A stretch of 63,581 nt of DNA, the filler included. It is 9 parts of 9 records of this genome, joined end to end, with 100 filler letters (N's around TTAATTAATTAA, not from the genome) between each part and the next. Parts side by side here need not be neighbours in the genome. Positions count along the whole stretch, not along the records: positions 43,562 to 52,036 come from SRR20825010_6158; 8 more parts are not named here. One strand, written 5' to 3'. The notes beneath the pieces are model-generated. The model did no database searches. It had not been told where the DNA came from and saw nothing but the letters and a program-made list of their open reading frames with translations. Each line of letters begins with the position of its first letter. Within the stretch, counting starts at the first letter, position 1. The position numbers and the translations under genes are program-made. Positions 1 to 63,581 of this stretch are shown here, one piece after another.

Positions 1-1
1 G

Positions 2-1051
2 GGTAGTCAGCTTACAATCTACACCAACACTGCGCGTGCGATTGCACCGCAGAACAGGTTGATTGTGCCTGATGAGAACCCGTTCTCAGCCAATACCAGC
101 AGTTCAGACCGTAATACCGATACCCATCGCAATGCCAATTACACAACGACACAACTGCGTGGGTCGCTTGGCGATGCCAGTGATCTTTTAACGCAGGCAT
201 CAGATGATTTGTCGCGGATCGGTGATGCGCTTGACGAGATCGATGCGCTGGTTCAATTCGCAGAGGAAAGCAGCACCCTTTCCCGTCAGCAACGCGCACA
301 GCTAAATGCCCAGATCGAAGATTACCTGACCGTGATCGACGATATTTCGGCCAATAGCAGCTATGAAAGCACAAACCTTCTTGCCGAAGACCAGACCATC
401 ACGTTGCAAGTCGGGTCTGGAACATCTTCGGAAAACCGAGTTGATGCCGAGCTGTTTGCATCCTCATCCGAGGATTTGGCGAGCGGATTGTCATCGATTG
501 ATCTTTCGGATGATGCGGGCGTTGTAAATGCGCGCGCCTTGGTTGATGAAGCGCAAGAATCCCTCCGGGATCGTCAAATTTCAATCTCGGCTGATCTTGT
601 AAGTGTCGCCACGGCCCAAGATCAATATCGTGTCAGGCAGGTTGCCAGCGACAATATATTACAGGCGCAACTGGCCGCAGCAGAACCATCCGGGAACCAA
701 GAGTCTCAGGATCGCATTTCGGAAAATCTTCAGGCCTATTTGGGGGGGATTTCATCCCAGTTGGCAAGCCAGACGGTCACGGTGGGTGGCTTTAGCCTGC
801 CAGAACCGCGCCCTGATCCGGTTCCTGAACCGAACGATACGCCGGTCTATGATCCGAATGCCGAGGACGGGGATGAGTTTGCTCAGGACTTCTTTGGCAC
901 GTCTTCCGGGCGGGAAACCACCAGCCAGCCGTTTAATACTCCGGCTAATACCTCGGCCTTTGGTGGATATGATCGCGGTGGGAACGGGACGCCAGGTGGC
1001 GGCAGTAGCGCCCCTGAACGTCAAACCATAAGCGTCTCGGTTGACGCCTAA
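2..1051 (+). CDS. Atypical flagellin-like protein (start at or just before the contig edge)
   Basis: Frame is open from nt 2 (GSQLTIYTNTARAIA, resembling the flagellin N-terminus xLxINTN). The segment QASDDLSRIGDALDEIDALVQ...RAQLNAQIEDYLTVIDDISANSSYESTNLL...ITLQVGSG and the later IDLS...ARALVDEAQESL follow the flagellin ND1/CD1 pattern. Ends in a Pro/acidic tail. Confidence 0.7.
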   Translation, partial: GSQLTIYTNTARAIAPQNRLIVPDENPFSANTSSSDRNTDTHRNANYTTTQLRGSLGDASDLLTQASDDLSRIGDALDEIDALVQFAEESSTLSRQQRAQLNAQIEDYLTVIDDISANSSYESTNLLAEDQTITLQVGSGTSSENRVDAELFASSSEDLASGLSSIDLSDDAGVVNARALVDEAQESLRDRQISISADLVSVATAQDQYRVRQVASDNILQAQLAAAEPSGNQESQDRISENLQAYLGGISSQLASQTVTVGGFSLPEPRPDPVPEPNDTPVYDPNAEDGDEFAQDFFGTSSGRETTSQPFNTPANTSAFGGYDRGGNGTPGGGSSAPERQTISVSVDA

Positions 1052-1106
1052 CACTCTTTCGGCTGATTTTTGCAGTGGTTAGGGATATGAGCGTGGTTTT
1101 TGCGAA

Positions 1107-1622
1107 TTATCCTTCGACATTTTCGCCGTCATATATTCCCCAGAAACCGTGACGTGGCGCCCATCCTTCAAAGTCACCAAATCGCAACTGGCACCAGTTC
1201 AGGTTTACCGGGCAATCTTCAATACTGCCGATCACGCTGGCCGATACCATGGCGATCTTGCGCGCGTTTTCGTCAGCAGCCGAATACAGCAAGATATTGT
1301 CATCGGTCACGATCACGTGGCGCGATCCCACCAGAAGACTTTGATGAACCCAGCCTTCGCTGCCTTCCCAATCGCGCACCTTGCGCCAGGTATCAAATTC
1401 CGAAACCACTTCCATGGGCATGTTGCGACGGTGATAAATCCAGACCTTGGGATACCGAAGCCCGGGGCCAGAGCGTAAAAAGACTTTATCTGACCGCAGT
1501 GCGACAAAACGCGGAATCGGCAGGCCGGATTCTTGGGCGCTGGCGACAATAGGCGTGGTCAGGCTGCCAAGAATTGCCAAAGCCATCAAGCGATACAGAA
1601 AAGTGCGAAAAATTCGCGGCAT
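1107..1622 (-). CDS. Bacterial SH3-domain protein (SH3_4/DUF1058 type), signal peptide
   Basis: SGLPIPRFVALRSDKVFLRSGPG..YP..W and WRKVRDWEGSEGWVHQSLL motifs. Start moved to ATG 1622 (MPRIF), which has an AGGGAA upstream. Confidence 0.85.
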   Translation of the reverse strand: MPRIFRTFLYRLMALAILGSLTTPIVASAQESGLPIPRFVALRSDKVFLRSGPGLRYPKVWIYHRRNMPMEVVSEFDTWRKVRDWEGSEGWVHQSLLVGSRHVIVTDDNILLYSAADENARKIAMVSASVIGSIEDCPVNLNWCQLRFGDFEGWAPRHGFWGIYDGENVEG

Positions 1623-1821
1623 CTTGTTGGTATTCCCTTGTTTATTCTGCCTGCCAAAGCGCGGCAACAACACATTGTCGCGTAATAAAATTACAAAAAT
1701 GGTGTCAAAATCCTTGCTTTTGTACCTTTTTGCATGGCATCACTGCGATGCGGCAGGGCACAAAAGTGCAACATGCCTCATTTTGTCAGAAAAGAGTTAA
1801 AAGACCGCATAGGATCGGCAG

Positions 1822-2808
1822 ATGACCAAGAAAAAACCACTTGTCGTCGTAACCCGGAAACTGCCGGAAGCGATCGAAACCCGCATGATGGAATTGTTTG
1901 ACGCGCGTTTGAATATCGATGATGCGCCAATGAGCAAGGCGGACCTTATCAATGCGGTCAAAGAGGCCGATGTTCTTGTGCCGACAGTGACGGACAGGAT
2001 CGATGCGGCTGTGCTTGCCCATGCGGGGCCGAACCTGCGTCTGATTGCCAATTTCGGGACGGGGGTTGACCATGTCGATCTTCAAACAGCCCGATCACGT
2101 GGCATTACCGTGACCAACACGCCAGATGTTTTGACAGAAGATACAGCCGACATGACCATGGCGCTGATCCTGTCGGTATCGCGCCGTCTGGCCGAAGGCG
2201 AACGGGTTATTCGCAAAGGCGATTGGGGCGGATGGGGCCCGACTTTGATGTTGGGGCACCGTATCTGGGGCAAGCGTCTTGGTATTGTTGGTATGGGGCG
2301 GATCGGCCGTGCCTTGGCGCGTCGCGCCAAAGGTTTCGGGTTATCAGTGCATTACCATAACCGCCGCCGCGTGCATCCGGATGCCGAAGAAGAACTTGAT
2401 GCAACCTATTGGGAAAGCCTTGATCAGATGCTGGCACATGTCGATGTGGTGTCGGTCAATTGCCCGCATACCCCGGCAACCTATCATTTGCTGTCAGCGC
2501 GCCGTTTGAAACTGATGCAGCCGCACGCGATTTTGGTCAATACAGCGCGTGGTGAAATCGTTGACGAACCTGCACTGACCCGGATGCTTGCTGATGGTGA
2601 AATCGCGGGCGCGGGGCTCGATGTGTTTGAGCACGAACCGGCCGTGAACCCGAAATTGCTTGAACTTCAAAACGCGGTATTGCTGCCGCATATGGGATCG
2701 GCGACGATTGAGGGGCGCGTTGATATGGGCGAGAAGGTCCTGATCAATATCAAAACCTTTGTCGACGGGCATACGCCACCAGACCGGGTGATTGAAGGGC
2801 TGCTCTAA
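1822..2808 (+). CDS. D-2-hydroxyacid dehydrogenase (glyoxylate/hydroxypyruvate reductase family)
   Basis: GIVGMGRIG Rossmann motif, NTARG, LDVFEHEP, LPHMGSAT catalytic motifs. Confidence 0.93.
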   Translation: MTKKKPLVVVTRKLPEAIETRMMELFDARLNIDDAPMSKADLINAVKEADVLVPTVTDRIDAAVLAHAGPNLRLIANFGTGVDHVDLQTARSRGITVTNTPDVLTEDTADMTMALILSVSRRLAEGERVIRKGDWGGWGPTLMLGHRIWGKRLGIVGMGRIGRALARRAKGFGLSVHYHNRRRVHPDAEEELDATYWESLDQMLAHVDVVSVNCPHTPATYHLLSARRLKLMQPHAILVNTARGEIVDEPALTRMLADGEIAGAGLDVFEHEPAVNPKLLELQNAVLLPHMGSATIEGRVDMGEKVLINIKTFVDGHTPPDRVIEGLL

Positions 2809-2830
2809 TACAGCCGTTTCGACAATTTCC

Positions 2831-2864
2831 AAAAGGGTGATACCAGCGGTGTCACCCTTTTTTT
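2831..2864 (+). terminator. Rho-independent terminator, probably bidirectional
   Basis: AAAAGGGTGATACC-AGC-GGTGTCACCCTTTT stem (one G-U pair) with T-run, 22 nt after the dehydrogenase stop. Confidence 0.8.
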
Positions 2865-2958
2865 GTTTCATACTCCCCAAATGCGGATGGTGCAGGAAAC
2901 CCGTTACGGGCATTTTCCCGGCGAACAAACCACTGTCACGATTTGGGAGGGCCCGTCC

Positions 2959-3363
2959 ATGTTCCATCGCGGAAATGTGCAACCAGTTTTAGCTGATTTC
3001 GACAATGTGCCTTTTCATGGCATCGCATCGTCCCTGAGTGCGCGCGAAGTGTTGCTCGAAGGACCATGTGTGGTGTCCGGGGTGCAAAATCTGAATGCTG
3101 AAGAATTGATTTTTGTTCTGTCAGGCAGTGTCGAAATCTGTGATGCAGATGGCGACAGTCTTGCCTGCGAGGACAACTGCATTTTGATCAAACCCCGTCA
3201 GCGCTATCATCTTCATATTACCTCAGAAGGCGAAGCAAAGCTTCTGACCATGACAGTACCGGCTTTCTGGGATGCCAGACAGATCGAAGATGCAAAAGCA
3301 GGGTTTAATGACAGGATCCTTAACTTGCTGGGATATGATAACCGTGATCCTGACAATTCCTGA
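2959..3363 (+). CDS. Cupin-fold hypothetical protein
   Basis: EELIFVLSGSVEI...ILIKPRQRYHL cupin pattern. GGGAGGG RBS precedes ATG 2959; the ORF-track start at 2863 overlaps the terminator tail. Confidence 0.6.
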   Translation: MFHRGNVQPVLADFDNVPFHGIASSLSAREVLLEGPCVVSGVQNLNAEELIFVLSGSVEICDADGDSLACEDNCILIKPRQRYHLHITSEGEAKLLTMTVPAFWDARQIEDAKAGFNDRILNLLGYDNRDPDNS

Positions 3364-3455
3364 CAGTAGATCAGGGATAAACAGCTTTCGGCATTTCTTT
3401 TTGCGTGTGGCTTGGCTATCACTAGTGCCAACAATTCCTGACATAGGGGGCCACC

Positions 3456-4142
3456 ATGGGCATGATTTTCCAGCCTGCCGACGTAACGACCGTTCCGGTC
3501 CAAAATTCCGATCAGCTTTTTCCGGTAAACCGCATTTTTTGCATCGGTAAAAACTATGCCGATCATGTGCGCGAAATGGGATCGGACCCATCCGATACAC
3601 CACCATGTGTTTTCATGAAACCGACCAACTGCCTTGTTGTTGGCAATGGCGATTTGCCATATCCCTCTGCCACCGATGATCTGCATTACGAAGGTGAACT
3701 GGTTGTTGCCTTGTCCAAAGGTGGTAAGGATCTTGATCGTGCTGCGGTCGAAGACGCGATCTTTGGCTATGCCGCGGGTCTTGATATGACGCGCCGTGAT
3801 GTTCAGGCAGATTTAAAAGACCGCCGCCTTCCATGGGATATGGCCAAGTCTTTTGACGGCTGTGCCGCCATTTCGGCAATCAAACCGAAATCTGATGCCG
3901 GTAATCCACATGCGACCAATCTGAAATTGTCGGTCAACGGGACGGTTCGTCAGGACGACACGACGGCCAAGATGGTCTGGCCGATTGTTGATGCCTTGGT
4001 GCATCTTTCAACCCTGATTGAACTGAAACCCGGTGATCTCTTGTTTACCGGCACGCCAGAAGGTGTTGGTCAGGTGGTGCGCGGTGACCGGATGGATGTG
4101 GTGATTGCCGATGTCGCAGATCTGTCGGTGACATTGAAATAA
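3456..4142 (+). CDS. Fumarylacetoacetate hydrolase family protein
   Basis: RIFCIGKNYADH, FMKP, HYEGEL, DMTRRD, AKSFD, GDLLFTGTPEGVG. Confidence 0.93.
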   Translation: MGMIFQPADVTTVPVQNSDQLFPVNRIFCIGKNYADHVREMGSDPSDTPPCVFMKPTNCLVVGNGDLPYPSATDDLHYEGELVVALSKGGKDLDRAAVEDAIFGYAAGLDMTRRDVQADLKDRRLPWDMAKSFDGCAAISAIKPKSDAGNPHATNLKLSVNGTVRQDDTTAKMVWPIVDALVHLSTLIELKPGDLLFTGTPEGVGQVVRGDRMDVVIADVADLSVTLK

Positions 4143-4216
4143 CTCGACTGTTTGCCGAAAATTCACGGGATCGCGGGTCAGGAGCCCACCCCCGAAAAAT
4201 TGAAACGGAGCCCGTT

Positions 4217-4405
4217 TTGAAAATCGTAAGTTGGAATATCAATTCCGTCCGTCTGCGCATCGAACAGGTGGTCAAGTTCCTTGACGAACAGCAGCCAGAT
4301 GCGCTGTGCCTGCAGGAACTGAAATGCCCGGATGAACATTTCCCCCACGAAGCATTCGAGGCCGCAGGGTATGTTCATCGTCATAACCACGGCATGAAAA
4401 GCTAT
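4217..4405 (+). CDS. xth: Exodeoxyribonuclease III, N-terminal part (truncated at contig end)
   Basis: MKIVSWNINSVRLR...PDALCLQELK motif; GGAG before a TTG start. Confidence 0.9.
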
Positions 4406-4505
4406 NNNNNNNNNNNNNNNNNNNNNNNNNNNNNNNNNNNNNNNNNNNNTTAATTAATTAANNNNNNNNNNNNNNNNNNNNNNNNNNNNNNNNNNNNNNN
4501 NNNNN
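4406..4505. other. Artificial contig spacer
   Basis: 44 N + TTAATTAATTAA (stop in all six frames) + 44 N; composition changes across it. Confidence 0.98.
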
Positions 4506-4506
4506 A

Positions 4507-5625
4507 GGTGCCTTGGAAGAAGAACGGATTCTGGAAGAATACCAAGGACTGGAAATGGCATTTGACCTTGCTGTAACCCCTGAGGCTGAAGTGGAGATAG
4601 TGGTCGATCAGACCACCGGGAGTTCTCTGAAGGGAACCGGTGAAGGTATTTTGCTGATAGAGATCAACACCAATGGAAAGTTCAATATGTATGGGGATTT
4701 CGTAGTGGTCACAGGGGAGTATAACTTTAAATATGGAGGTGTCATCGATAAAAAGTTTCAAGTACGTCCAGGTGGTACCATTTTATGGGAGCAAGATCCA
4801 TTGGCAGCCCAATTGGGTCTGGAAGCCGTATATTCCCTGAATGCCAACCCCGCCCCACTTTTGGACAACGCAGGATACACGGGTAGAATCCCTACCGAGG
4901 TCGTGGTGCGATTGGATGGCGAACTTGAAAGTCCAAATATTACGTTCGATATCGACTTTCCGGGCACCACATCCGTTGTGCAATCGGAACTTGAATATCG
5001 ATTGCAAGACCCTACAATTAAGGAAAGGAATGCGTTTTTCTTGCTGGCGCAGGGCACTTTTGTGAACCCACAATCGGGAGGGATCAATCAACAGGCCGTA
5101 ACAGGCAACCTGATTCAGACTGCTTCCGGACTTTTCAATCAAATCCTATCGGGCAATAATGATAAACTAAATTTTGGTGTATCCTACGAACAGGGCTATA
5201 ACGATCCCAATGCAGATATTGCCACAGAGGACAGGATAGGGGTAACTGTATCCACCCAATTATCCGACCGAATCTTGGTGAACGGAAGAGTAGGGGTGCC
5301 GGTAGGAGGAGTTTCGGAGACCGTGGTCGCAGGAGATGTGGAAGTGCAAGTACTGTTGAACGATGAAGGTACATTGAGCGCCAAGATATTTAACCGGGAA
5401 AATCAAATACAACAATTCTTGGCCGAACGGCAGGGCTATACCCAAGGACTGGGATTGTCCTACCAGGTGGATTTTGATAGTTTTAGAGAGTTGATGAGAA
5501 AGGTGTTCAATAAGCGGGAAGAGCCGTCAAAAGCGGAGGATTCGTTACCTAAAGAACGGCAGGTTCAGGTCATGGGGAAGGATAGCCTGATTCGTTTTTC
5601 GGAAAAGCCTATAAATCGGCCATAA
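4507..5625 (+). CDS. tamB: Translocation and assembly module TamB-family protein, C-terminal part
   Basis: Open from contig edge; beta-rich DUF490-like C-terminus (GDVEVQVLLNDEGTLSAKIFNREN...GYTQGLGLSYQVDFD); precedes pfkA as is usual in Flavobacteriaceae. Confidence 0.8.
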   Translation, partial: GALEEERILEEYQGLEMAFDLAVTPEAEVEIVVDQTTGSSLKGTGEGILLIEINTNGKFNMYGDFVVVTGEYNFKYGGVIDKKFQVRPGGTILWEQDPLAAQLGLEAVYSLNANPAPLLDNAGYTGRIPTEVVVRLDGELESPNITFDIDFPGTTSVVQSELEYRLQDPTIKERNAFFLLAQGTFVNPQSGGINQQAVTGNLIQTASGLFNQILSGNNDKLNFGVSYEQGYNDPNADIATEDRIGVTVSTQLSDRILVNGRVGVPVGGVSETVVAGDVEVQVLLNDEGTLSAKIFNRENQIQQFLAERQGYTQGLGLSYQVDFDSFRELMRKVFNKREEPSKAEDSLPKERQVQVMGKDSLIRFSEKPINRP

Positions 5626-5674
5626 TCAATCTGATATATTTTATATTTTTAAATGTTTTTGTACTAATTTATTA

Positions 5675-5688
5675 CGAAAACGTTTGAG
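5675..5688. promoter_or_regulatory. Possible LacI-family operator upstream of pfkA-gap
   Basis: CGAAAACGTTTGAG with palindromic core AAACGTTT and central CG, in the AT-rich intergenic region. Confidence 0.35.
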
Positions 5689-5744
5689 AGAGGCCTTAAA
5701 AACAAATAAATTATTAAGACATTTAAAATTTGAATAAAGTTTCC

Positions 5745-5752
5745 TAGTTTTG
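5745..5752 (+). promoter_or_regulatory. Bacteroidetes -7 promoter element for pfkA
   Basis: TAGTTTTG matches TAnnTTTG, 17 nt before the ATG; no well-spaced -33 TTTG seen. Confidence 0.5.
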
Positions 5753-5769
5753 ATCTCTTAAAAATTTGA

Positions 5770-7781
<2,012 letters not shown>

Positions 7782-7804
7782 ATATTTATCTCAGAATAAT
7801 TTTT

Positions 7805-7840
7805 TCCTGAAGAGGGATTTTTCCCCCTCTTCAGGATTTT
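7805..7840 (+). terminator. Stem-loop terminator after gap
   Basis: TCCTGAAGAGGG / CCCTCTTCAGGA 12-bp perfect inverted repeat followed by TTTT. Confidence 0.75.
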
Positions 7841-7860
7841 AATATAAAAAATCTCGACGT

Positions 7861-8712
7861 ATGATTTTGATCGTGGATAGTGGCGCCACTAAATCCGATT
7901 GGATTGCCCTTGATGAAAAAGGGGAACAGCTTTTTGTTACCCAGACACTTGGACTTAGTCCGGAAGTGCTTACCAAAGAAGTGATAGAGGATAGGTTGGC
8001 CAACAATTTTGAACTGTCCAAGAACAAAGAAAAAGTACGTCAGCTTTATTTCTACGGTGCCGGTTGCGGAACCGATAGAATGAAGAATTTTTTAAAGACC
8101 ATATTTAAGGATTTCTTTCCCAATGCCAAGGCAGAAGTACGGGAAGATACCTATGCGGCCATCTACGCCACTACAAAAATTGGAAGACAGGGCATTGTAT
8201 GTATTTTGGGTACAGGGTCCAATTGTAGTTATTATGATGGTCACCAATTGATACAAAAGGTAACATCTTTGGGATATATCCTAATGGACGATGGTAGTGG
8301 TAATTTCTTTGGACGTAAACTGATCAGGGACTATTATTTCCACAAAATGCCACAGGATTTGGGAATGAAGTTTGCCAAAGAATACGATCTCGATGCAGAT
8401 GTAATCAAAGAGCACCTATATAAACAGCCCAACCCCAATACCTATTTGGCCACTTTTGCCAGGTTCATTATAGAGAACAAGGAGCATCCCTACTGCAAGG
8501 GAGTCATTGAAAAAGGTCTACAGCAGTTCGTTAACAACTATATTATGCAATATGAACTGGCTACAAAGGTTCCCGTAAGCTTCGTGGGCAGTATTGCACA
8601 TTTCTTGCAAGACGAATTAAAAGCTTGTATAGAGCGAAACGACCTGATTCTTGGTGTTATAAGAAGAAGACCTATAGAGGGCTTAGTGGAGTTCCACAGG
8701 GATACTATTTAA
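7861..8712 (+). CDS. N-acetylglucosamine kinase-like ATPase (BadF/BadG/BcrA/BcrD family)
   Basis: LIVDSGATKSDW, FYGAGC, CILGTGSN, LGYILMDDGSG motifs. Confidence 0.85.
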   Translation: MILIVDSGATKSDWIALDEKGEQLFVTQTLGLSPEVLTKEVIEDRLANNFELSKNKEKVRQLYFYGAGCGTDRMKNFLKTIFKDFFPNAKAEVREDTYAAIYATTKIGRQGIVCILGTGSNCSYYDGHQLIQKVTSLGYILMDDGSGNFFGRKLIRDYYFHKMPQDLGMKFAKEYDLDADVIKEHLYKQPNPNTYLATFARFIIENKEHPYCKGVIEKGLQQFVNNYIMQYELATKVPVSFVGSIAHFLQDELKACIERNDLILGVIRRRPIEGLVEFHRDTI

Positions 8713-9085
8713 CCGCGATCATCGATATTTCCACATTTACGAACTTCGGAAGGTTTGCAACCTCTACTGTTTCTCTGGCGGGGGCAGTATCAGCATCAAA
8801 ATAAGTTCCATAAACCTCATTTATTTGGGCAAACTGGTTCATGTCCTTTATAAAAATAGAGGACTTGATGACGTGCTCAAAAGTCATTCCCGCTTCTTCC
8901 AGAATGGCCTTTAGGTTTTCCATGGACTGTTTTGTTTCCTTCTTGATGTCGCCTTCGACCAATTTTCCCGTAGCTGGGTCTATGGGAATCTGTCCAGAAA
9001 TGTAAAGAGTGTCTTTTACGAGTACTGCTTGATTGTATGGCCCGATTGGAGCTGGTGCTTTTGAGGTGTTGATTATTTTTTTCAT
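8705..9085 (-). CDS. ridA: RidA/YjgF/UK114 enamine-imine deaminase
   Basis: APAPIGPYNQA, YISGQIP, PAR..VEVANLP, VEIS.IA. Confidence 0.93.
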   Translation of the reverse strand: MKKIINTSKAPAPIGPYNQAVLVKDTLYISGQIPIDPATGKLVEGDIKKETKQSMENLKAILEEAGMTFEHVIKSSIFIKDMNQFAQINEVYGTYFDADTAPARETVEVANLPKFVNVEISMIAVK

Positions 9086-9131
9086 GAGAATAGTTTTTAT
9101 TTAATCTAGGATAAAGATAAAATAGAATCTA

Positions 9132-11825
9132 CTAACGCTGGCTTCTATTTTCCCATTTAATATCGCTCAAAATGGAACTCTTTATCCCAATAAAGAAGTA
9201 CCAGCGCTCGTACCTTCCAAAGGGAGTCCAGTCAAAACTGAGCCTAAAACTACCAAGGTCGCGTTTAAATGCAAAGCGGGTATCGGCAAAGCCTTTGTTC
9301 TTTAAATCATAACCGGAGTTGAACCCTACTTCCCATTTGGGCGTTAGCTGAATGTTGCCCGAAAACATCAGGGAGTGGTTGGTTATCTCACTTTGTCTGT
9401 TACTATTGTTGTAAGAGGCAACGTAGGTGAACCTTGCATCCCATGGCAATTTGTTGTTGTACAATTGTTGCTCTTCGCCCTTATTACTGTCCTTCTCATT
9501 AGTCCTTCCTCTGTTAAAACGCGACTGTTCCCCTCGAACATCATCCATGGCAAAAGGGTTGTCACTAAAGTTGGACTGTTTCTCCTCGTCGGTCTTTTCT
9601 TTAGCTCCTCCTTTTTGGAACATTTCGCTGTTCAAGGAAAAACTGGTGTTGACTCGGGCCGAGGTTAAACGGGCGATGCCGCCTCCATTGTTGATGTTAA
9701 GGGTATTTATCCGCCTACCGCTGTTGTCGATGGCGTAGGGGTCAAAAGTTGCTGCAAAGTTGATGGGCACATTTTTTATGATTTCCGTTGCACCGCTCAT
9801 ATTTATTGGACTGAGCTTTAATGAATCTGCTTCAAGGTTATAACTGGCATTGAAACTCAGGTTGCTAAGGATTTTGACCTTTTTCGGTTCCGTAGCCGTG
9901 GAATCTTTGTCCCTTACCTTGGCCTCTAAGGAGTTTTGAAGGGAAAAACTCAAGGAACTCCCTTTGTTCAATGAAGGCCTCCCATATAAACTAGTTTCGT
10001 AGGGGGTGTATTCCACTTCATCTCCATCTTCATCAATATAACTATCGTAGAATTGCTCAAAGGATGGGGTGTAGCTATAGCTTATGGAGGGACGCATTAC
10101 GTGGCGCAAAGCCTGTATTTTTTTATCTTCTCCGCGGTTCCATGTACCATAGACCGTTGTTCCGATACTTGTTCCGAAACTGTACCTGTTGAACCTATCG
10201 AATCCGGAAATGGTGTCTGTCACTACCTCTTCTATTTCGGCATCATAACGGCGCCTTATAGTTTCCATGGTCCATACGTCCTCGTAGTTACCGTTCAAGC
10301 TTACACTAAGGTACTTTGCCAGCTTAAAGTTGGTAGCAACAGGGATCCTATGGCGGGCCCCGATACGGGCATCATCGAACATTCCACTTTTAAAAAAGTT
10401 TTCCTCCGTAGTGGTGATGCTGTTCTGTGCATTCACATCATACTGAAAATTGATGTTCTCAAAAACGCCCTTTTTCACCGCATCCCGTTTCACAAAAGGG
10501 TAGATACGTTCCATACTGGCCTGAAAGGTCGGCAATGACATGTTTATCGTCCTTTCTTCCGAACGGTTGTTTTGTGTGTGGCTCAACGTAAGGCTGGTAT
10601 TTACGGACGGGTATTCTGGAAATGTTTTGGAGTAACTTATGGAGGATGCAAAGGTGTTCGTTTGTGAATTGTTCCGGTTAAATTGGTTCAGGGAGTTCGA
10701 ATAATATTGACTGGAACCTAAGTTAACGGAAGCCGAAAATCGGGAATTTGGACTGGCCTTTGGGTCTTGAGAGTGGGAAATCCGAATATTATAATTGCTC
10801 GTTCGACTGTAATCATCAAATCCTCTTTGGCTGGTGACCAGGTTCTCGTAGCTTATATTTACGTTTCCATTGAACTTATATCTTTTGGAGTAAATGGACC
10901 TACCCTGTAACCCATAACTGCCATTGGTATAATAATCACCCGTAATACTAAGGTCGACGTAGTCGCTAATGGGCAGGTAATACCCGCCATTTTGTATAAA
11001 ATACCCTCTTCTTGGGTCGTTACCGAAGGTAGGGAAAAGGATACCGGCCACCCTTCCAGTGGTTAAAGGGAAATAGGCAAAGGGAAGCGCTATGGGCGTG
11101 GGCACATCCATAATGTACATGTTACTGTACCCTGCGATAATTTTCTTTTTGGGGACAAACTTTGCCTTTCGCACCCTAATGTAATAGTCCGGGTTAACAG
11201 TGTCATTGGAGGTGGTCAATTTACCCTCGTTCAAAAAATAGACGGAATCGTTCTCTTTTTTGGTCTTTTCTGCATATACTTTCATTGCATCACTTCCCAA
11301 TTGTCCAAGACCTGCTTCTTGTTCCGTCCTCGAATTCCAGATCAATGCTTTTTGCGTATCAAAATTGAACCGTATCGAATCGGGCCGTACCTCTTGGCTT
11401 CCCTGCTTAAAAAAAGGCAATTGGGAGTAATTCCCCAACGAATCCTTCATACGGCCGGCATATACCTCATTTTTGACATAATCCATTACAATTACACCAG
11501 CTTTGAGTTCGGTGTCCTGGTAATAGATTTCCGCTTCGTCGTACAGGTAAATTTTATTGTCCTTTTGACTTAACTTTACATAATCCTTAGCCTTATATTT
11601 TATTTTATCTAATAGCAAAGGTTGCTTTTTTGGCACGGTATCTGTTTCAACAGAATCAGTTTTGCTGGAACCGTTAAGGATGTTCGGAGGAAGCAAAGGA
11701 GCATAAATCGTGTCCTTGATGGCCTTGATGGGCAAGGGTTTAATTGGATCTTCCTGAGCACTTAAGGTAGCGATGCCACAAAGAAGAACAAATAGGAAAA
11801 GTAAAAGATGTTTATTTGGTTGCAA
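9132..11825 (-). CDS. Putative LPS-assembly outer-membrane protein (Bacteroidetes LptD-like)
   Basis: Signal peptide, OstA-like N-terminal region, long beta-barrel-like C-terminus; divergent from the amidase gene. Confidence 0.75.
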   Translation of the reverse strand: MQPNKHLLLFLFVLLCGIATLSAQEDPIKPLPIKAIKDTIYAPLLPPNILNGSSKTDSVETDTVPKKQPLLLDKIKYKAKDYVKLSQKDNKIYLYDEAEIYYQDTELKAGVIVMDYVKNEVYAGRMKDSLGNYSQLPFFKQGSQEVRPDSIRFNFDTQKALIWNSRTEQEAGLGQLGSDAMKVYAEKTKKENDSVYFLNEGKLTTSNDTVNPDYYIRVRKAKFVPKKKIIAGYSNMYIMDVPTPIALPFAYFPLTTGRVAGILFPTFGNDPRRGYFIQNGGYYLPISDYVDLSITGDYYTNGSYGLQGRSIYSKRYKFNGNVNISYENLVTSQRGFDDYSRTSNYNIRISHSQDPKASPNSRFSASVNLGSSQYYSNSLNQFNRNNSQTNTFASSISYSKTFPEYPSVNTSLTLSHTQNNRSEERTINMSLPTFQASMERIYPFVKRDAVKKGVFENINFQYDVNAQNSITTTEENFFKSGMFDDARIGARHRIPVATNFKLAKYLSVSLNGNYEDVWTMETIRRRYDAEIEEVVTDTISGFDRFNRYSFGTSIGTTVYGTWNRGEDKKIQALRHVMRPSISYSYTPSFEQFYDSYIDEDGDEVEYTPYETSLYGRPSLNKGSSLSFSLQNSLEAKVRDKDSTATEPKKVKILSNLSFNASYNLEADSLKLSPINMSGATEIIKNVPINFAATFDPYAIDNSGRRINTLNINNGGGIARLTSARVNTSFSLNSEMFQKGGAKEKTDEEKQSNFSDNPFAMDDVRGEQSRFNRGRTNEKDSNKGEEQQLYNNKLPWDARFTYVASYNNSNRQSEITNHSLMFSGNIQLTPKWEVGFNSGYDLKNKGFADTRFAFKRDLGSFRLSFDWTPFGRYERWYFFIGIKSSILSDIKWENRSQR

Positions 11826-11845
11826 CGTGATAAATCCTATTTTTG
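11815..11845 (+). promoter_or_regulatory. Bacteroidetes primary-sigma promoter for the amidase-mlaD cluster
   Basis: TTTG (11815-11818) - 19 nt - TATTTTTG (11838-11845), matching -33/-7 consensus and spacing. Confidence 0.6.
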
Positions 11846-11869
11846 TGCTAGTTGGCCCAGTTCAGGGAT

Positions 11870-11877
11870 CAAACTTA
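11870..11877 (-). promoter_or_regulatory. Bacteroidetes -7 element for lptD-like gene
   Basis: TAAGTTTG on the minus strand, 44 nt upstream of the TTG start. Confidence 0.5.
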
Positions 11878-11953
11878 CATATATTTTTTGTTCTACTAAT
11901 TGGGGATTACAATATTTTTAACCATTACTGGACACTATAATTACTCAAATCTT

Positions 11954-13174
11954 ATGAATAAAAGTCGGTTGGCATTTTTAGTTGTTATACTTCTGGCCCT
12001 TCCTTTGACCTCATTCAACAAAAATGATACCGAGGTTCAATCGAAGGATAAATTTGTTGTTGTTTTGGATGCAGGGCATGGTGGACATGACCCCGGAAAC
12101 ATTGGAAATGGTTATTTGGAGAAAAAAATTGCCCTGGCCATTGTACTCAATGTAGGAAAACAGCTGGAAAAGCATCAAGATATTAAGGTGGTCTACACAC
12201 GTGATGATGACACATTTGTGGATCTGTTCGAGCGAGGGGAGATTGCCAACAAGGCCAATGCGGATTTATTTGTATCCGTACATTGCAATGCCCATAGTTC
12301 TGATGCTTATGGTACCGAGACCTATGTATTGGGGTTGCATGCCAACCGTCAAAACTTTGAGGTGGCCAAGAAAGAGAACTCTGTAATCTATTTGGAGGAT
12401 AATTATGAACAACGGTATGCCGAGTACGACATTAATTCCCCTGAATCGGTAATTGGTCTTACCATTATGCAGGAAGAGTTTTTGGACCAGAGCATACAAT
12501 TGGGCAAAAAACTTCAGGACAATTTTACAAAACAGTTAAAGCGTAAGGATCGAAAAGTCAAGCAAGCGGGATTCATTGTACTGCACCAGACCTTTATGCC
12601 AAGTGTCTTGGTCGAGGCCGGATTTTTGACCAATAAGAGTGAAGGAAGCTATCTTAATTCAAAAAGCGGTCAGGAAGAAATGGGAAATGCCATTGCTAAA
12701 GCGGTTTTGGCATATAAAGAAGAAATGGGCCTTACTACTTCAATTTCCGTTCCTGAGGCACAAAAGATTGAAGACGTTGAAGTTGTTGACAATGTCAAAG
12801 AAGAAACGCCTAAAGAAATAATCAAAGAAACAACAGTTGAAAAGGAACTGGTAAAACAAGAAATCAATACTGCCGCTTCATCCGAATCGGAAAAAGAAAT
12901 TGTTGTTGAATCCAAGGATACAGATGTAGTTTTTAAAGTACAGCTAATGGCAAGTGGAAAAACGATACCTTTAAGACCGGATAATTTTAACGGGCTGGAT
13001 CAATTGTCCAAAGAGCCATATAAGAACATGTTTAGATATATGTATGGTAATGCCAGCAATTATGAGGCGGCTAAGCGGTTGAAAAATGATGCGGATGCAA
13101 AGGGTTATACCACATCCTATATAGTTGCATACAAAAATGGGGTAAGGGTTCCGATAACGGACGCGTTGAAGTAG
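11954..13174 (+). CDS. N-acetylmuramoyl-L-alanine amidase (Amidase_3) with SPOR-like C-terminal domain
   Basis: LDAGHGGHD, E-K, SVHCN, PSVLVEAGF zinc motifs; signal peptide from ATG 11954; acidic linker then FKVQL...YRYMYG-like domain. Confidence 0.92.
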   Translation: MNKSRLAFLVVILLALPLTSFNKNDTEVQSKDKFVVVLDAGHGGHDPGNIGNGYLEKKIALAIVLNVGKQLEKHQDIKVVYTRDDDTFVDLFERGEIANKANADLFVSVHCNAHSSDAYGTETYVLGLHANRQNFEVAKKENSVIYLEDNYEQRYAEYDINSPESVIGLTIMQEEFLDQSIQLGKKLQDNFTKQLKRKDRKVKQAGFIVLHQTFMPSVLVEAGFLTNKSEGSYLNSKSGQEEMGNAIAKAVLAYKEEMGLTTSISVPEAQKIEDVEVVDNVKEETPKEIIKETTVEKELVKQEINTAASSESEKEIVVESKDTDVVFKVQLMASGKTIPLRPDNFNGLDQLSKEPYKNMFRYMYGNASNYEAAKRLKNDADAKGYTTSYIVAYKNGVRVPITDALK

Positions 13175-13239
13175 CAATGCTTCAAATGCCCTCTTGTGAA
13201 AATTATTCCTAATTTTGTTTAAAACATAAACCGAATCTT

Positions 13240-14226
13240 TTGAAACTATCCAGGGAAATAAAAACTGGGATCATTGTAGTCGCTGGAATAGTGGCCTTGA
13301 TCTTTGGACTTAGCTACTTAAAATCCTCCGCTCTTTTTGAAAAAAGTAAAACTTTTTACGCCGTTTATGATGATGTAGGAGGTTTGCAACCAGGAACAAA
13401 GGTGACGATCAACGGTTTTGATGTCGGTAATGTTACCGATATCAGGTTCAGGGATGGGTCCGGGAAATTATTGGTGACCTTGACCGTTACCAACGAATTT
13501 GAGTTCTCCAGTAATAGTATCGCAGAATTGTTTGATACGGGTATTATTGGTGGTAAGGGAGTGCAAATTGTACCAGTATTGGATAATGCGCCACCGGCAA
13601 AATCGGGAGATACGCTACAATCCAAAATAAAACCAGGGCTTACCGAATTAGTACAGCAGAAATTGACGCCCTTGCAGATGAAGGTGGAGGGAGCGGTCTC
13701 CAATGCAGATTCATTGTTGATGAACGTAAACCAAATATTGGACGACCCGACCAAAAAGCAGCTGCAGGAAACCATCACTTCATTGAACCAGTTGGTAAAA
13801 TCTTTTAAGACAAGTGCCGATAATTTGAACGTTCTGTTGGATAACAACAAAATGCAATTGGACAGCTCTCTAAAAAATGTAAGTCATATTACCTCCAATT
13901 TTTCAAAACTTTCCGATTCGCTTGTAAATTCTGATTTGGGAGGAACATTGACCGAGTTCAAAACTACCGTCAACAAGTTGAACGCCATCTTGGCCAAAAT
14001 AGAAAGAGGCGAAGGGTCTCTGGGCAAACTGCACCAAGACGATGCCCTTTACGACAATCTGGCCGAGGCATCCAAGGAGTTGGACCTTTTGCTACAGGAT
14101 TTTAGGCTTAACCCCAAACGCTACGTAAATGTTTCGGTGTTTGGCAAAAAGCAAAAAGAATATACCCTGCCGGAGGACGATCCGGCCGAGCAGCTTGATT
14201 CCATACAACAAAAAGAAAATCAATAA
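13240..14226 (+). CDS. mlaD: MlaD/MCE family protein
   Basis: N-terminal TM helix, GGLQPGTKVTINGFDVG MCE motif, coiled-coil, GSLGKL...NPKRYV. Confidence 0.88.
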   Translation: MKLSREIKTGIIVVAGIVALIFGLSYLKSSALFEKSKTFYAVYDDVGGLQPGTKVTINGFDVGNVTDIRFRDGSGKLLVTLTVTNEFEFSSNSIAELFDTGIIGGKGVQIVPVLDNAPPAKSGDTLQSKIKPGLTELVQQKLTPLQMKVEGAVSNADSLLMNVNQILDDPTKKQLQETITSLNQLVKSFKTSADNLNVLLDNNKMQLDSSLKNVSHITSNFSKLSDSLVNSDLGGTLTEFKTTVNKLNAILAKIERGEGSLGKLHQDDALYDNLAEASKELDLLLQDFRLNPKRYVNVSVFGKKQKEYTLPEDDPAEQLDSIQQKENQ

Positions 14227-15552
14227 ATGGAGTATTTGCCCAATATCATATTTGCCGTGGCCCTTATTTTGGGTATTGGTTTTTTTGCCCGGAACGTAAA
14301 AAAGTTGTCCCGTAACATCAAACTAGGTAAAGATGTTGATGTAAGCGACAACAAATCAAAACGTTGGAAGAACATGGCAAGAATAGCCTTGGGCCAAACA
14401 AAAATGGTGGTACGTCCAATAGCGGGCATTATGCATGTGATCGTTTATGTGGGCTTTATCATCATCAATATCGAAGTACTGGAAATTATCCTCGATGGGC
14501 TTTTTGGAACCCACAGGTTATTTTCTCCCCTAGGTTCTATTTATGACTTTTTGATAGGCTCTTTTGAGGTATTGGCGCTTCTGGTCATTGTGGCCGTGGT
14601 GGTTTTTTGGATACGAAGGAACATCATCAGGATACAGCGTTTTATAAAACCTGAGATGAAAGGGTGGCCCAAAACAGATGGAAATATGATTCTGTACATT
14701 GAGTTTGTACTGATGATTTTGTTTCTCACCATGAACGCAGCCGATTTTCAGTTGCAGCAACTGGGTGCCGAGCATTATCACGAAGCAGGAGCATTTCCAG
14801 TAAGTCAATTTATTGTTCCAATTTTGGATGGGCTTTCCGAATCTTCCTTGATCTTGGTTGAAAGAACAGCATGGTGGTTACATATTTTAGGCATTTTGGC
14901 CTTTTTGAACTACCTGTATTACTCCAAACATTTACATATCCTTTTGGCATTTCCTAACACTTATTATGGTAAAGTGAAGCCACAAGGGCAGTTCAATAAT
15001 CTGGAATCGGTCACCAAGGAGGTCAAATTGATGATGGACCCTGATGCAGACCCTTATGCTGCTCCGGCCGAACAAGATACCGGCGAGCCGGAAAAATTTG
15101 GGGCATCCGATGTCATGGACCTAAACTGGGTGCAATTGCTCAATGCGTATACCTGTACCGAGTGTGGGCGATGTACATCAGAATGTCCGGCCAATCAAAC
15201 AGGTAAAAAACTATCACCCCGAAAAATAATGATGGATACCCGTGACCGGTTGGAGGAGGTGGGTAAAATCATGGATGCCAATAAAGGAGAGTTTGTTTCC
15301 GATGGCAAACAATTATTGAACGATTATATTACCCCGGAGGAACTATGGGCATGTACAACGTGTAATGCGTGCGTGCAGGCTTGTCCCGTGAGCATAGATC
15401 CATTGTCCATTATCGTGGAAATGCGTAGGTATTTGGTGATGGAACAGTCTGCGGCGCCTACCGAGTTGAACAATATGATGTCCAATATCGAAAACAACGG
15501 GGCCCCTTGGCCGTACAACCAAATGGACCGTCTAAACTGGGTAAACGAATAA
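14227..15552 (+). CDS. Membrane-bound Fe-S oxidoreductase (FadF/HdrD-like N-terminal half)
   Basis: Several TM helices with His residues (WWLH, SKHLHI); two ferredoxin motifs CTECGRCTSECP and CTTCNACVQACP. Confidence 0.88.
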   Translation: MEYLPNIIFAVALILGIGFFARNVKKLSRNIKLGKDVDVSDNKSKRWKNMARIALGQTKMVVRPIAGIMHVIVYVGFIIINIEVLEIILDGLFGTHRLFSPLGSIYDFLIGSFEVLALLVIVAVVVFWIRRNIIRIQRFIKPEMKGWPKTDGNMILYIEFVLMILFLTMNAADFQLQQLGAEHYHEAGAFPVSQFIVPILDGLSESSLILVERTAWWLHILGILAFLNYLYYSKHLHILLAFPNTYYGKVKPQGQFNNLESVTKEVKLMMDPDADPYAAPAEQDTGEPEKFGASDVMDLNWVQLLNAYTCTECGRCTSECPANQTGKKLSPRKIMMDTRDRLEEVGKIMDANKGEFVSDGKQLLNDYITPEELWACTTCNACVQACPVSIDPLSIIVEMRRYLVMEQSAAPTELNNMMSNIENNGAPWPYNQMDRLNWVNE

Positions 15553-15562
15553 ATCTAAAACT

Positions 15563-16354
15563 ATGAGCGAACAATTGAAGGTCAAGACCATGCAGGAGTT
15601 TATGGCAGAAGGAAAACAGCCAGAGATATTGTTCTGGGTCGGTTCTGCCGGTAGTTTTGATGATCGTGCCAAGAAGATATCAAGAGCTTTTGTAAAGTTG
15701 CTGAACAAGGCCAATGTTGATTTTGCGGTCTTGGGAACAGAAGAAAGTTCAACGGGCGATGTGGCCAAACGGGCAGGGAACGAGTTTTTGTTTCAGATGC
15801 AGGCCATGATGAATATCGAGTTGTTGAATGGCTATGAAATTAAGCGAATTGTAACCTGTGACCCACATTCTTTCAATACGTTAAAAAACGAGTATCCAAG
15901 TTTGGGAGGGAACTATGATGTACTGCACCATACACAATACCTTAAAGAACTTATCGACAACGGTCGTTTGACCATTACCGGTGACGGATACAAAGGAAAA
16001 CGTATCACGTTTCATGACCCATGTTATTTGGGCAGGGCCAATTCCGTTTTTGATGCTCCAAGGGAACTTCTTGCCAAAACCAATGCAGAATTGGTAGAAA
16101 TGAAGCGCCATAAAAAAGCGGCACTGTGCTGTGGGGCTGGTGGTGCACAAATGTTCAAAGAGCCCGAAAAGGGAGATATGGACGTCAACGTGCTGCGTAC
16201 AAAAGGCGCTTTGGAGACCAATCCTAATATTATAGCCACAGGATGCCCATATTGCAATACCATGATGACAGATGGTATCAAGGCATACGAAAAAGAGGAT
16301 AGTGTTACAGTCTTGGATGTGGCCGAAGTGTTGGCGAATTCCCAGGGATTGTAA
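15563..16354 (+). CDS. CCG-domain (cysteine-rich) Fe-S protein
   Basis: HDPCYLGR, LCCGAGG, GCPYC in the second domain; first domain has Ser at the Cys positions. Confidence 0.88.
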   Translation: MSEQLKVKTMQEFMAEGKQPEILFWVGSAGSFDDRAKKISRAFVKLLNKANVDFAVLGTEESSTGDVAKRAGNEFLFQMQAMMNIELLNGYEIKRIVTCDPHSFNTLKNEYPSLGGNYDVLHHTQYLKELIDNGRLTITGDGYKGKRITFHDPCYLGRANSVFDAPRELLAKTNAELVEMKRHKKAALCCGAGGAQMFKEPEKGDMDVNVLRTKGALETNPNIIATGCPYCNTMMTDGIKAYEKEDSVTVLDVAEVLANSQGL

Positions 16355-16406
16355 AAGAAGTTTATAATTCAAGTCGAGCATTGTCGAGACCTTATTGAAA
16401 AAATAT

Positions 16407-16889
16407 ATGCTAGCAGATTTTAAAGAATTGCCGGACCACTCCAGAGTTTGGATTTACCAAGCCAACAGGAGCTTTACGGAGGAAGAACAGAAAGAACTGG
16501 AGGAAAGCCTGACCGCTTTTTTAAAGGAATGGACGGCCCATGGAAGTGACCTGCATGCAGGTTTTGAGATAAAATACAAACGGTTTATCGTCATTGGATT
16601 GGACCAGACCAATGTCAGTGCTTCGGGATGTTCCATTGACGCCTCTGTGCACTTTATCCAAAGTTTGGAGCAAAAATATAATGTGGAACTACTGGATAGA
16701 ATGAACGTTTCTTTTAAACAAGGGGAGTTTATAACCTATAAGCCATTGATTGATTTTAAGAAACTGGCCAAGGCCAAATCAGTTTCCCCAAGTACCATCG
16801 TATTCAACAACTTGGTCGCTACCAAACAGGAATACTTGGAAAACTGGGAGGTTCCCGCTAGCGAAAGTTGGCACTCCAGATTTGTATAG
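16407..16889 (+). CDS. Conserved Bacteroidetes protein with SGCSID motif, function unknown
   Basis: SRVWIYQ, WTAHG, ASGCSIDAS, VFNNLV, W...A..SWH motifs; no Walker A/B. Confidence 0.75.
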   Translation: MLADFKELPDHSRVWIYQANRSFTEEEQKELEESLTAFLKEWTAHGSDLHAGFEIKYKRFIVIGLDQTNVSASGCSIDASVHFIQSLEQKYNVELLDRMNVSFKQGEFITYKPLIDFKKLAKAKSVSPSTIVFNNLVATKQEYLENWEVPASESWHSRFV

Positions 16890-16981
16890 CAAAACCCTTA
16901 ATTTATCTTAATTTCCATACTTTCCTCGACGAAATGCAATATTTTTATTGGCATTAAGTTGTGGTTCAAGACAAGATATTT

Positions 16982-19894
16982 ATGCGGAAAATACTCCAAT
17001 TCCCCTTTTTCCTACTCGTATGCATTCAAACCTTTGGACAGTCAAATCCCTTGATTGTCAAAGACTCGGTGGCTCAAATGGCATGGGTCGAAAATCAATA
17101 CGCGAACATGTCCCTACAGGAAAAAGTAGGACAGTTGTTCATGGTAAGCGTTGCATCGAACCAAAGCAAAGCTGCGACCGATAAGGTCAAGAACATTGTT
17201 GAGGAACAAGGTATAGGAGGCGTCATCTTTTTGGTTGGCGGACCGGAACAACAAGCTAAATTGACCAACGAATACCAATCCGTTTCCAAAGTACCGTTGC
17301 TCATCGGTTCCGATGCAGAGTGGGGACTGGCCATGCGTTTGGACTCTACTTATGCATTTCCGTGGAACATGACCTTGGGAGCCATTCGGGATAGTACCAT
17401 CGTAGAAAAGATAGGTTATCAAATTGGAAAACATGCCAAGCGTTTGGGCGTCCACATTAATTTTGCGCCGGACTTGGATGTGAACAACAACCCGCAGAAC
17501 CCTATTATCGGAAATCGCTCGTTTGGGGAAGATCCTAAAAATGTGGCCCAAAAAGGACGTGCTTTTGTTCGTGGAATGGAAAAGGCTGGCGTGCTTTCAA
17601 GTGGCAAGCACTTTCCAGGCCATGGAGATACCGCCACGGATTCCCATAAATCCTTACCTATCATCACCTCTTCCGTGGAACGGTTGGATTCCATAGAACT
17701 TTATCCCTTCAAAAAAACAATGGAGGCCGGACTAAGCTCTACCATGGTCGCACATTTGGATGTTCCCAGCTTGGAGAGCAGGGAGGGCCACCCATCCACG
17801 CTTTCCAAGAGTATTGTTACCGGAGTATTGAAAAACCAATTGGGTTTTGAAGGTTTGGTTATCACCGATGCTTTGAATATGAAGGCGGTATCCGAATTTG
17901 CTCCAGAGGGCAAAGTGGAACTGGAAGCTTTTTTGGCAGGTAACGATTTGCTATTGATGCCCGAGAATGTCCTTAAGGCAAAAGAAACTTTCATCCAGGC
18001 ATATGGTGAGGGATTGATTACGGAGGAACGGTTGGCAGAATCCGTCAAAAAGATATTAATGGCCAAATACAAAGCTGGTCTGTACAATTATCAACCCGTA
18101 AAGTTGGAGAATTTGTATGAAGATTTGAATGGAGTTGAGAACGATGTAATCTATGAACAGGCCATTGAAGCGGCCATAACGGTAGCGAAAAACAATTTTT
18201 CCTTGATGCCCATCAAAAAATTGGACAACAAGAAAATTGCATACGTACATTTTGGCGATGATTCCGGGAGCACTTTCCATGAATCACTTAACAAATACTA
18301 TAAGGTAACCCACATCAAAGCCAAGGATATTGCACAATATAAAAAAGAGCTCGCCAATTACAACTTGGTCATTATCGGTTTTCATAAAGACAATTCAAGT
18401 CCTTGGAAAGGATATAAATTTTCCAAGAACGAACTTTTTTGGATGGAGGAAATCTCCCGCTTGCGAACCAGTAATACTATCTTGGCCCTTTTTGCAAGAC
18501 CCTATGCTTTGTTGGACGTTCTCAACTTTGATACCATGGATGGCGTAGTGGTAGGGTATCAGAACAGTAAGATAGCTCAAGAAAAGGTGGCAGAAGTGAT
18601 ATTTGGTGCTATAGGAGCTACGGGAAAACTTCCAGTCTCGGCCCATGATGAGTTCCCCGTAGGAACAGGAGTTGCTGTGGAACCCATTCAACGTTTGGGC
18701 TACAGTATTCCGGAAAGGGTCGGTATGAGTTCGGAATTATTGGCCGAGGTGGACACATTGGTACAGCAGGGATTGGATTCCTTAATGTTTCCGGGTGCGC
18801 AGGTATTGATTGCCAGAAAAGGAAAGGTTATTTACAACAAGAATTTTGGTCACCCTACGTATGATTCTGAAGAAAAAATATCTGAAGAATCCATTTACGA
18901 CCTAGCTTCACTGACAAAGATACTTTCTACTTTGCCAATGATCATGAAAATGGAAGAGGAAGGAAAAATAGCTTTGAACGATACTTTTAAAGACCTAATT
19001 CCAGCGTATGCAGATACCGAGCTCAAAGATGTTTCAGTGCTCAAGGCTCTGTCGCATTATGGGCGCCTACCTTCCTGGATTGCTTTTTATTTGGATACGT
19101 TGGACAAGGACAGGAAACCATCATCAGAGTTTTATAGCCCTAATCCATCCGAAGCATTTCCTTATAAAGTAGCTGAGCATTTATACCTCACAAGGTCATA
19201 CAAAGATTCCATTTACAACAGAATTGGTCGGCAAAGCCTAAAATCGAATCGGTACAGGTATAGCGATGTAGGTTACTACGTTTTTAAGGAATATATCGAA
19301 AAAACATATAGTAGGCCCATAGATGAACTGGTCAATGAATTTCTGTATATCCCCATGGGACTGCAGCGAACAACGTTTAATCCGCTCAAAAAATTTTCCA
19401 AAGAAGAGATAGTTCCATCGGAAGAGGACGACTATTACAGGTATCAAACCGTGCAGGGTTATGTACATGATATGGGTGCGGCCATGCAGGGCGGAGTAGG
19501 TGGCCATGCAGGTCTTTTTAGTACAGCCAATGAGGTAGCCAAGATTATGCAGATGTATTTACAGGGAGGTTATTATGGTGGGGAACAGTTTTTTAATGCA
19601 CGAACGGTAAAGCGTTTCAATACCTGCTATTTCTGTAATAAGAACGTACGGAGAGGTGTCGGTTTTGATAAGCCACAGTTGAATGAAAGTGGGCCAACTT
19701 GTGGATGTGTCTCCCAAAAGAGTTTTGGACACAGTGGGTTTACTGGAACCTATACATGGGCAGACCCTGATGAGAAAATTGTTTATGTGTTTTTGTCCAA
19801 TAGGACCTATCCCTCGGCAACAAACACCTTGCTCATAAAATCCGGGCTGAGGACCCGTATACAACAGGCCATTTATGATTCCATTATTAATTAG
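16982..19894 (+). CDS. GH3 beta-N-acetylglucosaminidase fused to a beta-lactamase-fold serine hydrolase
   Basis: KHFPGHGDTATDSH NagZ motif, ITDAL nucleophile; C-terminal DLASLTK (SxxK), YSD, GHSGFTG. Confidence 0.92.
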   Translation: MRKILQFPFFLLVCIQTFGQSNPLIVKDSVAQMAWVENQYANMSLQEKVGQLFMVSVASNQSKAATDKVKNIVEEQGIGGVIFLVGGPEQQAKLTNEYQSVSKVPLLIGSDAEWGLAMRLDSTYAFPWNMTLGAIRDSTIVEKIGYQIGKHAKRLGVHINFAPDLDVNNNPQNPIIGNRSFGEDPKNVAQKGRAFVRGMEKAGVLSSGKHFPGHGDTATDSHKSLPIITSSVERLDSIELYPFKKTMEAGLSSTMVAHLDVPSLESREGHPSTLSKSIVTGVLKNQLGFEGLVITDALNMKAVSEFAPEGKVELEAFLAGNDLLLMPENVLKAKETFIQAYGEGLITEERLAESVKKILMAKYKAGLYNYQPVKLENLYEDLNGVENDVIYEQAIEAAITVAKNNFSLMPIKKLDNKKIAYVHFGDDSGSTFHESLNKYYKVTHIKAKDIAQYKKELANYNLVIIGFHKDNSSPWKGYKFSKNELFWMEEISRLRTSNTILALFARPYALLDVLNFDTMDGVVVGYQNSKIAQEKVAEVIFGAIGATGKLPVSAHDEFPVGTGVAVEPIQRLGYSIPERVGMSSELLAEVDTLVQQGLDSLMFPGAQVLIARKGKVIYNKNFGHPTYDSEEKISEESIYDLASLTKILSTLPMIMKMEEEGKIALNDTFKDLIPAYADTELKDVSVLKALSHYGRLPSWIAFYLDTLDKDRKPSSEFYSPNPSEAFPYKVAEHLYLTRSYKDSIYNRIGRQSLKSNRYRYSDVGYYVFKEYIEKTYSRPIDELVNEFLYIPMGLQRTTFNPLKKFSKEEIVPSEEDDYYRYQTVQGYVHDMGAAMQGGVGGHAGLFSTANEVAKIMQMYLQGGYYGGEQFFNARTVKRFNTCYFCNKNVRRGVGFDKPQLNESGPTCGCVSQKSFGHSGFTGTYTWADPDEKIVYVFLSNRTYPSATNTLLIKSGLRTRIQQAIYDSIIN

Positions 19895-19923
19895 GTATAA
19901 AATATTGCCGTAGATTTGTTCTT

Positions 19924-21066
19924 ATGAAAATAGCGATTGTGTGTTACCCGACCTTTGGCGGTAGTGGCGTTGTTGCCACGGAATTGGGTATTGCCCTTGC
20001 AGAACGGGGGCACGAAGTACACTTTATCACGTACCGTCAGCCTGTTCGATTGGAACTTTTGGGAAACAATATCCATTTTCATGAGGTGCATGTGCCGGAA
20101 TATCCGTTGTTCCATTACCAACCCTATGAGCTGGCCCTGTCAAGTAAGTTGGTGGACACCATCAAACTATATGATATTGAACTGTTGCACGTGCACTATG
20201 CCATTCCACATGCCTATGCTGGATATATGGCAAAAAAAATGCTTCAGGAATATGGGATTTTTATCCCTATGATCACAACGCTTCATGGAACGGACATTAC
20301 CTTGGTGGGCAAGCACCCTTTTTACAAACCAGCGGTAACGTTCAGTATAAACAAATCCGATGTGGTGACCTCTGTTTCCGAAGCCCTTAAAAGTGAGACT
20401 TTAAAACTTTTTGATTTAGAGAAGGAAATCGAGGTGATTCCTAATTTTATAGAAACAACAAAGTACAAAAAGACCTACACAGATTGCCAACGTAGTATGA
20501 TGGCGAAGGAAAATGAACGCATCATAACACACATAAGTAATTTTAGAAAGGTAAAGCGTATTCCGGACGTCATCAAAATATTCCATCGCATCCAAAAGGA
20601 AATGCCAGCTAAACTTATCATGGTGGGTGAAGGCCCGGAAAAGGAAAAAGCAGAAGATTTGTGTGATTCATTGGGGATTAAGGATAAGGTCCTGTTTTTA
20701 GGTAACAGCAATGAGATTGACCGTATTCTTTGCTTTTCCGATTTGTTTCTGTTGCCCTCGGAAACTGAAAGTTTTGGTTTGGCGGCATTGGAGGCCATGA
20801 TCAATAAGGTAGCGATAGTTTCCAGCAATACGGGAGGTATACCAGAAGTTAACATCGATGGTGTATCTGGTTATCTGGCGGATGTTGGCGATGTAGAGAC
20901 CATGGCAACAAAGGCCATTGAGATTTTGAAGGACGATGAAACCCTCGAAAGGTTCAAGGAAAACGCTTTCAATGTAGCTTCTAAATTCGACATTGTACAC
21001 ATTCTTCCCTTATATGAAGACCTTTATGAAAAGGCATTTAAATCACGTTTTAAAAACACATTTTAA
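19924..21066 (+). CDS. bshA: N-acetyl-alpha-D-glucosaminyl L-malate synthase (GT4, bacillithiol biosynthesis)
   Basis: CYPTFGGSGVVATELG, HVHYAIPHA, TTLHGTDIT, HISNFRKVKR, ESFGLAALEAM. Confidence 0.93.
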   Translation: MKIAIVCYPTFGGSGVVATELGIALAERGHEVHFITYRQPVRLELLGNNIHFHEVHVPEYPLFHYQPYELALSSKLVDTIKLYDIELLHVHYAIPHAYAGYMAKKMLQEYGIFIPMITTLHGTDITLVGKHPFYKPAVTFSINKSDVVTSVSEALKSETLKLFDLEKEIEVIPNFIETTKYKKTYTDCQRSMMAKENERIITHISNFRKVKRIPDVIKIFHRIQKEMPAKLIMVGEGPEKEKAEDLCDSLGIKDKVLFLGNSNEIDRILCFSDLFLLPSETESFGLAALEAMINKVAIVSSNTGGIPEVNIDGVSGYLADVGDVETMATKAIEILKDDETLERFKENAFNVASKFDIVHILPLYEDLYEKAFKSRFKNTF

Positions 21067-21526
21067 TATCAAATACTTTTTTCTCATAGCGTCGATTTGC
21101 TTACTTTCCTGCAAGGCTCAAAAGCCTGAAAGCTCCACCGTTGGCGAGCATATTGATGGTTTGACATTGATCGAGCATCAAAACTTTACCAATATTGATT
21201 CTTTTGGAACCCGTGTAATCAGGGATACGAAAACATTGGGCAAATTTTATAAGCAAATCAACAAAACACGTAAACCTCGATTGTCGGTGCCGATGGTCGA
21301 CTTTTCCAAGGAAATGTTGATTTTGGTTTGTTTAGGTGAGCAACACGGGGAAAAAACAACGGTTTTATCCAAATTAAAGGAAACGGACCAAGAAATGTTG
21401 ATAGCTATAGAGGTGCATAACGTTTCCGAAGAAGAAATGTCTATACAACCCATATACTTCCCATTTTATCTCTACAAAATGCCATTGGTCGATAAAACCG
21501 TGGTTTTCCAAAAGATTGAGGAATAG
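21026..21526 (+). CDS. Lipoprotein, PrcB C-terminal-like domain
   Basis: Lipobox LLSC; PMVDFSKEMLILVCLGE pattern; start uncertain (overlaps bshA end). Confidence 0.55.
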   Translation: MKRHLNHVLKTHFNIKYFFLIASICLLSCKAQKPESSTVGEHIDGLTLIEHQNFTNIDSFGTRVIRDTKTLGKFYKQINKTRKPRLSVPMVDFSKEMLILVCLGEQHGEKTTVLSKLKETDQEMLIAIEVHNVSEEEMSIQPIYFPFYLYKMPLVDKTVVFQKIEE

Positions 21527-21640
21527 TCTTTTCAAAATTATTCCTACTTCTTATCGATAAATAACGCACTTGAAAGGGCAAAGTTCCCAGATTGGAACGC
21601 TTGGCATAGCTTTGAAAGCATAAACCTCAAATCATTAAGA

Positions 21641-22001
21641 ATGCACATTCTACGTCCTACCATTATAGTGATGGCATTGGCTTGTTTTACTCTTGGAGTT
21701 GCTCAAGATATGGAACTCACAAAAAAGGACAGTATTGTTCAGAGTTATTGGATGGTTTCGCTTGGAACCAATGCCGTTGATGACTCCGGAGACGAATTCC
21801 GTGAACTTTTTGATGTTCGCTCTGGTTGGAATATTGCTCCTTATCCATCGAGGGTTAGTATAGGGCGTTATTTCAAGAATGGTGTTGGGTTGGAGGCTAT
21901 TGGATCTCATAACCGATACAAAGAAGGTAAAGTTGTTGACGAACTCACCTTAACGGATGATATAGATTATTGGGGCTTTGACTTTAGGGTAAGCTATGAC
22001 C
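21641..22001 (+). CDS. Secreted/outer-membrane beta-barrel-like protein, N-terminal part (truncated)
   Basis: Signal peptide; WMVSLGTNAVDDSG, WNIAPYPSRVSIGRY alternating beta pattern. Confidence 0.55.
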
Positions 22002-22101
22002 NNNNNNNNNNNNNNNNNNNNNNNNNNNNNNNNNNNNNNNNNNNNTTAATTAATTAANNNNNNNNNNNNNNNNNNNNNNNNNNNNNNNNNNNNNNNNNNN
22101 N
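22002..22101. other. Artificial contig spacer
   Basis: N44-TTAATTAATTAA-N44. Confidence 0.98.
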
Positions 22102-22416
22102 CCGATCGCGCTGATCGACGAGAACATGCCGGTGATCGTGATCGCGCCGCATGACCGGCATTTCGAGAAAACCGTCTCCAACATGCAGGAAGTGGCGGCA
22201 CGCGGCGGGCAGATCATCCTGATCACCGACGAGAGAGGCGCCGCTGCGACAACGCTCGAAACCATGGCGACCATTGTCATGCCCGAGGTCAACGAGATCG
22301 TGGCCCCGATCCTCTATGCGCTGCCGGTGCAGCTGATCGCCTATCACACTGCGGTGTTCATGGGCACCGATGTCGACCAGCCGCGCAACCTCGCAAAGTC
22401 GGTGACCGTCGAATAG
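22102..22416 (+). CDS. glmS: Glutamine--fructose-6-phosphate transaminase, C-terminal part
   Basis: PIALIDENMPV...DVDQPRNLAKSVTVE diagnostic C-terminus. Confidence 0.96.
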   Translation, partial: PIALIDENMPVIVIAPHDRHFEKTVSNMQEVAARGGQIILITDERGAAATTLETMATIVMPEVNEIVAPILYALPVQLIAYHTAVFMGTDVDQPRNLAKSVTVE

Positions 22417-22515
22417 AAGATACGTCGGCACTGAACTTGTCTTCGCCTTTGCGCGTTCCCTATATAGGGGAACGGCAAGGCGGCGTGTCTTGCGCGCCAT
22501 GAGGCAGGGTGAAGC

Positions 22516-23208
22516 ATGACCGAGAAAGTAAAACGGGTAGGCGCGGGGCGACGTCTTAGGAACTATTTCCTTACAGGTCTGATCATCGTCGCGCCCTTGG
22601 CGATCACCGCCTACCTGACCTGGACCTTCATCGGATGGGTCGACAGCTGGGTCAAACCCTACATTCCGGCGATCTACAATCCCGACTATTACCTGCCGTT
22701 TGCCGTTCCAGGTTTCGGTCTGGTGACGGCATTGTTCCTGATCACCATGATCGGGTTCCTGACGGCAAACCTCGTCGGCCGCTCCATCATCTCCTTTGGC
22801 GAATCGCTGCTTGACCGGATGCCGCTGGTGCGCAGCCTCTACAAGGGGCTCAAGCAGATTTTCCAGACTGTGCTGGCCGAGCAGAGCGGATCGTTCAAGC
22901 AGGCAGCGCTGATCGAGTATCCCCGCCGCGGATTGTGGTCGATCGTCTTCATCGCCACGGAAACCAAGGGCGAGGTCAATGTCCGCGTGCCCGAGGACGA
23001 TCCAATCTCGGTGTTCCTGCCGACGACACCCAACCCGACGTCGGGTTTTCTGCTGTTCGTGCCGCGCAAGGATGTCATCGTTCTGGCCATGAGCGTCGAG
23101 GAGGCCGCCAAGATGGTGATCTCCGCCGGACTCGTGTCTCCGGAGTACCCAAAGATCCTTCCGGTCCAGACAAAGCCCAGGTCAAAGCCAAAACCCGCGG
23201 CGGAGTGA
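22516..23208 (+). CDS. DUF502 membrane protein
   Basis: RNYFLTGL, LIEYPRRG.W, VFLPTTPNPTSGFL, MSVEEA.K..ISAG. Confidence 0.9.
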   Translation: MTEKVKRVGAGRRLRNYFLTGLIIVAPLAITAYLTWTFIGWVDSWVKPYIPAIYNPDYYLPFAVPGFGLVTALFLITMIGFLTANLVGRSIISFGESLLDRMPLVRSLYKGLKQIFQTVLAEQSGSFKQAALIEYPRRGLWSIVFIATETKGEVNVRVPEDDPISVFLPTTPNPTSGFLLFVPRKDVIVLAMSVEEAAKMVISAGLVSPEYPKILPVQTKPRSKPKPAAE

Positions 23209-23213
23209 CCGGC

Positions 23214-25331
23214 TCAGCCGGCTCTGAGGAACCTGATCGCCTCGTCACGCCGCATCAGGTAGAGCAGCATCCTCAGCGCTTCGCCGCGCGTTGAGGCGAG
23301 GGCAGGATCGGTATCCAGCACGTTGCGGGCGTCGCTGCGGGCTATTTCCAAAAGGTCCGCATGGGCGCTCAGGTTGGCCAGCCTGAACCCCGGCATTCCC
23401 GATTGCCGGGTGCCGAGCACTTCGCCTTCACCGCGCAGCTTGAGGTCTTCCTCGGCGATGCGAAACCCGTCTTCGGTTTCGCGCAGGACCTGCAGGCGAG
23501 CGCCGGCGGTTTCACCAAGTGGACCGTGATAGAGCAGGATGCAGCTCGAAGCGCCTTCGCCGCGGCCGACGCGGCCTCTGAGCTGGTGCAATTGCGCCAG
23601 GCCGAAACGTTCGGCGTGTTCGATCACCATGATGGTCGCGTCGGGGACATCAACGCCGACCTCGATGACGGTCGTCGCCACGAGCAGCCGGGTCTGGCCG
23701 TTCTTGAAGGCGCTCATCGCCTGGTCTTTTTCTTCAGACGTCATGCGGCCGTGAACCAGCGACACCAGCGGCGCCAGTTCCTTGCCGAAGGCCTTGGCGA
23801 GGCTCGCATGGCGGCTTTCCACCGACATCAGCTCGCTCTGATCGGAATCCTCGACCAGCGGGCAGATCCAGTAGGCCTTCTTGCCGTCTTCGAGCGCTTT
23901 CTTCAGCCGCTCGACGATTTCGCCAAGGCGGTCGTCCGGGATGGTCACCGTGGCGATCGGCTGGCGGCCAGCCGGTTTCTCGGTGAGCTTGGAGACGTCC
24001 ATGTCGCCGAAAGCGGCAAGGACAAGCGTTCGGGGGATCGGCGTGGCGGTCATCACCAGCATGTGCGGCGCGGTTCCCTTGGCCGTCAACCGCAGCCGCT
24101 GGTGAACTCCGAACCGGTGCTGTTCGTCGACCACCGCAAGCGTCAGGTTGTTGTAGACGACCGATTCCTGGAACAGCGCATGGGTGCCGATGACGATCTG
24201 CGCCTCGCCACTGGCGATGCGCTCGAGCAGGTCGGCGCGTTCGCGGCCCTTGGCGCGGGCGGTCAGCACCACAACCTCGATGCCGGCGGCCTCCGCCATC
24301 CTGCTGATCGTGGCATGATGCTGGCGGGCGAGGATCTCGGTCGGCGCCATCAGCACCGCCTGTCCGCCGGCTTCCACGGCATCCGCCATGGCCAGCATCG
24401 CGACCGCGGTCTTGCCGGAGCCGACATCGCCCTGCAACAGCCGGAGCATCCGGTCCTTGCCCGCCATGTCGGCAAGGATCTCCTCGACAGCCGTCGTCTG
24501 GCTGCCGGTCAGGGAAAACGGCAGAGCCTCAAGGATCGCGCGACGCAGGCGGCCTTCCGCCACCACCGGATGGCCAGGCAGTTTGCGCAAAGTCTGGCGC
24601 ACCAGCGCCAGCGACAGCTGGCCTGCCAGCAACTCGTCATAGGCAAGCCTGCGGCGCGCCGGCGTCTGCGGTTCGATGTCGATCGCGGTTTCGGGATGAT
24701 GCAGTTCGCGGACGGACTCGGCGAAGGACGGGAAACTGTTCTTGCGGACCAGATGCGGGTCCGACCATTCGGGAAGCTCCGGCAGCAGCTCAAGCGCCGA
24801 ATCGATCGACCTGCGCAGCACTTTCGGCGACAGGCCGGCGGTCAGAGGGTAGACCGGTTCGATCAGGGGGAAGCTTGCGGCGTCGGCTTCCAGCGCGATG
24901 TGGTCGGGATGGACCATCGACGGCCTGCCGTTGAACCATTCCACCCTGCCGCTGACCAGAACGGTTTCCCCCACCGGCAGGATCTTCTCGAGCCATGGCT
25001 GTTTCGAGTGGAAAAAGGTCAGCGCCAGTTCGCCGGTGTCGTCGTGGACGAAGATCCGGTAGGGCGCGCTTCTGCGGCCCGGAGGTGAGGGCTGGTGGCG
25101 GTCGACCCGGACCTTCAGGGTGGCGATGGTGCCTTCCGGCGCTTCGGTGATGCCCGAACGCATGGTGCGGTCGATCAGGCCGTGCGGCGGCAGCAGCAGC
25201 AGATCGAGGGCGCGGGTGTCTTCAGGGCCATCGCGACCGGTCACCCGGGCCAGCGCCTCGGCAAGCTTGGGTCCGATCCCGGGCAGGCTTTCAACGGGCT
25301 TGAACAGGGGATCGAGTTGAAGTGGTCGCAT
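23214..25331 (-). CDS. recG: ATP-dependent DNA helicase RecG
   Basis: LQGDVGSGKT, DEQHRFGV, MTATPIPRTL, QLRGRVGRG, EDLKLRGEGE; start set at MRPLQLDP. Confidence 0.97.
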   Translation of the reverse strand: MRPLQLDPLFKPVESLPGIGPKLAEALARVTGRDGPEDTRALDLLLLPPHGLIDRTMRSGITEAPEGTIATLKVRVDRHQPSPPGRRSAPYRIFVHDDTGELALTFFHSKQPWLEKILPVGETVLVSGRVEWFNGRPSMVHPDHIALEADAASFPLIEPVYPLTAGLSPKVLRRSIDSALELLPELPEWSDPHLVRKNSFPSFAESVRELHHPETAIDIEPQTPARRRLAYDELLAGQLSLALVRQTLRKLPGHPVVAEGRLRRAILEALPFSLTGSQTTAVEEILADMAGKDRMLRLLQGDVGSGKTAVAMLAMADAVEAGGQAVLMAPTEILARQHHATISRMAEAAGIEVVVLTARAKGRERADLLERIASGEAQIVIGTHALFQESVVYNNLTLAVVDEQHRFGVHQRLRLTAKGTAPHMLVMTATPIPRTLVLAAFGDMDVSKLTEKPAGRQPIATVTIPDDRLGEIVERLKKALEDGKKAYWICPLVEDSDQSELMSVESRHASLAKAFGKELAPLVSLVHGRMTSEEKDQAMSAFKNGQTRLLVATTVIEVGVDVPDATIMVIEHAERFGLAQLHQLRGRVGRGEGASSCILLYHGPLGETAGARLQVLRETEDGFRIAEEDLKLRGEGEVLGTRQSGMPGFRLANLSAHADLLEIARSDARNVLDTDPALASTRGEALRMLLYLMRRDEAIRFLRAG

Positions 25332-25424
25332 GAAACCAGAAGAACGGCAATTTTGAGCCAAAGGCAAGGCTGACATTTGCGCGGCGACAGGATAAGGAAA
25401 CCGTCCAACCAAAAAAGGCCCGTC

Positions 25425-25766
25425 ATGACCGGAACAACACGTTCAAGCGCCGACCTCGATCCGCGCCGCCGTCGCATTCTTGTGCGGGCGTGGCGACGTG
25501 GCATCCGGGAAATGGATCTTGTGATCGGCGGATTTGCCGATGCCGAAATTGCCGGGCTGAGTGACGCCGAGCTCGACCAGCTGGAAGAGCTGATGGCCGA
25601 GGAGGATGCGGACATCTTCCGCTGGGTGACGGGCGAGGCCGAGACGCCGGAGCGATTCCGCACCGCGCTGTTTGAGCGGATGCGCGCCTATGTGCCGGAC
25701 TTTGATCCGCAGGAGACAGGGGATCCGCAGGAAGCCGGGCCGGAAGGGCAGGCGACCAAGCCATGA
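25425..25766 (+). CDS. sdhE: Succinate dehydrogenase assembly factor 2 (SdhE/Sdh5)
   Basis: RAWRRGIREMD (RGxxE) motif; usual position between recG and mfd in alphaproteobacteria. Confidence 0.9.
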   Translation: MTGTTRSSADLDPRRRRILVRAWRRGIREMDLVIGGFADAEIAGLSDAELDQLEELMAEEDADIFRWVTGEAETPERFRTALFERMRAYVPDFDPQETGDPQEAGPEGQATKP

Positions 25767-27724
25767 AGTCCGTCATCCCGGTCGCCAGGATCTCCGGTGC
25801 AGTGACACCGGTCACATTGGCCGGCGTGCCGCAGGGCATGGAAGCGCTGGCGCTGGCCGAACTGGCGCGGTCCGCGGGTCCGCTCGCCCACATCATTTCC
25901 GATGGCCAGCGGATGGCCGATCTCGAGCAGAACTTGGCGTTCTTCGCCCCCGACATTCCGGTTTTGACCCTGCCCGGCTGGGACTGTCTTCCCTATGACC
26001 GGGTGTCGCCGGGCGCCGACATTTCGGCGCGGCGGCTGGCGGCGCTGTCGTCGCTGGCGCAGTTCCCGGACAATCCGCACCCGGCGATCCTGCTGGTGAC
26101 CGTCAACGCCATGCTGCAGCGGGTTCCGACCCGCTCCGTTGTCTCAAGTCTCGGGTTCTCGGCGCGCGCCGGCAACCGGCTGAAGATGGAGGATCTCGCA
26201 GGCAGCCTCGTAAAGAACGGTTTCGAGCGCGTCGATACGGTACGCGAAGTCGGCGAGTACGCCGTTCGCGGCGGCATTCTCGATGTCTTCGTGCCCGGCG
26301 CGGAGCAACCGGTGCGGCTCGATTTCTTCGGCGACACGCTGGAAAGCGTGCGGCATTTCGATCCGGCGTCACAGCGCACCACCGGGCAAGCCAGGGAACT
26401 GACGCTCAACGCGATGAGCGAAGTCACGCTGGAACCCGAAACCATCAGCCGGTTCCGCAGCAACTATCTCTCCATGTTCGGGGCTGCGACCCGCGACGAC
26501 GCGCTCTATGTCGCCGTCAGCGAGGGCAGGCGCTATCCCGGCATGGAACATTGGCTGCCGTTGTTTCACGACGAGATGCAGACGGTGTTCGACTATCTCG
26601 GCGGATTCCGGATCAGCGGCGACCATATGCTCGCCGAAGCCGCAAGCGAGCGCCGGGCCCAGATTGTCGATCACTACGAAGCCCGACAGGCGGCGCAGAG
26701 CATCGAGAAGGGCCGCGGCGTCCAGACCACGCCCTACAAGGCTATTCCGCCGGACCTGCTCTATCTCGACGCGCCGGAATTGCTGGAACGGCTCGACCGG
26801 CTGAACGCCATCCGGCTGACGCCGTTTCACCAGCCGGAGACATCCTCTCGGCTGGTTATCGATCTTCCGACCAAGACCGGTCCGCGCTGGGCCGCGGACG
26901 CGGAAGCCGACAAGTCCGAAGACGCCGGGCGAACCAACCTGTTTGAAAAGCTGGTGGCGCATGTCGGCGCCAAGCGCGCGGACGGGCGCAAGGTGCTGAT
27001 CACCGCCTGGACCGAAGGCTCGCTCGACCGGTTGCTGCAAGTGACCGACGAGCACGGCCTCAAGCGGGTGGTGCGGATCAACAGCCATTCCGAACTCGAC
27101 ACGCTCAAGCCCGGCGAGGCCGCGGCCGCGGTGCTGGCCATCGAAGGCGGGTTCGAGATCGACGACCTCGTCGTCATCGGCGAGCAGGATGTGCTGGGCG
27201 ACCGGCTGGTGCGGCGGGCCAAGCGCAAGCGCCGCGGCGCCGACTACATCTCCGAGGTTTCCGGGCTCGACGAGGGCAATTACGTCGTCCATGCCGAGCA
27301 CGGCATCGGCCAGTTCATCGGCCTGCGCACCATCGAGGCCGCCGGCGCGCCGCATGCCTGTCTCGAACTGCACTATGCCGGCGATGCCAAGCTGTTCCTG
27401 CCGGTTGAGAACATTGAGCTTCTGACCCGCTACGGCTCCGACAGCGCCGAGGTGCAGCTCGACCGGCTGGGCGGGGTCGCCTGGCAATCGCGCAAGGCGA
27501 AGCTGAAAAAGCGGCTTCTCGACATGGCCGAGGGGCTGATCCGGATTGCCGCCGAACGGCACATGCGCTCGGCACCCGCGCTTGCGGCGCCCGAAGGTCT
27601 CTACGACGAATTCTCCGCCCGCTTCCCCTATGACGAGACCGAGGACCAGATGGCGGCGATCGAGCGGGTGCGCGACGATCTGGCGGCGGGACAGCCGATG
27701 GACCGGCTGGTCTGCGGCGATGTC
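25763..27724 (+). CDS. mfd: Transcription-repair coupling factor (truncated at contig end)
   Basis: WDCLPYDRVSP, RGGILD, VVHAEHGIG, FPYDETEDQ, MDRLVCGDV; ATGA overlap with sdhE. Confidence 0.97.
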
Positions 27725-27824
27725 NNNNNNNNNNNNNNNNNNNNNNNNNNNNNNNNNNNNNNNNNNNNTTAATTAATTAANNNNNNNNNNNNNNNNNNNN
27801 NNNNNNNNNNNNNNNNNNNNNNNN
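27725..27824. other. Artificial contig spacer
   Basis: N44-TTAATTAATTAA-N44. Confidence 0.98.
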
Positions 27825-27854
27825 GAGATGATCTTTGTCGGATAGGTCCGGACT

Positions 27855-27887
27855 GCGCGCCCGTCCGGCACGATGGGCCGGGCGCGC
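27855..27887. terminator. GC-rich hairpin downstream of the RND gene
   Basis: GCGCGCCCG ... CGGGCGCGC inverted repeat; no clear U-tract. Confidence 0.3.
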
Positions 27888-27921
27888 GCGCAGCGGCGCT
27901 GTCTAGGCCGGGACAACTCCC

Positions 27922-30900
27922 TTAACGGTCTGCCGCCACGGATGCTGTTGGCTCTGCGTCTTCCCCATCGAACTGTTCAATCCATTTGCGCACGCTGACC
28001 ACGTCAAAATAGATGGACAGGACTGACGGGAACACCAGCACAACCAGCACCATCGACGCGACAAGGCCAAAGGCCACCGACACCACCAGCGGTACCAGCG
28101 TCTGCACCTGCGGACTGTTGTCCAGAATGATCGGGATCAGCCCCATGAAGGTGGTCGAGGTAGACAACAGGATCGGCCGAAACCGATCTCTGACCGCGTT
28201 GAGCGAGGCCGCGACATAGTCGTCGTCCTGTAGATGGGTCTGGAAAAAGGTCAGGAACAGGATCGCGTTGTTGACCACGATCCCTGCCAATGACGCAAAG
28301 CCGATCAGGCTGGGCATCGACATGTCCATGCCCAACCCCCAGTGTCCCAGAATCGTGCCAATCAGCGCAAAGGGGATCGACAGCATGACCACCACGGGCA
28401 GGCTGTAGGAGCGGAACTGAAAGGCTAGCACCATGTAAACCCCGACCAATCCCAGCAGCAGCGCCGACATCATCGAGGACTGCGATTTCTGCTGTTCCTC
28501 GGTCGCGCCCCCGATCTTGATCTGGACGCCGGGAAAGGCCTCGGCCAGTTGCGGTCCAAGTTCTTCCAACACGACATTGGAAATGGCAGTCGAGGTGGTG
28601 ATGTTGCGGTCGATCTTGCCTTGGATGCGCGCCACGGCCATGCCGTTTTTGCGCGTCACGGTGGGATAACCCGCGGACTGGGTCAGATCCGCCACCGTGG
28701 ACAGGTTGGTTAGCGCGCCCCCCGGCAGAACGATGGGAAACCGCTCTAGCTCGGTCAGGCTGGCGACGGTGTCGGCCAGTTGCACACGAACCGTCCGGTC
28801 ACTTGCGCCAAGGCGGAAACTGTCGGTCTCCGACCCCTCAAAGGCATCGCGCAGTTGCGCCGACAGCGACTGCGGCGTCAGCCCAATGGAATAGCCGTAG
28901 TTGTTCAGCCGGATCTGCACCTCATCCCGGCCGCCGTAGAGATCCTGAAACGCCTCTGTCACATCATCGCGCGCCAATAGTTTGGTCAGTAAGACGCTTG
29001 ACGCCTCTTCCAGATCCTCCAGATCACGACCCAGCAATTCCACATCCAGATCCAGACCGCCGGGGCCGGTTTCAGCTTGGGAAAAGCTGATCTGGACAAT
29101 ATCGGGCAGGGGGCCTGCGGCCACGCGCCATGCCTCCAACACATCGTCGGCCAGCACCTTGCGCAGTGAGCTTTCCAGCAGGTCGACGGTGATCGTCGCG
29201 GTGTTCGACCCATTGTCCGACACATCGGCGTTGACGGCGTATTGCACCAGAACGCGCTGGACCAACGGCGCGCCGCCTTCGGTGCCGGGTGTCAGGTCCG
29301 CGTTCACCTGTTCCAACCCGCGCAACAGTTGGTTTACCGTTGCAACGGTGCGCTCCCGCGCGATGCCAGAGGTCAGCGACACCCGCGTGACCATCGTATC
29401 GCTTTCCGTCGCAGGAAATCCGATCACCTTGATCTGGCCAGATGCGATCAGCCCGATAGACAGGATCAGGGCGGCAATTACGGACCCGAACGTCAGATAA
29501 CGCAGCCGGACCAGCGCGCTGGCCAGCGGCATAACAAGCCGCTCCTTGAACCAGTCCAGCGCGCGGGCGGCGGGGCGGACTTTAAGCGCGTTGGGATCAA
29601 GCTGACCCACATGGCTGAGGTGGTTCGGCAACAGCAGGAACCCCTCGACCAGTGACAACGACAGGGTGATCAGCAGGACCATCGGAATAAACTTGAGGAT
29701 CTGACCCATTTCGCCGGACAGGAACATCAGCGGACCAAAGACGCAGGCGGTGGTCAGAAAGGATGACAGTACCCCCGGCAGCACCTCCATCGTGCCGCGC
29801 GCCGCGGCCTCCAGCGGGGGAACACGGCGGCGCCATTTGTCGATGTTCTCGGCGATCACGATGCTGTCGTCCATGATCAGACCCACGGCCATCAGCAGGG
29901 CGATCAGGGTGATCATGTTGATGGTGATGCCCAGCACACTCATGACAAAGAGCCCGCCCAGAAAGGACACTGGCAGCGCGGCGGAAATCCACAGCGCCTC
30001 GCGCAGCGAAAAGAACAGCCACATGGTCACAAAGACCAGCACCAGCCCCATAGCGATGTTTTGCAGGATCAGCGTCAGACGTTCCTCGATCAACTCTGTC
30101 ATGTTGTTGATCACGGTGATCTCAAACGGATTGGGCCAAGTGGCGCGTTCTGCCTGTAGAACCGCATCGACCCGTTCATAGACGCGGATGCTGTCCTCGT
30201 CGGCGGATTTGGAGATCGAGATGATCGCCGTCTGCACGCCGTTGATATAGCTTTGACGGTTCTCGTCGCTGTCCACCAGTTTGACGCTTGCCAGATCTGA
30301 CAGCCGCACCAGCCCGCCATCGGCGTTTTCGATCACGATCAGGTCTTCGAGATCGGCAACGGTGCGGCTGGCCCCGACATAGCGCAGGATCAGGCTCGAG
30401 TCGCTGAGATCCGCGCTGCCCAGCGGCTGGCGCAGGCTACGCGCTTCGATGGCATTGACCAGATCGCGGCTGGACAGGCCAAAACGGCGCAGTGCCTGCT
30501 GGTCAAATGTTACCTGCAATTCGCGCCCGGTGATGCCCGACACGGTGGCATCGGCCACCCCCTGCAACGCCAACAGCGTATCTGCCAATTCGTCCGCATA
30601 GGCGATCAGTCCCTCTTTGCCGGTGATGCCGGAAATGGCGATCATCGCCACCAGATCGCTGCGCGAGGCGATCTCGACCGCCGGAGTATCGGCGTCGTCA
30701 GGAAAGTCGCCGATGCCCGAGACGGCGGAAAACACGTCGTTGAAAAACTGGATGATATCACCGCCTTCTTCCAGTTCGGCTGTGGCGGCGGCGCGTCCAT
30801 CGACAGACAGACACTGAAAATCCGCCAGTCCGGACAGGCCGCTCAGCGCGTCCTCCAATGGGGCGCAAACTTCTTCGTCAACATCCAGCGCCGACGCGCC

Positions 30901-31050
30901 GGGATAGGCGACAGAGACAGAGACGCTGTCGGCGGTAAACTCGGGAAATGTCTCACGTTCGATGTTGCTGATGACGGAAATGCCAAGAATGCAGATCAGC
31001 GCCATCAGCAGATTGGCCGCCACAGGGTGGCGCACGAAAAAAGAGATCAT
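27922..31050 (-). CDS. RND efflux transporter permease (AcrB/AcrD/AcrF family)
   Basis: 1042 aa; HPVAANLLM, GLIMDDSIVIAE proton-relay motif, VVNNAIL, RFRPILL. Confidence 0.95.
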   Translation of the reverse strand: MISFFVRHPVAANLLMALICILGISVISNIERETFPEFTADSVSVSVAYPGASALDVDEEVCAPLEDALSGLSGLADFQCLSVDGRAAATAELEEGGDIIQFFNDVFSAVSGIGDFPDDADTPAVEIASRSDLVAMIAISGITGKEGLIAYADELADTLLALQGVADATVSGITGRELQVTFDQQALRRFGLSSRDLVNAIEARSLRQPLGSADLSDSSLILRYVGASRTVADLEDLIVIENADGGLVRLSDLASVKLVDSDENRQSYINGVQTAIISISKSADEDSIRVYERVDAVLQAERATWPNPFEITVINNMTELIEERLTLILQNIAMGLVLVFVTMWLFFSLREALWISAALPVSFLGGLFVMSVLGITINMITLIALLMAVGLIMDDSIVIAENIDKWRRRVPPLEAAARGTMEVLPGVLSSFLTTACVFGPLMFLSGEMGQILKFIPMVLLITLSLSLVEGFLLLPNHLSHVGQLDPNALKVRPAARALDWFKERLVMPLASALVRLRYLTFGSVIAALILSIGLIASGQIKVIGFPATESDTMVTRVSLTSGIARERTVATVNQLLRGLEQVNADLTPGTEGGAPLVQRVLVQYAVNADVSDNGSNTATITVDLLESSLRKVLADDVLEAWRVAAGPLPDIVQISFSQAETGPGGLDLDVELLGRDLEDLEEASSVLLTKLLARDDVTEAFQDLYGGRDEVQIRLNNYGYSIGLTPQSLSAQLRDAFEGSETDSFRLGASDRTVRVQLADTVASLTELERFPIVLPGGALTNLSTVADLTQSAGYPTVTRKNGMAVARIQGKIDRNITTSTAISNVVLEELGPQLAEAFPGVQIKIGGATEEQQKSQSSMMSALLLGLVGVYMVLAFQFRSYSLPVVVMLSIPFALIGTILGHWGLGMDMSMPSLIGFASLAGIVVNNAILFLTFFQTHLQDDDYVAASLNAVRDRFRPILLSTSTTFMGLIPIILDNSPQVQTLVPLVVSVAFGLVASMVLVVLVFPSVLSIYFDVVSVRKWIEQFDGEDAEPTASVAADR

Positions 31051-31723
31051 CTGGCGTCTCCGTCCACATCGACGGGGCTAAGTGCCATGCCCGCGATGGG
31101 CGGGCGCGGTGCCGACAGGATCAGCCGGTCACCAGAAACCAGCCCGTCACGCACAAGCACGTTTTCGTCCGCGACCGGTCCCAGCACGACCGGCGTGATC
31201 GCCAGCCGGTCTTCGGTGTCGGCGACATAGACAAAGGGCGTGCCGTCGTCGCCCTGATGGACCGCTGCGCGCGGAACAGCAATGGCGTCGTCGGGCGATG
31301 TGGTCTCCAGCACCACGGATACAAATCCACCGACGCTCAGCGGCGGCCGCCGTGCCGGTCCTCCAGCCAGAAAGGGATCGTCCACGCGCACCGCAATGCC
31401 GATTGTGCCTGTCTCGCTGTCTATGGTGCCGCGAAACCGGATGATTTCTGCCGGATAGCGGGCCTGTGCTCCGGCAAGATCCAACCGGACGCTGGCGGTG
31501 ATCCCGGATTGCCGGAACAGTTCCACGACGCGGGTCGAATCGATCTGGGTGGTTTCCGCTATGGTTTGTCCCAGTGACGTCTGAACCACAGATGCCAGGA
31601 CCTGCGGCTGAAAAGAGGCCACGACCTCGACCGCGTCGATGGCGTCCAGCGACAGCAATACCTCGCCGGTGCGTACGAACTGACCGACCTCGACGTTCGC
31701 CTCGGCGACACGCCCCCGGAAGG
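31047..31723 (-). CDS. RND periplasmic adaptor (membrane fusion protein), C-terminal part
   Basis: Open to contig edge; IDSETGT, AVPRAAVH, GLVSGDRL; ATGA overlap with the permease. Confidence 0.88.
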
Positions 31724-31823
31724 NNNNNNNNNNNNNNNNNNNNNNNNNNNNNNNNNNNNNNNNNNNNTTAATTAATTAANNNNNNNNNNNNNNNNNNNNN
31801 NNNNNNNNNNNNNNNNNNNNNNN
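31724..31823. other. Artificial contig spacer
   Basis: N44-TTAATTAATTAA-N44. Confidence 0.98.
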
Positions 31824-31824
31824 T

Positions 31825-32505
31825 GCCGCAAACATAGAATTATTGGATCATTACATAGGTCAAGTCTTAGAAGCTCTTGACAAATCAGGCCTTAGAGAAA
31901 AAACAGTAGTAATTTTCACGTCAGATAATGGAGGCCATCCTGCCTATGCACATCATGCTCCATTCAGGGGAAGCAAATGGAATCTATATGAGGCTGGAAT
32001 TAGAATACCAATGGTAGTTTCTTGGCCAGGTTTGGTTGCCTCCAATTGTATTGAAGAAACACCAGTAATTCAAACTGACTTTTTCCCAACATTTATGGAA
32101 CTAGGTGGTGCTAAAAACACAGAACAAACTGAACTTGATGGGCAATCCCTTCTCCCATTATTACAAGGTGGTGAACTGGACAGGAAAAAAGCATTATTTT
32201 GGCATTTCCCCTACTATCATCCTGAAGGCAAATCATATAATGAAGCACTTGCAACTATCGGGATAGAGGATGGTGAAACTAGTCAAACGCGCCCACAAGC
32301 CGCCTTGCGAAACAATTCTTTAAAACTCATTTATTTTTTTGACACTGATCAGATAGAGCTCTATGACCTCAAAAATGACCCAAGTGAATCACAGGATCTA
32401 AGTTCTGTTCGCCCATGGGATGCCAAGCTTATGAAAGAAGATCTGATGCAACGTTTGTATTCCTCCAACGCGCGGTTTCCTAGAATCAACCCTCAAATGA
32501 ATTAG
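31825..32505 (+). CDS. S1 sulfatase, C-terminal part
   Basis: VIFTSDNGG, RGSKWNLYEAGIRIP, LFWHFPYY, ELYDLKNDPSE. Confidence 0.92.
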   Translation, partial: AANIELLDHYIGQVLEALDKSGLREKTVVIFTSDNGGHPAYAHHAPFRGSKWNLYEAGIRIPMVVSWPGLVASNCIEETPVIQTDFFPTFMELGGAKNTEQTELDGQSLLPLLQGGELDRKKALFWHFPYYHPEGKSYNEALATIGIEDGETSQTRPQAALRNNSLKLIYFFDTDQIELYDLKNDPSESQDLSSVRPWDAKLMKEDLMQRLYSSNARFPRINPQMN

Positions 32506-32510
32506 TTAAA

Positions 32511-33689
32511 ATGAAAAAATACACAATTCTATTAATAGGCCTTTTTGGCAGTTTCTATATGACTGCTCAGCAATATGATGATTCCAAAGTGCCAGGAGCA
32601 ATAGTGGCCTATAGCCCAGCATCTTCAGGAAAATATATAGGTTCACCTAGTTTGGCGATTCTCCCTAATGGTGATTATGTGGCTTCACATGATTTATTTG
32701 GGCCTGAGTCTAATGAGCATGTTAGAGCAGCATCTAAGATTTACACCTCTAAGAATAGAGGAAAATCCTGGGAGCAAATAGCAGAAATTGATGGTGCTTT
32801 TTGGTCTAAATTATTTGTGAGGCAGGGGAAACTTTGGCTTCTAGGTACGGATAGACATCATGGAAATACGCTGGTCAGGCTATCAGAAGATGGCGGAAAA
32901 TCTTGGACGAGTCCTACAGATAGCACTAATGGACTAATCCTAGAAGGCGAGTATCACTGTGCTCCTATGCCAATAATTGAACACAACGGACGAATTTGGA
33001 GAGCTATGGAAAGTGCTATGGGCCCAATAAAAAAATGGGGCAAAAGATATGGTGCATTTATGCTTTCGGCTCCTATAGATGCCAATTTATTGAATGCCTC
33101 GAGTTGGACTACCAGTAACATTCTTTATTACGATTCAACCTATCTTGATGGAAATTTTGGTGGCTGGTTAGAAGGGAATGCTGTGGTGGATAAGGATGGT
33201 CAAATGTGGGATATATTGCGTGTTGATGATCGGTCTACATTAGACGAAAAAGCAGCGAGGGTTAAAATTAGCAGTGATGGCACCTCGGCAACATTTGATC
33301 CTAATTCAGGTTTTATGGCTTTTCCAGGCGGAAGTAAAAAATTCACAATCAGATATGATGAAACAACTAAACTTTACTGGACTATAGCGAATGTTATACC
33401 CGAAGAGATCAAGAGAGATAATAACGTTAAAAACCCTGCCAAAATCAGAAATACACAGGCATTAATTTCTTCTCCAGATCTAGTTAATTGGAACCAAAGG
33501 AAAGTGCTTTTGCAACATCCAGACATAGCCAAACACGGATTTCAGTATGTTGATTGGAACTTTGATGGGAAAGACATCATATTTTTGTCTAGAACGGCCT
33601 ATGATGATGGAGTTGGTGGGGCTAGAAATAATCATGATGCCAATTTTCTAACTTTTCATCGTATTAAAAAGTATGGAAAACTGCTTTGA
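32511..33689 (+). CDS. Secreted BNR/Asp-box beta-propeller (sialidase-like, non-canonical)
   Basis: Signal peptide; Asp boxes SKNRGKSW, SEDGGKSW, SSPDLVNW. Confidence 0.75.
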   Translation: MKKYTILLIGLFGSFYMTAQQYDDSKVPGAIVAYSPASSGKYIGSPSLAILPNGDYVASHDLFGPESNEHVRAASKIYTSKNRGKSWEQIAEIDGAFWSKLFVRQGKLWLLGTDRHHGNTLVRLSEDGGKSWTSPTDSTNGLILEGEYHCAPMPIIEHNGRIWRAMESAMGPIKKWGKRYGAFMLSAPIDANLLNASSWTTSNILYYDSTYLDGNFGGWLEGNAVVDKDGQMWDILRVDDRSTLDEKAARVKISSDGTSATFDPNSGFMAFPGGSKKFTIRYDETTKLYWTIANVIPEEIKRDNNVKNPAKIRNTQALISSPDLVNWNQRKVLLQHPDIAKHGFQYVDWNFDGKDIIFLSRTAYDDGVGGARNNHDANFLTFHRIKKYGKLL

Positions 33690-34031
33690 AACACAAAACA
33701 TTCTTTAAAGGTCTATATCTCCCAAAAAAAAGTTTTTAGACGTAGAAGTATTGTTCCTGGTCTAAAAGACACAAACTTGAAGATAGGGATAATAGCCTTA
33801 ATACAGAATATAGTATGATGAATTATAGTCCAGCATTGATACGTTATACCGTACATGTGAATGAAATTTGGTCAATGACTTGAAGGATCCAGATGAACGT
33901 ATTAATTTAACTAAGCAAATTCGAATTAACCCATTAAAGTTATAATCGCGTTGACTGAAAAAATCTCTAAAAAAATGAATGAGATTGGAGTTCCTTTGTT
34001 GGAATCCATTCAAAACCCTTAACCAAAATAT

Positions 34032-36029
34032 ATGAAAAATCTTATTATTTATAACGCATTTTTTATCTTATTAACTCTATTCTCATGTTCAAATTCTAAA
34101 ACTTCCACATTAGAAAAAAATGCCCAGTCAAAAAACTTTGAAATGGTTAGGTTCAACAACCCTGAACTATCCGCAGACCTAGGTGTAGGATTATGGGCAT
34201 GGCCATTACCCATGGATTACGATGGTGATGGGGACATGGATCTAATTGTTTCCTGTCCAGATACACCATTCAATGGCACCTATTTTTTTGAGAACACCTC
34301 CAATGGGACTAACCAGATGCCAATTTTTGAAGCGCCCAAGAAAATTGGGAAGGGCATGAAAAACCTTCAAATATTTTCGGCCAATGAAAACCCTAAAGTT
34401 TTGGGACGTGGCATTGAATATCTAGATTTCAAAGACAGTGTTTTTTCAAATCCAAAAGAACTATTCCCAAACGATCAATTAGAAAAAGGTCATGAAAAAA
34501 TTAGGTTTAGCCAATGGACCTATGTGGACTATGAAAATGACGGCGACTTGGATTTATTGGTGGGTATTGATGATTGGGGCGACTATGGATGGGACAATGC
34601 ATTTAATAGCTCTGGTAAATGGATCAATGGCCCCCTTCATGGATATGTTTACCTATTGGAAAATATTGATGGAAAATATGTTGAAAGGGGGAAAATTGAA
34701 GCCGATGGCCAACCAATCGACCTCTATGGCGCACCCTCTCCAAATATGTATGATTTTGATGGCGATGGAGATTTGGATCTAATATGTGGTGAGTTTTTGG
34801 ATCGGCTTACTTGGTTTGAAAATACAGGCACAAGGGAAAAGCCCGTTTTTTCCGAAGGTCGGTTTTTAACCAACAAAGAAGGCATAATCAAAATGGACCT
34901 AGAAATGATTATCCCTTCGGCCGTGGATTGGGATAAAGATGGGGACATCGATCTGGTAGTGGGGGATGAAGATGGTAGGGTTGCATTTATTGAAAATACT
35001 GGTACAGTCGAAAATAACATGCCAACATTTGAGTCTCCCAAGTACTTCCGACAAAAGGCCCATCAGGTAAAATTTGGTGCTTTAGCAACTCCATATAGTG
35101 TGGATTGGGACGATGACGGCGACGAAGATCTAATTGTTGGAAACTCGGCAGGTTATATTGGCTTTATTGAAAACCTTGACGGATCAAGCAACCCTAAATG
35201 GGCCGAACCCATAAGATTAAGAAATACCTTAGGCAATGAGATACGCTACTTAGCAGGTGATAGCGGGTCTATCCAAGGTCCGGCGGAAAAAAAGTGGGGT
35301 TATACTACTCTTTCCGTTTCGGATTGGGACGGAGATGGGTTAAAGGATATCATAGTAAACTCCATTTGGGGAAAAATAAAATGGCACAAAAATATTGGTA
35401 AAAAAGGTAAACCGGCGTTACAGCCCTCTCAACCAGTTACCGTTGATTGGCAATCAAATGAGATTCCCAAACCGGAATGGAACTGGTGGAACCCCGGCAG
35501 TACGGAATTATCAACCCAATGGCGCACTACACCTAATACCATTGATTGGAACCATGATGGTTTAATAGACTTGGTCATGTTGGACCATGAAGGATATTTA
35601 ACTTTTTACGAGCGCTATCTGAATCCGGAAAATGGGTTAATGCTTAAAGCAGGGCAACGAATATTTTATGGAGTAAATGGTTCTGAATACGACAATAAGA
35701 ACAATCTTGAAAACACTGTAACCGGTCCCTTAAGGCTGAATACCGGAAAATATGGCAAAAGTGGAAGACGCAAATTAAGTTTTGTGGATTGGGATCAAGA
35801 TGGGGACCTAGATTTAATTGTAAACAGCAAGAATGCCGCATGGTTCGAAAACGTTGGTACTGAGAATGGAAAAGTGTTAATGAAGTTCAAGGGCGACTTA
35901 TCCGAACAAAAACTTGCTGGCCATACTACTTCGCCGACTATAGTTGATTGGGACAAAAATGGGGTTCCAGATTTATTGCTTGGAGCAGAAGACGGATTTT
36001 TCTATCACTTAAAAAACACATCAAAATGA
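34032..36029 (+). CDS. FG-GAP/VCBS-repeat lipoprotein
   Basis: Lipobox LFSC; nine D[YFW]xxxGxxD[LI] repeats. Confidence 0.85.
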   Translation: MKNLIIYNAFFILLTLFSCSNSKTSTLEKNAQSKNFEMVRFNNPELSADLGVGLWAWPLPMDYDGDGDMDLIVSCPDTPFNGTYFFENTSNGTNQMPIFEAPKKIGKGMKNLQIFSANENPKVLGRGIEYLDFKDSVFSNPKELFPNDQLEKGHEKIRFSQWTYVDYENDGDLDLLVGIDDWGDYGWDNAFNSSGKWINGPLHGYVYLLENIDGKYVERGKIEADGQPIDLYGAPSPNMYDFDGDGDLDLICGEFLDRLTWFENTGTREKPVFSEGRFLTNKEGIIKMDLEMIIPSAVDWDKDGDIDLVVGDEDGRVAFIENTGTVENNMPTFESPKYFRQKAHQVKFGALATPYSVDWDDDGDEDLIVGNSAGYIGFIENLDGSSNPKWAEPIRLRNTLGNEIRYLAGDSGSIQGPAEKKWGYTTLSVSDWDGDGLKDIIVNSIWGKIKWHKNIGKKGKPALQPSQPVTVDWQSNEIPKPEWNWWNPGSTELSTQWRTTPNTIDWNHDGLIDLVMLDHEGYLTFYERYLNPENGLMLKAGQRIFYGVNGSEYDNKNNLENTVTGPLRLNTGKYGKSGRRKLSFVDWDQDGDLDLIVNSKNAAWFENVGTENGKVLMKFKGDLSEQKLAGHTTSPTIVDWDKNGVPDLLLGAEDGFFYHLKNTSK

Positions 36030-36988
36030 AAAAACTTCCCAAAGGCTTGTGGCCTGTAATGCTAACACCTTTTAAAAATGACAACTCAATAGACATAGAT
36101 GGGCTAAAAAAATTAACAGAATTCTATATTGCCGCAGGGGCTGATGGGCTTTTTGCAAATTGTTTGTCCAGCGAGATGTTTCAGTTAACGGACGAAGAAC
36201 GATTGCTTGTTACCAAAACAGTTATTGACACTGCCAATTCCAGAATTCCCGTAATAGCTACTGGGTCCTTCTCTTATGAAATTAGTTCCTCTGCTTTATT
36301 TATTAAAAAACTAAATGACTTAGGTGTAGCGGCTACTATAATTAGTACAAGTCAACCTTGTAATGAATTTGAGACCGATGATGTCTTCAGAATCAAAATG
36401 GAGAGTCTGATGAATAAAACTAAAAATATTCCTTTGGGCCTATATGAATGTCCAGTACCTTACAAGCGCCTGATTCCCACAGATACACTAAAATGGCTTG
36501 CCAAATCTGGTCGATTTTATTATCACAAAGACACAAGTTGTAATTTAAAAATTATAAAGGAAAGAATTAAAGCTGTAAAAGGCACCAATCTCGGAATTTA
36601 CAATGCACATGTTCCTACCGGCGTTGAATCATTACGCTACGGTGCAAGGGGTCTCTCTCCTATTGCTGCAAATCTTTACCCTGAATTATTTAACTACTTG
36701 CTTAAGAATATAAATGACCAAAGCAAGCAAGAAAAAATTGAAAATCTGAATAATGTATTGGATATAATGGACACTATTATCCACCACAATTATCCATTTA
36801 CAGCTAAAATATTCCTTCAAAATAGAGGCCTGGATATTAAAGAAAATGGTAGAATCCCAAGATTTACAATGAACATACATGACTACAACAAACTAGATAC
36901 CATTATGAAGGAATTCAAACAGCTTTCCAAAGAATTGGCAATTAACATGATACAGTTTAATCCTAGGGAAACAATGCTCTCAAAATAG
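36026..36988 (+). CDS. DapA/NanA-family (class I aldolase) protein
   Basis: PVMLTPF...ID..GL, LYECP, YHKDTSC (Schiff-base Lys position); ATGA overlap gives start 36026. Confidence 0.85.
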   Translation: MKKLPKGLWPVMLTPFKNDNSIDIDGLKKLTEFYIAAGADGLFANCLSSEMFQLTDEERLLVTKTVIDTANSRIPVIATGSFSYEISSSALFIKKLNDLGVAATIISTSQPCNEFETDDVFRIKMESLMNKTKNIPLGLYECPVPYKRLIPTDTLKWLAKSGRFYYHKDTSCNLKIIKERIKAVKGTNLGIYNAHVPTGVESLRYGARGLSPIAANLYPELFNYLLKNINDQSKQEKIENLNNVLDIMDTIIHHNYPFTAKIFLQNRGLDIKENGRIPRFTMNIHDYNKLDTIMKEFKQLSKELAINMIQFNPRETMLSK

Positions 36989-36993
36989 AACTT

Positions 36994-38475
36994 ATGTCCA
37001 AATCACCAGTATACATGGTATTTCTATTAGGGCTATTCACTTTTTTTTATCCATTAACTGGATACCCCCAAAGTAGCAAACCAAATATAATTTTCATTTA
37101 CAGTGATGACCAGGCATCTTGGGCTTTAGGGATTTCAGGTAACCCCAATGCCCATACTCCTAATTTAGATCGTTTGGCAAAAGAAGGTGCCTTTTTGAAA
37201 AATTCATTTGTTACAACACCTGTATGTAGTCCAGCCAGGGTAAGTTTAATGACCAGTCAGTATGCCAGTGAATATGGCATATTAGATTTTATACCTCAAC
37301 CAGGACATATTTTATATGACCCGAAGAACCCTATTGGTCTTGACCCAGAAAGTGTCACTTTTTCAGAAGTGCTACAAAAATACGGCTATACAACAGCCCT
37401 AATAGGTAAATGGCACTTGGGAGATTGGATGGAAACCGATGATAAAAAATACCATCCTACTAACCATGGCTTCGATTACTTTATGGGACTCACAGGTGGC
37501 GGAACCACTCCAGAAGACCCAGTATTGGAAAAGGATGGGGTTGTAAAGACTTTCCAAGGCTTAACTACGAATATCTTAACGGATAATGCCATGGCATTTA
37601 TTGAGAACAATAAAAACAACCCATTCTTACTTTGCTTGAACTTTAGGGCCCCCCATTCTAAATGGCTACCCGTTGCAGCAGAAGATTGGATACCTTATAG
37701 CTCCATGGACCCCGTAATCCCTAACCCATACTATCCCGATCTGAATACGGAAAAGGTAAAAAAGAAAATGCGTGAATACTTAGCAAGTACCACCGGGGTT
37801 GATCGAAATGTAGGCCGTATACTTAGTCTACTGGAAGATTTAAGTCTGTCCAACAATACCATCGTCATTTTTTCCTCCGACCATGGTTACAATATGGGCC
37901 ACAATGGTATTGAGCACAAAGGGAATGGTGTTTGGATTACGAAAACACTACCAAAAGCTACCAAAAACGTTCCTGCGAAAAGAAGACCAAATCTTTATGA
38001 CAACTCCCTTAAGGTTCCATCTATAGTTAAATGGCCAGGTGTTATTAAATCTGGTACGACAATAGAACAATTGACTACAAACTTGGATTGGTACCCAACT
38101 ATTGTGGAAATGGTTGGTGCCGAATTGCCCAAGAAGAAAATTATAAGAGGGCACAGTCTTGTAAATCTATTAAAAAATGGCAAATCAAATGACTGGCAAG
38201 AGGACTTTTATTCTGAATACAGTATGATCAATTATGCCCAAGCTTATATGAGATGTTATAGAACCAGAAACTGGAAATTGGTTAAGGACTTTCAGAACCC
38301 CGCACGGGACGAGCTTTTTAATATCTCTAAGGACCCAGAGGAGAACATCAACTTGATTCATGATTCCAGATTAGAGATAAAAACTATAATCGAGGATCTT
38401 GAGAATAAAATCACCGAACAAATGACGATTTTAAATGACCCACTTCTAAAAACAATCTCAACTAAAAAAGATTAA
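36994..38475 (+). CDS. Cys-type S1 sulfatase
   Basis: PNIIFIYSDDQ, CSPAR, GKWHLG, SSDHG; signal peptide. Confidence 0.95.
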   Translation: MSKSPVYMVFLLGLFTFFYPLTGYPQSSKPNIIFIYSDDQASWALGISGNPNAHTPNLDRLAKEGAFLKNSFVTTPVCSPARVSLMTSQYASEYGILDFIPQPGHILYDPKNPIGLDPESVTFSEVLQKYGYTTALIGKWHLGDWMETDDKKYHPTNHGFDYFMGLTGGGTTPEDPVLEKDGVVKTFQGLTTNILTDNAMAFIENNKNNPFLLCLNFRAPHSKWLPVAAEDWIPYSSMDPVIPNPYYPDLNTEKVKKKMREYLASTTGVDRNVGRILSLLEDLSLSNNTIVIFSSDHGYNMGHNGIEHKGNGVWITKTLPKATKNVPAKRRPNLYDNSLKVPSIVKWPGVIKSGTTIEQLTTNLDWYPTIVEMVGAELPKKKIIRGHSLVNLLKNGKSNDWQEDFYSEYSMINYAQAYMRCYRTRNWKLVKDFQNPARDELFNISKDPEENINLIHDSRLEIKTIIEDLENKITEQMTILNDPLLKTISTKKD

Positions 38476-38569
38476 AAATGAGTTTGCATAAATAGCTCAA
38501 GCATAAAATTCAGGTTTATTCAGCTTCCTTTTTTAAACAACAAGTAGTGAAAACAAAATTTATGGTATT

Positions 38570-40027
38570 ATGAAAAGATTCTCACTTTATATTGGATTGC
38601 TATTTCTTTTTTCAAGCTCAACATCCTTTGAACTGCCAAATATTGCCGATAAACCAAGAAATGTACTTTTTATTATAGTAGATGATTTATCTACCACACT
38701 ATCATGCTATGGTGAGGAAGGAGTAATTACTCCAAATCTGGATCAATTAGCCAATAGGGGCATGAAATTTGAAAGAGCGTATTGTCAGGCCAGCCTCTGC
38801 AATCCTTCTCGCGCATCAATTATGACTGGAAGGAGACCTGAGAATTTGAGAATTTTAAGCAACGAACCCCATTTTAGAGTAGTGCATCCTAAAATTGTCA
38901 CGCTACCTGAACATTTCAAAGCTAATGGATACCACACTGTAGGTATTGGAAAGATATTTCACAATTGGGGGCAGGCACTTCAAGGAGATCCACAATCATG
39001 GTCCGAGCCTGAAACTAACCATTGGGCAACACATTACTCAGATTGGTACATAAAGGAGAGGCCGTATCAAATTCATTCAGACATCAAAAAGGGACCCGCC
39101 GTACAATATGCAGATGTGCCAGATGAGGCGTATTTGGATGGGAGAATTGCCAATGCTGCTGTTAACAAGCTTCGACAGCTTAAGGAAACTCCTTTTTTTA
39201 TGGCTGTTGGTTTATGGAAACCCCATTTACCATACAATGCACCAAAAAAATACTGGGATCTTTATGACCGAAATAAATTACCTGAATTACGTTATCCCCA
39301 ACCTATTAATGGTGTTCCGGACTTAGCCTATGTGGATTCCAATGAGGCTAGAAGTTACACTGATGTTCCCAAACAAGGAGAATTGTCCCTTGATAAAAAA
39401 CTTGAATTACGTCATGGATACCTCGCGGCAATTAGCTATATGGATGCACAGGTGGGCAAAATTTTGGATGAGTTAGACCGTTTGGACTTGACCAATAAAA
39501 CGACGATCGTATTTCTCTCCGACCATGGTTATCATGCCGGTGAACATGGGCAGTTCGGCAAATGGACCAACTTTGAAGTTGGTACACGAGTTCCCCTCAT
39601 CATTTCCAGCCCGGAAATCAAACATTTGAATAATGCGACCAATTCTATTGTAGAATTAGTTGATCTTTATCCTACACTAATTGATTTGCATAGTTTGCCT
39701 AAACCTAAAGAATATGGGAAATTAGATGGCATTTCCTTAAAACCCATCTTAAAAAATACAAATCACACAGTTAAATCTTATGCAATCTCTCAAATTTCGA
39801 GGCCTCTGGGTTCAGGTGAAAATTTTGATATTTTAGGCTCAACAATTAGGGATAAAGATCATAGATACACTATATGGACAAATCGAACTAGAAATGAAAT
39901 TATAGGAGAAGAATTTTATGACTTGTCCAATGATATCATGAAGGTTGAGAACCAAATTATCAACCCTAAATTTTCGCACAGTAAACAAGAATTAAATCGC
40001 AAATTGGCCGAAATACTCAGGCAATAA
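38570..40027 (+). CDS. Cys-type S1 sulfatase (iduronate-2-sulfatase-like)
   Basis: NVLFIIVDDL, CNPSRASIMTG, GKIFH, KPHLPYNAPKKYWDLY, SDHGYHAGEH. Confidence 0.95.
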   Translation: MKRFSLYIGLLFLFSSSTSFELPNIADKPRNVLFIIVDDLSTTLSCYGEEGVITPNLDQLANRGMKFERAYCQASLCNPSRASIMTGRRPENLRILSNEPHFRVVHPKIVTLPEHFKANGYHTVGIGKIFHNWGQALQGDPQSWSEPETNHWATHYSDWYIKERPYQIHSDIKKGPAVQYADVPDEAYLDGRIANAAVNKLRQLKETPFFMAVGLWKPHLPYNAPKKYWDLYDRNKLPELRYPQPINGVPDLAYVDSNEARSYTDVPKQGELSLDKKLELRHGYLAAISYMDAQVGKILDELDRLDLTNKTTIVFLSDHGYHAGEHGQFGKWTNFEVGTRVPLIISSPEIKHLNNATNSIVELVDLYPTLIDLHSLPKPKEYGKLDGISLKPILKNTNHTVKSYAISQISRPLGSGENFDILGSTIRDKDHRYTIWTNRTRNEIIGEEFYDLSNDIMKVENQIINPKFSHSKQELNRKLAEILRQ

Positions 40028-40154
40028 TATATCCATCATAAATGTCTTTTGAACTTGCCTATTAAAAAAAGTGGTCCAATTATATGGGTTTAATACCTTA
40101 TTTAAATAACGATTGGACAAAGTATTTCGTACAAGCGGTCTAAATAATAGAAAA

Positions 40155-41525
40155 ATGCATAAAAATTTTAATTATACCAAGAGTGTTCTTTTGAGTTTGT
40201 TACTTATTATTTTTTTGATCCATTATTGTACTGGTCAATCCACTTGGAAACAACCAAACGTAATTCTCATCCTCGCAGATGACATGGGTTATGGCGACAT
40301 ATCTGCATTTAATGGGGGACTCAACAGTACTCCAACACTGGACAAATTATCTAAGGAAAGTGTGTATTTCACCCAAGCCTACTCGGGATCTCCAGTATGT
40401 ACGCCCTCAAGGGCAGCACTGCTTACCGGCCGATATCCGCATAGAACTGGGGCCATAACTCTTAACATGGAACTTTTCCCAGAACTAACTAGAATCCATG
40501 AGGACGAAATTACTATTGCCGATGTTTTCCGTAAAAATGGATATGCAACTGGTTTAATTGGCAAATGGCACAGCGGTGACGGGGAAGAATACCACCCTAT
40601 GCGCCGTGGATTTCAGGAATTCGAAGGTTTTAAGGGTTATGATGTTCCTAAGGATTATTTCAATTATAAATTGGATATAAACGGACAATACCAAGATTTT
40701 TCAAATGATTATTTGACTGAAAATTTGACCCAACGAGCTATCAGTTTCGTAAACAGACATAAAAATAAGCCATTCTTTTTGCACTTGGCACATTACGCTC
40801 CGCATCGTCCATTGAGCGCCCCTAAGCCCTTGGTAAAATCTTATATGAAAAAAGGATTTGATGAAAATACGTCTACAGTATATGCAATGATAGAGATTAT
40901 GGATAAAGGTATAGGGGATTTGATATCCGAATTGCATCACCTTAAGATTCGAAATAATACAATAGTAATTTTTGCAAGTGATAATGGACCTGATCCGATA
41001 GTAGGTGCAAGATTTAATCACGGCCTTAAAGGAACGAAATATACTGTCGATGAAGGAGGTATCCATGTGCCCCTTATTTTCAATTGGCCCAATACCCTTA
41101 CCCCAAAATCAATTGATAAAGTAGCCCATTTTACAGATGTTTTGCCAACATTAATAGAGGAATGCAGACTGGAATTTACCGAGAACACAAAATATGACGG
41201 TGGCAGTCTTTCCGGATTGCTTTACGGTGAAAAAAAGGAAAATGATCTTCCCCAATATCGATTTTGGCAATGGAACAGAGGTGTTCCGTACTACACACAC
41301 AATGCAGCTATTCGTGACGGGGATTGGAAATTGGTAAGACCATTTAATACGAGGAACATGGTATTTGGGCAATCGATGGAAAAACCTCAGCTATTTAATA
41401 TTAAGAATGATCCATCGGAAAAAATGGATTTATCAGATATAGAACTTGGCAGATATAATATGATGAGCGTAAAGTTAGAACAGTGGTGCCGGGAAGTAGA
41501 ATGGGAAAGACTTTCGAAACAATGA
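40155..41525 (+). CDS. Cys-type S1 sulfatase (arylsulfatase-like)
   Basis: PNVILILADDMGYGD, CTPSRAALLTGRYP, GKWH, SDNG; start set to ATG 40155. Confidence 0.95.
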   Translation: MHKNFNYTKSVLLSLLLIIFLIHYCTGQSTWKQPNVILILADDMGYGDISAFNGGLNSTPTLDKLSKESVYFTQAYSGSPVCTPSRAALLTGRYPHRTGAITLNMELFPELTRIHEDEITIADVFRKNGYATGLIGKWHSGDGEEYHPMRRGFQEFEGFKGYDVPKDYFNYKLDINGQYQDFSNDYLTENLTQRAISFVNRHKNKPFFLHLAHYAPHRPLSAPKPLVKSYMKKGFDENTSTVYAMIEIMDKGIGDLISELHHLKIRNNTIVIFASDNGPDPIVGARFNHGLKGTKYTVDEGGIHVPLIFNWPNTLTPKSIDKVAHFTDVLPTLIEECRLEFTENTKYDGGSLSGLLYGEKKENDLPQYRFWQWNRGVPYYTHNAAIRDGDWKLVRPFNTRNMVFGQSMEKPQLFNIKNDPSEKMDLSDIELGRYNMMSVKLEQWCREVEWERLSKQ

Positions 41526-41792
41526 AAAATTCACCACGAATAAATTCGTTAAATCACATCCCCCTCCAAAATAAACCCACTTTCTTTTGAAATCACAAAA
41601 TAATTAATTATCATTGCTTAATCGATAAAGCAAAAATTAACAGTCTGAAAATCCATTTTATTTATTACGACTCACTAATCCTCTGTTTTGAACATTATAG
41701 CAAATTGAGGAATTTACAATTAACCAACACTAAAGTAGCGCGAATATCCTACTTTTAAAGCATATGCCAAATAAACTAAATAGCCAATAATA

Positions 41793-43277
41793 ATGAACAG
41801 TTTAGATTTAATCGTATTCTTCATTTACATAGGTGGAATAGCCCTTTTCGGAGGTTCGTTTTTTAAGAAAAGTAGAACTTCCTCTTCCTACACCATGGGC
41901 AACAACGATATCCCTGGCTGGGTAGTTACCATGTCCATTTTTGCCACCTTTGTAAGTAGCATAAGTTACCTTGCACTGCCGGGAAACGCCTATCAATCCA
42001 ATTGGAATGCCTTGGCTTTTAGCCTTTCCCTTCCCATTGCCTCATTGATTGCAGTAAAATATTTTGTCCCCCTTTACAGAAAGATCAATAGCCCTTCTGC
42101 CTACACCTATATGGAACAACGTTTCGGGGCCTGGGCAAGAATCTATGTCTCCCTTTGTTATTTATTGACCCAGTTAATGCGTATAGGGACCATCTTATAC
42201 CTCTTGGCCCTTACCTTGAATGCCATTGTTGGTTGGGATATGGTCACCATCATTATTTTTACCGGTTTGGTTGTATCCATCTACTCCATGTTAGGCGGAA
42301 TTACAGCGGTATTATGGACAGATGCCATACAGGGAATTATATTGATCTTTGGTGCCGTGGTATGTGTTGGCTTTATTCTCTTTAATATGCCAGAAGGTCC
42401 GGGACAAGTTTTCCAAATAGCTGCAGAGAATGATAAATTTGGACTGGGAAGCTTCAGTCTTAGTCTCACCGAACCTACCTTCTGGGTAGTACTTGTTTAC
42501 GGTATATTTATTAACCTACAGAATTATGGTATAGACCAGAATTATGTACAGCGTTATATGGCCTCGAAATCTGACAAGGAAGCCCGAAAATCGGCCCTGA
42601 TAGGCGGTCTGATCTATCTGCCTATTTCAGCGGTATTTCTATTTATTGGTACCTCGCTTTTTGCCTATTACCATTCAGCAGCTACCCTGCCCGTAGAGTT
42701 ACAGGACATAAATAAGAGCGATAGTGTATTCCCCCATTTTATAGTAAATGCCCTGCCTGCTGGGATAACAGGACTAATGATCGCCTCTATCTTTGCTGCT
42801 GGGATGAGTACCATATCAACAAGTTTTAATAGTTCCGCAACCGTTTTTCTTACGGATTATTACAATAAATATTTTAAAAAGACGGCGTCCGACAAAGAGG
42901 GAATGCGAGTGCTCTATATTTCATCGGCTATCATTAGCGTTATCGGGATCGTTATTGCCATTGCTATGATCAATGTAAAAAGTGCCTTGGATGCCTGGTG
43001 GAAACTCTCTTCCATTTTTAGTGGCGGCATGTTGGGACTGTTACTTTTGGGACTATTCTCTAAAACCAAAAATGTAAAAGGGGCCCTTATAGGGGTATTG
43101 GTCGGTATTTTGGTTATTGTCTGGATGAGTTTATCCGGTACTCTTTTCGGGGAGGATTCCCTTGGGGCTTCCTTCCACACTTATTTGACCATTGTATTTG
43201 GGACTGCGGCCATATTCCTAGTGGGCTTCCTGATATCCATATTCAATAAAAAGACCGATGAAATCTATGAAAATTAA
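41793..43277 (+). CDS. Sodium:solute symporter (SSS/SLC5; SiaT-like branch)
   Basis: SIFATFVSSISYLALPG.AY, SAYTYMEQRFG, WTDAIQ, DQNYVQRY, IFAAGMSTISTS.NS. Confidence 0.92.
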   Translation: MNSLDLIVFFIYIGGIALFGGSFFKKSRTSSSYTMGNNDIPGWVVTMSIFATFVSSISYLALPGNAYQSNWNALAFSLSLPIASLIAVKYFVPLYRKINSPSAYTYMEQRFGAWARIYVSLCYLLTQLMRIGTILYLLALTLNAIVGWDMVTIIIFTGLVVSIYSMLGGITAVLWTDAIQGIILIFGAVVCVGFILFNMPEGPGQVFQIAAENDKFGLGSFSLSLTEPTFWVVLVYGIFINLQNYGIDQNYVQRYMASKSDKEARKSALIGGLIYLPISAVFLFIGTSLFAYYHSAATLPVELQDINKSDSVFPHFIVNALPAGITGLMIASIFAAGMSTISTSFNSSATVFLTDYYNKYFKKTASDKEGMRVLYISSAIISVIGIVIAIAMINVKSALDAWWKLSSIFSGGMLGLLLLGLFSKTKNVKGALIGVLVGILVIVWMSLSGTLFGEDSLGASFHTYLTIVFGTAAIFLVGFLISIFNKKTDEIYEN

Positions 43278-43461
43278 ATAAGAAAGTAGTTTTATGGGAT
43301 TGAAAGGGCGCAACAATAGGATTATGTAATCAAATACCTGATAAGGTAGATTATCTCTATTTAGTATGAATTTCGTAATTTTAACATCTTGGATTTATTG
43401 CCCACTAAATTAAATAACTTAACGTGAGTTTGACATAAAAATATTATCAACACATTGATTT

Positions 43462-43561
43462 NNNNNNNNNNNNNNNNNNNNNNNNNNNNNNNNNNNNNNN
43501 NNNNNTTAATTAATTAANNNNNNNNNNNNNNNNNNNNNNNNNNNNNNNNNNNNNNNNNNNN
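43462..43561. other. Artificial contig spacer
   Basis: N44-TTAATTAATTAA-N44. Confidence 0.98.
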
Positions 43562-43692
43562 ACATGACGCTGGAAACCGTCGCCGCCATTTGCGACACTG
43601 CACCAATGGACCCGGCGAAAATCGCCGCCCTGTAACTGCGGCCGAGCCAAGGCCGACGAGCAAAGTTATTCCAGTCCTCGGGACACTATCCC
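43562..43692 (+). mobile_element. Right end of an IS256-family element (transposase C-terminus plus terminal inverted repeat)
   Basis: 43564-43635 reads MTLETVAAICDTAPMDPAKIAAL*, resembling the YMTLET tail of alphaproteobacterial IS256 transposases; followed by AAGTTATTCCAGTCCTCGGGACACTATCC, an IS256-like end. Family call is from recalled similarity. Confidence 0.65.
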
Positions 43693-44087
43693 TGCTTTGC
43701 GGCAGCTTGCAGGTCCTCCATGCCGAAGGTCTAGAGCAGGCGCAGCACCTGAACATACTCGCGCCGCCCCATTTTCAGCATGCGCGCTTCCATGAGACGG
43801 CGCAGGGTTTGGAGCTCTTTAGGCAAATCCTACTCCGTCAAGGGCGCGGCTTGATCCAGGGCATTGATCTTGCGCTCGATAAGCGGAAGGTAGTGGGCCG
43901 GATCGAAGACCATGTCCTCGCGGTCGTAGCAGCGCGCATGCCGCGCAATGACATTGCCGTCGCAGCCTATCATCACCCGGTCGACGCAGGCGCGGGTCCA
44001 GACATCCTGATGCCCATAGGCGACCGGGACCGGGTAATCGTTGGTGTCGTAGCTCACGCGCAACTGCGAGTTGACCTTGCCGTTGGC
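43693..44087 (-). pseudogene. istA: IS21-family transposase (IstA) C-terminal fragment with in-frame stops
   Basis: One frame reads YDTNDYPVPVAYGHQDVW...HARCYDREDMVFDPAHYLPLIERKINALDQAAPLTE*DLPKELQTLRRLMEARMLKMGRREYVQVLRLL*TFG; TAG stops at 43830-43832 and 43731-43733. Confidence 0.85.
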
Positions 44088-44088
44088 T

Positions 44089-44296
44089 TACCTGGCCTGC
44101 CGCCGGTTCCGAGGCAAGACGCGGGATCGACGCGTGGATCACCTATTGCAACGAGAGACGCCCGTACGCATCCCACGTGTTGCTGACGCTAGCGGAGGCC
44201 TTTGATACCGGGAGCCAAAAAGTGGCAACCGCCGCTAGTCATGAAACCCATGCTGTAGCCCGTTGGCAAACTGGTCGAACATTCGGGACCACCTCG
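44089..44296 (+). mobile_element. Degenerate IS3-family fragment (OrfB C-terminus plus right end)
   Basis: From 44105: GSEARRGIDAWITYCNERRPYASHVLLTLAEAFD (decayed YN..RPHS....TP.E motif); ends AAACTGGTCGAACATTCGGGACCACCTC, an IS3-like right end. Confidence 0.7.
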
Positions 44297-44366
44297 CTGC
44301 GCTAAAACTCGAAAAGATCTCTCGGAGCACATGTGGCATTGGCTCCGCGCATTTCCGTCTCACCAC

Positions 44367-45857
44367 CTACCAGTTCGCGTAGAATTTATCGACATGCGGA
44401 AAGAGGTCCGCTGCAAGCTGGACCCGAGATTGTTCGCAGATTTGTGGCGAACGGCCCAAACTGGCCGCGATCTCATCAAGTATCTGGTCGCGATCCACAT
44501 TCACGAACCGACCGTCCTTGAGGACGCTGCGACCGCCAATCAGCACCTGCAGCACAAACTCGGGCCGGGCGCGGCGCACCAGAACCTCAGCAAAAGGCCG
44601 CGTGGGGTCTTGCCAAGGATAGGTCAGCCGGGACCAATCCAGCAACACCAGATCGGCCTCGCAACCGACTTCCAGTCGTCCGACCCGGTCGGCAAAGGGC
44701 GTCGTCGCGGCGCCATATTCGGTCGCCATCTGCAGCACCTGCGCGGCCGACGGGGCCGGCGAGCTGTGCCCGGACGGCCGGTGCAGAGTCTGCACCAGCC
44801 GCATTTCCTGCATCATGTCGCGGTCGTCGTTTATACCCGCCTCATCAATGCCCATGGCGACCGGAACGCCAGAGGCAAGAAAGCCGTTGAGGTCGGCAGT
44901 TCCGCTTTTTAGCCGCAGATTGGACGAACAGTTGTGGCATAGACACACGCCGCGCTCAGCACAAAGTGCAAGGTCATCGGCGGTCATCCAGACGGCATGG
45001 CCCAGCGTGGTTTGCGGGCCCAGCAGTCCGAAACGATCCAGATGGGCAACGGCCGATCCGCCGGTGCGTTGGCGGGCGTATTCGACCTGATACGGAGTCT
45101 CGAGCAGGTGAATGTGCATAGGCGCGCCGGTTCGCCCGGACATCTCCGCCGCGCTTTCCAGCGCCGCATCCGACAGCCAGTGCAGGTTCGACGGGCCGAT
45201 CTGGATCGCAGTCATCGGATCCCCGGCATACCGGCTGCGTAGGGCGTCAAAGATGGCGACCTGGTCCGACAGGGGCAAGGCAAAGGCTCCAAGGTATTCC
45301 GCGGTGGGCGCACGCAGCGGTTCTGGCAACGTCGCCACAAAGTCCTGATCCGCCGCATAGACCAGCCGGTTTTGATCACGCAGGGCAAAGGAATAGGACA
45401 CCCGCATCCCAATCTCGGCGTAGGCCGAAAGGATCTCATCCGCCCGCCCCAGCACGCCCTCTGGTGTCCCCGGCGCACGCGCGTGCAGGTGCTGAACCGT
45501 CGTCACGCCAGAGGCGATCATCTCAAACGCTGAAAAAAGTGTGTCCAGTCGGGGCGCGACTTCACGCAGGCCGATCCGCGCCGCGATCCACAGTTCCAGC
45601 GGCAGATCAGGCACGCCCAGTTGGAATGGTGTCAGACCCACATGATGGTGGGCGTTGATCAGTCCGGGGATGACAACCTGTCCCGAACCCCCAATCCGTT
45701 CGGCATCGGGGTGATCGCGGCGCAACGTCTCTGCCGGGCCGATGGCGGCAACCTTGCCGTCACGGATCAGCAGCGCGGCATCCTCTCGCAGGTCGGGGGT
45801 GTGGTCGGGTCCAAAGCCGACAAGGATGCGGTCGGCTATTACGAGCGTTTCGGTCAT
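44367..45857 (-). CDS. Metal-dependent amidohydrolase (SsnA/AtzA/guanine-deaminase-like)
   Basis: PGLINAHHH, HIHLLET (HxxE), LGHAVW, SNLRLKSG, GIDE, GRLEVG..ADL. Confidence 0.9.
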   Translation of the reverse strand: MTETLVIADRILVGFGPDHTPDLREDAALLIRDGKVAAIGPAETLRRDHPDAERIGGSGQVVIPGLINAHHHVGLTPFQLGVPDLPLELWIAARIGLREVAPRLDTLFSAFEMIASGVTTVQHLHARAPGTPEGVLGRADEILSAYAEIGMRVSYSFALRDQNRLVYAADQDFVATLPEPLRAPTAEYLGAFALPLSDQVAIFDALRSRYAGDPMTAIQIGPSNLHWLSDAALESAAEMSGRTGAPMHIHLLETPYQVEYARQRTGGSAVAHLDRFGLLGPQTTLGHAVWMTADDLALCAERGVCLCHNCSSNLRLKSGTADLNGFLASGVPVAMGIDEAGINDDRDMMQEMRLVQTLHRPSGHSSPAPSAAQVLQMATEYGAATTPFADRVGRLEVGCEADLVLLDWSRLTYPWQDPTRPFAEVLVRRARPEFVLQVLIGGRSVLKDGRFVNVDRDQILDEIAASLGRSPQICEQSRVQLAADLFPHVDKFYANW

Positions 45858-46513
45858 CCGGGAATTCCATCTGTATGAGCGGTTGCAAGCAGGCGGCGCA
45901 CCGCTGCGGGAACGGGTTCGATCAACGGCACTGGAGCGTCCGCCGAAATGGTGCGCGCTGCGACAGCCAGCGGCCCGCCGCCAATGATGATGGCTCCAAG
46001 CGCGCCGTCCCGTTCGGCCTCGGCACAGGCGCGCTGACAGGCCGCAAGCAAGGCATCCGTCAGCGCCGACGCATCGGACATAAGCTGCTGGGGATCGCCG
46101 GGAGTGACCCAGGTGCCTGCATACCCATCGTGACTGGCCCGCTGTGCGGCAAGGTCGATCCGCCCGACCAGTTGCGGCGTCGTCGTCACCACGGCAAAGC
46201 GAGGCGCGAGGGCGGCGGCCTCAGCGATCGACGCCTCTGCAAGGCCGGTGGCATGGGATAGCCCCGCGGCGCGCAGCTCCATCAGCCCCGGATCGCCGAA
46301 CCCAGCCACGATCACCGCGCCTGCAAGAGACGGTGCCAGCGCCGCGACGCGGATGGCGGCCGCGTCCAACGCATCGGGGTTCAAAATGGTCGGCGGGGCG
46401 TCCGGGATGGTCACGCCCTGGACAGTGACGCCGGGCGCGACCGAGCGGGCAATAGCAACCATCGCCTCTGTCACCGCGCGCGAACTGTTGGGATTAACCA
46501 GCGTGATTTTCAT
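45854..46513 (-). CDS. Asp/Glu/hydantoin racemase family protein lacking the catalytic cysteines
   Basis: MKITLVNPNSS..VT..M, AGFGDPG, GLAEAS, IIIGGGPL, VPLIEPV. Confidence 0.85.
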   Translation of the reverse strand: MKITLVNPNSSRAVTEAMVAIARSVAPGVTVQGVTIPDAPPTILNPDALDAAAIRVAALAPSLAGAVIVAGFGDPGLMELRAAGLSHATGLAEASIAEAAALAPRFAVVTTTPQLVGRIDLAAQRASHDGYAGTWVTPGDPQQLMSDASALTDALLAACQRACAEAERDGALGAIIIGGGPLAVAARTISADAPVPLIEPVPAAVRRLLATAHTDGIPG

Positions 46514-47421
46514 CGTGTGTTCCAGACCGGAAGATCCAGCCCTGCCCGCCAGGCATGTGCAATCTGGTCACGGCGCGCGATCCAGACATCGGGGTGGTTC
46601 AGAACATGGTCCAACACCTGTTCCAGTCCGCTGATCCGTGCCGGGCGCCCGATAATGCGCAGGTGCAGCCCGATGGACAGCATCCGTGGGGCGTGAGCGC
46701 TTTCGTCAAGCAGCCGGTCGAAGGCGGCGATGCAATAGCGTGAGAAGTCCTCGGCAAAGACAAAGCCGCCCCGATTGAAGAACCGCATGTCGTTGGTGTC
46801 AAAGGCATAGGGCAGCACCACATGCGGGCCATTCGGACCGGGGACAGTAAAGGGGATATCGTCGTTGTAAGCATTGCTGTCGTAAAGAAAGCCGCCGTTT
46901 TCCTGTAGCAGATCGCGCGTGCGCGGCGAGGTGGCAGAGCGGGTGTGCCAGCCGACCGGAGCCTCACCACAGGCCGCCGCAATCGCGTCGCTGCAATCGG
47001 CAATCGCCTTGCGCTCTTGCACGGCGTCCATGTGAACGTGACGCTCCCACCGATACCCATGAGCGGCGATCTCATGGCCGTCCGCGACGGCCTCCTGCGC
47101 AAGCCAGGGAAGGCGAGCGATTGCCCGTCCGCAGGCGTTCAGGGTCGCCGGGACACGACGATCCTGCAGCGCCTGCCGGATGCGCGGCCAGCCCGCGCGC
47201 GGGCCGTATTCAAAATGGCTTTCCATGCACAGGTCGATCTCACCCTCGACCGGCTCGACCGCCTCATAGATGAACTCGTTGCACTCATCCCCGTCGGCGA
47301 TTGACAGTTCTGCACCTTCCTCGACGTTGACGACAAACGATACGGCCAAGCCGGCCCCGTTCGGCCAGTGGCGCATGGGGGGCTGCCCCCCATGTCCGAT
47401 GAAGTCCCGCCGGTCAGTCAT
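46510..47421 (-). CDS. PuuE-like polysaccharide-deacetylase-fold (CE4) amidohydrolase
   Basis: WPNGAGLAVSFVVNVEEG, ESHFEYGPRAG, HEIAAHGYRW, YDSNAYNDDIP, DTNDMRF, SIGLHLRIIGRPAR. Confidence 0.88.
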   Translation of the reverse strand: MTDRRDFIGHGGQPPMRHWPNGAGLAVSFVVNVEEGAELSIADGDECNEFIYEAVEPVEGEIDLCMESHFEYGPRAGWPRIRQALQDRRVPATLNACGRAIARLPWLAQEAVADGHEIAAHGYRWERHVHMDAVQERKAIADCSDAIAAACGEAPVGWHTRSATSPRTRDLLQENGGFLYDSNAYNDDIPFTVPGPNGPHVVLPYAFDTNDMRFFNRGGFVFAEDFSRYCIAAFDRLLDESAHAPRMLSIGLHLRIIGRPARISGLEQVLDHVLNHPDVWIARRDQIAHAWRAGLDLPVWNTR

Positions 47422-48221
47422 GACGCAGCGGCGTCGACCAGCGCGCGGGTCAGCCCCGCGTCCCAGCGTAGCAGGTCGCCCTCGGCATAATCGGGGCGCA
47501 TCAGAGAGGAGGAGACGATCGCGCCATCCGCCGCCGCCAGCACGTCCTGCGCGTTCTGCGCCGTGACACTGCCGCCGATCAGGATTGGCCGTTTCACCCC
47601 GGCCCCCCGCGCCGCGCGGATGCGCGCTAAGCTGTCGGGCACGTCCGATCCGGTAATCACAAGCGCATCAGCACCATTATGCACCGCCGAAACTGCGGCG
47701 CGTTCAGGCGTGACGGCGATCGTCGGCACGCAGGTGCGGTCAAAGACGTCGGCCATGATTGCGACGTTGTCGGCCTGCAACCGGTGGCGATAGCTGACCG
47801 CCTCAACGGCAAGCGCCTCGCGGTGGCCCTCAAAGGTCATGGCCGCACCGACAAAAATCTTGAGACGGACGAAATCCGCGCCAGAGGCATGAGCAATGGC
47901 GATGGGCGCGCAAGCGTCATGAGCCTGCACGATGATGCCCAGACTCATCTCCGGAAAGGCCCGCTTCATCGTCCGTCCCAGCGCTGCGGTCAGTGCCACG
48001 GTTTCCGGCGCGGCTTCACCTTTTTGGCGAGTTTGATCCTGAAGGATCACATGGTCGATGCCTCCCGAAACCAACGCCTCAGTGTTGGCCAAGGTGTAGT
48101 CCTCGAGGAAGGCAGGGCTGAGATGGCGGCGCACCGACAGATCGGGCAAATGCAGGGCAGCCACAAGGAACGGCTTGCCGGGACGGGGCGACAGGCCGGG
48201 GTTTTGCGTGGTGTCGGTCAT
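47418..48221 (-). CDS. BtpA/SgcQ family TIM-barrel protein
   Basis: ALHLP, GGID..ILQD, IAHASGADFVR, IMADV, GADALVITG, LIGGSVT..N......ADGAIVSS. Confidence 0.85.
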   Translation of the reverse strand: MTDTTQNPGLSPRPGKPFLVAALHLPDLSVRRHLSPAFLEDYTLANTEALVSGGIDHVILQDQTRQKGEAAPETVALTAALGRTMKRAFPEMSLGIIVQAHDACAPIAIAHASGADFVRLKIFVGAAMTFEGHREALAVEAVSYRHRLQADNVAIMADVFDRTCVPTIAVTPERAAVSAVHNGADALVITGSDVPDSLARIRAARGAGVKRPILIGGSVTAQNAQDVLAAADGAIVSSSLMRPDYAEGDLLRWDAGLTRALVDAAAS

Positions 48222-49345
48222 GTGTGTGCGGTCTTTCCAGTCAGGTCGGGGTCGGCCAAAAGGTTCAGCCCGTCATCAAGGCGGAACAGGTGCAAGGCGG
48301 CCAGATCAAAGGCCAGCCGAAAGTCGCTGCCGGGCTGCGGCGCGGCGGCAGGAGCGACGCGCGCGACGATCTCGCGCTCCCCGGTCTTGAGAAAGACCAG
48401 AGTGTCGGACCCAAGTGGTTCAACCACGGATACCGGCAGCTCAAGCCAAGCAGAGTCGGTTCCCGGTTCGGGGGTTGCAGTGAAATGTTCGGGCCGTATG
48501 CCAAGGGTCATTTTGCCACCTGCCGACGCCTCCCGTTCAACCGCATCGCGGTATCGGGCGGGGATCGGAATCCGTGCGCCCGATTCAAGTTCCAGCATCC
48601 CGTCCACGGCAGTCACCGGGATCAAGTTCATCGGCGGCGCGCCCATGAACGCGGCGACAAATCGGCTGCGCGGTTGGTTGTAGATTTCGTCAGGAGTGCC
48701 CAGTTGCTCGATCCGCCCGCCGTTCAACACGACGATCTGATCGGCAAGAGTCATTGCCTCAACCTGATCATGGGTCACATAGACGACCGTGGTCTTCAAC
48801 TGACCATGCAACCGCTTGATTTCCGTGCGCATCTCGGCGCGCAGCTTGGCGTCAAGGTTGGACAGTGGTTCATCGAACAGGAACGCTTTGGGGTCGCGCA
48901 CGATGGCGCGGCCCATGGCGACCCGCTGGCGCTGACCGCCGGACAAATCGCGGGGCCGCCGATCCAGCAGATGTTCGATCTGCAAAATTTCGGCCGCATC
49001 TTCGAGCCGTCGCTTGGCCTCGTCCTTGGGAACGCCGCGCATCTTGAGACCGAAGCCGATGTTTTCACGCACTTTCATGTGCGGGTAAAGCGCATAGTCC
49101 TGAAACACCATGGCCACGTCGCGGCCGCGCGGAGGGATGTCGTTGACCAGAACGCCGCCGATCTCGATCTCGCCCCCGCTGATCGTTTCCAGTCCCGCAA
49201 TCATCCGAAGCAAGGTGGATTTGCCACAGCCAGAGGGGCCGACGAACACCGTGAACGCCCCTTCGGGCACCTCTAGGTCGATGCCATGCACGACTTGCGT
49301 GGTGCCATAGCTTTTCGTGACGTTGCGCAGTTTCAGACCGGTCAT
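48218..49345 (-). CDS. Carbohydrate ABC transporter ATP-binding subunit (MalK/UgpC family)
   Basis: GPSGCGKST, VFQDYALYPHM, LSGGQRQR, FLFDEPLSNLD, YVTHDQVEA, LGIRPEH. Confidence 0.96.
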   Translation of the reverse strand: MTGLKLRNVTKSYGTTQVVHGIDLEVPEGAFTVFVGPSGCGKSTLLRMIAGLETISGGEIEIGGVLVNDIPPRGRDVAMVFQDYALYPHMKVRENIGFGLKMRGVPKDEAKRRLEDAAEILQIEHLLDRRPRDLSGGQRQRVAMGRAIVRDPKAFLFDEPLSNLDAKLRAEMRTEIKRLHGQLKTTVVYVTHDQVEAMTLADQIVVLNGGRIEQLGTPDEIYNQPRSRFVAAFMGAPPMNLIPVTAVDGMLELESGARIPIPARYRDAVEREASAGGKMTLGIRPEHFTATPEPGTDSAWLELPVSVVEPLGSDTLVFLKTGEREIVARVAPAAAPQPGSDFRLAFDLAALHLFRLDDGLNLLADPDLTGKTAHT

Positions 49346-50820
49346 GATGAGAACTCCGCGAAACGATCATCGGAAATGCGCGACGACGACGCGCTCCAGA
49401 ACCCCTCGGGAGGTTCCATAAAGGGCGCAAGCCCAGCGCGCTCAACGATGCGCTCGGACTCGCGTTCGGCGCGGGCCTGGATCGCGCGAGCATCGACAAC
49501 CTCCGGGCAGCGATTTTCCATTAGCACACGGCCATCCACTACAACGTGATCCACATCCTGCCCCGCCGCCTGGTGCACGACCCGGTGGACCGCCATGTAC
49601 ATTGGCGTCAAATGCGGACGCAGACCTCCGCCAAGGGTAATCACGTCGGCCTTTTTACCGACTTCCAGCGAGCCGATGTCACTGTCCATCCCAAGCGCCT
49701 TGGCGGCATCGATCGTCGCCATCTCCAGCAGCTTTCCGGTCGGCATGACGGAACTGTCCTGAAAATGGTTCTGTTGCAGGCGCATAGCGACGCGCAGGTT
49801 CGGCAGCAGATCAAAGCTGGTGCGCGGCGAGGTGCCATCGGTGGTGATCGCCACGTTCGCGCCGGCCTCGATCAGTTCGACAACCGGACAGCGCGCCCGC
49901 CCCATCGACCCGGCCAGCGGCGCGTGGCCCACCGAGGTGCCGGTGTCCGCGATGATGCGCACCTCGTCGATACCCAGCCCGGTACAGTGCTGTACAAGCA
50001 CATCCGGCCCAAGCAACCCGTTGGGATCGCGGCTTGCCAGCCGCACCATGCCGCCAAAGGCGTCCGAATGGATGCGCACCCCATGTTCACGCGCGGATTC
50101 GCGGATCCGGCGCGATTGCATCAGGTCGTGATCGGTCAGGCGCGCCTTATCGGCGGGGGTCGGGCCGGAACTGTCGCAGGACGGCACAATCAGAAAGGGC
50201 GTCAACATCACCCGGATGCGGTCATTCGCACCGCCGTGCCAGTCGCGGATAACCTGCTCGGCGCCGGTCATTGCGTCCTCAAAGGTGAACGGCGCGTCAT
50301 GTGGGATGCCGTCGCGCCACTGGGTGGCGGGCCGGGGGTAGGGCGGATTGCAGGGTCCGGTCGCCACGATTTCACGCAGGCCAGCCTCTGCATAAGAGGC
50401 GGCATGGGCCCCGGCCAGCGCAGGATCGTCACTGCGCGGTTCGGATGCGATGACGCACAGGCCAGTGGTTACGCCGAACATCAACCGCTCCAGCGCCGAA
50501 AGCTGGCCCTCCGCCGACCAGAAATCGGTATCGGTATGATGGTAATAGGTGCGCGTCACCACTTTGCCCCAGAACGACGGCGTGTCCGAGGCGACCGTCT
50601 TGAGCAGGCCATGCCCGCCGTGGCCGTGGGCATCCACCAGACCGGGCAGGATGATGCCGCCGTCAGCCTCAAGCACCCTTGAGGCGTCTTGGGGACCGGT
50701 GGCGGCGGGTCCGACATATGTGATGCGCCCGTCGCTGACCGCGACGCTTGCGTCGGGGATGATGCGGCGGTCTTGGTCCATCGTAACGACGGTTCCGCCG
50801 CGGATCAGGAGATCGGTCAT
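49342..50820 (-). CDS. Metal-dependent amidohydrolase (MtaD/SsnA-like, divergent active site)
   Basis: MTDLLIRGG start (ATGA overlap at 50817-50820), PGLVDAHGH, RIHSD, VQHC, ITTDG, GSLEVGKKAD. Confidence 0.88.
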   Translation of the reverse strand: MTDLLIRGGTVVTMDQDRRIIPDASVAVSDGRITYVGPAATGPQDASRVLEADGGIILPGLVDAHGHGGHGLLKTVASDTPSFWGKVVTRTYYHHTDTDFWSAEGQLSALERLMFGVTTGLCVIASEPRSDDPALAGAHAASYAEAGLREIVATGPCNPPYPRPATQWRDGIPHDAPFTFEDAMTGAEQVIRDWHGGANDRIRVMLTPFLIVPSCDSSGPTPADKARLTDHDLMQSRRIRESAREHGVRIHSDAFGGMVRLASRDPNGLLGPDVLVQHCTGLGIDEVRIIADTGTSVGHAPLAGSMGRARCPVVELIEAGANVAITTDGTSPRTSFDLLPNLRVAMRLQQNHFQDSSVMPTGKLLEMATIDAAKALGMDSDIGSLEVGKKADVITLGGGLRPHLTPMYMAVHRVVHQAAGQDVDHVVVDGRVLMENRCPEVVDARAIQARAERESERIVERAGLAPFMEPPEGFWSASSSRISDDRFAEFSS

Positions 50821-51854
50821 CGGGAAAACTCCGGCAGGGTGTTGAAACCAATCGCGCGGTGGCGGCGCGCGATCTCGTCGGGGGTGGCGGTCAGGGCATG
50901 CAGGGCACCAAAGCCCCCAACCGCGAAAGAGGCAGAAACGGTGCCGCAGGCCGCAGCATGGCGGACGTCCCGCCCCGCCAGGTATCCGGCCGCAAAGCCG
51001 CCGCAAAATGCATCACCTGCACCGACCGGATCGGGGGCATCGACCTCCAGCGCCGGAACATGAACGATCCGGTCCGTATCACGGTCCAGCAGCAGCGCGC
51101 CCTCTGCGCCGATCTTGACGGCCAGAACCGCAGACGTGGTCCGGCCCAGATCCATTAGGGCCGCAGCGGGCGAAAGGCCCGGACGCATCGCCGCAAGTTC
51201 CTTTTGGCTGGGAAGAAAGATGTCGACCTGTCCTGCCAGCGTCTCGACTTCGCGCGGGGATTGGGCACCCGACGACCCGGGATCAAGCGACAGGATCGCC
51301 CCGCGCGCCCGGAACGCGGCGATCAAGTCAGCCTGTGCCGACAAATTTTCGGGGGCGAGATGCACGATGCGCGGTCCGGGCGCCGCCCGCAGCGCTTGAT
51401 CGACCGACACCGGGTAGAGTTGGCGTAGTGCGCCAAAGCCAAGCCCCTCAGGGGTGCGCGTCTGCAGGCGGGAGAGAAACCGCGCGCGATCCTCGGCATC
51501 CAACGGCTCGGCAAAGCCGAACGCTTGGAACACTTGGGATGGCGCATACAGATGATCGACACGCGATCCGTCGGCGTTGTTCAGGAACCACTCAGTCTCG
51601 CTAACCTCTTCGGGCGCACGATCGATCCCGTCGCAGCCGATGCCGGCCGCGCGCAGCCGGTCTAGCAGCGCGTCGGGGTAATTTGCCGCGACATTGCCCG
51701 CCAGCGCCACCCGGTCAGACCAGAGTCGGGCGCCGACCGCCGAATAGACGGCATTGCCGCCCATCTGTTCCAGCGACACGCGCCCGTCGGCGGTGATCAC
51801 GCTGTCGCGGATCACCCCCCCGGTCGTCAGGATATGTGCATCGGTATCGGTCAT
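50817..51854 (-). CDS. PfkB/ribokinase family carbohydrate kinase
   Basis: MGGNAVYSAVG, LSLDP, FLPSQKE, VKIGAEG, DPVGAGDAFCGGF. Confidence 0.92.
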   Translation of the reverse strand: MTDTDAHILTTGGVIRDSVITADGRVSLEQMGGNAVYSAVGARLWSDRVALAGNVAANYPDALLDRLRAAGIGCDGIDRAPEEVSETEWFLNNADGSRVDHLYAPSQVFQAFGFAEPLDAEDRARFLSRLQTRTPEGLGFGALRQLYPVSVDQALRAAPGPRIVHLAPENLSAQADLIAAFRARGAILSLDPGSSGAQSPREVETLAGQVDIFLPSQKELAAMRPGLSPAAALMDLGRTTSAVLAVKIGAEGALLLDRDTDRIVHVPALEVDAPDPVGAGDAFCGGFAAGYLAGRDVRHAAACGTVSASFAVGGFGALHALTATPDEIARRHRAIGFNTLPEFSR

Positions 51855-52036
51855 GTCGCCTGAAGGTGGCCCGGATACCCGAGGTTGCGGGCGAACCGCG
51901 CCTCGGCAAAGTGATAGGCCACGAGGTGCAGCGGCACAGAATAAACCAGCGGCGCCAGAGCGTCGTCGACCTGCGGCATCCGCCAGCTGTGGGCGATGCG
52001 GCTGTCGATCTCGTCATCGGGCCCCGGAATCAGAGC
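51851..52036 (-). CDS. SIS-domain (GlmS/FrlB/AgaS-like) protein, C-terminal 61 aa; absent from the ORF track
   Basis: My translation: ALIPGPDDEIDSRIAHSWRMPQVDDALAPLVYSVPLHLVAYHFAEARFARNLGYPGHLQAT*; aligns by eye with glmS in this window (MPEVNEIVAPILYALPVQLIAYH); stop overlaps the kinase ATG. Confidence 0.7.
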   Translation of the reverse strand, partial: ALIPGPDDEIDSRIAHSWRMPQVDDALAPLVYSVPLHLVAYHFAEARFARNLGYPGHLQAT

Positions 52037-52136
52037 NNNNNNNNNNNNNNNNNNNNNNNNNNNNNNNNNNNNNNNNNNNNTTAATTAATTAANNNNNNNN
52101 NNNNNNNNNNNNNNNNNNNNNNNNNNNNNNNNNNNN
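52037..52136. other. Artificial contig spacer
   Basis: N44-TTAATTAATTAA-N44. Confidence 0.98.
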
Positions 52137-52138
52137 GC

Positions 52139-52783
52139 GTGGGTGAGCCCTGGAACCAACAGGCTGTTTTCAAGGGAATCGGTGTGCCGGTGACTACCAA
52201 CTACGATATCTGGAAAAACAATCCTGAAAAAGTATTTGTGATGTCAAAATCCTTTGTGGAGCAATATCCAAACACGGCCATTGCAGTGACAAAAGCCCTT
52301 ATCCGAGCTGGGAAATGGCTGGATACTCCGGGCAACAGACCAACAGCTGTGGGTATTCTTTCCATGCCCGCTTATGTTGGAGCGGATTCTGTTGTGATCG
52401 CCAACTCGATGACGGGAACTTTTGAATTTGAAAAAGGCGACACGCGTTCCATGCCTGATTTCAACGTGTTTTTCCGTTATCACGCCACCTATCCATTTTA
52501 TTCGGACGGTATCTGGTTCCTGACGCAAATGAGACGATGGGGACAGATTCCTGAAAGCAAGCCTGCTGAATGGTACAGCGAAACAATAAAGAACATTTAT
52601 CGCCCGGACATCTGGGAAAAGGCCGCAGCACTGTTGGTTGAAGAAGGCAATCTGGCAGCCGCAGAAGTACCAAAAACAGACGGCTTCAAAGCGCCAACTT
52701 CGGACTTCATCGACGGAATTACCTACGATGGAAAAGATCCTGTTGGCTACATCAACAGTTTCAAAATAGGAAACAAGGACTAA
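52139..52783 (+). CDS. NrtA/CmpA-family ABC substrate-binding protein, C-terminal part
   Basis: [45 protein letters not shown]. Confidence 0.9.
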
Positions 52784-52803
52784 AGAGCCAAAGGTTGGTT
52801 ACT

Positions 52804-52834
52804 AAGAGGGTCAGGCTTGTTCTGCCCTCTTTTT
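52804..52834 (+). terminator. Intra-operon hairpin (partial terminator or mRNA stabiliser)
   Basis: AAGAGGG..CAG ... CTG-CCCTCTT followed by T-run, between binding-protein and permease genes. Confidence 0.55.
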
Positions 52835-52875
52835 ATAAAACCGATGCTCATTCAAATTGACAAACTGATAGACAA

Positions 52876-53967
52876 ATGAAGGACAAATCAATTCGAACAC
52901 TAAAATTTATAGGACTTGGTTTTATTGAACCCTTGATCCGACTGTTTAGCGGTGAGGAGCCTAAGAAGAACCTCGGCGTATTCATCCAAAAGACGATCTA
53001 CCCGATAGCATCCATATTCGTTTTTTTGCTTTTGTGGCATACGGGAGCCTCTGCGCTTTATAAAAAAGAAGCGAGCGCACGCATCGAAAAAGCCCGAACG
53101 GAACAAGGTGAGGAAGCAGCCATCGCCATGGCTGAATGCATCGAATCGGGAGATGTGAGTTGTAAACCAAACACATTACCCTCCCCTGCTCAGGTATTTG
53201 AGGCCTCTCAGGCATTGTGGCGAGATCATATGGAAATCTCTGGCAAGAAGAGCGATTTCAAAGAAAAAACTGCCTCCATCAACGCCAAACGTGCCGACCA
53301 GGGACTTTCACCAATCAAATACACAGGAAGGCCCTCTTTCATGGACCAGATTGGCACCAGTCTGAAGACAGTGGCCGCAGGATTTCTCCTCGCTTTGTTT
53401 GTGGCTGTTCCTTTAGGAATTATTATCGGGCTCAGCGACGTACTTCGAAACTCCTTCAACTGGCTGATTCAGATCTTAAAACCTGTTTCACCTGTGGTTT
53501 GGCTACTGCTCGTTTTTATGATCGTAAAGACAGTAATTACCGATCCGGATCTGGACAAATCCTTCATCATCTCCTTTATCAGTGTGGGCCTTTGCGCCAT
53601 GTGGGCCACCCTCATCAACACCAGCATGGGCGTAGCTACGGTAGATAAAGACTACATCAATGTTTCAAAAGTGCTCAAACTGAGCATCTTCCAAAACATT
53701 TTCAAAATCGTCCTTCCTGCATCATTTCCTTTGATTTTTACAGGATTACGGATCACCACCTCTGTGGCCTGGATGGTCTTGATAGCCATTGAATTGCTGG
53801 CGCAAAGTCCGGGACTGGGTTCGTTTGTATGGGAGGAATTCCAAAATGGAGCCAATGACTCCAACGCTAAAATCATTGTGGCCATGTTCGTGATCGGGAT
53901 TATCGGATTCTTGCTCGACCGCATCATGCTCACCGTTCAAAACCTGATGACCTTCAACAAAGCATAA
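52876..53967 (+). CDS. NrtB-like nitrate ABC transporter permease
   Basis: [53 protein letters not shown]. Confidence 0.9.
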
Positions 53968-53969
53968 TC

Positions 53970-54854
53970 ATGGCGCTACTCGAACTTAAAAACGTATGCA
54001 AGTCTTATGGTATGGGTGCTTCGAAAGTCGATGTGCTTTCGGATATTAACCTTTCTGTGGAAGAAGGTGAATTTGTAGCCATTGTGGGCTTTTCGGGGAG
54101 CGGAAAAACCACCTTGATCAACATGATCAATGGACTTGACTTCCCTGACAAAGGAGAAGTGTCACTTCATGGCGAACCGATTACCGGACCGGGTCCGGAT
54201 CGCGGGGTAATCTTTCAGAACTACTCACTCCTGCCTTGGCTTTCGGTTTATAAAAATGTAAAACTTTCGGTTGACGAGGTTTTCCCTGAGTTAACCAAAA
54301 AGGAAAAGGACGCACATATCCGTAAATACATCGGTATGGTGAACCTCACTCCTGCCATCGACAAAATGCCCTCTGAGCTATCCGGTGGCATGCGCCAACG
54401 GGTGTCTGTGGCAAGAGCTTTGGCAATGAATCCGGAGGTATTGCTGATGGATGAACCACTTAGTGCGCTGGATGCATTGACGCGTGGATCGCTGCAGGAA
54501 GAAATTGTCCGGATCTGGAGTCAGGATAAAAAAACGGCTATCCTCATCACCAACGACGTAGATGAAGGAATCCTGATGGCCGATCGCATCATTCCTTTGA
54601 CACTTGGGCCAAAGGCAACTTTGGGCCCGGAATTCAAAGTAAACTTCGAACGACCAAGGATTGTGACAGAGATCAACAAAGATTCGAATTACAAAAAACT
54701 CAGAAACAACATCCTGGAATACCTGATGGAAATCGGGACAACACGAAGACAAACCAGTGATCAGAAATACATTCTTCCAGACCTGAAGCCGAGCATGCCC
54801 GGACGTGTGTTTTTCGGAAGAAAAAAGAAGAGTGAGAAAGTCAACTATTTCTAA
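53970..54854 (+). CDS. Nitrate-type ABC ATP-binding subunit 1
   Basis: [45 protein letters not shown]. Confidence 0.92.
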
Positions 54855-54872
54855 TCACCAAAGACGAAGACA

Positions 54873-55691
54873 ATGGAAGCAGTTTTAAAAAAAGAAATTC
54901 AAATCAACCCCCATCTGGAAAACAAACCTGAGATGTTGGTGTGTAAAGACCTTCGCAAGGTTTACCCAACACCAAAGGGAGACTATGTCGTACTCGACAA
55001 ACTTCAGTTGAGCATTCGGCAAGGGGAATTTGTTTCGATCATTGGTCATTCGGGTTGTGGCAAATCGACTTTGCTCACCATGATTGCCGGATTGAATGAA
55101 ATAAGCGGCGGGAAGGTACTGGTGGATCGTGAGGAAATCCGTGGAGCCGGGCCAGACCGTGCCGTGGTATTTCAATCCCCCAGTCTATTGCCGTGGCTTA
55201 CAGCCATGCAAAACGTGATGATTGGCGTGAAGCAGGTTTTCCCCGGAGCATCAAAGGCAGAGAAGGAAGAAATCTGCAAGTATTATCTGGACAAAGTTGG
55301 TTTGGGAAATGATTTCCATAAAAAGGCCACTTCCCTTTCGCAGGGCATGCAACAGCGTGTGGGTATTGCCCGGGCTTTTGCTTTAAAACCAAAAATCCTG
55401 CTTCTTGATGAACCGTTTGGAATGCTGGACTCACTGACAAGAGGCGAACTTCAAGATGTCCTTTTGGAAATATGGCAAAAGGAGAAAATCACTGCGGTGG
55501 CTATCACCCACGATGTAGATGAATCCATCTTCCTCGCCGATCGGGTGATTATGATGACAAGTGGTCCTTATGCCAAAATCGGGGATGAGCTGGTCATTCC
55601 TTTCGAGCGACCAAGAAACAGAAAGGATGTATTGGAGCATCCGGATTACTACGATTACAGGGGTTATCTCATTGATTTCCTGAATCATTAA
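54873..55691 (+). CDS. Nitrate-type ABC ATP-binding subunit 2
   Basis: GHSGCGKST, LSQGMQQR, LLLDEPFGMLD, ITHDVDE. Confidence 0.92.
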   Translation: MEAVLKKEIQINPHLENKPEMLVCKDLRKVYPTPKGDYVVLDKLQLSIRQGEFVSIIGHSGCGKSTLLTMIAGLNEISGGKVLVDREEIRGAGPDRAVVFQSPSLLPWLTAMQNVMIGVKQVFPGASKAEKEEICKYYLDKVGLGNDFHKKATSLSQGMQQRVGIARAFALKPKILLLDEPFGMLDSLTRGELQDVLLEIWQKEKITAVAITHDVDESIFLADRVIMMTSGPYAKIGDELVIPFERPRNRKDVLEHPDYYDYRGYLIDFLNH

Positions 55692-55719
55692 GAGACGAAC
55701 AATTTTCATTTGTCTAAGT

Positions 55720-55764
55720 CGATTGACGCGCCGCTACTCCGGTGGTGGCGTGTTCAATCGCTTT
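55720..55764 (+). terminator. Long imperfect hairpin after the nitrate transporter operon
   Basis: CGATTGACGCGCCGCTAC / GTGGTGGCGTGTTCAATCG pair with G-U wobbles and one bulge; short T-run. Confidence 0.55.
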
Positions 55765-55888
55765 GGTGTGCCCGGAAACTGAGCGAGAATTGCACATAAA
55801 CTACACAGAAAGTCAAAAATTCCTGCCCAGTTGCTCAACTAATCCATTGGTATGTTAACTTAGTTGCTTTAAGTACCCAGCGATTAAA

Positions 55889-56411
55889 ATGAAAAAACAG
55901 ATTCTATTTCTCTTCACAACACTGGTTCTCGTTGTTGAAACTACTCTGGCTCAAAAGGCTGTCAATGTTGTTGCCCTGGAATATGGCGCCACACTACTCG
56001 AAGTGCCTCCATCCCAAGTATCGATGACGGACAGGGAGCATTTGGCCAAATATTCAGCTGGCGCCCTGTTTGACCAAACCGACAACAAGTGGAATTCCAA
56101 AGGCACCAATTTCCCTTTTGTATTCCTGATCGAGTTGGCCGAAGAGTATAACATCCAAAAATTCGAATTTGACAACCGATGTGATTACTATCCGGGTATC
56201 GAAACCAAAGGTGTTCGAGTGGAATTTTCAACAGAAAACAAGGATAGCGGCTTTCGAACGGTGGGTGAATATGATCTTGAATATGAAAAGCTCAACACCT
56301 TTAACATTACCCCTCAAAAAACACGCTGGATTCGATTGAGCATTTTGAGCAATCACGGTCCCTATGACAAAGTTCAGTTGGCCGAATTTAAAGCCTTCGG
56401 AGTGCCTGGAA
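55889..56411 (+). CDS. Secreted discoidin/F5-8 type C-like domain protein (truncated)
   Basis: Signal peptide; LFD....KW.S, IELAE, RWIRLSILSNHG....VQLAEFKAFG jelly-roll pattern. Confidence 0.65.
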
Positions 56412-56511
56412 NNNNNNNNNNNNNNNNNNNNNNNNNNNNNNNNNNNNNNNNNNNNTTAATTAATTAANNNNNNNNNNNNNNNNNNNNNNNNNNNNNNNNN
56501 NNNNNNNNNNN
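56412..56511. other. Artificial contig spacer
   Basis: N44-TTAATTAATTAA-N44. Confidence 0.98.
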
Positions 56512-56512
56512 T

Positions 56513-56998
56513 TCGATTGCCATCATGGAAGGCGGCTATGTTGTCCAGCACGGCACCCCGGAAGACATCGCCTTGCGCCCGGCCAATGAATATGTTGCCG
56601 ATTTTGTCGCCCATATGAACCCGGTCCACATCCTGCGTGGTCGTGCAATCATGCACAGCGTCACCAAGGAGGAACGCACCAGTTCCGGTGATATTGCGCT
56701 TGATGATCACGACATGCACATCACGGTTAAAGATGGCGTTGTTCAATCGGCAACAAGTGGCAAAAACGGCGCCCTTACGCTGATCCATTACGATGGCACG
56801 CTTCCTGCCGAGTTCGACGGGACCGACAATTCAGTTGTCTTTGTCGCTCAGGATGATGTGTTGCTCAAAGATTTGATTGATATGCGCTCAATCACTCAAA
56901 ACCCGGTCATTCTGACACGTGATGGCAAAATTTCGGGCACCTTGGGCCGCAAGGAATTCTTTGACAGCCTGACACAGACGGCAAGCATCGCCGACTGA
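56513..56998 (+). CDS. Glycine betaine/choline ABC transporter ATP-binding subunit, C-terminal part
   Basis: IAIMEGG.VVQ.GTPEDI..RPANEYVADFVAHMNP (ProV/ChoV type). Confidence 0.85.
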   Translation, partial: SIAIMEGGYVVQHGTPEDIALRPANEYVADFVAHMNPVHILRGRAIMHSVTKEERTSSGDIALDDHDMHITVKDGVVQSATSGKNGALTLIHYDGTLPAEFDGTDNSVVFVAQDDVLLKDLIDMRSITQNPVILTRDGKISGTLGRKEFFDSLTQTASIAD

Positions 56999-57022
56999 TT
57001 TCACATCATCACTGTAATAAAT

Positions 57023-57054
57023 AAAGGGCGGCTCCTTCATGGGCCGCCCTTCTT
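57023..57054. terminator. Terminator between convergent genes
   Basis: AAGGGCGGC / GCCGCCCTT 9-bp stem with A-rich and T-rich flanks. Confidence 0.7.
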
Positions 57055-57076
57055 CTATGGGAAATACCGATAAACG

Positions 57077-57328
57077 TTACCCGCCGGTCACCGGTGGAAA
57101 CAGTGCCACTTCACTGGCACCCACTACGATGGTTTCGGGTGTCGCATATTCCTGATCGACGGCAACCCGAATGATGGCGGGGTCCGCCAATGCAGCGGCG
57201 AAATTCGCCCCGCGTCCGGGCATCCATGCCAAAAAGTCGGCAACGGTTTTGACATCATCGGGCAAGTCGACAGTTTCCTCAGCCATGCCGATGCGGTCTT
57301 TGACCCACGAAAAATAGACCAGTTTCAT
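57077..57328 (-). CDS. moaD: Molybdopterin converting factor small subunit (sulfur carrier)
   Basis: MKLVYFSWV...IG..EE, RVAVDQ, EVALFPPVTGG with C-terminal GG. Confidence 0.92.
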   Translation of the reverse strand: MKLVYFSWVKDRIGMAEETVDLPDDVKTVADFLAWMPGRGANFAAALADPAIIRVAVDQEYATPETIVVGASEVALFPPVTGG

Positions 57329-57452
57329 TTGTTCTTCCGCACTTCGAATTCATCTGTTTGCGCATCGTTGCGCAATCATAGTGATCGCACAAGTCCTGAT
57401 CGCGCTTAGGCACACATAACCGGCGGCAATTGCCTGCTTGCCGGTTTCAACC

Positions 57453-57519
57453 TTGCAGCACCCCCAAATTTCGCATATATAATGAAAATCACCTTACAAA
57501 AGTGATAGTGTCTTACAAA
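57453..57519 (+). promoter_or_regulatory. Candidate sigma70 promoter and operator repeats for the TRAP operon
   Basis: TTGCAG (57453) then TATATAAT (57476-57483); downstream CTTACAAA direct repeats at 57493 and 57512 and ATCAC-N9-GTGAT inverted repeat. Confidence 0.45.
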
Positions 57520-57542
57520 CAAAGCATCTAGGGAGGCATCAG

Positions 57543-58544
57543 ATGACACGCACCTTCACCCGCCGTTCAATCCTGGCAACAGGACTTGCCGCAATTGGCA
57601 CCGTCGCACTGCTTGGTTTTGGCAATCCGGCAACCGCCGCTGATAAAACCAATCTCCGTTTTTCGGCTGTTTTCTCGGAACAGGACATCCGGGCTGACAT
57701 GATGAAGAAGTTCGCTGCTGATCTTGGCGACACTTATAATGTCGAGCTGTATTACGGCGGCAACCTGTTCAAGCAAACCACCGAGATCCTTGCGATCCAG
57801 CGTGGAAACCTTGAAATGGGCAACGTTTCACCGCAGGACATCGCAACACAGGTTCCGGCTTTCTCAATCCTGAGTTCGGCCTATTTGTTCCGCGATGGCG
57901 ATCACATGCGGACATTCTTCAAAAGCGATGCTGGCAAGGAAATGAAGGCACTGGCCGAAGACCAGCTGGGCATTCATATTCTCGGCCCAACCTATTTTGG
58001 CACGCGTCAGGTCGGCCTGCGTACGGATCAGAAGATCAACACGCCTGAAGATATGGCAGACATCAAATTGCGTATGCCCGGCGGCGATGCTTGGCAGTTC
58101 CTTGGCAAGGCACTTGGTGCCAACCCGACACCGATGGCATATGCAGAAGTCTATACCGGCCTTCAGACCGGTGCGATTGATGGTCAGGACAATCCGCTTC
58201 CAAACGTCGAGAACATGAAGTTCTATGAAGTCATGAAGCAGATCGCGTTGACCTCGCACCTTGTTGCCTATGACATGCTGGTTGTTTCATCCAAAGTCTG
58301 GGATGGCCTGAGCGCTGACGAACAGGCTGCCTTCCAGAAAGCAGCCGATGACGCCATTAACTGGAGTCAGGAACAGCATCTTGCACGTGAACAGAAACTG
58401 GCGGACTTCTTCAAGGAACAAGGCCTTGAAATCTATACGCCGGATGTTGCTGCCTTCCGTGCACACGCCCAGAAGATGTATCTTGAATCGGACCTTTCGA
58501 AAGATTGGCCAGAAGGAATGCTTGAACGCATCAATGCGCTTTAA
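57543..58544 (+). CDS. dctP: TRAP transporter substrate-binding protein
   Basis: YFGTRQ, KLRMP (conserved Arg), GANPTPMAYAEVYTGLQTGAIDGQDNP; GGGAGG RBS; twin-Arg-like signal FTRRSIL. Confidence 0.95.
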   Translation: MTRTFTRRSILATGLAAIGTVALLGFGNPATAADKTNLRFSAVFSEQDIRADMMKKFAADLGDTYNVELYYGGNLFKQTTEILAIQRGNLEMGNVSPQDIATQVPAFSILSSAYLFRDGDHMRTFFKSDAGKEMKALAEDQLGIHILGPTYFGTRQVGLRTDQKINTPEDMADIKLRMPGGDAWQFLGKALGANPTPMAYAEVYTGLQTGAIDGQDNPLPNVENMKFYEVMKQIALTSHLVAYDMLVVSSKVWDGLSADEQAAFQKAADDAINWSQEQHLAREQKLADFFKEQGLEIYTPDVAAFRAHAQKMYLESDLSKDWPEGMLERINAL

Positions 58545-58574
58545 GCACCGTCTCTTATGACGTCAAGATAACAC

Positions 58575-58602
58575 CGCGCGCAGGGCTCAAACCCTGCGCG
58601 CG
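58575..58602 (+). terminator. Intergenic hairpin between dctP and dctQ (likely mRNA stabiliser)
   Basis: CGCGCGCAGGG-CTCAAA-CCCTGCGCGCG 11-bp perfect stem, no U-tract. Confidence 0.55.
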
Positions 58603-58620
58603 CAGACTGGGTCACAATAC

Positions 58621-59160
58621 ATGACGAACAAGATCAGACAGATCGGCTCCTGGCTTCATCGCCGGGCCGAGAACATCGCAGCCCTGATGCTTGCGGTAAT
58701 GTTCGGCGCATTCATCGTTCAGGTGGCATTTCGCTATTTGCTGAACTTCCCGATTGGCGGTGCCTCGGAACTCACAATCATCATGTGGCTTTGGATCGTC
58801 CTGTGGGGCGCGGCATTTGTCCTGCGTGAAAATGACGAAATCCGTTTTGATATTGTCTATAGCGCGGTACCGGCAAAAGTCCGCCGTGTCATGACCATAA
58901 TGGCCGCAGCCGCCCTGCTGTTTCTTTACGGGATTTCGCTTCCGGCGACTTGGGATTTCGTGACCTTCATGAAAATTCAGGACACGTCATATCTCGACAT
59001 CCGGTTTGACTGGCTTTTCTCAATCTATGTGATTTTCGCCGTGGCAATCTTGGTTCGTTACACATGGATTATTGTCACAGCAATCCGGGGCAAAGATCCG
59101 CTTTCCGATAGTTTGCACGAACGCGTTCTGGATCACTCTGACACGGATACCCGCCCATGA
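58621..59160 (+). CDS. dctQ: TRAP transporter small permease
   Basis: Four TM helices, QVAFRY, SEL....W.W...WGAA, EIRFD. Confidence 0.92.
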   Translation: MTNKIRQIGSWLHRRAENIAALMLAVMFGAFIVQVAFRYLLNFPIGGASELTIIMWLWIVLWGAAFVLRENDEIRFDIVYSAVPAKVRRVMTIMAAAALLFLYGISLPATWDFVTFMKIQDTSYLDIRFDWLFSIYVIFAVAILVRYTWIIVTAIRGKDPLSDSLHERVLDHSDTDTRP

Positions 59161-59967
59161 GCTTTGTTGATCCTTTCACGCTGTGCGTTGTCTCGATTGT
59201 CTGTCTAAGCCTTCTTGGCTTGCCCATCGGGCACGCAATGATCACGTCATCCATCCTTTATTTACTGGTATCCGGGCTGGATATGGGGACTGCGTCCGAA
59301 CAGCTTCTGAACGGCATGTTTTCAAGCTATATCCTGCTTGCGGTTCCGTTGTTCATTTTGGCTGCCGAACTGATGAATTCCGGCACCATGACAATGCGCT
59401 TGCTTGGCTTCTGCAACGCTGTTGTCGGGCGTTTCCCCGGCGGTCTGGCTTTGGTCAATGTGGTTCAAAGCATCATTTTTGCCGGTATGTCCGGCTCGGC
59501 AATTGCCGATGCTGCTGGCACGGGCAAGATGATGCAACGCATGATGACCGAAGACGGCAAATATCCGCCCGCTTTCGCTGCTGCCTTAACGGCTGCATCG
59601 GCTGTGATTGGCCCGATTATCCCGCCCTCCATCCCGATGGTGGTCTATGCGCTCGTATCAGATGCCTCTATCGGCTATCTGTTTTTGGCGGGTGTTGTTC
59701 CAGGCATCATCATGGGTCTGTTTCAGGCCGGATATATTGTCTTTTCGGCACGTCGCCGCAACTTCCCGGTAGAAGCCCCGGTTCCGCTGCGTGAACTGCC
59801 CAAAGTTACCCTGAATGCATTTCCGGCACTTCTGATGCCTGTTGTGTTATTGGGCGGCATTTATGGCGGTGTGACCACACCGACCGAAGCTGCTGCCATC
59901 GCGGCCCTTTATGCCTTGCTTGTTTCCACACTCCTGTATCGCAGCGTCAGTTTCAGCGCGCTTTATA
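59157..59967 (+). CDS. dctM: TRAP transporter large permease (truncated)
   Basis: LLAVPLFILAAELMN, FAGMSGSAIADAA, IGPIIPPSIP, TPTEAAA. Confidence 0.95.
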
Positions 59968-60067
59968 NNNNNNNNNNNNNNNNNNNNNNNNNNNNNNNNN
60001 NNNNNNNNNNNTTAATTAATTAANNNNNNNNNNNNNNNNNNNNNNNNNNNNNNNNNNNNNNNNNNNN
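59968..60067. other. Artificial contig spacer
   Basis: N44-TTAATTAATTAA-N44. Confidence 0.98.
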
Positions 60068-60869
60068 CCTCTGGGCTTTGGGCATGAGTAACGCGGACAG
60101 TGTCTTGCTCGATGATTGGACCTTCGTCCAGATCGGCTGTCACGTAATGTGAGGTCGCCCCGATCAGTTTTACCCCGCGCGCATAGGCCTGCTTGTAGGG
60201 GTTGGCCCCCTTGAAGGAGGGCAGGAACGAATGGTGGATGTTGATAATCCGGCCTGACATCTTCTGGCACATGTCGTCGGACAGGATCTGCATGTAACGG
60301 GCCAGCACGATAAGTTCGGCACCCGCCTCTTCGACCACTTGCATGATGCGGGCCTCGGCCTCGGGCTTGTTTTCTTTTGTGACCTTGATGCAGTGGAAAG
60401 GGATGTCTTGGTTCACCACGACCTTTTGATAGTCCATGTGGTTGGAAATCACGGCCACAATTTCTACCGGCAGCGCGCCTATGCCAACGCGGTAAAGCAA
60501 ATCGTTCAAGCAATGGCCAAAGCGGCTGACCATGATGACGACCTTCATCTTCTTTGCTTCATCATGAAAGGAATAGGTCATGTCCCGCTCTTCGGCGAGC
60601 TTGGCAAAATCTGTCTGTAAGGTGTCCAGATCAGCGTCGTTTTCCGAGGCAAAACTAACCCGCATAAAAAAACGGCCGGTCGCGGAATCGTCGAACTGGG
60701 CGCTGTCGGTGATATTGCAGCCATGATCCGCAAGGAATCCGGCGATTCCGGCCACGATGCCGCGGCTCGAAAGACAGGTCACTGTCAGGCAGTATCGCGT
60801 CGCTGCGGATCGTATAGCGGTCCTGTGCGGTGTCTTGTCGGAAAGAGGTGTTTGAGTGTTCATCAGCAT
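60068..60869 (-). CDS. purU: Formyltetrahydrofolate deformylase (3'-truncated)
   Basis: ACT domain, VSRFGHCLNDLL, LARYMQILS, INIHHSFLPSFKGANPY, LDEGPIIEQ. Confidence 0.96.
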
Positions 60870-60883
60870 TGCTTTCGATCAGA

Positions 60884-61789
60884 TCAGACGGTCAGGGACT
60901 TAGGCTCGGGCAAATTATGAATGCGCGAGCAAGCGATCAGGGTATTGGCCAAAAGGCAGGCGATGGTCATCGGTCCGACGCCGCCGGGCACCGGTGTGAT
61001 TGCACCCGCGAGCTTGGCCGCGCTGTCGAAATCAACATCCCCGACCAAACGGGTTTTGCCTGCGCCCTTTTCGGGGGCGTCGATCCGGTTGATGCCAACG
61101 TCAATAACCGTTGCCCCCGGCTTGACCCAATCGCCGTGGATCATCTGCGGACGTCCCACGGCTGCGATCAGAATATCGGCGCTTCGGCAGACCGCAGGTA
61201 AATCGGCGGTGCGACTATGGGCAATGGTCACTGTGCAGCTGTCGCGCAACAAAAGTTGCGCCATCGGCTTGCCGACGATATTTGACCGGCCCACCACCAC
61301 GGCGGATTTACCAGAAAGTGACCCGTGATGATCCCGAAGCATCATAAGGCAGCCCAACGGCGTACATGGAACCATAGCCTTTTGCCCGGTCGCCAGACGC
61401 CCGACATTTGAGATATGGAACCCATCCACATCTTTTTCCGGCGCAATCGCATTGATTACCAGATCCTCATTCAGATGCGGCGGCAGCGGCAGTTGGACCA
61501 AAATGCCATGCACCGCCGGATCGCCATTTAGCTGTTCGATGAGTGCCAGAAGGTCAGCCTCGGACGTATCAGCAGGTAGCTTGTGCTCAAAGCTTGCCAT
61601 TCCTGCCTCTTGAGTTTGTTTGCCCTTGCTGCGGACATAAACTTGGCTGGCGGGATCTTCACCGATCAGGACCACCGCCAGACCGGGGGTAACGCCCCGC
61701 GCGACGACCGCCGCAACATCGCATGCGATCTGTTGGCGGAGCCTCGCAGCAAAAGCTTTGCCGTCGAGGATCGTGGCCCGTGTTTGCAT
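60884..61789 (-). CDS. folD: Bifunctional methylene-THF dehydrogenase/cyclohydrolase
   Basis: [50 protein letters not shown]; start at ATG 61789. Confidence 0.97.
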
Positions 61790-61797
61790 ATCTACAG

Positions 61798-62352
61798 TCA
61801 CTGTTCTTCCTCGATTTTCTGTTCTGCAGTGTTTTTTAGGATGTCCCAAAGCGTTCCAGCCATCGAACGCATGGCCAGCAACACCACTTTTTCAGCAGTC
61901 TCGCGAATGACGAATACCGACATATGGTGCAGGCCAGTACGGGTGGCACAGCCCGGAGCGGTCGCGGCGGTGGGCAGGTTGATAAGACGCTCCAGCAGCC
62001 GGTCGATCCTCGGCCCCTCGACCGCGAAACCAGCAAATCCGTCGGTTTGTTCGGTCACGGCGACTCCGGGTATCTTGGCGGCAATTAAGGATGCGAAATC
62101 AGTCTCGGCCAGCCCCGGCCCCTCAATCATCCACTGCCCCGGTCCAGTCCAGAAGGCGGCGACATCCGTTCCACTGGTCCAACGGCCCGGCCCGGGCAAC
62201 GTCAGCCCTAAACCGCTGGATGCTTGCCCCTCCGAAGGCATGCTCAGCGAGGCCAAGGCAAGATCGGGTAGATCACGGATGGTCAACCGACCCAGTCGAA
62301 GGCTCTGTGCGGCAGCGGCGCCAAGCGCCGTGATGGGGATCAGTTCAGTCAC
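61798..62352 (-). CDS. soxG: Sarcosine oxidase subunit gamma
   Basis: [30 protein letters not shown] start overlaps the soxA stop by 8 nt. Confidence 0.85.
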
Positions 62353-63580
62353 GAAGACGGTCTCCTTCGGGATCAATGAAATGCGCCGAGACAACACGCA
62401 GTTGCGCAGATGTCCCCTCTAGCGGGTTGGCCGCGACGATCACCTCGTCCAGCCGCGTATCGCCGTCTTCTAGAAAGCCTAGCCCGATCATTGCCCCAAG
62501 ATGTGGCGAGTAACAGGCCGAGGTGACCCAGCCCTGATCGGTGTCCAGCGTATGCGCGTCTCCGTCAGTGAACAAATGCGCACCGGATACCACCGGCGCG
62601 CTATCGTCTACCGGCATCAATCCGACCAGACGGCGGCGCTCATTGGCCAACCCTTCCCGGCGGGACATAACCGCACCGATGCTGTCTTTCTTGGCGCTGA
62701 CCATCCGGCCCAAGCCCAGCATCGCAGCCGTGGTCTGGCCATTCAGTTCGGCGCCGGCAGCATGACCTTTTTCGATGCGCAACACGCCAAGCGCTTCGGT
62801 CCCGTATGGGGTGACGCCAAGGTCAGAACCCGCCGCCATCAGCCGTTCCATCAACGCTTGCCCATAGCGGGCCGGGACTGCAATCTCAAAGGCCAGCTCA
62901 CCGGAGAAGCTGATCCGGAAGAGCCGCGCCCTCAGCCCACCGCACACGGTCAGTTCTGCACAGGCCATGAACGGAAACCCTTCGTTAGACAGATCAAACT
63001 CGTCGACCACGCGACCTAGCAATTCGCGGGATTTCGGTCCGGCCACGGCGATCTGCGCCCATGCATCGGTCGTGGAAATCGTGGTCACGTCCAGATCGGG
63101 CCACAGACACTGGCGCGCGAATTCCATACGATTATAGACCAGACCGGCATTCGCGGTGGTGGTGGTCACAACGTAGTGGTTTTCGGCCATCCTTGCGCAA
63201 GTGCCATCGTCATAGGCATGCCCGTCTTCGCGCAGCATCAAACCATAGCGGACCCGGCCTACCTTTAAGGTACCCATCATGTTGGAATAAACACGGTTCA
63301 AAAACTCACCGGCATCCCGGCCTTGCACGTCGATTTTACCCAATGTCGTCACATCGCACAGGCCGACATCGGCCCGCACTGCGAGCGCTTCGCGGTCCAC
63401 CGATTGACGCCAATGAGTCTCGCCTGCTTGAGGGTAATACTGAGCGCGCATCCATTGACCGACTTCTGTGAAAATGGCGCCCTGCGCCTCCGCCCAATGA
63501 TGTGTCGGGGTCAGACGGGTCGGACGGAAGTGCTTGCCACTGTCCCCTCCGCCAAGAACGCCCATGGAAACCGGCGTATA
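62345..63580 (-). CDS. soxA: Sarcosine oxidase subunit alpha, C-terminal GcvT-like part
   Basis: YTPVSM, DVTTLGKIDVQG.DA, RYGLMLREDG, RISFSGELAFE, LRIEKGH, FIDPEG.R. Confidence 0.95.
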   Translation of the reverse strand, partial: YTPVSMGVLGGGDSGKHFRPTRLTPTHHWAEAQGAIFTEVGQWMRAQYYPQAGETHWRQSVDREALAVRADVGLCDVTTLGKIDVQGRDAGEFLNRVYSNMMGTLKVGRVRYGLMLREDGHAYDDGTCARMAENHYVVTTTTANAGLVYNRMEFARQCLWPDLDVTTISTTDAWAQIAVAGPKSRELLGRVVDEFDLSNEGFPFMACAELTVCGGLRARLFRISFSGELAFEIAVPARYGQALMERLMAAGSDLGVTPYGTEALGVLRIEKGHAAGAELNGQTTAAMLGLGRMVSAKKDSIGAVMSRREGLANERRRLVGLMPVDDSAPVVSGAHLFTDGDAHTLDTDQGWVTSACYSPHLGAMIGLGFLEDGDTRLDEVIVAANPLEGTSAQLRVVSAHFIDPEGDRLRD

Positions 63581-63581
63581 G

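Follow-up and report, generated by a model that had tools for sequence, protein, structure and literature searches.

Within the window (the whole stretch of DNA analyzed, 63,581 nucleotides), one contig carries eight genes that form a translationally coupled unit. Our favored reading, held tentatively and at slightly less than an even chance, is that the unit is a catabolic operon that moves horizontally and serves to degrade an N-substituted sugar after import; this sugar would be a ketosamine, a glycosylamine, or an N-modified aminosugar, with a cyclic amide or amidine in its N part. We favor it because of the coupled operon, the synteny across 80 loci, and the gene order and importer of the closest locus, L001; because of the SIS dyad, the BtpA barrel model, the full-length PuuE alignment, and the DeoR regulators; and because of the kinase-SIS-BtpA set of pMHb and the parallel with the transporter, kinase, and SIS protein of Bacillus subtilis frl. 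Each chemical step proposed below is deduced from family membership.

The window is made up of nine contigs, unrelated to one another and separated by N...TTAATTAATTAA...N spacers, so that the contig with the operon really does stop at position 52036. The operon contig (43562-52036; ~8.5 kb) is 64.2% GC, and the contigs flanking it in the window are 38% and 46% GC. Its minus strand carries seven complete genes and one gene truncated by the contig end. An earlier, sequence-only reading had described a one-strand set of eight genes, which the minus-strand ORFs at 44367-52036 bear out; it had given all seven junctions as ATGA, and the plus strand does read TCAT at each. The same junctions are ATGA in six of seven cases in L001, the seventh being TTGA by the ORF call made here. 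Third-position GC is 0.71 to 0.80 in all eight frames, and each has homologs, which marks the frames as genuine genes rather than chance ORFs. A search for promoter-like sites found none, and terminator-like sites were not in excess (7 versus 5.7 ± 2.4 in shuffles), which fits a single transcription unit. Pfam and NCBIfam profile searches agreed with the gene families named earlier, and among the operon's proteins solely the UgpC/MalK-type ATPase reached an NCBIfam equivalog cutoff. Downstream of the operon (43689..44087, minus strand), six-frame translation revealed the remnant of a transposase C terminus with in-frame stops, an 85-aa stretch of which matches PF22483 Mu-transpos_C_2 (E = 1.4e-19).

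To assess conservation, we compared 80 loci encoding BtpA relatives from other genomes. A PfkB kinase gene and a GlmS/FrlB-like SIS gene lie within 3.5 kb of the BtpA gene in 65 of the 80; the PuuE paralog is present in 51, an ortholog of AH2, the second amidohydrolase, in 45 (at least 55% identity), and the racemase homolog in 34. All five of these are found together in 28 loci. The synteny that the sequence-only reading had proposed as a check is thus conserved, which supports the view that the operon genes are, as judged by their neighborhoods, one functional unit. By gene content, the comparison established a conserved triad of predicted PfkB kinase, GlmS/FrlB-like SIS protein, and BtpA, adjoining an ABC importer, and a predicted hydrolase module (the PuuE paralog, a Cys-less racemase-fold protein, and AH2) that is often attached to it. 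The hydrolase module is dispensable, because L072 and L035 have just the transporter, SIS, PfkB, and BtpA genes followed by unrelated genes, and L014 and L023 are similar with AH2 upstream. The loci come from Alpha- and Betaproteobacteria and, in a few cases, from MAG contigs of Chloroflexia and Acidobacteria; culturable carriers include Ancylobacter tetraedralis DSM 5895 and Aureimonas sp. Leaf324.

L001 has a gene order identical to that of the window, with 63 to 81% identity. Upstream it encodes a CUT1 SBP_bac_1 binding protein, two permeases, and a complete SIS protein, in keeping with the presumption that a binding protein and permeases lie beyond the contig end. The window layout is a rare, transposase-flanked variant. 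The first amidohydrolase, AH1, and the operon-internal ATPase are present as had been reported, but they belong to this rare layout, to which AH1 is confined; AH1 (at least 50% identity and coverage) occurs in three of the 80 loci (L001, L028, and L077). Loci of the common layout encode PotD/PhnS-like binding proteins and an additional PuuE paralog, and many of them contain a further SIS/PfkB pair. The transporter is of the CUT1 type in 3 loci and PotD/PhnS-like in 49; two types suggest more than one substrate, which counts against the favored reading. Genes for DeoR regulators, a type that usually senses sugar phosphates, are present in 38 of the 80 loci, their best NCBIfam match being AgaR (158.9 bits). 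Distant BtpA paralogs with a kinase and an SIS protein adjoin a BMP (nucleoside-type) ABC importer on Mesorhizobium huakuii pMHb.

The SIS gene, which is GlmS/FrlB-like and of the double-SIS kind, is represented by its 3′ end (61 codons plus stop; 51851..52036, minus strand), with the frame open to the contig end. The 61-aa fragment matches only the C terminus of NCBIfam GlmS models and is 80% identical to the C terminus of the 376-aa double-SIS protein of L001. The catalytic Glu and His are exactly 16 residues apart in FrlB (E224/H240) and GlmS (E488/H504), and the pair is essential by mutagenesis in FrlB/FraB, according to the excerpted text of PMC10285752. In each of the seven full-length SIS proteins aligned (Escherichia coli FrlB, L001, the two of L007, L046, L057, and L041), a Glu...16...His pair occupies identical columns of the alignment; for the window protein this result rests on the L001 ortholog, because the window gene ends before the region. 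The orthologs scored 102 to 123 bits against GlmS isomerase-domain models, 33 to 57 against NagB-II, and 27 to 31 against FrlB (NF008481; 27.5 for L001 and 30.7 for L007, with a cutoff of 430), and E. coli FrlB is 17 to 20% identical to the cluster proteins. The dyad of the orthologs agrees with the FrlD/FrlB kinase/deglycase logic proposed earlier, but the protein is closer to the GlmS isomerase domain (102 bits for GlmS versus 27.5 for FrlB), so that deamination of an aminosugar phosphate is as open a role as deglycation.

The adjacent gene (50817..51854, minus strand) encodes a 345-aa PfkB-family sugar (or nucleoside) kinase (PF00294, 81.3 bits versus a gathering threshold of 25.8). Its translation contains DPVGAGD; a C-terminal GAGD anion-hole motif is defining for PfkB carbohydrate kinases. 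Every NCBIfam equivalog fell below its cutoff (FrlD, 35.2 versus 247). In most loci, the gene immediately upstream of BtpA encodes an ortholog, with 35 to 63% identity.

The BtpA/SgcQ-family TIM barrel (267 aa; 47418..48221, minus strand) matches PF03437 with 91.7 bits against a gathering threshold of 30. E. coli SgcQ, encoded in sgc, and cyanobacterial BtpA share this Pfam family, but the window protein scored 97.5 against TIGR00259 (cutoff, 153.4) and 84.5 against the photosystem I BtpA equivalog (cutoff, 400); by its profile scores it is assigned to a distinct subfamily of PF03437. The SgcQ gene is also in a sugar-uptake operon. The AF2 model (pLDDT, 92) has as its nearest folds ThiE, HPS, KDPG aldolase, RPE, TrpC/F, and HisA/F (Z, 16 to 20; at most 21% identity), and its structural neighbors also include KDPGal aldolase, ManNAc-6-P epimerase, and PRA isomerase. 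The model is that of a phosphate-binding barrel. Many barrel enzymes match about equally well, which we counted against the favored reading. No solved sequence relative was found, and the literature searched gave no reaction for any BtpA/SgcQ member, in line with what the sequence-only reading had said of this family. The cluster supplies a testable context for it. The neighboring MalK/UgpC-type ABC transporter ATPase (375 aa; 48218..49345, minus strand) scored 498.3 bits against NF008653 (cutoff, 432) and has ABC_tran, OB_MalK, and TOBE (TOBE_2) domains.

The PuuE-like protein (303 aa; 46510..47421, minus strand), a putative cyclic-amide hydrolase, has a Polysacc_deac_1 domain, and its best NCBIfam match is PuuE. 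Residues 5 to 293 match 1z7a (E = 2.6e-82) and the PuuE structure 3cl6 (E = 1.4e-80), and mean column identity over 24 orthologs is 81%. The family named earlier was therefore right, but the protein is a paralog and not PuuE itself: it scored 292.1 bits against TIGR03212 (cutoff, 424.6). We searched the genomes of three relatives for genuine PuuE and found it away from the cluster in two, G002 (521.5 bits) and G004 (542); cluster copies scored 254 to 304.

The next protein (219 aa; 45854..46513, minus strand) has the Asp/Glu/hydantoin racemase fold (PF01177, Asp_Glu_race, 100.6 bits) and gave no match in an NCBIfam search. In KpAllR, catalysis is by Cys79 and Cys184, which are conserved across the superfamily, as stated in the excerpt of PMC12661438. 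Aligned to the allantoin racemase 3qvj, the window protein has Gly at both catalytic Cys positions, and the pair is absent from all 35 orthologs (Ala or Gly at the first site, Gly at the second). Because both cysteines are missing throughout, the protein is not a racemase as its family would suggest; racemization of a ureide is unlikely. Conserved instead are NPN, D74, E93/E98, TTT110-112, and GGGP.

AH1 (492 aa; 49342..50820, minus strand; PF01979, 97 bits) is a putative AtzA/TrzA/SsnA-like amidohydrolase whose ATG start lies inside a longer TTG-started ORF. Its best solved relative is AtzA (4v1x; E = 3e-42) and its best NCBIfam equivalog reached 200 of 609 bits; its beta-5 metal/acid motif aligns differently to AtzA and to AH2, so this part of the alignment is ambiguous. 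AH2 (496 aa; 44367..45857, minus strand; PF01979, 142.6 bits) is a putative deaminase-type enzyme (TRZ/ATZ, MTA/SAH-, and 8-oxoguanine-deaminase-like). All NCBIfam equivalogs were below cutoff (best, 191 of 540 bits), and among solved structures the closest are 4dyk, 4gbd, and 4f0r (E = 1e-38 to 1e-41). In this group of amidohydrolases, strands 1, 5, 6, and 8 carry the metal ligands and catalytic acid; the AH2 translation shows HxH- and HxxE-like strings, which are candidates for such motifs.

On the favored reading, uptake of the compound would be by two permeases and a binding protein of the CUT1 type, as in L001, with the operon's MalK-type ATPase as the power source, and PfkB would phosphorylate the sugar. 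BtpA may then isomerize or epimerize the phosphosugar-amine into a form accepted by the SIS enzyme, whose Glu/His dyad would break the sugar C-N link to give a central sugar phosphate and an amine or ammonia. Before or after this split, the PuuE paralog could open a ring resembling a hydantoin or lactam, and amidine or amide groups could be hydrolyzed by AH1 and AH2. Lacking the cysteines, the racemase-fold protein would be unable to racemize in the manner of its family; its role is probably to bind the ring compound or to carry out some other chemistry. A purine/ureide-like nucleoside or glycation adduct as the substrate is pure conjecture. That the operon's enzymes fall short of equivalog cutoffs was counted against the favored reading, as were the derivation of its chemistry from family membership, the higher score of the SIS protein for GlmS than for FrlB, and the dispensability of the hydrolase module.

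We place the cluster with the kinase/SIS-deglycase pathways, as a new form of them. Like E. coli frlABCD-frlR, B. subtilis frlBONMD-frlP, and Salmonella fraBDAE, it combines an importer and a kinase of the PfkB family with a double-SIS protein that is GlmS-like and has its dyad residues 16 apart. The E. coli fructosamine pathway has an extra TIM-barrel enzyme, the epimerase FrlC, where the cluster has the barrel BtpA instead; in the Salmonella pathway, an amide hydrolase acts on the amine part. Unlike these pathways, the cluster has three or four extra hydrolase-type genes, a DeoR-type regulator rather than FrlR, an SIS protein distant from FrlB, and kinase and SIS scores far below the FrlD and FrlB cutoffs. 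In B. subtilis frl, the importer is of ABC type I with a separately encoded ATPase component, FrlP, as given in the excerpt of PMC12632257. In the allantoin branch with PuuE and HpxA/AllR, too, a hydrolase of the PuuE fold has a protein of the hydantoin racemase fold as its neighbor, but the cluster lacks the downstream allantoate enzymes and forms part of an operon for a sugar kinase and an SIS protein; neither the operon contig nor L001 contains genes for the degradation of allantoate or ureidoglycolate. That the operon serves an ordinary described pathway (allantoin/purine, fructoselysine/fructose-asparagine, or Ti-plasmid Amadori-opine use) is hardly credible: the same protein families do occur there, but equivalog scores are far below cutoff, SIS identity to FrlB is 17 to 20%, genuine PuuE is elsewhere in G002 and G004, and the racemase-fold protein lacks the catalytic cysteines. 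In addition, a tblastn search of 72,556 plasmids with the SIS protein gave 12 records, none from Agrobacterium or Rhizobium and all at most 33% identical, and every BtpA match on plasmids was below 40% identity. Standard allantoin and fructoselysine use were accordingly rejected (PuuE, 292 versus 424.6 bits; FrlD, 35 versus 247; FrlB, 27.5 versus 430). No paper describing the cluster was found in the literature searched, and the earlier statement that the combination is not a recognized pathway agrees with this and with the PuuE, FrlD, and FrlB scores.

A somewhat unlikely alternative is an Aga/GlcN-like pathway for an N-acylated, N-carbamoylated, or N-amidinated aminosugar. Removal of the N-substituent would fall to the PuuE paralog together with the amidohydrolases, PfkB would be an aminosugar or ketose-6-phosphate kinase, the SIS protein would be an aminosugar-6-phosphate deaminase/isomerase like AgaS, GlmD, or NagB-II, and BtpA would be an aldolase or epimerase feeding glycolysis. 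The aga/GlcN pathways (AgaS/NagB-II/GlmD, AgaR) share with the cluster a GlmS-isomerase-like SIS protein, a sugar kinase, a DeoR/AgaR-like repressor, and an amidohydrolase-type N-deacylase step, but the cluster has no PTS and no class II aldolase, its amidohydrolases resemble the TRZ/ATZ-deaminase kind, and its scores are below cutoffs. SIS scores highest against the GlmS isomerase domain and higher against NagB-II than FrlB, and AgaR is the regulator's best match. The polysaccharide-deacetylase fold of the PuuE paralog also suits this alternative, but the protein is far nearer PuuE (292 bits) than the sugar deacetylase NodB (36 bits). KDPG/KDPGal aldolases, HPS, and ManNAc-6-P epimerase among the BtpA neighbors would fit as well; however, the amidohydrolases match TRZ/ATZ and deaminase groups and not the NagA/AgaA type, a glycosidase is absent, and the hydantoin-racemase-fold protein is left unexplained.

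Catabolism or salvage of a modified nucleoside, with PfkB as a nucleoside kinase, is clearly unlikely. AH2 would deaminate a base resembling adenine or guanine, the PuuE paralog would open an oxidized (hydantoin-type) base, and BtpA and SIS would process the remaining ribosylamine phosphate. Solved and NCBIfam relatives of AH2 include MTA/SAH, 5′-deoxyadenosine, and 8-oxoguanine deaminases, and low-scoring matches of PfkB include nucleoside, adenosine, and ribose-1-phosphate kinases, but these similarities are far below family cutoffs. The distant triad on pMHb lies by a BMP-family importer, and L057 has a Bmp gene near BtpA; however, the binding proteins of the cluster are CUT1 or PotD/PhnS-like and not BMP, and a nucleosidase and a phosphorylase are absent. 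The structural neighbors of BtpA do include two enzymes that rearrange ribosylamines by Amadori chemistry, PRA isomerase and HisA, but TrpF/HisA matches are no better than aldolase matches. Very unlikely is a pair of independent neighboring modules, one for a sugar phosphate (transporter, SIS, PfkB, and BtpA) and one of ureide/heterocycle hydrolases acting on another compound. The triad does occur without the hydrolase module in L019, L020, L024, L035, L037, and L072, and Bosea-type loci have AH2 and PuuE2 beyond the transporter on mixed strands. Against this, in the window and L001 the two modules share one operon in which genes overlap by 4 nt and the AH1 and ATPase genes separate PfkB from BtpA, and the 28 loci that hold both modules do so mostly in the same order and strand and lack a second transporter.

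A more specific scheme, which we consider a long shot, is that PfkB, BtpA, and SIS together would cleave an N-glycoside without a glycosidase. BtpA would convert a glycosylamine phosphate to a ketosamine phosphate by a TrpF/HisA-like Amadori rearrangement, or epimerize it, and the SIS deglycase would then hydrolyze the product. The aglycone would be of the hydantoin or guanidino-hydantoin type, for example, from glycosyl-ureides or from purine nucleosides that have been oxidized; its deimination would be the work of AH2, PuuE paralogs would open its ring, and the Cys-less racemase-fold protein would be a noncatalytic ring-binding subunit. If true, this scheme would give the BtpA/SgcQ family its first reaction.

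The operon lies in a window that is no single molecule and is unlikely to be the DNA of one organism. Eight spacers (N...TTAATTAATTAA...N), starting at positions 4406, 22002, 27725, 31724, 43462, 52037, 56412, and 59968, divide the window (1-63581) into nine contigs whose GC content spans 38% to 65%, a spread suggestive of an assembly that is mixed or badly binned. The operon contig (43562-52036) is 8475 bp long and 64.2% GC, the flanking contigs are 38% and 46% GC, and the operon contig is probably from a different organism than its low-GC neighbors. In G001, the nearest genome compared, no BtpA relative was found, nor any DNA matching the operon contig or contig 31824-43461. In the adjoining low-GC contig, two ABC ATPase genes at 53970-55691 on the plus strand are 34 to 37% identical to the operon ATPase; they are unrelated to the operon.

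The minus strand of the operon contig carries seven complete ORFs plus an eighth that is still open where the contig ends, and all seven junctions named in the sequence-only reading proved on checking to be ATGA overlaps. Third-position GC was 0.71 to 0.80 across all operon frames, no promoter-like sites were found in the operon, and terminator-like sites were no commoner there than in shuffled sequences. Because of these four features, the genes look like a single unit with coupled translation. The last gene is followed downstream, at 43689-44087 on the minus strand, by the remnant of a transposase C terminus (PF22483) with in-frame stops, which probably explains the region of the assembly break and hints at mobility. 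The missing upstream genes were absent from all other contigs of the window.

The family names that had been assigned by eye were upheld by Pfam and NCBIfam for all operon genes, including the PfkB kinase and two Amidohydro_1 proteins on the minus strand, AH1 (49342-50820) and AH2 (44367-45857). The MalK/UgpC-type ATPase was the sole operon protein to exceed a curated cutoff (498 versus 432 bits). BtpA was above the Pfam threshold but under the TIGR00259 cutoff, and the PuuE-like protein, which has a polysaccharide-deacetylase fold, scored 292 bits against a cutoff of 424.6; it aligned over its full length to the solved structures of PuuE and a Pseudomonas aeruginosa homolog (E values of 1e-80 to 1e-82). 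The Asp/Glu/hydantoin-racemase-fold protein had no match in NCBIfam, and the 61-residue SIS fragment at the contig end matched only the C terminus of GlmS. The closest solved structure to AH1 was AtzA (E value of 3e-42); the strand-5 motif of AH1 aligned differently with AtzA and with AH2. No solved sequence relatives of BtpA were found in our search.

We asked how widely the gene set is conserved. Among 8000 candidates scored, a BtpA search gave 481 proteins, mostly from Alphaproteobacteria. Scanning for loci with a single protein sequence gave none, but an alignment-based profile scan of one genome per species succeeded, with 253 candidate stretches and 168 confirmed relatives. The best 80 of the 168, several of them short contigs, were taken as loci with flanks of up to 10 kb; their content was determined by tblastn, at a query coverage of at least 50%, with the window proteins and the extra proteins of three loci (L001, L007, and L040). 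Among these best 80 of 168, PfkB and SIS genes lay no more than 3.5 kb from BtpA in 65; a PuuE paralog (at least 60% identity) was present in 51, a second PuuE paralog in 43, AH2 (at least 55% identity) in 45, and the racemase homolog (at least 45% identity) in 34. A PotD/PhnS-like binding protein was found in 49 and a DeoR regulator in 38; a CUT1 binding protein and AH1 (at least 50% identity) were each found in 3. PfkB, SIS, PuuE paralog, racemase homolog, and AH2 occurred together in 28, so the synteny that the sequence-only reading had proposed as a check does recur.

Two layouts were common. In type A, two PotD/PhnS-like binding proteins, SIS1, PfkB1, an ATPase, and two permeases are followed by SIS2, PfkB2, BtpA, PuuE1, PuuE2, the racemase homolog, and AH2; hosts include Aureimonas, Skermanella, Ancylobacter, Paracoccus, and several Betaproteobacteria. 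Type B, whose hosts include many Rhodobacterales and Devosia, has a divergent transporter and DeoR gene, then SIS2-PfkB2-BtpA-PuuE1-PuuE2-racemase homolog-AH2. The second, divergent SIS1/PfkB1 pair lies upstream of the transporter ATPase in many loci, those of type A among them (2942-4953 in L007), a sign that sugar is handled in two steps or that there are two related substrates. The PotD/PhnS-like binding proteins of L007 are at 748-1833 and 1888-2937.

Among the 80 loci, the window's own layout was common only to L001, a Paracoccaceae metagenome-assembled genome (MAG) locus from genome G002, and was shared in part by L028 and L077. The L001 proteins are 63 to 81% identical to those of the window, and six of the seven corresponding junctions are ATGA. 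L001 also carries the genes missing beyond the end of the operon contig, which encode a CUT1-type binding protein of the SBP_bac_1 family (2050-3414), a pair of permeases, and a 376-amino-acid double-SIS protein. The binding protein and permeases presumed to lie upstream were thus seen there, but the regulator presumed along with them was not, no regulator gene being found in the L001 locus. Transposase sequences flank the cluster, one an IS66-family gene and the other a Tn3 fragment (1-1236 and 14519-15346), and correspond to the transposase remnant in the window.

BtpA/SgcQ proteins (PF03437) are widespread, and are named only after a photosystem-biogenesis phenotype and an uncharacterized Escherichia coli operon. 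An AlphaFold model of BtpA from 24 sequences was confident, with a pLDDT of 92. Foldseek and an exhaustive VIA search with this model gave no function-specific match; the hits, none standing out, were phosphate-binding (beta/alpha)8 enzymes (Z of 16 to 20, 9 to 21% identity), among them thiamin-phosphate synthase, hexulose-phosphate synthase, KDPG/KDPGal aldolases, ribulose-phosphate epimerase, TrpA/C/F, HisA/F, and ManNAc-6-P epimerase. The modeled fold supports a phosphorylated substrate, and its matches single out no particular reaction. Invariant polar residues lining the barrel are H24, D62, H101, D102, R119, K121, D158, D161, R162, and D185. In 65 of the 80 loci, BtpA adjoins genes for a sugar kinase and an SIS enzyme of the GlmS/FrlB type, which points to a phosphosugar-amine as the substrate of this subfamily. 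A Protein Atlas search returned only clusters named BtpA. More remote paralogs of BtpA are likewise found next to kinases. The one on Agrobacterium vitis pAtS4e has a ribokinase on one side and a Zn hydrolase on the other, and at further loci BtpA, SIS, and PfkB are accompanied by importers of the Dpp or ECF type and by different amidohydrolases. On Mesorhizobium huakuii pMHb (L081, 5996-14505), a distant BtpA paralog (37% identity) belongs to a GntR-kinase-SIS-BtpA unit, after which comes a BMP-family (nucleoside-type) ABC importer. A Chloroflexia MAG contig (L052, 9962-11818) has two adjoining BtpA-family genes, the second a more typical PF03437 member (260 bits).

For two genes of the hydrolase module, the sequence-only reading needs correction. 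Aligned to the allantoin racemase of Klebsiella pneumoniae (3qvj) and to the variant with both Cys changed to Ser (3qvk), the racemase homolog has Gly at both catalytic positions, and both cysteines were absent from 35 of 35 orthologs examined. A passage of PMC12661438 reports that Cys79 and Cys184 are catalytic and conserved across the superfamily. The protein therefore cannot use the family mechanism. The pocket residues NPN, D74, E93/E98, TTT, and GGGP are invariant even so, and the protein is thus under selection for another role. The PuuE-like gene is a paralog: genes elsewhere in G002 and in G004, another genome compared, passed the PuuE cutoff (521 and 542 bits), and cluster copies scored 254 to 304 bits. 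A complex prediction for the PuuE paralog and the racemase-fold protein scored 0.00 in two runs without controls and speaks neither way.

Our preferred reading, held tentatively, is that the operon is a catabolic route for an imported nitrogen-substituted sugar. Four points are observed: how the operon is built, the recurring association of its genes, the pair of catalytic residues in the SIS orthologs, and a barrel of the phosphate-binding kind. The compound would enter by ABC import and be phosphorylated on the sugar by PfkB; BtpA would convert the phosphosugar-amine, and the SIS enzyme would cleave the C-N bond to give a central sugar phosphate and an amine or ammonia. The ring of the nitrogen part would be opened by the PuuE paralog, and its amide or amidine hydrolyzed by AH1/AH2. 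We infer the substrate, what BtpA and the Cys-less protein do, and the sequence in which the steps occur. Closest in working are the Frl/Fra fructosamine systems, which pair an importer and a PfkB kinase with a GlmS-like SIS enzyme and add a further barrel enzyme and a hydrolase for the amine part, but the operon falls outside the Frl/Fra equivalog families. The SIS protein had been likened to FrlB, and its orthologs do retain a Glu...16...His pair that aligns column for column with that of FrlB; passages of PMC10285752 report, from mutagenesis, that this pair is essential in FrlB/FraB. Its scores, however, are closer to GlmS (102 to 123 bits with isomerase-domain models, versus 27 to 31 for FrlB and 33 to 57 for NagB-II), and with E. 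coli FrlB it shares 17 to 20% identity.

An Aga/GlcN-like route for an N-modified aminosugar is rather unlikely, and a modified-nucleoside route is more doubtful still; the solved structures closest to AH2 are MTA/SAH- and 8-oxoguanine-type deaminases (E values of about 1e-41 to 1e-30). That the operon is two unrelated neighboring modules we consider improbable. The conserved association agrees with the single unit first proposed, but the PfkB-SIS-BtpA triad can occur without the hydrolase module, standing alone with unrelated genes after BtpA at L072, L035, and other loci. A standard allantoin, fructoselysine, or opine pathway is all but excluded: family scores were under the cutoffs, and plasmid searches gave only distant relatives and so no link to known opine plasmids.

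In open PubMed Central papers and bioRxiv preprints, we found no description of this cluster, no reaction or enzymatic role reported for BtpA/SgcQ, no relevant paper on the combinations PuuE + hydantoin racemase + pfkB + SIS or BtpA + SIS + carbohydrate kinase, and no Cys-less member of the racemase family. The only papers there relevant to glycosylamine or Amadori kinase-deglycase pathways concerned Frl/Fra. Within that literature, the view that this combination is not a described pathway holds. The kinase and SIS context makes the function of the BtpA/SgcQ family directly testable in culturable carriers, among which are Ancylobacter tetraedralis DSM 5895, Aureimonas sp. Leaf324, Aurantimonas sp. 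Leaf443, and isolates of Skermanella and Paracoccus. Further leads are the hydantoin-racemase-fold protein, strongly conserved despite the loss of both catalytic cysteines, and the PuuE paralogs, which are separate from the allantoinase of housekeeping metabolism. Discovery of the substrate would establish a new route by which Proteobacteria of soil, leaves, fresh water, and the sea obtain nitrogen and carbon.

The racemase homolog was present in 3 of 401 sampled genomes of G002's class, G002 included. This sparse distribution, the flanking transposase sequences, and a host range of several phyla point to spread of the operon subfamily by horizontal transfer. In a Rhodoferax MAG (L029, 7153-8049), the match to the PuuE paralog has one in-frame stop, which could be a pseudogene or a sequencing error.
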